Shown here: positions 1 through 24,459 of the stretch, piece after piece | Layout: each line of letters starts with the position of its first letter | Position numbering within the stretch: position 1 is the first letter of the stretch | Virus record (IMG/VR): IMGVR_UViG_3300011444_000022 | Span: 1 to 24,459 of that record | Source: a virus | Lineage: Duplodnaviria > Caudoviricetes | Length of the DNA stretch: 24,459 bases | Strand: one strand, 5' to 3' | Position numbers and translations under genes: made by a program | Notes under the pieces: generated by a model | Told to the model about the DNA's origin: nothing | The model's database searches: none | What the model saw: only the letters and a program-made list of their open reading frames with translations

Positions 1-2
1 AG

Positions 3-1163
3 CGTCCCGGCGTCCTTCACCCCGCTATTGACGCTCGTGGCCGTCCCGGCGAGCTGCGCCACGTTGGTGGAGGCGTTGGCCGGTGGCGTGGTTGTGACCG
101 TGCCGCTCACCGGCACAGGGGTCGCCCGGAGCTGGGTGTCGGTCAGCGGGGCGATCTCGGCCCCGGCCTGGTTCCGTAAGTTGACGTGCAGCCCCGAGAG
201 CGGCGTCATCCGGAGCGAGGCGGCGCTGTTCTCGGTCACCGTCCGAGTCCCGGTGTCATCCACGGTCGCCGCGGCAATGCCAACCGAGGTCGTCCCGAAC
301 GTGAACGCGGCATTGTCGCTGAAGGCCGCGGCGCCACCGCAACCGGCATCACACTGAATATGGAGATTCGAGCCGGTCGGCTGCACGACGGTGAAGTTGC
401 CGGTTCCAGCGTTGGCGGTCACGGTCCCGGATACGGGTTGTGTCGCCTGCCAGAAGGTGCCTGACACGGGCTGTGTGGCCTGCCAGAACGTCCCGGACAC
501 CGGGAGCGCGGTCGCCCTGATCTGCGTGTCCGTGAGCGGTCCGGATACCGGCTGAGTGGCCTGCCAGAAGGTGCCGCTGACCGGCTGCGTGGCTTGCCAG
601 AACGTGCCACTCACAGGTTGTGTCGCCTGGAAAAAGGTGCCCGTGACTGGCGTGGACGGCATCGACGCAATCGAGACAGGTTGGGTCGCCTGAAAAAACG
701 TCCCGCTGACCGGCTGTGTCGCCTGCCAGAACGTCCCGGTGACGGCCAGGGACGCATTCTTGACGTTCACGAAGGCGCCATTCGTCGCATCGCCCTTCCA
801 GCGGTCCCAGGTCGTCCCGTTGAAGAGCATCCCGAAGCTGGCGGTCTGCGGAATGGTGGGATTCGCGGTCGCATCCGACATCGCAACCGCGGCCGCCGTG
901 CCGCAGCCCGAGTCGCAGATGATGTGTTGCGGGGCGAGGAAGTTGACCGCCCACGGGTCCATGCCGCTCGCGCCCTGATCGACCATACCGATCGTGACGT
1001 TGCCGCCCGCGCCCGCGCACGACTCAAAGGCGGTGCCGTCGATCGTGACGCACCGCACGGCAACCGCCGCGCCGGTGGCGGTATTGGTGACTTCCACCAC
1101 CTGTGCCGACACGCGCCCTGCCGAGGCGAGCAGCACGCCGATGAGTAATAGGCGTCGAATCAT
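3..1163 (-). CDS. Signal-peptide-bearing, repeat-rich fibre-like protein (3' partial, runs off window; absent from ORF track)
   Basis: Manual translation MIRRLLLIGVLLASAGRVSA-QVVEVTNT... is open to the window edge. ATG overlaps the upstream TGA (ATGA 1160-1163) and has GGAG upstream. Contains 7 GTF(W/F)QATQPVS repeats. Confidence 0.85.
   Translation of the reverse strand, partial: MIRRLLLIGVLLASAGRVSAQVVEVTNTATGAAVAVRCVTIDGTAFESCAGAGGNVTIGMVDQGASGMDPWAVNFLAPQHIICDSGCGTAAAVAMSDATANPTIPQTASFGMLFNGTTWDRWKGDATNGAFVNVKNASLAVTGTFWQATQPVSGTFFQATQPVSIASMPSTPVTGTFFQATQPVSGTFWQATQPVSGTFWQATQPVSGPLTDTQIRATALPVSGTFWQATQPVSGTFWQATQPVSGTVTANAGTGNFTVVQPTGSNLHIQCDAGCGGAAAFSDNAAFTFGTTSVGIAAATVDDTGTRTVTENSAASLRMTPLSGLHVNLRNQAGAEIAPLTDTQLRATPVPVSGTVTTTPPANASTNVAQLAGTATSVNSGVKDAGT
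424..742 (-). repeat. Coding 33-nt/11-aa repeats GTF(W/F)QATQPVS x7, interrupted
   Basis: Recurring (c)tgccagaa(c/g)gt / tgtgtcgcctg words on the + strand. Copies differ mostly at synonymous positions. Confidence 0.9.
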
Positions 1164-1465
1164 CTGCCGGCGTGTTCTCCCACAAGCTGCGCGGTGACCG
1201 CGTCAGGCGCCGTGGCTCCCCACTTCACGCCGTCCATCGTGACCCCGCCAAGCGGCACGAGTTGCGTCATGCGCGCCTGGAGGGGGTAGTCCTTCAACCG
1301 ATAGCCGCCCGTGCGATCCGTGACCGTCACGTATTGCGTGACGAGCGTGAGATTACAGAGCAGGAGATTCCGGGCCCGGATCACGTTCCTGGTCATTTCC
1401 TCCACGACGGCCGCCAGCGTCACGATCCCGCTGTCGTAATTGCCGTCGCCGAGGGTAATGGCCAC
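1160..1465 (-). CDS. Hypothetical phage protein (structural region)
   Basis: 101-aa ORF packed between neighbours, with its stop overlapping the next ATG. Confidence 0.7.
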   Translation of the reverse strand: MAITLGDGNYDSGIVTLAAVVEEMTRNVIRARNLLLCNLTLVTQYVTVTDRTGGYRLKDYPLQARMTQLVPLGGVTMDGVKWGATAPDAVTAQLVGEHAGR

Positions 1466-1468
1466 ACG

Positions 1469-1891
1469 TTAGGCCGGCTGTCGGGCTACGACGGTGCGGA
1501 CCTTCTCGGTCGTGGTCTGCAACGCGTCAAGGAGGGGTTGCGCCTTGGCGCAGGCGTCCGCGTGTCGCAGTCGCGCGACCCGAAGCGCCTCGTCGGCCTT
1601 CGCGAGCTCGGCGTCATAGGCGCTCGCCGCGGCGGTTCGAGCGGCCTCACACGCGCTCTGGGCGTGCGCGAGGCGTTTCTCCGCTGCGGCGATCACCGTG
1701 CTCCGGCGTTGGCTGGCCGCGCGCTGAACGTCGCGTTGGGCCTTCGCCTTCGCCGCCACGTCAGCCTCCGCGCGATCGACGGCCGCGACGGCCGGCCCGA
1801 GCTGCCCGATCACGTCGCCGAGTTTCGGCGGCGCGTCAGCCCGTGCCGCCGCCTTAGACGTCGTCGGGCGAGTCGACCCACTTCGGGCCAA
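1469..1891 (-). CDS. Ala-rich predicted coiled-coil protein
   Basis: Fills the gap on the coding strand with a helical Ala/Lys/Glu-rich sequence. Start codon uncertain. Confidence 0.6.
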   Translation of the reverse strand: MARSGSTRPTTSKAAARADAPPKLGDVIGQLGPAVAAVDRAEADVAAKAKAQRDVQRAASQRRSTVIAAAEKRLAHAQSACEAARTAAASAYDAELAKADEALRVARLRHADACAKAQPLLDALQTTTEKVRTVVARQPA

Positions 1892-2345
1892 GGGCAGCCT
1901 CCTCTTCCTCGTTGTAGACGCGCGTCACCTCCCATCCGTGCGGATGGCGATCAGAGATGGGCGCCTTGCGATACTTCGCCCGCGGCCAGTTCGGGTCGTG
2001 CACGCCTTCCCCGGCCTGCGTCATGGACACCTGTCGGCCGAGCGACACGGGCGCCGGCTTCAGGCGGTTCCCCACGCCCGACGCCTGCCGCATCTGCGCG
2101 CGAGAGCGGACCGGCACCACGCCCGATCGCGCCTTCCCCGCTGGCGCCGCTGGCGGTGGAGACGCAGCCGGCGTCAGCGACTCGTGATCCTTATCGCCGT
2201 CCCACCGGACCGCGGTGTTGTCCTCCGGCAGCGGAGGCGCGGGTTGCCGTGGCCGATGGAGTTTCCTCGGCAGGGGAACCATCGGCAGCGCCGGGTTGGG
2301 CGCAGTGTGCTTCGCGACGTGCTTCGCGGCTTTCTTCTTGGCCAT
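1854..2345 (-). CDS. Phage protein with basic/Pro-rich N-terminus and conserved-looking C-terminal domain
   Basis: AAAGGA SD upstream. The C-terminal WPRAKY...VYNEEEEAALGPKWVDSP resembles small proteins found downstream of P22-like coat genes (recalled). Confidence 0.7.
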   Translation of the reverse strand: MAKKKAAKHVAKHTAPNPALPMVPLPRKLHRPRQPAPPLPEDNTAVRWDGDKDHESLTPAASPPPAAPAGKARSGVVPVRSRAQMRQASGVGNRLKPAPVSLGRQVSMTQAGEGVHDPNWPRAKYRKAPISDRHPHGWEVTRVYNEEEEAALGPKWVDSPDDV

Positions 2346-2365
2346 GATGTGCAGTCCTTTCTCGA

Positions 2366-3175
2366 CTACTGAACCTTGATCACCGCGAAGTTGATGATGA
2401 TGGCGCCGGTTTCGGCCGTGCCCGCCGCCACGTTGTTGTCCGACACCCGGAGGGTGAATGAGCCGGCGGTGACGGTCGACACCGTCACGTCGGTGTTGCC
2501 GCTGTTACTGCCCGACCGGATGGAGGCTACGACGGTGTCGCCAATCGCCACCGACGCATCCGTGACGACGAAGGCCGCCGCCGCTTCCGCGGCCAGTGAG
2601 GTCGTGTCGGTCGTGATCGCGCCCGTGAGTCCCTGGCACGTCACGCCGGTGGCCCGGCTCGTGATTTGCGTCACGGCACACGACCGCTGGCCCAGCCCCA
2701 TATACGGGCCGGCCGTCCAGACGCCGTTGTAGCAGTAGAACGCCTTGCCGTTCTGCACATTCAGCACGGGATGGAACGCGGCGTTCTGGAGCGGGTCCGG
2801 TGGCGCCACCGAGCAGAGCCCCGCCTTGTCGTCGCGCGACATCTGCTGGTCGTTCGGCACGAAATAGACGATCGCGCCGCTCCGGTGGCCCGTGGCCGGG
2901 AGTCCGGGCGCGCGTCCACGCTGCACAGTGAGCGTGGTGCCGTTGATGGCGATGATCTTCATCACCTCGCGGTCCACGACCATCCAGCGTTCGTTGACGT
3001 TCGTCGACGCGGTAAAGCCGGTCGCGGACGTGATCGCCACCGTGGTGGCGGCGGCGTTGGCGACGGCCGCCGAGGTCGTCGTCGCGGTCAAAGCGGTCTG
3101 CGCGTGCAGGAGCGTCGGGAAGCCGAGCAGCACCAGCAGCAACAGCCCGCGGAGGAGTTTCGGCAGTCTGTTCAT
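2366..3175 (-). CDS. Putative head decoration/minor virion protein with signal peptide
   Basis: Directly after the coat gene. Preferred start MNRLPKLLRGLLLLVLLGFPTLLHA-QT (GGAG upstream; track start is 3211). The C-terminal VTQITSRATGVT...GAITT...AGSFT...INFAVIK resembles a recurrent phage structural domain. Confidence 0.75.
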   Translation of the reverse strand: MNRLPKLLRGLLLLVLLGFPTLLHAQTALTATTTSAAVANAAATTVAITSATGFTASTNVNERWMVVDREVMKIIAINGTTLTVQRGRAPGLPATGHRSGAIVYFVPNDQQMSRDDKAGLCSVAPPDPLQNAAFHPVLNVQNGKAFYCYNGVWTAGPYMGLGQRSCAVTQITSRATGVTCQGLTGAITTDTTSLAAEAAAAFVVTDASVAIGDTVVASIRSGSNSGNTDVTVSTVTAGSFTLRVSDNNVAAGTAETGAIIINFAVIKVQ

Positions 3176-3217
3176 GGTCCTCACATCTCCGTTGATGGTT
3201 GTGGTTGTCATTGCTGA

Positions 3218-4576
3218 TTACATGCAGACGCGGCAGGCGAGTTCCTGCCGAATCGCGCCCCAGCCGTGCGCCGTGTCGAGTCGCGCCGGGCTGACGTCGT
3301 TGATGATGTCGTGATCCTTGAGCATCCGGATCGAGACCCCGAGCTTCGCGTTCGAGATGCGCTCAGCGATCCAGAGTCCGCGGGGGAGCACGAGGTCCGC
3401 CATCACGCAGGCATACGCTTCCTTGTGATAGACGAGCCCCTGGCGCATCGAGATGTTGGCATACGCCGAGGCGTGGCCGAACGTCAGGATGGCGTCGTTG
3501 ACCGCCGGCACTTCGTCCACCGTGGCGAACGCGCCCGCGGGGATGAACGCCGGGGCCACGGTGATCGTGCCGGTGCCCGCGCCGTCACTCGGCGTGTCAC
3601 CCACAACCACGTAGTCCTTGTTGCGGTTCGTGGACTGGTGTGTGAGCGGATTGATGTCCTGCGCCGAGGCGAAGGCAATCGAGTCGCCGTCACGCCAATA
3701 CTGCGCAACGCTGGCGGTGGCGCCGGTGAAGGTGACCTGGTTCGCGCCGGGCGCCGGGGCCGCGGCGACGAGCGGCGTCGTGCCGAGCGCGCCGACCTTG
3801 TGCGTGGCGATATTCTCGTCCTCATACCACGCCTCGATGCCGAGCGCCGGCCCGCCGAACCGCCCTTTGCGGAAGTTCGCCGAGATCTGCGCGGACGGGT
3901 TGAAGAGCGCGAAGTTAGCCGAGGCCAGCTTCGTATGACCGTCCGCCGTCAGCACGGCGTTATACGGCCGCGGGACCGCCGCCTCGACGAGCTTGACCTT
4001 CGCCAAGCCGTAGACGTCATTCGCCGTCGCGCCGTTCGGCACCACGCCCGGCGTCCCGACGCACTTCGCGGTCTGCTTATACATGCGCGCCAGGCCGGTG
4101 TAGTCGATGTTGTTCACTAACTGATCGACCGCCGAGTTCCCGTAGCGCTCCATGTAGTCGTCGACAAACATCGTCGCCGCCCAAGAGTCATACTCGAACC
4201 CGATGTTGCTCTGGTCGGTGATCTGGAGCTGCACGGTCTGGTCGGTCAGCGGCGTCGGGTTCATCACCGCGCCGATGGTGACCTCGTAGCGCTGGGGCAG
4301 GCGGAGCGTGACGGTGTCACCCATCTTGACGCCCTTCTGCTTGTATTCGTCGTCGTAGTCGCGCATCACCGTGCCGGTGAAGACGCAATTGTTCGTCAGG
4401 CGGCGCGCCATCTTGCGCATCACCCACTGCGGGGTGGCGAAGGTGTTGCCGAGGAGCAGCCCCGTGCCGTGCAAACCGGCATGGAACAACAGGGTGAGCG
4501 CGTGATCGAGTGCGATCCCGATGGCCACGCCAATCAGGGCGAGCACTGTCACGCGGAGGTAGTCACGAAACGTCAT
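3218..4576 (-). CDS. Major capsid protein, P22 coat protein (gp5) family, with hydrophobic N-terminal extension
   Basis: Motifs RDYDDEY...KMGDTVTLRLP, GLVYHKEAYACVMADL and RLDTAHGWGAIRQE; located after the scaffold; GGGAG SD before ATG 4576. Confidence 0.92.
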   Translation of the reverse strand: MTFRDYLRVTVLALIGVAIGIALDHALTLLFHAGLHGTGLLLGNTFATPQWVMRKMARRLTNNCVFTGTVMRDYDDEYKQKGVKMGDTVTLRLPQRYEVTIGAVMNPTPLTDQTVQLQITDQSNIGFEYDSWAATMFVDDYMERYGNSAVDQLVNNIDYTGLARMYKQTAKCVGTPGVVPNGATANDVYGLAKVKLVEAAVPRPYNAVLTADGHTKLASANFALFNPSAQISANFRKGRFGGPALGIEAWYEDENIATHKVGALGTTPLVAAAPAPGANQVTFTGATASVAQYWRDGDSIAFASAQDINPLTHQSTNRNKDYVVVGDTPSDGAGTGTITVAPAFIPAGAFATVDEVPAVNDAILTFGHASAYANISMRQGLVYHKEAYACVMADLVLPRGLWIAERISNAKLGVSIRMLKDHDIINDVSPARLDTAHGWGAIRQELACRVCM

Positions 4577-4619
4577 GGCTCAGACTCCCGAGCCCGCGCA
4601 CCAGCGTGTGGAGTGGAGT
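4577..4619 (-). promoter_or_regulatory. RBS-sequestering hairpin and anti-SD repeats before the coat gene
   Basis: mRNA reads GGCUCGG-GAGU-CUGAGCC-AUG (7-bp stem with one GU). Upstream ACUCCACUCC is complementary to GGAGU. Confidence 0.45.
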
Positions 4620-4622
4620 GCT

Positions 4623-6056
4623 TTAGACGGCGACGCCGGCGTCTCTGAGACGCTCTTTGCGCTCGCGCTCATCTTCGGCCGCCATCCAGTCGTCAAACGA
4701 CTGTCCTGGGGCTGCACCACTCCCGCCGGTGTCTGTGCGGGCATCTGGCGATCCTGCCTGTGGCCGGGCAGAGGGTCGCGCTTTGGTGACAGGATGAACG
4801 ACCGCGCCTGGTCCACTTGGTGCAGGCTGGAGCCGTGTATGGAGGGCGCCGATCGCCTGCATCATGGCGACCGGGTGCATCCGCTTCAACGCCTCGAACT
4901 CCTCAGCACCGTCGTCAGTCGCGAAGTGCTCGAGCAGAGGGATGATGGAAGCAGACGGAGTGTGGACGAGCGCATCCCGTAAGGGACGAGTGGGCAGGAG
5001 ATCTGCGAGCCGCTGCGCGCGATCGAGATCTGCGCCAAGCCAGTAGAGAATTTCACCGCCGGCCTTGTCGCCGGCCATCAGACGTGAGCGGGTGAGGTCA
5101 TTCAGGAACGGCGTGCGTTCCTCGCCACACGTCTTCGGGTCATACCAAGCCGACGTGAGATCTTTGAGCGCCGCGGCCTTTTCGTTCCAGTCCGCCTTGC
5201 TGGTCCGGACGGCGTCGACCGTCTGACCCAGACGCGCGACGGCGGCGGTCTGTTGGGCGCGCTGCTCTTCGGTCGTGAACCGCGATTCGATGCCTTCGGA
5301 GAGCTCCTGGCGCATCGCATCCATGCGGCGCTGTTGCCACGCGGCGTGATCGGTGCGCCACTTGCCGGCGGCCTCTTCATACGCCTCGTCGGTGTCGAAG
5401 TCGCGATACTTCGGGTGCTCAGGCTCGGCGCCGGGCTCGATCTTCGCCTTGCCGTCCTTCCCCGTGGCGGACGTCGCCGCGGCGGCGGGCTTCACATCGG
5501 CCGCGCCCTGCCCGGCTTTCGCGTCACGGACCTGCCGCTGCACGTCCTCAAGCTCGCGTCTCGCCGCCGTCAGTTCGCGGCGGGCGCGATCGGTTTCTGC
5601 GGCTGTCGTGTGCTTGGTGTGGGTGAGGGTGTCGACTTCCCTCTTTAGTTCAGTGACACGTTGCGTGAGCGGCTTGTTCGGCTTCTTCCCGCCGGCGGCC
5701 GTCGTCGCGGCAGTCTGTTTCCCTTTGTCAGGTGACGCGGCGGGCTTATTGTGAGTTGGCTGCTGCCCTTCGGCCTTCTCGCGCGTATCGCCCGTCGCGT
5801 CTCCCTGATCGTTCAGCCCGGCGGTGCTCGCACTGACCTCACCCGTGTCGGCGACCGCGACAGCCTCGTCACCATCGACGTCACCCTCGGCCGCCACGTC
5901 CAGACCGGCTGTGGTGTCGCCTGGCGCTGGCGTGAACGCCACCGACGCGGATTCCACCGCGAAGTCGGCATCAGGCTCCTCGCCTCCCCCACCACCGCCA
6001 GCCGCATCAGCCGGGGCATAGAACAGTGTGGAGGCGAAGGCGGGCCAGAACTTCAT
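4623..6056 (-). CDS. Putative scaffolding protein
   Basis: Lies between portal and coat. Acidic disordered N-terminus, coiled coil, the P.Y.DFDTDEAYEEA..KW motif and C-terminal SFDDWMA..ER, typical of P22-like podophage scaffolds. Confidence 0.8.
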   Translation of the reverse strand: MKFWPAFASTLFYAPADAAGGGGGGEEPDADFAVESASVAFTPAPGDTTAGLDVAAEGDVDGDEAVAVADTGEVSASTAGLNDQGDATGDTREKAEGQQPTHNKPAASPDKGKQTAATTAAGGKKPNKPLTQRVTELKREVDTLTHTKHTTAAETDRARRELTAARRELEDVQRQVRDAKAGQGAADVKPAAAATSATGKDGKAKIEPGAEPEHPKYRDFDTDEAYEEAAGKWRTDHAAWQQRRMDAMRQELSEGIESRFTTEEQRAQQTAAVARLGQTVDAVRTSKADWNEKAAALKDLTSAWYDPKTCGEERTPFLNDLTRSRLMAGDKAGGEILYWLGADLDRAQRLADLLPTRPLRDALVHTPSASIIPLLEHFATDDGAEEFEALKRMHPVAMMQAIGALHTRLQPAPSGPGAVVHPVTKARPSARPQAGSPDARTDTGGSGAAPGQSFDDWMAAEDERERKERLRDAGVAV

Positions 6057-6072
6057 AGATGGTGACTACTCC

Positions 6073-6119
6073 AAAAGAAAAAGGCGTAGTCCGGCGGCTG
6101 GTGCCACTGGTCTACGCCT
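6073..6119 (-). terminator. Intrinsic terminator-like hairpin immediately before the scaffold RBS
   Basis: AGGCGUAGACCAGUGGC-ACCA-GCCGCCGGACUACGCCU followed by UUUUCUUUU. Confidence 0.7.
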
Positions 6120-6168
6120 CGGGTTCAATCCTCGTAAGCGAGACGACTAAGAAATGATGTGTCGGCCG

Positions 6169-6197
6169 ATAATACGCCCGGATCACCCAAACTGCAA
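6169..6197 (-). promoter_or_regulatory. Sigma70-like promoter
   Basis: TTGCAG-17 nt-TATTAT in the largest intergenic gap of a GC-rich sequence. Confidence 0.65.
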
Positions 6198-6202
6198 TAG
6201 GC

Positions 6203-6565
6203 TCAGGTCCGAATAGGCCAACTGAACGTGCCGGGCTGGTCACCCACGTTTCGCGACGTCGCCCAGAACACATCGTTACCGTCAAGGAACACTTGACCGT
6301 TGACGGCGCTCTCTGCGGACGGTCCACACACGCGCACGATCAACATCGGGTAGGTATCACCCTCATTCACTTCGTTACCGATGTGCGCCTGTGCGCCAAT
6401 GGGCCACGCGGTGCCCTTTATCCGCTCGGCGATGCTCTTGCCTGTCGTTCGACGGCGGTTGATCTGTGTGGCGTCATCGGCGCTCAGTCGGTAGTGAACA
6501 ATGCGACCCATCGACGGAATCTCGCTCATCTGCGTCTCCTTGAAAAGCGTTCTGTTCCTACTCAC
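6203..6565 (-). CDS. Conserved hypothetical phage protein
   Basis: PSMGRIVHY...PMLIVRV...VNGQVFLDGND..W..S...PGTFSWP pattern, recalled from many phages. ATGA overlap with the portal stop; an alternative start lies at MSEIP. Confidence 0.8.
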   Translation of the reverse strand: MSRNRTLFKETQMSEIPSMGRIVHYRLSADDATQINRRRTTGKSIAERIKGTAWPIGAQAHIGNEVNEGDTYPMLIVRVCGPSAESAVNGQVFLDGNDVFWATSRNVGDQPGTFSWPIRT

Positions 6566-9321
6566 TCATCCTCATCCGTGTCCAGCTTCTGCTGACGGCC
6601 AAACTCCCGCTCCGCCGCTGTGTCGTCGCGCTCGGCTTGGCGGTCGGCGGAGGCTTCGCCGCGTTCGTGCTCGAGCGCGGCGGAGGATTCGTCTCGGACG
6701 TGCTGACGGCCGGCGTTGACGTCGGATCGGACGTCCTTCGTGGTCGACGAGACTTCCTTCCGGGCATCGGCCCTGGTCGCTGCGGCCTCCCCGCGGGCAT
6801 CCGCTCGGAGCGCCGACGCTTCGCCGCGCGCGTCGGCGCTGCGGGACTGGAGTTCCTTGCGCACATCGCCCGCGGTCGCTGAGAGGTCCGCACGCTCCGC
6901 CGCTTTGGCCGCCGCGGCGTCGTGGAGCGCCACCGAATGCCGTTCCTGTTCCTTCGCGCCGAGCTCTTTGAGCAGTTGCAGCGTGTAGGCTTCGTTCTCT
7001 TTCATGCGCTGGAGGAGCACTTCATGCTGCTGCTCGGACTCCTGCTGCATGGCGGCGATCCGCCCGCGCAAGACCTCGAGCTGCTGGTCGGCGCTGTTGC
7101 TGGCGCGCACTTCGAGCATCTTCCCCTGCGCCTTGATCTGCTCGAGCCGACCCTGCACGGCCGCCTTGATCATCGCGATATCTTTCTGGCCGGCCGTCTT
7201 CATCGCGTCCGAGTCGAGCATCTTCTGCGCTTCCTGAAGCGCCTGCATCGCCTGCTGGTGCTCGTGCTTGAGGCGCACGAACCGGCCCATCAGCGAGGGC
7301 GGAATGTCCTGCATGTCGTCGTCGCCTTCGGGCATCCGGCTCTTGATGCGGTCGGCGATTTCATTGGCCCCGCTGAACCCCATCGAGCGCACCCAGAGAT
7401 CCGCGTAACTCGGCACGAGCTCCGGCGCGGACTTGGCGAGCGCTTCCATGCCGGCGAGCGCCTCCTCCTGGCGCGCGTTGAAGCTGCGATCGATGGCCGA
7501 TACCGCCTTGAACTCGCCTTCCGTGAAATCGACAAATTCAACCGGCTTCCCCTGCCACTCCGGCGGCATGTTCTCCTTGGTCGCCTGTTTGTTGCCATGA
7601 CACGCGGGGCACGCCTGGAGCTGATAGAACTCCATGATGCCGCTGCGCACTTCGCCCGCGCCTTTACAGGTGGGACACGCGACGGGAATGGGCGTGCCTT
7701 CATGGTCGAGGATGAACGGCACTTTCAGGAGGATCGCCGTCTCGTCCTCATGGTCCTCACCCGCGATCCGCAGGACGCGCCCCGGCTTGTCGTAGTAGTG
7801 CGGGATGGCGTCGAGCAGCACTTTGCCCTCGTAGAGCATCGCAATCGTCGCCATGTTGTCGAGGTAATTGCTCGTTCCGGCGGACCCTTGGCGCTGCAAG
7901 GCTTCGATCGCCTTCCCGCTACGGTCGTAGGGGTTCACCGCGCGCATCTGCGGCGCCACAGAGCCCGTGACCGCGTGAAACATCTCGTGCATCATCCGCA
8001 GTAGGAGCAGGAGCCCGTTCACCTGGAGCTCGGTTTGTTGCCGCTGCGGCGGCGGCGCGGGCTTCCCCTCGATGTCGACCACCTTGTATTCGAGCCGCAT
8101 GTAGTTCTTGACGGCCGCGAGATCCCACTCGTCCTCGTGCCCCTCGAACTGCCCTTCGGCGCCGACGTAGGGCGTGCGCGGCATCGTTCCGGCGAGCTCG
8201 GTCGCGCTCGAGATGATGACGTTGATCGCCCGCAGTAACTCGACGGCGTTCGCGATGATGCCCTTGAAGCGCCGCTTGCCGCGGATGAAATACTCCTTCC
8301 CGATCGTCTCAATGACCGGGATGTATTGCCCGTGCCACGGGTGCTCTTCGAGCACTTGCGTGCCGTCCACGACGTAAATCTGCACCGTCTTGTGATCCAC
8401 CTCGCGCGTGAGCGCACCTTCGGCCTTCCCCGCAAGGGCCGCGGCGACCGCCGCCGGCATCACCGGCAGGAGCGAGCCTTCGGGCGCTTTGCCGATCCAG
8501 CCGTTCCCGAACGTCGGGGAATAGCCGAGCGTGAAGGTCTGGTGCATCACTTTGTAGTAGGTGGCGATGCGGCACCGCTTCTGGTCGGGCTTCTCCTGGC
8601 TGGCCGCAAACCAGTTATCGTCGGGCGTCCATCCGCCTTCGGGTTGCACGAGCGGCTTGGTCTTCCAGCGCCGCTTGCGTTCCTTTTCGCTGATCCAGTC
8701 GGTGACGAGGCACCAGTCCGCGTCGGAGTTGTCCGCGCGCTGCCGATACGGGTCCCAATACACCGTCGAGTAGTCGAGGATGCGGTTCTCGCGAAGCTCG
8801 AGGTCGAAATCCCCATCGTTGGCGTAGAGCGCTTCAATCAGCCAGCCGCCGCGCCCGACCTTGGCGGCGCGCTCGAGGCCCCAGAGCCGCACTTCGAGCG
8901 ACCCGCTCTCGACCTGAATCGTCCGCACGAGCCCTTTGAGGTATTCCGCGGTCCCTTTCGTCGCTAAGCCGTTGCGTGGCTTGACGGTCAGCGACAGCCG
9001 CGCCTGCCGGGCCTCGGAGACGACCTGTTGGATGTTCTGATCGAGCAGGTTGACCGAGATGGTTGGTTTGGCGGGGATGGTGCGGCCGGTCGTGTCGTCC
9101 GCTTGCTCGCCTCGGGCGTCACGGGCCATCTGGCCCCACATATCGTCTTCAAATTCGAGTTCGTCCTTCTCGGCCTTGCGCTGGACGTCCTCGTAGGCGA
9201 TGGCGAAGTCGAGATTGTCGCGGATCTCCTGGAGCAGCTCCTCGGCCCGCGCTTCCTCTGGCGGCTTGGGTGTCTCTTTGAGTTGCCCGCCGGATTCTTC
9301 CTGATAGCCTTCGCCGTCCAT
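6562..9321 (-). CDS. Portal protein, P22-like, with Zn-finger insertion and long C-terminal coiled coil
   Basis: Motifs KPTISVNLL, VYWDP, PWHGQYIPVI and SGKAI.ALQ.QG. Start placed at ATG 9321 (AGGAG 7 nt upstream) rather than the track's 9354. Confidence 0.9.
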   Translation of the reverse strand: MDGEGYQEESGGQLKETPKPPEEARAEELLQEIRDNLDFAIAYEDVQRKAEKDELEFEDDMWGQMARDARGEQADDTTGRTIPAKPTISVNLLDQNIQQVVSEARQARLSLTVKPRNGLATKGTAEYLKGLVRTIQVESGSLEVRLWGLERAAKVGRGGWLIEALYANDGDFDLELRENRILDYSTVYWDPYRQRADNSDADWCLVTDWISEKERKRRWKTKPLVQPEGGWTPDDNWFAASQEKPDQKRCRIATYYKVMHQTFTLGYSPTFGNGWIGKAPEGSLLPVMPAAVAAALAGKAEGALTREVDHKTVQIYVVDGTQVLEEHPWHGQYIPVIETIGKEYFIRGKRRFKGIIANAVELLRAINVIISSATELAGTMPRTPYVGAEGQFEGHEDEWDLAAVKNYMRLEYKVVDIEGKPAPPPQRQQTELQVNGLLLLLRMMHEMFHAVTGSVAPQMRAVNPYDRSGKAIEALQRQGSAGTSNYLDNMATIAMLYEGKVLLDAIPHYYDKPGRVLRIAGEDHEDETAILLKVPFILDHEGTPIPVACPTCKGAGEVRSGIMEFYQLQACPACHGNKQATKENMPPEWQGKPVEFVDFTEGEFKAVSAIDRSFNARQEEALAGMEALAKSAPELVPSYADLWVRSMGFSGANEIADRIKSRMPEGDDDMQDIPPSLMGRFVRLKHEHQQAMQALQEAQKMLDSDAMKTAGQKDIAMIKAAVQGRLEQIKAQGKMLEVRASNSADQQLEVLRGRIAAMQQESEQQHEVLLQRMKENEAYTLQLLKELGAKEQERHSVALHDAAAAKAAERADLSATAGDVRKELQSRSADARGEASALRADARGEAAATRADARKEVSSTTKDVRSDVNAGRQHVRDESSAALEHERGEASADRQAERDDTAAEREFGRQQKLDTDEDE

Positions 9322-9322
9322 C

Positions 9323-9427
9323 TTACGACTCCTGAACTCTCGCCTCGTGCCCACACTTCGGACAGAACCGCTGATCGGGACGGATTATCACATCGCAGCA
9401 TTCGGTCTTGGCGTCCTGCGGCGTCAT
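9323..9427 (-). CDS. 34-aa zinc-ribbon microprotein (not in ORF track)
   Basis: MTPQDAKTECCDVIIRPDQRFCPKCGHEARVQES exactly fills the gap between the DUF3008-like gene and the portal. Confidence 0.65.
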   Translation of the reverse strand: MTPQDAKTECCDVIIRPDQRFCPKCGHEARVQES

Positions 9428-9429
9428 GG

Positions 9430-9615
9430 CTAGCGACGTCCCTTCTTCGGCTTCCTGACGTGTCGTGGGAGCCCTTTCTCAGGGGTGGAGGCGAAGTGCG
9501 CCATATCGGCGAGGTTCATCGTCAACACGCTGCGGTTCCGCGCGCTCACTTGGTCAGGGTGGTGCTCGGCGAGTCCCATCAACTTCCGCTGCGCTTTCGA
9601 GACGGCGGGCATCAC
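9430..9615 (-). CDS. DUF3008-like small basic protein
   Basis: MPAVSKAQRKLMG...FASTPEKGLP matches the recalled DUF3008 pattern; AAGGAG SD. Confidence 0.75.
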   Translation of the reverse strand: MMPAVSKAQRKLMGLAEHHPDQVSARNRSVLTMNLADMAHFASTPEKGLPRHVRKPKKGRR

Positions 9616-9624
9616 GTCGCTCCT

Positions 9625-10125
9625 TTACTGTGGACGTGGCGGCGTCTTCTGCCAGTAGGAGCTGAACACATCACGCCCTTTCCGCACACGCGCGGACCCG
9701 TGGTAGTGCCGCTCCATCGCTTCCTGGGACCCGGCGATCTCCACCTCCCAGGCGTCCTCGACTTCCTTCTCGAAGGCGGCCTGCGACTGCGGGCTTTCGA
9801 CGTGCACCGTGTCGAGGAAGGTGAAGGCGTTTTCGTTCGGGTAGCGCGCCCGCCAGGCGTGAACCGCAAAGCCGTAGATGGAGTTCGCGACATGGTCGGC
9901 GTCGCCGCGGTTGTTTCCCCAGAACGCGCCCATCTCGTGGAGGAACACGCGCCGGAAGTGCCCTTCGCCGCTCGCCACCGCATACGCGTGGCCGAGTTTG
10001 TCGGCGAGCATGTCGACGAGGATCTGACGGATGTTCTGTTTGACGAGGATCGCCACATCCGCGCGCAGGTTGATCAGCGTCTCCGGCGGCGTCACCACGT
10101 CTGGTGGAAGGATCATGGGACTCAC
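9625..10125 (-). CDS. Hypothetical protein
   Basis: GTGA overlap with the upstream stop; protein-like composition. Confidence 0.7.
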   Translation of the reverse strand: MSPMILPPDVVTPPETLINLRADVAILVKQNIRQILVDMLADKLGHAYAVASGEGHFRRVFLHEMGAFWGNNRGDADHVANSIYGFAVHAWRARYPNENAFTFLDTVHVESPQSQAAFEKEVEDAWEVEIAGSQEAMERHYHGSARVRKGRDVFSSYWQKTPPRPQ

Positions 10126-10499
10126 GCCATCAACTCGGAAGCGTTCGCCGGCTCGCTAGTCTCCGCTGCTTCGTTGTCCGCCGGCGCCTGCTGGCCGCCG
10201 AACGCCTGCGTCACGTAGCCGATCACCTCCTGCAACGTCCCGAAGGCGAGCTCTTCGCTCTTGTAGTCGTTCCCTGGGCTCGGCCCGTTTCTGGAGGGTG
10301 CCGCCTCTTTGCTGTGCGAGCAGCGGACGATGAATCCGCCGTTGTCGGCCTGCTTGATGGTGACGTCCTGCGTCTTCCAGCCGTCTCCCATGCCCGCCGT
10401 CGCTTGCGGCGCTTGGGCCTGGTAGGCCGGGTCCATCATGCGGGAGGCGCTCTGCTCGTCGGCCATCATCGAGCCGCGCATCTGTTGCTGACTGGCCAT
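10122..10499 (-). CDS. Hypothetical protein
   Basis: GAGGAG SD; core VTIKQADNGGFIVRC with low-complexity flanks. Confidence 0.75.
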   Translation of the reverse strand: MASQQQMRGSMMADEQSASRMMDPAYQAQAPQATAGMGDGWKTQDVTIKQADNGGFIVRCSHSKEAAPSRNGPSPGNDYKSEELAFGTLQEVIGYVTQAFGGQQAPADNEAAETSEPANASELMA

Positions 10500-10527
10500 G
10501 TGCTGGAACTCCTCAACGGTGTTGCTG

Positions 10528-10737
10528 TTACGCGGATGATTCTACGCCTCTTACCGTCTCGGCTAAAACTTTCTGATACGCCGGGCTGCTCGTGTTTGGC
10601 TCCGGCAGGGTGTCGTCGAGATAGGCTGCTTCGACGATGACCTGTCCGAACACCTGGCCCTTGCGGAACCGAATCCGGACTTCCCCATAAAACTCCGTGG
10701 CGGCCAACCCGATCAGGAACCGAATGAGCCTCCCCAT
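10528..10737 (-). CDS. Small protein, DUF2292/YezD-like
   Basis: FYGEVRIRFRKGQV motif; starts 1 nt after the upstream stop. Confidence 0.6.
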   Translation of the reverse strand: MGRLIRFLIGLAATEFYGEVRIRFRKGQVFGQVIVEAAYLDDTLPEPNTSSPAYQKVLAETVRGVESSA

Positions 10738-10738
10738 A

Positions 10739-11047
10739 TCAGTGCAGCGCCGGCTGAATCAGGGCCGGACGGGGATTCTCTTTCGCCGCGTCGATGGTCA
10801 ACTCGTCGGCCTCCTCCGCCTTCATCATCTTGATGTTGACGCGCGGGATGGTCACGAGCGCCGCTGGGCACTTCGTCACCTGGCCGCCGCTCGGCGCCCG
10901 GACGTCGGCGAGGATCGCTGAGCTCTCGAGCCACAGGCCGGCCCGCCAGAGCCCCGCGTGGATGCCCTTCGCCTTCACGAGCGCGATCGCGACCTCGCGC
11001 CATTCGAAGTGGATGTGATCTTGGATCTTGCCGAACGGGTTAGCCAC
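10739..11047 (-). CDS. Hypothetical protein
   Basis: Coupled to both neighbours; EVAIALVKAKGIHAGLW...LTIDAAKENP looks like a globular domain. Confidence 0.7.
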   Translation of the reverse strand: MANPFGKIQDHIHFEWREVAIALVKAKGIHAGLWRAGLWLESSAILADVRAPSGGQVTKCPAALVTIPRVNIKMMKAEEADELTIDAAKENPRPALIQPALH

Positions 11048-11312
11048 GCTGCTTCGCCCACTGCGTCACGATTTGTTTGCCGTCTGACCGAATCTCGAAA
11101 CTCTCCACCATGCTCGGCGAAACCACACCGTCATTCTCACGCACACGCGCCAATAGAATCGCCGGGGACTCGATCAACTCAATGCCCGTGAAGATGTCGC
11201 GCATGCGCCGACGCTGTAGGGTCGGTCCGTCTCCGGTCTTGACGCGGTAGAGCCCAATTTCCGCCGTCTGGAGCTCCTCCATCGTCGCGAGCGGAATATC
11301 CGCCATCACCAT
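11040..11312 (-). CDS. Hypothetical protein
   Basis: GAGGAGGAG SD; overlaps the downstream start. Confidence 0.65.
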   Translation of the reverse strand: MVMADIPLATMEELQTAEIGLYRVKTGDGPTLQRRRMRDIFTGIELIESPAILLARVRENDGVVSPSMVESFEIRSDGKQIVTQWAKQRG

Positions 11313-11485
11313 CGTCGCTCCTCCTCTCGGTCGTCCTGGTCATCAAGCACCGGATCGGGCATCTTGCCGGTCTTCACCCACGTCCGATAACACGTCGTGC
11401 AGAGATACGCGTTCGCCAGCGTGCGAAAGCGGGCGCCCTCATCGAGCCGGCAGGCGTCACAGTGCTTCTGGTGCTTCTTGGCCAC
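11306..11485 (-). CDS. 59-aa C4 zinc-finger microprotein (not in ORF track)
   Basis: GTG start; MAKKHQKHCDACRLDEGARFRTLANAYLCTTCYRTWVKTGKMPD... fills the gap. Confidence 0.6.
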   Translation of the reverse strand: MAKKHQKHCDACRLDEGARFRTLANAYLCTTCYRTWVKTGKMPDPVLDDQDDREEERRW

Positions 11486-11494
11486 AGTCTTCCG

Positions 11495-12814
11495 TCATCG
11501 CCTCCGGAGCCCTTGCCGGGCGTGTGAGATGGTGCCGCCGTTCCCGCCGGCGACGAGCCGTTCATACGCGCCTGCATCGTAGGCGCTGCCTTGTGGGCGC
11601 GCGACGACGCCGAGTATATCGGTCGCCACAGCGCCGACCGGGGTGCCGAAGTCGATGGCCTGGCTCCCGATCGCCAGCGTGTAGTCGTGGGCGCCTTGGT
11701 TTGTGAACCCACCGCTGCCGGTCGTGACGTTGTTGCTCCCGGTCGCGCTGCACGCATTATCGAAATTTGAACCGACGTTGCTAACGAGAAGATTGTTGGT
11801 GACCGTCGGCGCGGTCGCGGATTCGCAGAAGATCCCCTTCCCCGAGTTGTCAACAATGGTGTTGTTGTAAATGCCGAGGCCCGTGCCCGTGATGCCGACA
11901 TACACACCCGCCGAGATACTCCCCGCCGTGCTGGCGGGCACGCCATAGATAATGTTGTTCGCGATTAGGTTGTTCGTCCCGGCGTTGTAGACCGTAATGC
12001 CGGAATGCCGATCGCTTGGAATCGCAGGCGTGGCGCGTAAGTCGCGGATGATGTTCCTGGTGATAACGGTGTTGTTGATCGTGTTCCCGTAGCCGTTGTA
12101 CAGCTGAATCCCACCAGGGGCGTCGTAGATCGTGTTGCCGTCGAGCGTGTTGTCGGCTGACTGGAGGTAGATGCCCCAATCAGGCAGATCGCCGGCGCTC
12201 TCGCCGCAGGCGTGGATGGTGTTATTGAGAATTTGGTTAAAGCCCGTCGTCCCGGCGCCCGCGCTCACGAGCTGGATGCAGGCTCCATCAAATGTCGTCG
12301 TGTTGCCGATGATCTCGGAGTTCTGGATACGAATGTGACTCGGTGTCTGGTTAGAGGGCGCGATTGTATAGGCTTCGATCTTGATGGTGTTGACCGTCAC
12401 CAGCGACCCATCAATGATGAAGCCGTCGATCTCGATATACGCCTGCGTGCCGGCGAAGTTGAAGACGAACTCACCCGACTGCGGGAAGATGCGCACGGTT
12501 TCGGACGGATACGCCGCAATGCGATACTTGCCGGTCGTGAAATTAGTCCCCGTGAGCGGCGGATCGAGGATGGCTTCCTGATAGGTTCCACCCCGAACCA
12601 GCACCTCGTCTCCCGGTGCGCCAGCGATGAGACAGGCTACGCCAGCATTGATCGTGAGTTTGGGCGTCGTAATCGTCTGCGCCGTCGCGCACGACCTGGC
12701 GTTGTCACCGCTTGGTGTGCCGCCAGCGCCTTGGCTGACGTAATAGGTCGCGGCCCATGATGGTGCCGCGATGAGCCACCACGCAAGTGTCAGAATGCCG
12801 AGCGGCGTCCTCAT
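11495..12814 (-). CDS. Secreted right-handed parallel beta-helix protein (pectin-lyase-like fold)
   Basis: Signal peptide ending APSWA-ATYYVS; PGDEVLVRGGTYQE; repeated I.NN.I. strands; C-terminal S.AID.G...RPQGSAYDAGAYE. Confidence 0.88.
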   Translation of the reverse strand: MRTPLGILTLAWWLIAAPSWAATYYVSQGAGGTPSGDNARSCATAQTITTPKLTINAGVACLIAGAPGDEVLVRGGTYQEAILDPPLTGTNFTTGKYRIAAYPSETVRIFPQSGEFVFNFAGTQAYIEIDGFIIDGSLVTVNTIKIEAYTIAPSNQTPSHIRIQNSEIIGNTTTFDGACIQLVSAGAGTTGFNQILNNTIHACGESAGDLPDWGIYLQSADNTLDGNTIYDAPGGIQLYNGYGNTINNTVITRNIIRDLRATPAIPSDRHSGITVYNAGTNNLIANNIIYGVPASTAGSISAGVYVGITGTGLGIYNNTIVDNSGKGIFCESATAPTVTNNLLVSNVGSNFDNACSATGSNNVTTGSGGFTNQGAHDYTLAIGSQAIDFGTPVGAVATDILGVVARPQGSAYDAGAYERLVAGGNGGTISHARQGLRRR

Positions 12815-13545
12815 CGCCCGGCTCCGAGCAGGACGCCAAGCCCAGGCGCCACACCTCCACCGCCGGTGGCTTCCACAAACAGAATCGCCAACCCATGCGC
12901 AGAATCACTCGCACTTGTCGTCCACGGTGGCTTCTCCGCAGAGAACGTCCCAATCTTTCGCTCGAGCATGTAGCCAACCGCGGTGAGTGTATTGTCAGAC
13001 GTGTAGCCAGAGCCCAACGTCACGTCGACTAATGAATTATTAGCGCCCAGCCCGATGATCATTCCCGTGCCAGTCAGGCCCGTCGTGGCTGCTGTATGAG
13101 ACGTGCCTGAATCGCCAGTATTGGTATCCGTTAGTAGCGACGCCGAAGTGTCATGTCCTCGGATATGGAGCCACGTCGCCGAATAGTGCGACACGCCATC
13201 GGTGCACGTCAAATTAACCGTCGTCAAGCCGGCCGAGACGTTGCGCTTGTCGAAGACCCACGTATCTGAGCCTTCAGTAATTGCCGCTGCGCCCCATGAT
13301 CCGTTGACGGTATCGGCCATCGAGAAGGTGCCCGTGCCGTCCGTGCGCACAATGCCGACAACGTAGGTGTCGCCAGCCGAGCCGGTAAACGTCGTGCTGT
13401 CGGCGACGTTGGCCCGGTCGTTGGTAACGTCGTGGGCGACTTCAGTGACCGCCGCGTGAAGGATGACCTCGAGCGGTTGGACGAGAAAGACGATTAGGGC
13501 CAGCGCGGTCACCGCCACTCGGCCGAGTCTCAAGTGTTTACGCAT
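12811..13545 (-). CDS. Secreted Thr/Gly/Ser-rich beta-strand protein
   Basis: Basic-hydrophobic leader ending VILHA-AVT; starts 1 nt after the terL stop; ATGA overlap with the next gene. Confidence 0.8.
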   Translation of the reverse strand: MRKHLRLGRVAVTALALIVFLVQPLEVILHAAVTEVAHDVTNDRANVADSTTFTGSAGDTYVVGIVRTDGTGTFSMADTVNGSWGAAAITEGSDTWVFDKRNVSAGLTTVNLTCTDGVSHYSATWLHIRGHDTSASLLTDTNTGDSGTSHTAATTGLTGTGMIIGLGANNSLVDVTLGSGYTSDNTLTAVGYMLERKIGTFSAEKPPWTTSASDSAHGLAILFVEATGGGGVAPGLGVLLGAGR

Positions 13546-13546
13546 G

Positions 13547-15073
13547 TCAGTGCGTCCATCCCAGGTGATTGCCGCCGGCGCCGCGGTCAGCGAACCGCTG
13601 GCGTGGCCCCTTGCGCTTGAGCGGTCGCTTCGGCGGGGCGATGGGACTGGCGAACGTCAGCGCCAGGGCGTCGGCATCATCAGGGCTCGCCACGCCGCGG
13701 TCGGCCATGTCCTCTTTGCTCTCCAGCACGAGCTGATCCTTCTTGTTCAAGTGCGAGCCTGGCGCCCCGAGGTCGTCGGTCATCCGCTGCTCGTCCTCGA
13801 TCGCCCCGTAGAGGAGCCATTCCTTCATCCTCGACCACATGTAGGCCCGCATGTTGTGACAATGCTTCTCGTCCGGGTTCAGGGTTTGGCCGAAGGTCAC
13901 TTCATGGACGTTCGCATAGCCCATCGACTTGAGCCGCTCGACGTAGGGTGAGCCGAACGCCGAATCGCAGAACATCGCGTGCACCTTGAGCTCTGGCTTG
14001 CGCTCGGCGAGCAGGCCCGCCAGGATGGCGAGGAAGGCCGAGCGGTCACCCCGCGTCTGCTCCCCTGGAATCCGAATCGGGGGGATCGAGACGGCGTCGA
14101 GCCCGCGGCGGAACCGGACGACGTTCCACGACTGCCCACCCCCTGAGAAGTCTACACCCACGATCAACGGGTCGTCGTCGAAGCTCGCTGGCTCACGCCG
14201 CGCCGCCTCGAGGATGCGGTCCATCGGGATGAACTGGAGGTCTGAGGCCCGTGGCGGCAGTCCCTTGACGCGCACCCGGAAGAAGTCGGAATCCTCGCCG
14301 TGCTGCTCGAGCCACCGGGCGATGAGCACCTTGTTCGAGAAGCGGACGGTCCGACTGTCGACAATCAACGGCTTCCAATAGTCGCGGTCCTTGCCGAAAC
14401 ACGCCTCGTAGAAACTCCCACTGTTTCGGGTCGCGTTGCCGAAGCGAAATTGCATCGGCTCGCCGTCCGTCATGCCACCTTCCGCGACGGTGTGGATAAT
14501 CTCCGCAATGCTGCTGTCCTCGTCGAAGATGTAATACGAGGTCGAGTCGGCCGCGTGCTGGCCGGCGAACGCTTCACTGTTCTCTGAACGACACGTCTGC
14601 GCCGAGCAGAACCAGCTTTCCGGGAACGATGGGTGATAGAGCCGTTGAGTGTTGACCTTGAACATGCGCCCAAACACACACATCTTGGTCCACCGTCGCA
14701 CGCTCGCCCAGGTCTTCGTCTCAAGCTGCGTGTTCGTGTTGGCGGTGACGACGCCCTGCGAGTGCGGCCGGGTCGAGCTGATCCAATTGACCAGCATCGC
14801 CGCCATGACCGAGCCGCCGACCCCGTGCCCTTTACTCACGGCCCGGAGGATCGGCATCACCGGCGTGTGGCCGTCAAAGGCGTTGCTGCGCACCTCGTCC
14901 GACACCGAGCGGGCGAATGTCCGCTGCCAGGCGTCAGGTCCGGGATGATGCTCGAGCAGCGTGCCGGGCTCGCCCCACGGGTAAGCGAGGTCGATGAAAC
15001 GCTCAAGGTCGCCGACGCAGTTCTCGGTGATGTCGGAGAGGTCGCCGTCTGGGAGTTCGGCGAGGTCTGGCAC
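13547..15073 (-). CDS. terL: Terminase large subunit
   Basis: ATPase domain (SKGHGVGGS, YYIFDE, FGNATRNSGSFY) and nuclease domain (VGVDFSGGG, SPDDADALALTF); follows terS. Confidence 0.95.
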   Translation of the reverse strand: MPDLAELPDGDLSDITENCVGDLERFIDLAYPWGEPGTLLEHHPGPDAWQRTFARSVSDEVRSNAFDGHTPVMPILRAVSKGHGVGGSVMAAMLVNWISSTRPHSQGVVTANTNTQLETKTWASVRRWTKMCVFGRMFKVNTQRLYHPSFPESWFCSAQTCRSENSEAFAGQHAADSTSYYIFDEDSSIAEIIHTVAEGGMTDGEPMQFRFGNATRNSGSFYEACFGKDRDYWKPLIVDSRTVRFSNKVLIARWLEQHGEDSDFFRVRVKGLPPRASDLQFIPMDRILEAARREPASFDDDPLIVGVDFSGGGQSWNVVRFRRGLDAVSIPPIRIPGEQTRGDRSAFLAILAGLLAERKPELKVHAMFCDSAFGSPYVERLKSMGYANVHEVTFGQTLNPDEKHCHNMRAYMWSRMKEWLLYGAIEDEQRMTDDLGAPGSHLNKKDQLVLESKEDMADRGVASPDDADALALTFASPIAPPKRPLKRKGPRQRFADRGAGGNHLGWTH

Positions 15074-15712
15074 TTACCGGCCCTTCTTCGCCTTGTCCGC
15101 CTTGTCCGCCACGAGCTTCTGCCGCGCTCGGTTGACCGCCGCCAGGTATTTGTCCCAATCCATCCCGTTCTCGTTCTCACCCGCGCGGTCGAGCAGTTTG
15201 AAGTGCTTGGCGAGCATCTCTAGCGCGTTCACCTTGGGTGAGAGCTTGATCTTGTGGAGCCACTCACTACTGCGCTTCCCGTCCGTGCGATCGAGGTTGG
15301 CCCGCGCTACTTCGATGCCGGCAATGACGGCCCGTGCCGCTGGCGCGATGTCCTTGAGCGCCTTCAGGCGTCCCATATTGTCGAAGAAGTCCGCCACGTC
15401 GAAGAACGCTAACCGCCGCAGCTCCTCGAGCACGCGCACAGCACTGAGTTCGGCCGTCGCCTGCTGCCGCCGCGCGCCGGCTTGCACCAGGGCTTGCACC
15501 TTTGCATTTCTCAACAGCAACGAGCCCATCGTGGCCGCCGTGTTGTCCTTCACGTCCTCACCTTTGGCACGCTTATACGCCTGCGTCGCATTGAGGTCGA
15601 TGAGGTATTCGGCCGCGAAGCGGTGCGCCATCTCCTGGCTCACCGCGCGGCTGTCACGCTGAAGCCCGCCGTGCATCTTGGACCGGGCGACGGTCTTCCG
15701 CTGCTGTGCCAT
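15074..15712 (-). CDS. terS: Terminase small subunit
   Basis: RFAAEYLIDLNATQAYKRA...LL....V...RVLEELRRLAF...K..ALEMLAKH pattern; abuts terL. Confidence 0.92.
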   Translation of the reverse strand: MAQQRKTVARSKMHGGLQRDSRAVSQEMAHRFAAEYLIDLNATQAYKRAKGEDVKDNTAATMGSLLLRNAKVQALVQAGARRQQATAELSAVRVLEELRRLAFFDVADFFDNMGRLKALKDIAPAARAVIAGIEVARANLDRTDGKRSSEWLHKIKLSPKVNALEMLAKHFKLLDRAGENENGMDWDKYLAAVNRARQKLVADKADKAKKGR

Positions 15713-15716
15713 GCTT

Positions 15717-15911
15717 TTAGAAGAATAGCGCGATCACGAGCCGGCGCCCGCACTCCGCTACAGCCGCGGAGCCGAGCACCTTTCCCGCCATCCTGACGCA
15801 GTCCACGCACCAGCGGCCCCAGATTATGCCAGCATCGCAGTTGGCGCAGCGTCTCCATCGTCCGTATCGTTGGTAGGGGTCGTGACGGCTCATCGCGGGT
15901 GATGTGGGCAT
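15717..15911 (-). CDS. Small Cys-rich protein (CANC...CVDC)
   Basis: 3' part of track ORF 15717..16145; TAATG overlap with the upstream ORF. Confidence 0.5.
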   Translation of the reverse strand: MPTSPAMSRHDPYQRYGRWRRCANCDAGIIWGRWCVDCVRMAGKVLGSAAVAECGRRLVIALFF

Positions 15912-16120
15912 TACCGGCCTTTCACGCTTCGGAGCGCCTCCCTGAGCGGACTCGAGCACACCGGGCGAGCAGGCCCGTCGCTGATCTTTACAGGCGCTGT
16001 ATAGCGTCTCTTCAGCGTCACCCGCGGGCGTTGCACGGGTGTTGAGGTGTTGAGGACCGGGAGCGGGTCTTCGGCCCAGCGGTCGTAGTGCATCCCAAGG
16101 TCGTTCACAGCTTCCGCCAC
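15911..16120 (-). CDS. Hypothetical protein
   Basis: Fills the gap on the coding strand; no motif. Confidence 0.4.
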   Translation of the reverse strand: MAEAVNDLGMHYDRWAEDPLPVLNTSTPVQRPRVTLKRRYTAPVKISDGPARPVCSSPLREALRSVKGR

Positions 16121-16320
16121 GGCTCACCGATGGGACCGAACTCAAGCCGACTGCCAGACCTAATCTCGTTGCTATGACTCGCGTGAGCGGCCCCGATGAA
16201 CTCCTCCGCGCTCATGGCCCCATATTCCTCCGCGCTCGTGGCCCCATATTCCTCCACAGTTCGACGGATGTTCCGATGTCCAGCGCCGTCGTCTGTCACT
16301 ACGTAGACCGTGCCTCGCAT
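16105..16320 (-). CDS. Hypothetical protein with EEYGA(T/M)SA repeats
   Basis: AAGGA SD before MRGTVYVV; 3' part of track ORF 16105..16641. Confidence 0.55.
   Translation of the reverse strand: MRGTVYVVTDDGAGHRNIRRTVEEYGATSAEEYGAMSAEEFIGAAHASHSNEIRSGSRLEFGPIGEPWRKL
16202..16255. repeat. 24-bp tandem duplication (about 2.3 copies)
   Basis: Minus strand reads ggaggaatatggggcca(c/t)gagcgc twice, then ggagga. Confidence 0.85.
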
Positions 16321-16328
16321 GGCTTTCC

Positions 16329-16541
16329 TTACCTTTCTTCCGCTGCGCACCCTGAACCCGTGTCGTTCCGTTGCCTGGCTCGACACTCGGGACACGTGTA
16401 GGTTTCCCACAGGTGCCCGTTCTTCACCCAACGCTTCGTCCGCTTCGCTTTCGCCTTCTCCTGCACGATGGGCTCGGTGTCGGTGTCCCCGTAGACCAGC
16501 GTCGCCATGCAGCCGAAAGGGAGTGCGAGCGTCTCCGTCAT
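16329..16541 (-). CDS. Hypothetical protein (CPEC motif)
   Basis: ATGA overlap at 16538-16541 with GAGGA upstream. Confidence 0.55.
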   Translation of the reverse strand: MTETLALPFGCMATLVYGDTDTEPIVQEKAKAKRTKRWVKNGHLWETYTCPECRARQRNDTGSGCAAEER

Positions 16542-16954
16542 TCCGCTTCCTCGCCGCTCCGCTCGATCGCTTGCCCGTGGTAGCGCCAGCACCCGTGTTG
16601 GATGCGCGCCGGGTCAAAGACTTCGCCGGTAATCGCCTCAATGAGGTTCACGAGTTCGTGCCGCTTACGCAGGTAGCGCACGAAGCAGAACCGACCACGG
16701 CTGTGCGAGACGTCCGAGCGGAGCCAGCAGAACCAGCGCGGGTCGTCTGACGGCACGCCGCGCTCGTCGTAGCCGGAGAGCTCGAGGCCGACATCGTCGG
16801 TGCTCGTGAACGCCTGTCGGCTGTCACCGAGCCACAGCACGAAGTTCGGGCTCGATGTGTCGTGCTTCCACTGTTTGCGGAAGCCGAGCTCCTGGAGCCA
16901 GTCCGCCGTGATCAGCCACGAGGGAACCGGGGCGGTGGTTTTCTGTGTCATCAC
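16538..16954 (-). CDS. Hypothetical phage protein
   Basis: Coupled on both sides; LITADWLQELGF...HELVNLIEAITG pattern. Confidence 0.75.
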   Translation of the reverse strand: MMTQKTTAPVPSWLITADWLQELGFRKQWKHDTSSPNFVLWLGDSRQAFTSTDDVGLELSGYDERGVPSDDPRWFCWLRSDVSHSRGRFCFVRYLRKRHELVNLIEAITGEVFDPARIQHGCWRYHGQAIERSGEEAE

Positions 16955-17208
16955 TCCGCCTCCACCGTCTCAAGGAGGGTCCACACGAATTTGGGCGTGG
17001 GCAGGACCGAGCCGTTGACATCGAACTTGTCCCGCCACTGGAATGACCCGTTGGCCGGCACGGTGCCGCTCTTTGGGTGCCAGCCGCCGACGTGTTCCAT
17101 GATGAGCACAGGCGACTTGCGAAGGTTCGCGCGCGCTTGGGCCGCAGCGCGGACCTCCTCAAGGACGCGTCCGGTGCCGGCGTTATACAGACCAGGATCG
17201 TCTGCCAT
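16951..17208 (-). CDS. Hypothetical protein
   Basis: Stop overlaps the next start. Confidence 0.55.
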   Translation of the reverse strand: MADDPGLYNAGTGRVLEEVRAAAQARANLRKSPVLIMEHVGGWHPKSGTVPANGSFQWRDKFDVNGSVLPTPKFVWTLLETVEAE

Positions 17209-17238
17209 AAAGGACTACTTCCGGTAGTGGGGGTAAGT

Positions 17239-17487
17239 CTACACCCTAGCAAGCGGCGCGAAGTCGACGCAATCTGGCGTGGAGCACCGACCGGCGCCCT
17301 TGAACTCCGTCAGGTTCACGTAGGCGATCGTCCCGCCGCAGGTTGGACACGGGACCGTGCCGCGGTTCGGATAGGGCTTCTGGTTGGCGGACACGTCGGC
17401 GTCAATCGCATCCACGGCCGCGAAGAGGCGCGCGATGGCGGCGACGTTCTCCTCATCGTCGCGCCGTCGTGTGCTCCGCGCGTTCAT
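17239..17487 (-). CDS. Small Zn-binding protein (CPTCGG...C.TPDC)
   Basis: Four cysteines; ATGA overlap. Confidence 0.65.
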   Translation of the reverse strand: MNARSTRRRDDEENVAAIARLFAAVDAIDADVSANQKPYPNRGTVPCPTCGGTIAYVNLTEFKGAGRCSTPDCVDFAPLARV

Positions 17488-17717
17488 TGGGTGACTCCGC
17501 GATTGTGCCGCGGTCGAGTATCAACAGCGCACCAACTGCGCGGATCGTCCGCTGTGGGCCATGTGAAGGCGTCTGCTTGCCCTCGCAGCACGCGCCACGC
17601 CGCACGGACGCGCCAGATGAACGGACCGTCGAGCGGAGGCGCTGATACCCATACGCCGGGAACAATCTGTCTCTGGCAATCCCACGCTAACAATTCGCGC
17701 AACGTATATATCATCAC
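17484..17717 (-). CDS. Hypothetical phage protein
   Basis: WV.APP...RVRAAWRVLRGQADAFTW pattern; coupled to neighbours. Confidence 0.7.
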   Translation of the reverse strand: MMIYTLRELLAWDCQRQIVPGVWVSAPPLDGPFIWRVRAAWRVLRGQADAFTWPTADDPRSWCAVDTRPRHNRGVTQ

Positions 17718-17908
17718 CGGCCGTCCTTCCTCTCCACGATCCCTGCGAGACGCCTTGTGGGCCTCGGCACCTTGCCGCTCACGCGCAGCACGCCAGACTC
17801 CCGATCCGCTGCGGCCTGGTAGACCGCTTCGGCCACGAGGACTCGGCGGCTGTAGTCGGTCAGATCAATGAACTCGTCGGCCTCTGGTCGACGCCACCAC
17901 GGTTTCAC
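17714..17908 (-). CDS. Hypothetical protein
   Basis: GTGA overlap with the ATPase stop gives MKPWWRRPEADEF... Confidence 0.55.
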   Translation of the reverse strand: MKPWWRRPEADEFIDLTDYSRRVLVAEAVYQAAADRESGVLRVSGKVPRPTRRLAGIVERKDGR

Positions 17909-19602
17909 TGCTGTGCTCCCGCGGTCAGCGCGTAGCCGCCACCAGTCTGCCGCACGACCCCCATCTGCACGAGCCACCGCACGTTGCCGCGGAACGTGCC
18001 GCCGTTGGGATGGACATGGAGCGCGGCGGCGAGATCTTCCAAAGTGACACGTCCACCGCGCCTGGCGCCCTCGCTGTCGAGCACCTCGAGGATCGCACGC
18101 TGCTGATCTTTCTTGGTGGGGATGCCGTCAACGCCGCGCGAGTAGGTGCCATTCGCGGTGCACTCGCCACAGGTCAGGTCGTCGTTGAGATACCCACCTT
18201 CGATGAGCGTCCGAAGCTGCCCGCGGTAGGTGCCCCCGTTGGGATGCAGCCCCAGCCAGCGCGCGATGCTGATGGTGTCCACATCGATACCTCGCCGTTC
18301 GAGTTCGTTGGCGACGTTCACGATGCGCTGTAACGTGGCCGGGAGTGCGTCGCTGCTGGCAGCAGGGCGCACGTGGGGCATGGGCGGTGTCCCGGAAGGA
18401 GCCACCGTTGTTGCACCCTTCACGGCCCTACTGCCAGCCGGCGACAGTGGCGCAGGAGGCTTCGTAGTGCCGACTGCACCAACCTTGCACGCGAGGAGCG
18501 CATCGAGCCGCTTCTCCATCCCGTGCCACGCGTCCACCCAACGATCGAGCGCCGAGATGCCACGCGCGACGGTGTCGAGATCTACCATCGCTTCAGCGAG
18601 CACGTTCCGTTCGTGTTCGAGTAGCACCGGCACCTCGACGCGCTCGATCGTATGACCGATCTGCGGCGCCGTCTCCAATTGCTTCACGCGGAGCTTGTAA
18701 AGGTGATTCTCCTTCTGGAGGTCTGCCATCGACTTCTCGCGCGCTTCGGCTTCTGCCGGCAGCGAGGAGAGCTTCTCGAGCGCCGCGCGGACTTTGGCGG
18801 TCGGTGGCGGCGCCGGCGGGGACGCCTGCCCTGGCTCGGGGTGTGTCGTCGTCACCGGACCTACAGCGACTAGCTGATACGTGAGGTCGTCGAGCAACTT
18901 GAATGCGCGCCCCGTCGCGTAGAACTGACCTGGCTTAAGGTTGCGGATGATGGGATATGACTGCTTGGCGATTCCAAGCTCCTCCGCCGCGCGCTGCACG
19001 TCGATGTCGAGATTGGTCCCACCGACCAACTTGTTCCCGAGCTCCGCCGCCGCGTCCTTCTTGAACTTGGCGAGCCGCTGTGTGGCCGCGATGAGGCAGA
19101 AGCCGCGCTTCCTGCCGCGCGTCGACAACGCCTCAATAGCGCTCGTAGAGGTCGCGTCCCCTCGCTCGGGGCAGTAGTTATGGATTTCGTCGATCACCAC
19201 GAGCGCCGGATGCCAGAGTTCGCGCGGGCTCTCGACAAGGGCCATGACGAAGTTCTTGACGAAGAGCCTCCGGTCGTCTGGGTTCAGTTCGTAGATGTCG
19301 AGGATCGCCGAGACGTTCAGCCGTAACAGTTCCTCGGCTAACAGTTTCGCGTAGCGGGGACTGGCGACGACGTCGCCGCCCTTGGGCGCCGCGAGCACGT
19401 AATCGAACTTCTCCCTGAGCGTGTGGTATTCCCCCTCGGGGTCGATGACGAGGTGCTGCACCTGGCCGTGCGTCTGTTCAAGGATGCGGCGGATCGTGCG
19501 GGTCTTGCCTTGCCCGCTTGAGGCTTGGACGAGCATCCGCGATGGGATCAGCAGATCTAGGTCGCAGGCGAGTCCGGGTCCGATCTCGAAGGTTCGGCTC
19601 AT
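17905..19602 (-). CDS. HerA/FtsK-superfamily ATPase (DUF87-like) with C-terminal duplicated HTH-like modules
   Basis: Walker A ASSGQGKT, IDPEGEY, Walker B LVVIDEIH, arginine finger RGRKRG and ATQR. Confidence 0.9.
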   Translation of the reverse strand: MSRTFEIGPGLACDLDLLIPSRMLVQASSGQGKTRTIRRILEQTHGQVQHLVIDPEGEYHTLREKFDYVLAAPKGGDVVASPRYAKLLAEELLRLNVSAILDIYELNPDDRRLFVKNFVMALVESPRELWHPALVVIDEIHNYCPERGDATSTSAIEALSTRGRKRGFCLIAATQRLAKFKKDAAAELGNKLVGGTNLDIDVQRAAEELGIAKQSYPIIRNLKPGQFYATGRAFKLLDDLTYQLVAVGPVTTTHPEPGQASPPAPPPTAKVRAALEKLSSLPAEAEAREKSMADLQKENHLYKLRVKQLETAPQIGHTIERVEVPVLLEHERNVLAEAMVDLDTVARGISALDRWVDAWHGMEKRLDALLACKVGAVGTTKPPAPLSPAGSRAVKGATTVAPSGTPPMPHVRPAASSDALPATLQRIVNVANELERRGIDVDTISIARWLGLHPNGGTYRGQLRTLIEGGYLNDDLTCGECTANGTYSRGVDGIPTKKDQQRAILEVLDSEGARRGGRVTLEDLAAALHVHPNGGTFRGNVRWLVQMGVVRQTGGGYALTAGAQQ

Positions 19603-19859
19603 GGCTTTAGCCGCTTCATGACGATATGCACGGTGTCGGCATCGATCTGCTGGAGATCAGCGATGCGGTAGTCCCCGGCTGTTTCATTGACGTCGTGGCC
19701 CGTTCGCAGTTTCGTGCCTACCGTCAGGACGAACTCTGTGACTACAGGCGCGACAAACCAGTTCCTGAACGTGGCCGGTAACGGCGGATTTGTCTGGCAG
19801 TCACACGTCCCTTTGACTGGAATCTGCTTCCCGCACCACGGGCAGGCCCGCCTACTCAT
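19599..19859 (-). CDS. Hypothetical protein with N-terminal Cys cluster
   Basis: CPWCGK...CDC; ATGA overlaps. Confidence 0.6.
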   Translation of the reverse strand: MSRRACPWCGKQIPVKGTCDCQTNPPLPATFRNWFVAPVVTEFVLTVGTKLRTGHDVNETAGDYRIADLQQIDADTVHIVMKRLKP

Positions 19860-20065
19860 TGCGGCGTCTCCGATATCGGCGGTTTGAGCATCGCAAAGGC
19901 TGCGGCATTGGCGGGCTCATAGAGCAGTTCCACGCAGCCGATGAGATCCTTCAACACGTCAGCCTGCATCAGCGCGGACTCGCCATGAAACGCCGCGCTC
20001 ACATCTATGCGAGCGAGTTCGCCGCTCTCGTCGTCGTAATACACCGTGAGCATCCGTCGTTTCAT
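19856..20065 (-). CDS. Hypothetical protein
   Basis: GGAGG SD and ATGA overlap give MKRRMLTVYYDD... Confidence 0.65.
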   Translation of the reverse strand: MKRRMLTVYYDDESGELARIDVSAAFHGESALMQADVLKDLIGCVELLYEPANAAAFAMLKPPISETPQ

Positions 20066-20511
20066 CGCGTCACCTCCAAGACGACCCGCGGTTTCACCTT
20101 CGCGGGCTCCTTGCCCTTCTCCACCATGTGCCGGTTCCACGCAAAGCCCGCAATCTGCCGAATGTCGGTGACCTCATCGCCCTTGGCGTTCACCGGGATG
20201 AGCGCGTGCAGATCGAGATAATTCGCTTCGCGCGCCGAGCAACTGATCACGTTGTGGACGTCCGCGACACGGCCGGGCGCCTGCGAGCGTCGGTCCATGT
20301 GATGCCGGAAGATCTTGGTGTCAGGCCCGCCGCGCTTCGAGAGCTGCCGGCCGGAGACAACCGAGATCAGCCTGTCGCGCGCGTCGACCGCTTCATACGC
20401 CTTGTCGATCGAGGCGCGCTTCGCCTTCTGCTTCGCGTCCTTCGCCAGGGCGACGGGTTTGCCCTTCGGGATGCCGCCGTGCCGCGCGATGGAATCCCAA
20501 TCGATGCTCAC
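20062..20511 (-). CDS. Degenerate HNH-like protein
   Basis: VDARD...FRHHMDRRSQ.....HNVISCS....LH follows HNH spacing but lacks the Zn cysteines. Confidence 0.6.
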   Translation of the reverse strand: MSIDWDSIARHGGIPKGKPVALAKDAKQKAKRASIDKAYEAVDARDRLISVVSGRQLSKRGGPDTKIFRHHMDRRSQAPGRVADVHNVISCSAREANYLDLHALIPVNAKGDEVTDIRQIAGFAWNRHMVEKGKEPAKVKPRVVLEVTR

Positions 20512-20741
20512 CGCGACGAGTCCTGTGGCGCGGGCGGCGCCGACGCTGGTGCTGTAGTGGTCGGGCCGAGTCCAGGGACGCTGCGACCAAACCAGGACTC
20601 GCGCGTGCAGACGGCTCGCTCGTAGGCTTGGAGCGCGTCCGCGAGATAGCGCGCAAGGATGAAGTCCGGCGTGTTGCTGCCGTTCTCGACGCTGTGCTTA
20701 TTGATCAACTGCTCGAGCTCTTGTAGAAACGTCTCGCCCAT
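20508..20741 (-). CDS. Conserved small phage protein (ENGSNTPDFILA family)
   Basis: ELEQLINKHSVENGSNTPDFILARYL motif, recalled as widespread in phages; GGAGG SD. Confidence 0.75.
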   Translation of the reverse strand: MGETFLQELEQLINKHSVENGSNTPDFILARYLADALQAYERAVCTRESWFGRSVPGLGPTTTAPASAPPAPQDSSR

Positions 20742-20833
20742 CACATCCCTCCATGCAGCACAAGTAGCCACCCGATACACGTCCCGGCGATCAGGCCGAG
20801 AAACACGCACTCAACGATGTCGTCGATGTTCAT
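20741..20833 (-). CDS. 30-aa single-TM microprotein (not in ORF track)
   Basis: [30 protein letters not shown]; ATGA overlap upstream and TGATG overlap downstream. Confidence 0.55.
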
Positions 20834-21420
20834 ACGGTGAGTCCTTCCTCACGCGCAGCCCAGAGCCGCGCGTCGAGCTTATTGCTCTTGTGACAATTCG
20901 AGTGCGCCGTCAACACGCGTAGGTTCCACGGCACGTGCAGCCCGCACACACTTGGATTCGTCAGCGGCACGATGTGATCGACGTGGTGCTTGATGCCGGT
21001 ATCCCGCGTGCGCTGCCGTGCCCATCGGTAGAATCCAAGGAGTGCGCGTTTATTTACCCACGGCGGCGTAGCTTGCTTCTGCCTCGCGATGCGCAACATC
21101 CGGTCGGCGTTATCCTTCGCAGGATTGCGACGCTTCCACGCTTGATGCTGAGCCCTGATTCGTTCGCGTCGCTTCGCGCGCCACGTCGCTAAGTAGTCGT
21201 TGCGCGTGGCGAACCGCTTAGGATTCCGCGGGACGAGGTGTTCAGTCGCCAGACGACTTGCGATCTCACGAAGGAGACACCCGCAACTACGGGTTGCGTT
21301 GGCGTTTACGTGCGACACCCGAACCTCTACGGTGTTCCCGCAGTCACAGCGATAGCGGCCGCGGCGGCGACCGCTGCCGTCACTTGGCATCTCTGCGAGA
21401 AAGGTGAGGCGGTTCGTCAT
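20830..21420 (-). CDS. HNH endonuclease (homing-type)
   Basis: N-terminal CDCGN...SCGC and C-terminal HHVDHIVPL...[24 protein letters not shown]. Confidence 0.88.
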
Positions 21421-22451
21421 CGTGCGACGACTCCGGCGAAGTTCTCTGTATCAGATGGCCAGGCGCGCGGATCATCACCCCAACTCGTCCAGCCGTCAGA
21501 ACGCCGTCGCGCGAACAGTTCAAGGTAGGGTCCGTCGTAGAGCGTCTCAATGAGCTTCCGGAATGACTCCGGCTTGGCGGAGTGCTCGCCCTCGGGCCGC
21601 TCCGTCACGACACTGTCCGGCATCGGCGTGGGCCGATCTGGCGTGCAACTGCCGCGCGTGGCAATCAGGAGATGCTCGTGCCGCACGCTCACGTAGTTAC
21701 CGAAGTTGTGGCGCACCTTGTCCCAGACGATCCCGGTCTTCGGGGTGAAGCCCCAGGCTTCGATGACCTCACGCGGCCCTGGGTTCTCGTAGAGCATCGG
21801 CGCCGTCACCCAGAGGAAGAGCACGGCGTTGACCGACGTGTGCGCCTGCACTGGCAACTTACAAAGATCCTCGATCGTCATCCCGCGGTAGTGCTCCTGC
21901 GCGCCGAAACCCGATGGCGGCCGGTTGCCGTAGATCCACGGCGGGTCGGCGTAGAGCACGCGGTAGACGCCTTCAAGCACCGCTTGGCCCTCAAGGACCT
22001 TCCGGCGCTGCATCTGCCGGCCGGCCCGCTGTGTTTCGTGAGCCGACAGATCCTCATGAACCGCCTTCTCGAGTGCCTCCTGCGCCAGGTCGTCGGAGAG
22101 GTTGACGACCGCGGCGTGGTGGCTGAAGCTCGCCCCGTCTACGCGCGTAGATGGGGGGAATTTTTTGGCGATGTAGCGATATTGCCGCACCGTCGCATCC
22201 TTGACGATGTCTGGCCCCATCATCGCCTCGAGTTTCGGCTTCCACTCCTCCCGCCCCTCGCCGTAAGCAATCCAGTCGGCGAGCCACCAGCCCGACGCCT
22301 TGTGGGCGTTGCGGATGAACACGCCGACCCGTTCGTATTCCTCGAACGAGGGACGCCCCTTCACGCTCATGCCCTTTTCGCCGAGCGTGAAGGGGCCGAT
22401 GACCAGCACGTCGAGCAGGGGTCCGACTTTATGGAGTTGCCGCGGCAACAC
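21417..22451 (-). CDS. MT-A70 family N6-adenine methyltransferase with N-terminal LmbU-like domain
   Basis: YADPPW, LFLWVT, HSAKP and ELFAR...GWTSWG; N-terminal [11 protein letters not shown]...SFSHHAAV. Confidence 0.9.
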
Positions 22452-22638
22452 TCCCCCGTTTCCTGATCCGGCGACGCCAGGCGCGTCCCTGATCCTTTGG
22501 TAAGAAACTATGCGACCGAATGTAGCCGTTCGCCGTCACGCAGATGGGCGCGTGACACCCGGGACAGATCTCGGCGTGCCACGTGCACTCGCCGCGCGCA
22601 ACCACCTTCATGCCTGTCCCTGGGCAGCGATTACCCAT
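22429..22638 (-). CDS. Small Cys/His-rich protein
   Basis: CPGTG...CPGC...IRSH; ATG overlaps the end of the upstream gene. Confidence 0.5.
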   Translation of the reverse strand: MGNRCPGTGMKVVARGECTWHAEICPGCHAPICVTANGYIRSHSFLPKDQGRAWRRRIRKRGSVAAATP

Positions 22639-23134
22639 TGACGATCGCGTCCTCGCGGTCCATTGCGTCGATGTCGCCGTCGCCGTTGTCGATCTCGTCG
22701 ATGATGGTCTGCGTGGCCTCATCCTCCGAAGCGCCGGAGCCCTCATCGAGCAGCCGCTTGCGGAGCTTCTCTTCGCCCGGCACGCGCATCAGTTCGATCC
22801 CGTGCGCCTTCGCCACTGTGACGCTGTCGCGCTTCATCTGGTTGATGGCGTTGTTGACGAGCCCCTTGAGTGTGGCCGCGTCGGTGTTCTGGCGGTGCAT
22901 GATGTCCGCCATCGAGTCCATGATCTTCAGCATCGGCGCCGTGAGATTCGACATGTCCTCCATGCCGGGCAGGGGCGACGTCTTCGGTCGCTTGGGCGCC
23001 GGTGGCACCTTGCGTTTCCGGATTGAGCCGGCGCCGAGCACGCGCGCGACCTCTTTGCGGGATTGCTTCTTGCCTCGCGCGGGCGGTGTAAACCGCTTCG
23101 CCGGGCCCTTCTTCTGTTTCGCCTTCTTCGCCAT
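22631..23134 (-). CDS. Hypothetical protein with basic N-tail and acidic C-tail
   Basis: GGAGGA SD; MAKKAKQKK...LPGMED...helical core. Confidence 0.75.
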   Translation of the reverse strand: MAKKAKQKKGPAKRFTPPARGKKQSRKEVARVLGAGSIRKRKVPPAPKRPKTSPLPGMEDMSNLTAPMLKIMDSMADIMHRQNTDAATLKGLVNNAINQMKRDSVTVAKAHGIELMRVPGEEKLRKRLLDEGSGASEDEATQTIIDEIDNGDGDIDAMDREDAIVNG

Positions 23135-23149
23135 ATAGACTGTCCTCCG

Positions 23150-23248
23150 CTACAACGGGCGGTCGAAATACGTGCGGCGACTCCGCGCCGATCTCGCCCA
23201 CCCCACACACACGATGACGAGCGCCACGAGCAGCAGCGTGATAATCAT
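23150..23248 (-). CDS. 32-aa single-TM microprotein (not in ORF track)
   Basis: MIITLLLVALVIVCVGWARSARSRRTYFDRPL; ATGA overlap with the resolvase stop; AAGGGGA upstream. Confidence 0.55.
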   Translation of the reverse strand: MIITLLLVALVIVCVGWARSARSRRTYFDRPL

Positions 23249-23733
23249 CGAATCCCCTTACGCACGCGCCGGCCGTATTCCGCGATCAGCAGCGCGTCGG
23301 CGATCGCGTGCGTGATCGTTACCTTCGGAAACAGTTGTTGGGCGCGGGCCTTTGAAATGTTCTTGCGTTCGGTTTGCGCCGAGTTCTTCGGATAGACGAC
23401 GCCCATGATCGCCTGCCACTTCCGTGGCACGACTTGGTCGAACGGGATGTGGGCAGCGGTCAGCGCCATGAGCAACGCGCCGTAACCTTTCCCGAAGGTG
23501 AAGGCAGACGTCGCTCCCATCGATCGCCCTGGAGCCGCGAAGGCGTTTACCTGCTCGATCATCGCAGTCGTTTGGACAAACTCGGTGCCGCTGTAATCGG
23601 TCATCGTGTCGACGATGTCGCGCATGGTCATCGTCGCGAGTTTGAAGGTCACCGGCGTCGGCGCGATGTGTTGTTCGTCTGCGAGCACCGCGATACCGCC
23701 AGACGCCCCTGGGTCGATGCCGATGTAGATCAC
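23245..23733 (-). CDS. RuvC-like Holliday junction resolvase (phage type)
   Basis: YIGIDPGASGG, IEQV, SAFTFG.GYG, V.PRKWQ and ADALLIAEYG. Confidence 0.9.
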   Translation of the reverse strand: MIYIGIDPGASGGIAVLADEQHIAPTPVTFKLATMTMRDIVDTMTDYSGTEFVQTTAMIEQVNAFAAPGRSMGATSAFTFGKGYGALLMALTAAHIPFDQVVPRKWQAIMGVVYPKNSAQTERKNISKARAQQLFPKVTITHAIADALLIAEYGRRVRKGIR

Positions 23734-23921
23734 GCTTGCCTCGGCCGCCTAACCCGAATGTCGGTGTTCCACTTCGAGTGATGGACGTAGATGCAGCGCT
23801 CGCCCACGACAAGGCGGATCGCCGCTGTGCCCGCGCTGTTGCCCTCGACTACACCCTGTCGCCAGATGTTGCCGTCATGCACCCACACAGTGCGGCCTGG
23901 CGAGAGCGTCGGCGTGCTCAC
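23730..23921 (-). CDS. Small beta-rich hypothetical protein
   Basis: GTGA overlaps on both sides give MSTPTLSPGRTVWVHDG... Confidence 0.55.
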   Translation of the reverse strand: MSTPTLSPGRTVWVHDGNIWRQGVVEGNSAGTAAIRLVVGERCIYVHHSKWNTDIRVRRPRQA

Positions 23922-24118
23922 AGCCCAAGCTCCTGTAGCACTTCGACGCACGTGTTCGGGGAGATATCCGTCTCCACGACCTTGTGCGCCTTGAAGGTCC
24001 GGCCCTTGATGGTGACCAGCGTCGCCACCTTCGCCACACAATGCGCTCGTGAGGGCGTGACGGTCTGCACCTTGTAGCTGAGGCCATCCATTTTGAATAT
24101 CTGCCCTTTGCGGAGCAT
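23918..24118 (-). CDS. Hypothetical protein
   Basis: TGATG overlap gives MLRKGQIFKMDG... Confidence 0.6.
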   Translation of the reverse strand: MLRKGQIFKMDGLSYKVQTVTPSRAHCVAKVATLVTIKGRTFKAHKVVETDISPNTCVEVLQELGL

Positions 24119-24459
24119 CACACACCGTCCGGAGTCGAGGCGTGGTCGTAGTTCTTCCCGCCGAAGCGATGCGGGCACGCGGCCGTCTCGTGAGCCCCGC
24201 CGCACGTGCCGCACACATTCACCGTGCCGGGCTGATGGCCTTCCGTCTCGCACGCCTGCTCGAAGTCGACGTAGGCCGCGAGGATCGCTTCACGGATCGC
24301 GGTCGTCGCGTTGACGTCGTCGCCGGTCGGGCGCAGCAGCGCGAATGAGCGTCGATCGCCGTTGATGGAGTATTGACGCGCGGGGAACGTGATATTGCGG
24401 CCGCCGCCCGTGCGACGTTCCCAGATGCCGAAGCCAATCAGCTTCAGTCCCGCGAGTGG
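24118..24459 (-). CDS. SpoVG-like nucleic-acid-binding protein with C-terminal CCHC knuckle (5' partial; not in ORF track)
   Basis: Manual translation: ...GLKLIGFGIWERRTGGGRNITFPARQYSINGDRRSFALLRP...IREAILAAY...CGTCGGAHETAAC... Confidence 0.7.
   Translation of the reverse strand, partial: PLAGLKLIGFGIWERRTGGGRNITFPARQYSINGDRRSFALLRPTGDDVNATTAIREAILAAYVDFEQACETEGHQPGTVNVCGTCGGAHETAACPHRFGGKNYDHASTPDGV

Follow-up and report, generated by a model that had tools for sequence, protein, structure and literature searches.

Predicted export signals on accessory surface proteins of a P22-like tailed phage and its relatives

To our knowledge, the particles of tailed phages are regarded as made of cytoplasmic proteins throughout. 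The locus analysed here raises the question of whether some of their parts may be made elsewhere, as a sequence-only reading had noticed export-like leaders on four accessory genes and on the coat gene and had proposed that virion assembly is routed through the periplasm. The window, i.e. the whole stretch of DNA analysed, is a contig of 24,459 nt with 36 called genes, displaying the P22-like gene order terminase-portal-scaffold-coat.

Gene content of the window and its five leaders

The features on which the analysis relies are the following:

15074..15712, minus strand, terminase small subunit (PF03592, E 2e-24; phrog_51), leaderless
13547..15073, minus strand, terminase large subunit, TerL (phrog_2, E 6e-25), leaderless, no transmembrane segment (max KD19 0.88)
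12811..13545, minus strand, Ser/Thr-rich protein of 244 aa, 31-aa predicted signal peptide (13453..13545), 1 Cys
11495..12814, minus strand, right-handed beta-helix protein of 439 aa (PF13229, E 2e-12; NF041518, E 3e-10) with a choice-of-anchor Q domain, 21-aa predicted signal peptide (12752..12814), 6 Cys
6562..9321, minus strand, P22-like portal (PF16510, E 3e-97), leaderless
4623..6056, minus strand, scaffold protein (phrog_8865, E 2e-8), no signal peptide
4448..4576, minus strand, 43-aa leader of the coat gene (3218..4576): basic start, long hydrophobic helix, polar loop, junction
3218..4447, minus strand, P22-type coat body (PF11651, E 1e-24; phrog_283; best Foldseek matches Sf6, CUS-3 and P22)
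2366..3175, minus strand, post-coat protein of 269 aa, 25-aa predicted signal peptide (3101..3175), two cysteine pairs
1854..2345, 1469..1891 and 1160..1465, minus strand, three small leaderless genes in the post-coat slot, the first with a C-terminal part conserved in relatives
3..1163, minus strand, fibre-like protein rich in repeats and truncated by the contig end, predicted signal peptide of 20 aa (1104..1163)

Because the contig terminates within gene 3..1163, the tail and lysis genes lie outside the window; relatives carry an adaptor and then a gp10-like tail hub (phrog_578, E 8e-91; PF11134), before which the window ends. The best genome match, at 53%, is to a leadered coat encoded in a Vicinamibacterales chromosome, and the phage host is likely a member of the Vicinamibacterales (Acidobacteriota), as assigned from one relative. 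A class-wide genome search found a coat relative in 5/401 genomes of that relative's class, one of which, the unpublished G385, was used for that count alone. In two RNA runs, 0.06 of the words were present.

All five leadered ORFs, coat included, were confirmed on the minus strand with the leader ends first proposed. Signal peptides were called throughout with an in-house heuristic, which flags 5/36 called window genes versus 10/496 pseudo N-termini cut from the interior of other window proteins (binomial p 7e-4), the flagged genes being exactly the four accessory genes and the coat. The accessory leaders have an ordinary n/h/c anatomy, with a basic n-region, an uncharged h-region and small residues at -3/-1. 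Three of the four pass the strict n/h/c test; the leader of 11495..12814, which fails it, was called on hydrophobicity, with a threshold set after the data were seen, and on its family, where 94/120 homologues are leadered, which supports the call. A Shine-Dalgarno-like motif is found at 4/5 leadered starts, the fifth (13545) lying one base behind the TerL stop, and two leadered starts overlap the upstream stop (ATGA). True starts lying downstream, which the sequence-only reading had named as fatal to its proposal, were rejected, as no ATG, GTG or TTG with a Shine-Dalgarno-like motif was found behind any leader (first 62 codons). An assembly artefact was likewise rejected: contigs from other runs are letter-identical across the coat leader (X3, X5) and, in X3, across the post-coat leader as well. 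The accessory leaders very likely direct export and are very likely cleaved by signal peptidase I.

Signals and cysteine pairs across relatives

Whether the leaders are conserved and confined to accessory virion-type genes was checked on relatives, where both hold. In 19 loci with a leadered post-coat gene, signals are present on 16/19 first genes after the coat (some of them inserted ORFs), 19/39 other slot genes, 4/82 upstream genes and 0/43 genes from the adaptor onward; over all loci, 0/57 adaptors and 0/55 tail-hub proteins are leadered. Tail or head PHROGs are matched by 23/55 leadered slot proteins, and two such proteins carry a Peptidase_S74 tail-fibre chaperone at the C-terminus. Gln occupies position +1 in 46/55 leadered slot proteins, where the heuristic itself favours Q/A/E/D. 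One leadered slot protein matches an Rz-like spanin family weakly.

Pairable cysteines had been noted in three of the four accessory proteins, which the counts of 6, 4, 6 and 1 bear out. Across relatives, cysteines are even, odd or zero in number in 53, 2 and 1 mature leadered slot proteins (n = 56), versus 47, 65 and 67 leaderless ones. Among 55 leadered proteins, odd counts fall from 14 at full length to 2 with the leader removed, so that the spare cysteine sits in the part that would be cut off. In the post-coat family, both cysteines of the C-terminal domain occur in 26/30 leadered versus 1/90 leaderless homologues; the second pair occurs in 26/27 versus 0/45, a comparison that is not like-for-like because in most leaderless post-coat proteins the second domain is of another type. 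The repeat-fibre family has a median of 7 cysteines in 7 leadered rows versus 1 in 42 leaderless rows. Note that the rows are related, and that the tree-corrected test of the cysteine pair, in which 3/4 independent pairs agree and 0 oppose (p 0.25), is underpowered. Since export signals and paired cysteines occur together, the accessory parts are likely folded in the periplasm.

Post-coat protein, putative membrane glycosyltransferase and coat leader

The post-coat family comprises leadered (27 rows) and leaderless (45 rows) forms that share the same slot and the same N-terminal domain. Its gene, which in the window immediately follows the coat gene in the same orientation, is the first or second after the coat in 70/72 family rows. 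The model of the N-terminal domain matches beta-barrels of solved virions, with the VP1 capsid chain 9in6_M first (Z 10.3, 2.1 A, 77 residues), followed by the JBD30 and Chi tail tips and GP4 8jov_1; the best matches (Z 9.6-10.3) come from a capsid chain, tail tips and a tail tube, with the output labelling none of them cement, and the same barrel is found in ATPases and translation factors at Z 6-7. The C-terminal domain matches H-type lectins and tailspike ends at Z 7.7, in the range of common arrangements. The post-coat protein is a candidate head decoration or spike, and it, at least, probably binds the head. A complex prediction of the coat body with the N-terminal domain scored 0.00, which is no answer and weighs neither way. 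Neither the leadered nor the leaderless form has a tblastn match in GenBank phages, and thus no cultured model was found.

In the available portion of the report on one solved podophage, the cement gene directly follows the capsid gene (10.64898/2026.02.16.706137). The podophage cement or head-spike proteins phi24B gp67, Xacm4-11 gp26 and GP4 are likewise encoded next to the capsid gene, with a small beta-domain and a distal lectin-like domain, and likely bind the shell late; unlike for the post-coat protein here, the available parts of these accounts mention no export signal, and that on phi24B treats the signal-bearing Lom and Bor as contaminants.

Pfam and NCBIfam returned nothing for three of the four accessory proteins. 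The beta-helix protein 11495..12814 is a candidate spike or secreted depolymerase, judged from its domains; its family resembles cellular secreted proteins, one named match coming from Nitrospira. The protein of 12811..13545 is a member of a virus-associated family, its nearest ESM Atlas clusters being 91-95% viral at a feature score of 0.96, and it has no homologues in the viral contigs or GenBank phages searched. That of 3..1163 contains seven QATQPVS-type repeats and two CxxxC motifs, with 507 matching stretches in viral contigs, in leadered and leaderless forms.

In 13 related loci, a GT-C-like membrane gene follows the leadered post-coat gene. It belongs to the structural module and comes after a gene for a leadered protein rich in Ser/Thr; the window shows no such gene. 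A search with the membrane gene alone recovered 9 viral loci, 7 of them new, and in 7/7 new loci it occupies the post-coat slot behind a leadered post-coat gene, with coats 22-33% identical to that of the window. The proteins have 3-7 predicted membrane segments and share an acidic (Y)ED motif, placed in the first outer loop, that varies little or not at all among 70 homologues. The GT-C call comes from PMT_2 matches in 5/70 family members (best E 1e-5), no match was found among solved structures (PDB), and we presume a resemblance to TMTC enzymes. The tree-corrected test of the glycosyltransferase link (3 pairs, p 0.5) is underpowered. Whether the phage GT-C O-glycosylates these proteins, in the relatives that have it, is evenly balanced.

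The window resembles P22, Sf6 and CUS-3 (coat PF11651, portal PF16510, tail hub PF11134) in gene order and coat fold (Foldseek, Sf6 E 3e-24), with the adaptor and gp10-like hub in relatives. It differs in that a 43-aa hydrophobic leader stands where the P22-like coat begins at its N-arm, and in that coat and adaptor are separated in these phages by 1 to 14 genes, many of them leadered. The PF11651 match to the coat begins at residue 44, and 40/40 GenBank phage matches align from residue 44 or later. The leader, present in 65/94 coat homologues, is modelled as one helix (residues 3-34) with a low-confidence linker. Net charge is positive before the helix in 58/65 and negative after it in 57/65, the polar loop being acidic in most relatives. 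The junction reads G-hydrophobic x3-(A/G/S), with an L-x-(A/G/S) end before a conserved Asn and a small residue at -1 in 58/65; the median distance from the hydrophobic window to this Asn is 16 residues, unlike Sec/SPase I cleavage, which falls a few residues after the h-region.

Several readings of this leader were rejected. A transmembrane hairpin is contradicted by the body (max KD19 1.33) and by the post-loop segment (KD 0.55), modelled as a loop. Dual starts find no start codon at the junction in the window and mostly none in the leadered loci examined, a Met near the junction occurring in 2/65 database coats. Coat oxidation is at odds with the lack of cysteine parity in leadered coats (30 even, 33 odd). 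A coupling to the post-coat signal is suggested by the raw counts (13 both, 32 neither, 6 and 3 mixed), and the tree test shows nothing, so that we treat the two as separate traits. The leader changes state 12 times on the 92-row tree, with leaderless coats nested among leadered ones; in L081 a stop codon lies just upstream, and among L240-L242, L241 is leaderless when read on the coding strand. The coat leader, conserved but repeatedly lost, is a dispensable trait and probably a removable membrane anchor. That it tethers newly made coat to the inner membrane and is removed by cleavage at the G-hydrophobic x3-(A/G/S)-N junction has about an even chance of being right; such cleavage would yield the same N-terminus as in leaderless relatives. 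Profile searches found no prohead protease among 27 window ORFs.

Proposed late addition of exported parts and its alternatives

Because the leaders are conserved, confined to accessory genes and accompanied by a disulfide signature, export, oxidative folding and late addition form the best reading, and this part of the sequence-only proposal is supported. With the leaderless terminase, portal and scaffold, head construction and DNA filling would take place in the cytoplasm, in the usual way; the accessory surface proteins would leave by Sec, lose their leaders and acquire disulfides in the periplasm, and attach to completed particles once lysis ruptures the inner membrane. In vitro, lambda gpD and phage L Dec attach to heads that are already complete. 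We consider this scheme of cytoplasmic core and late-added periplasmic parts moderately probable. The positive-inside rule counts against it, as the rule would place the coat body outward without a second membrane-spanning segment for its return. An extended version is tentative at best: a second, periplasmic production line in a widespread P22-like group, in which secretion and disulfide formation, plus GT-C glycosylation in some lineages, would prepare decoration, fibre and spike proteins that are kept apart from the heads and added at lysis, with the coat made from a membrane-anchored precursor.

An unlikely alternative, raised by the sequence-only reading as host-surface or secreted effectors, is that the exported proteins never join the virion and are one-time virion modules now used on or outside the host cell (receptor-masking lectins, superinfection blockers, decoys or lysis-released depolymerases), GT-C then acting on the host surface in the manner of P22 GtrC. 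It fits the beta-helix gene above all, whose family is largely leadered and of cellular secreted type, and draws on the lectin-like post-coat C-domain, the weakly spanin-like slot protein and the Vicinamibacterales prophage L004, which has no such genes in the slot, making slot genes dispensable. The post-coat gene nevertheless retains the position directly behind the coat and the N-domain that its leaderless orthologues have, several leadered proteins bear S74 chaperones or match tail-fibre families, and the GT-C gene lies within the structural module in 13 loci.

Improbable is a role of the leaders without translocation, in which they keep the proteins attached to the inner membrane on its cytoplasmic side or are clipped in the cytoplasm, with disulfides forming in air after lysis. 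The coat leader probably works in this way, and virion disulfides without reported export are described, in the available parts of the sources, for Milano, Q-beta and PD491P1, where they may form spontaneously (PMC13576161), and for crAss001 (PMC10172136). Spontaneous oxidation, however, fails to explain cysteine pairs that track the leader and an odd cysteine inside it, and the accessory leaders are of ordinary signal-peptide anatomy.

Finally, export of the coat too, with periplasmic assembly of the shell or its extrusion across the membrane, fits the N-in/C-out charge polarity, the L-x-(A/G/S) end and the scarcity of junction start codons, and is very improbable given that scaffold, portal, terminase, adaptor and tail hub lack signals, that leadered coats lack cysteine pairing, that a compartment change would hardly allow leaderless coats nested among leadered ones, and that packaging requires cytoplasmic DNA and ATP; periplasmic assembly of the whole virion, the other part of the sequence-only proposal, is not supported.

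Late addition of exported accessory proteins has partial parallels. M13 pVIII and pIII have signal peptides processed by host peptidase, stay membrane-anchored and are extruded in the particle; signal-bearing virion proteins and an acidic loop after the leader are shared with this procoat, whereas in the present phage the mature proteins are soluble, a second membrane segment is lacking in the coat and the virion is tailed with an HK97 fold. The HK97 delta domain, T4 gp23/gp20 and the 80alpha Prp site exemplify protease-removed capsid leaders or membrane-bound head assembly, alike in an N-terminal piece, which here would be removed before or during head maturation, and in the proposed assembly at the inner membrane; their leaders are not transmembrane-like. 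Some Bacteroidota phage capsid proteins carry hydrophobic leaders, on which we found no paper. Rotavirus VP7, in the available part of its account, is an outer capsid protein with a signal peptide, made in another compartment and added late (PMC13043047), an analogy only, as the ER pathway is eukaryotic and the proteins unrelated. In the main texts of the accessible, mostly non-subscription literature, we found no tailed-phage virion protein with an export signal; the signal-peptide tables of 10.1101/2020.10.09.334284, for example, could bear on novelty.

At present, signal-bearing phage genes are classed as host-surface or lysis factors and left out of virion models. If late addition holds, some tailed phages would equip their outer surface by means of the host machineries for secretion, disulfide formation and glycosylation, completing assembly during lysis, like eukaryotic viruses across compartments. 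It would explain the ordered disulfides of some phage virion proteins, a question left open in the available text of PMC13576161, predict glycosylated virions in diderm hosts and give a simple sequence marker. The leadered and leaderless orthologues in the same slot make a direct test possible.

The contig and its five leaders

The window is the entire virus contig of 24,459 bases, and its late region is P22-like. Tail and lysis genes fall outside the contig; in relatives, an adaptor and a gp10-like hub occupy that place.

Late region, minus strand: terminase small and large subunits, two leadered genes, small ORFs, portal
Late region, continued, minus strand: scaffold, coat, leadered post-coat gene, three small genes, leadered repeat protein (gene truncated by the contig end)
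17905-19602, early region: HerA/DUF87-type ATPase
20830-21420, early region: HNH endonuclease
21417-22451, early region: MT-A70 methyltransferase
23245-23733, early region: Holliday junction resolvase

Five genes begin with a basic, hydrophobic leader: 3..1163 (repeat protein), 2366..3175 (post-coat), 3218..4576 (coat), 11495..12814 (beta-helix) and 12811..13545. These leaders, proposed in the sequence-only reading, are real and their start codons are well supported. Signals were called by a purpose-written heuristic in place of a signal predictor, which flags the same five among 36 window genes versus 10 of 496 pseudo N-termini, the beta-helix leader meeting only a looser hydrophobicity rule chosen after that leader was seen. 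The coat and post-coat leaders are spanned without change by contigs of other runs, and 94 of 120 beta-helix homologues are leadered.

The best structural matches of the coat model are Sf6, CUS-3 and P22. The coat family was matched in five genome loci, the closest (53% identical coat, leadered) lying within a Vicinamibacterales chromosome, and a second leadered coat was found in an Acidobacteria assembly. On the strength of these loci, a Vicinamibacterales (Acidobacteriota) host is likely.

Other features of the late region were observed. The portal carries an inserted pair of CxxC motifs (7600-7680; residues 549-574 if numbering begins at the 9321 start), which gives a weak match to the DnaJ zinc finger (E 5e-4). 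At the scaffold N-terminus (6000-6056), a short extension rich in aromatic residues leads into a run of glycines; the related locus L080 has a similar one, which is absent from most relatives. Between terminase and portal, none of the small genes at 9430-11485 has a family match; several have apparent counterparts, by eye, in L001, L004, L010, L013 and L097, and a leader-cutting or membrane-assembly factor might be encoded here.

Leadered accessory proteins

The sequence-only reading had proposed checking whether leaders are conserved and enriched in structural modules; in related loci whose post-coat gene is leadered, predicted signals concentrate on the genes between coat and adaptor (slot genes) and not on core genes.

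Genes with predicted signals in related loci with a leadered or a leaderless post-coat gene (own gene calls; genes <70 residues dropped; rows with identical first 50 residues collapsed)
First gene after coat: leadered 16/19; leaderless 0/33
Other slot genes: leadered 19/39; leaderless 5/54
Adaptor onward: leadered 0/43; leaderless 0/75
Upstream genes: leadered 4/82; leaderless 4/157

Endonuclease-like ORFs were seen inserted repeatedly between coat and post-coat gene or near the coat start (L010:11277-12083, L088, L002, L023, L082).

Given the observed leaders, partition, cysteine pattern, folds and gene neighbourhood, we consider the following course rather probable, each of its steps being inferred: accessory proteins would be exported by Sec, cleaved by signal peptidase I and oxidized by a Dsb-type system, then stored in the periplasm, and would bind to mature heads or tails when the compartments are mixed at lysis. 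The mature post-coat protein is predicted to begin at Gln26. In vitro, finished particles can take up decoration proteins and the P22 tailspike.

That these proteins are exported yet never bind the virion is unlikely, though the most probable of the alternatives. In the post-coat model (mean pLDDT 84.5), all five best structure matches of the N-terminal beta-barrel are virion chains (Z 9.6-10.3), and the C-terminal domain resembles H-type lectins and the ends of tailspikes, at a modest score (Z 7.7). A profile search found the tail-tip proteins of Chi and JBD30, and matches with E no worse than 0.001 were obtained for 107 viral models. Among 55 leadered slot proteins compared with PHROGs, 23 match tail or head families, two have a C-terminal S74 chaperone, typical of trimeric fibres, and one has a weak spanin-family match. 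Gene 12811..13545 is placed among almost wholly viral Atlas clusters. The beta-helix gene appears the least certain virion part, because its family resembles cellular secreted proteins. At L002:10899-13327, two adjoining leadered proteins have almost identical mature N-termini, each with a C-terminal Peptidase_S74 tail-fibre chaperone.

Cysteines follow the leader, in counts that come from related, non-independent rows. In the post-coat C-terminal domain, both cysteines are present in 26/30 leadered versus 1/90 leaderless homologues, and the model places them on consecutive strands (mature-chain residues 140-144 and 152-154). The disulfides predicted for the window's protein are C121-C148 and C166-C180. 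A second pair occurs in 26 of the 27 leadered rows of the family in the same slot, versus none of the 45 leaderless rows (one mis-called row removed beforehand), most of which have a different domain there. Once mature, 53 leadered slot proteins have an even number of cysteines, 2 an odd number and 1 none, versus 47, 65 and 67 for leaderless ones, and leader removal lowers the odd class from 14/55 to 2/55. The repeat-fibre family of gene 3..1163 displays the same trend in other phages. The poorly resolved post-coat tree shows 13 changes of the leader and 9 of the cysteine pair; of four independent pairs, three agree and none oppose (p 0.25). Virion disulfides without reported export are known in phages (PMC13576161, PMC10172136). 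Nevertheless, leaders that give no export are improbable, since air oxidation alone would not link cysteine pairs to the leader.

A GT-C-like neighbour gene in relatives

Six non-redundant relatives (L024, L080, L081, L082, L083, L092) carry a small TPR-like gene and a multi-pass membrane gene directly behind the leadered genes. The pair lies behind a leadered post-coat gene in 13/13 non-redundant loci seen.

Locations of the TPR-like and GT-C-like pairs, each inside the structural module and preceded by a leadered post-coat gene
L024:2565-4012
L092:6226-7571
L082:3595-4952
L083:2761-4088
L080, L081, L244-L250

The membrane protein has 2,093 relatives, an acidic motif that follows the first helix and hardly varies, and PMT_2 matches in 5/70 members; it is read as putatively GT-C-like. 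GT-C enzymes act on the membrane's outer face, and accessory proteins might be glycosylated on Ser/Thr in lineages with this gene. A viral-contig search with this family alone returned nine loci, seven of them new, all seven with the membrane gene in the post-coat slot. In six, the coat gene is followed first by the gene for a leadered Ser/Thr-rich post-coat protein, which has exactly two cysteines, and then by the TPR and GT-C genes; in the other, L249, the leader starts at an internal GTG missed by the heuristic. Among loci scored for both traits, the post-coat gene is leadered in 10/10 with the GT-C-like gene versus 7/30 without (p 2e-5 raw; only three independent pairs on the tree, p 0.5). 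No such GT-C-like membrane gene was seen within the window.

The coat leader and the route of assembly

An N-arm is recognisable in 94 database coats, of which 65 are leadered (30-85 residues) and 29 begin at the N-arm, some of the latter possibly with mis-called starts; the leaderless coat of L081 has a stop codon just upstream. The leaders diverge in sequence, but their layout is shared: basic residues come first, then a long hydrophobic helix and an acidic loop, and last a G-hydrophobic x3-(A/G/S) junction, at which a cut would yield the N-terminus of leaderless relatives, at or near Asn44 in the window's coat. On a 92-row tree, leaderless coats are nested among leadered ones, with 12 changes (shuffled labels: mean 25, minimum 18). 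Four database coats (P0007, P0010, P0031, P0044) have leaders of 82-85 residues, and in at least three of them a basic loop lies between two hydrophobic segments, the last of which keeps the same polarity.

From these sequences, we conclude that the coat body would remain cytoplasmic with scaffold and portal, the leader most likely serving to anchor it to the membrane until removed. The charge polarity of the leader argues against a cytoplasmic body, and there is no return membrane segment, which is the chief difficulty of this reading. A shell assembled wholly in the periplasm, the full form of the periplasm-routed assembly first suggested, is very improbable, as none of the 57 adaptors and 55 tail hubs scored in related loci, nor any portal, scaffold or TerL examined, carries a leader, and leadered coats have no cysteine pairing.

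A tailed-phage precedent was not found in the literature consulted, including passages of PMC5723332, 10.1101/2020.10.09.334284, PMC12309495, PMC5026251, PMC10172136, 10.64898/2026.04.10.717836, 10.64898/2026.02.16.706137, PMC3556154, PMC11437467 and PMC13576161. We place the phage among the P22-like ones, with a proposed export branch as its new feature; this feature, if true, would break a standing assumption on tailed phages and is directly testable.
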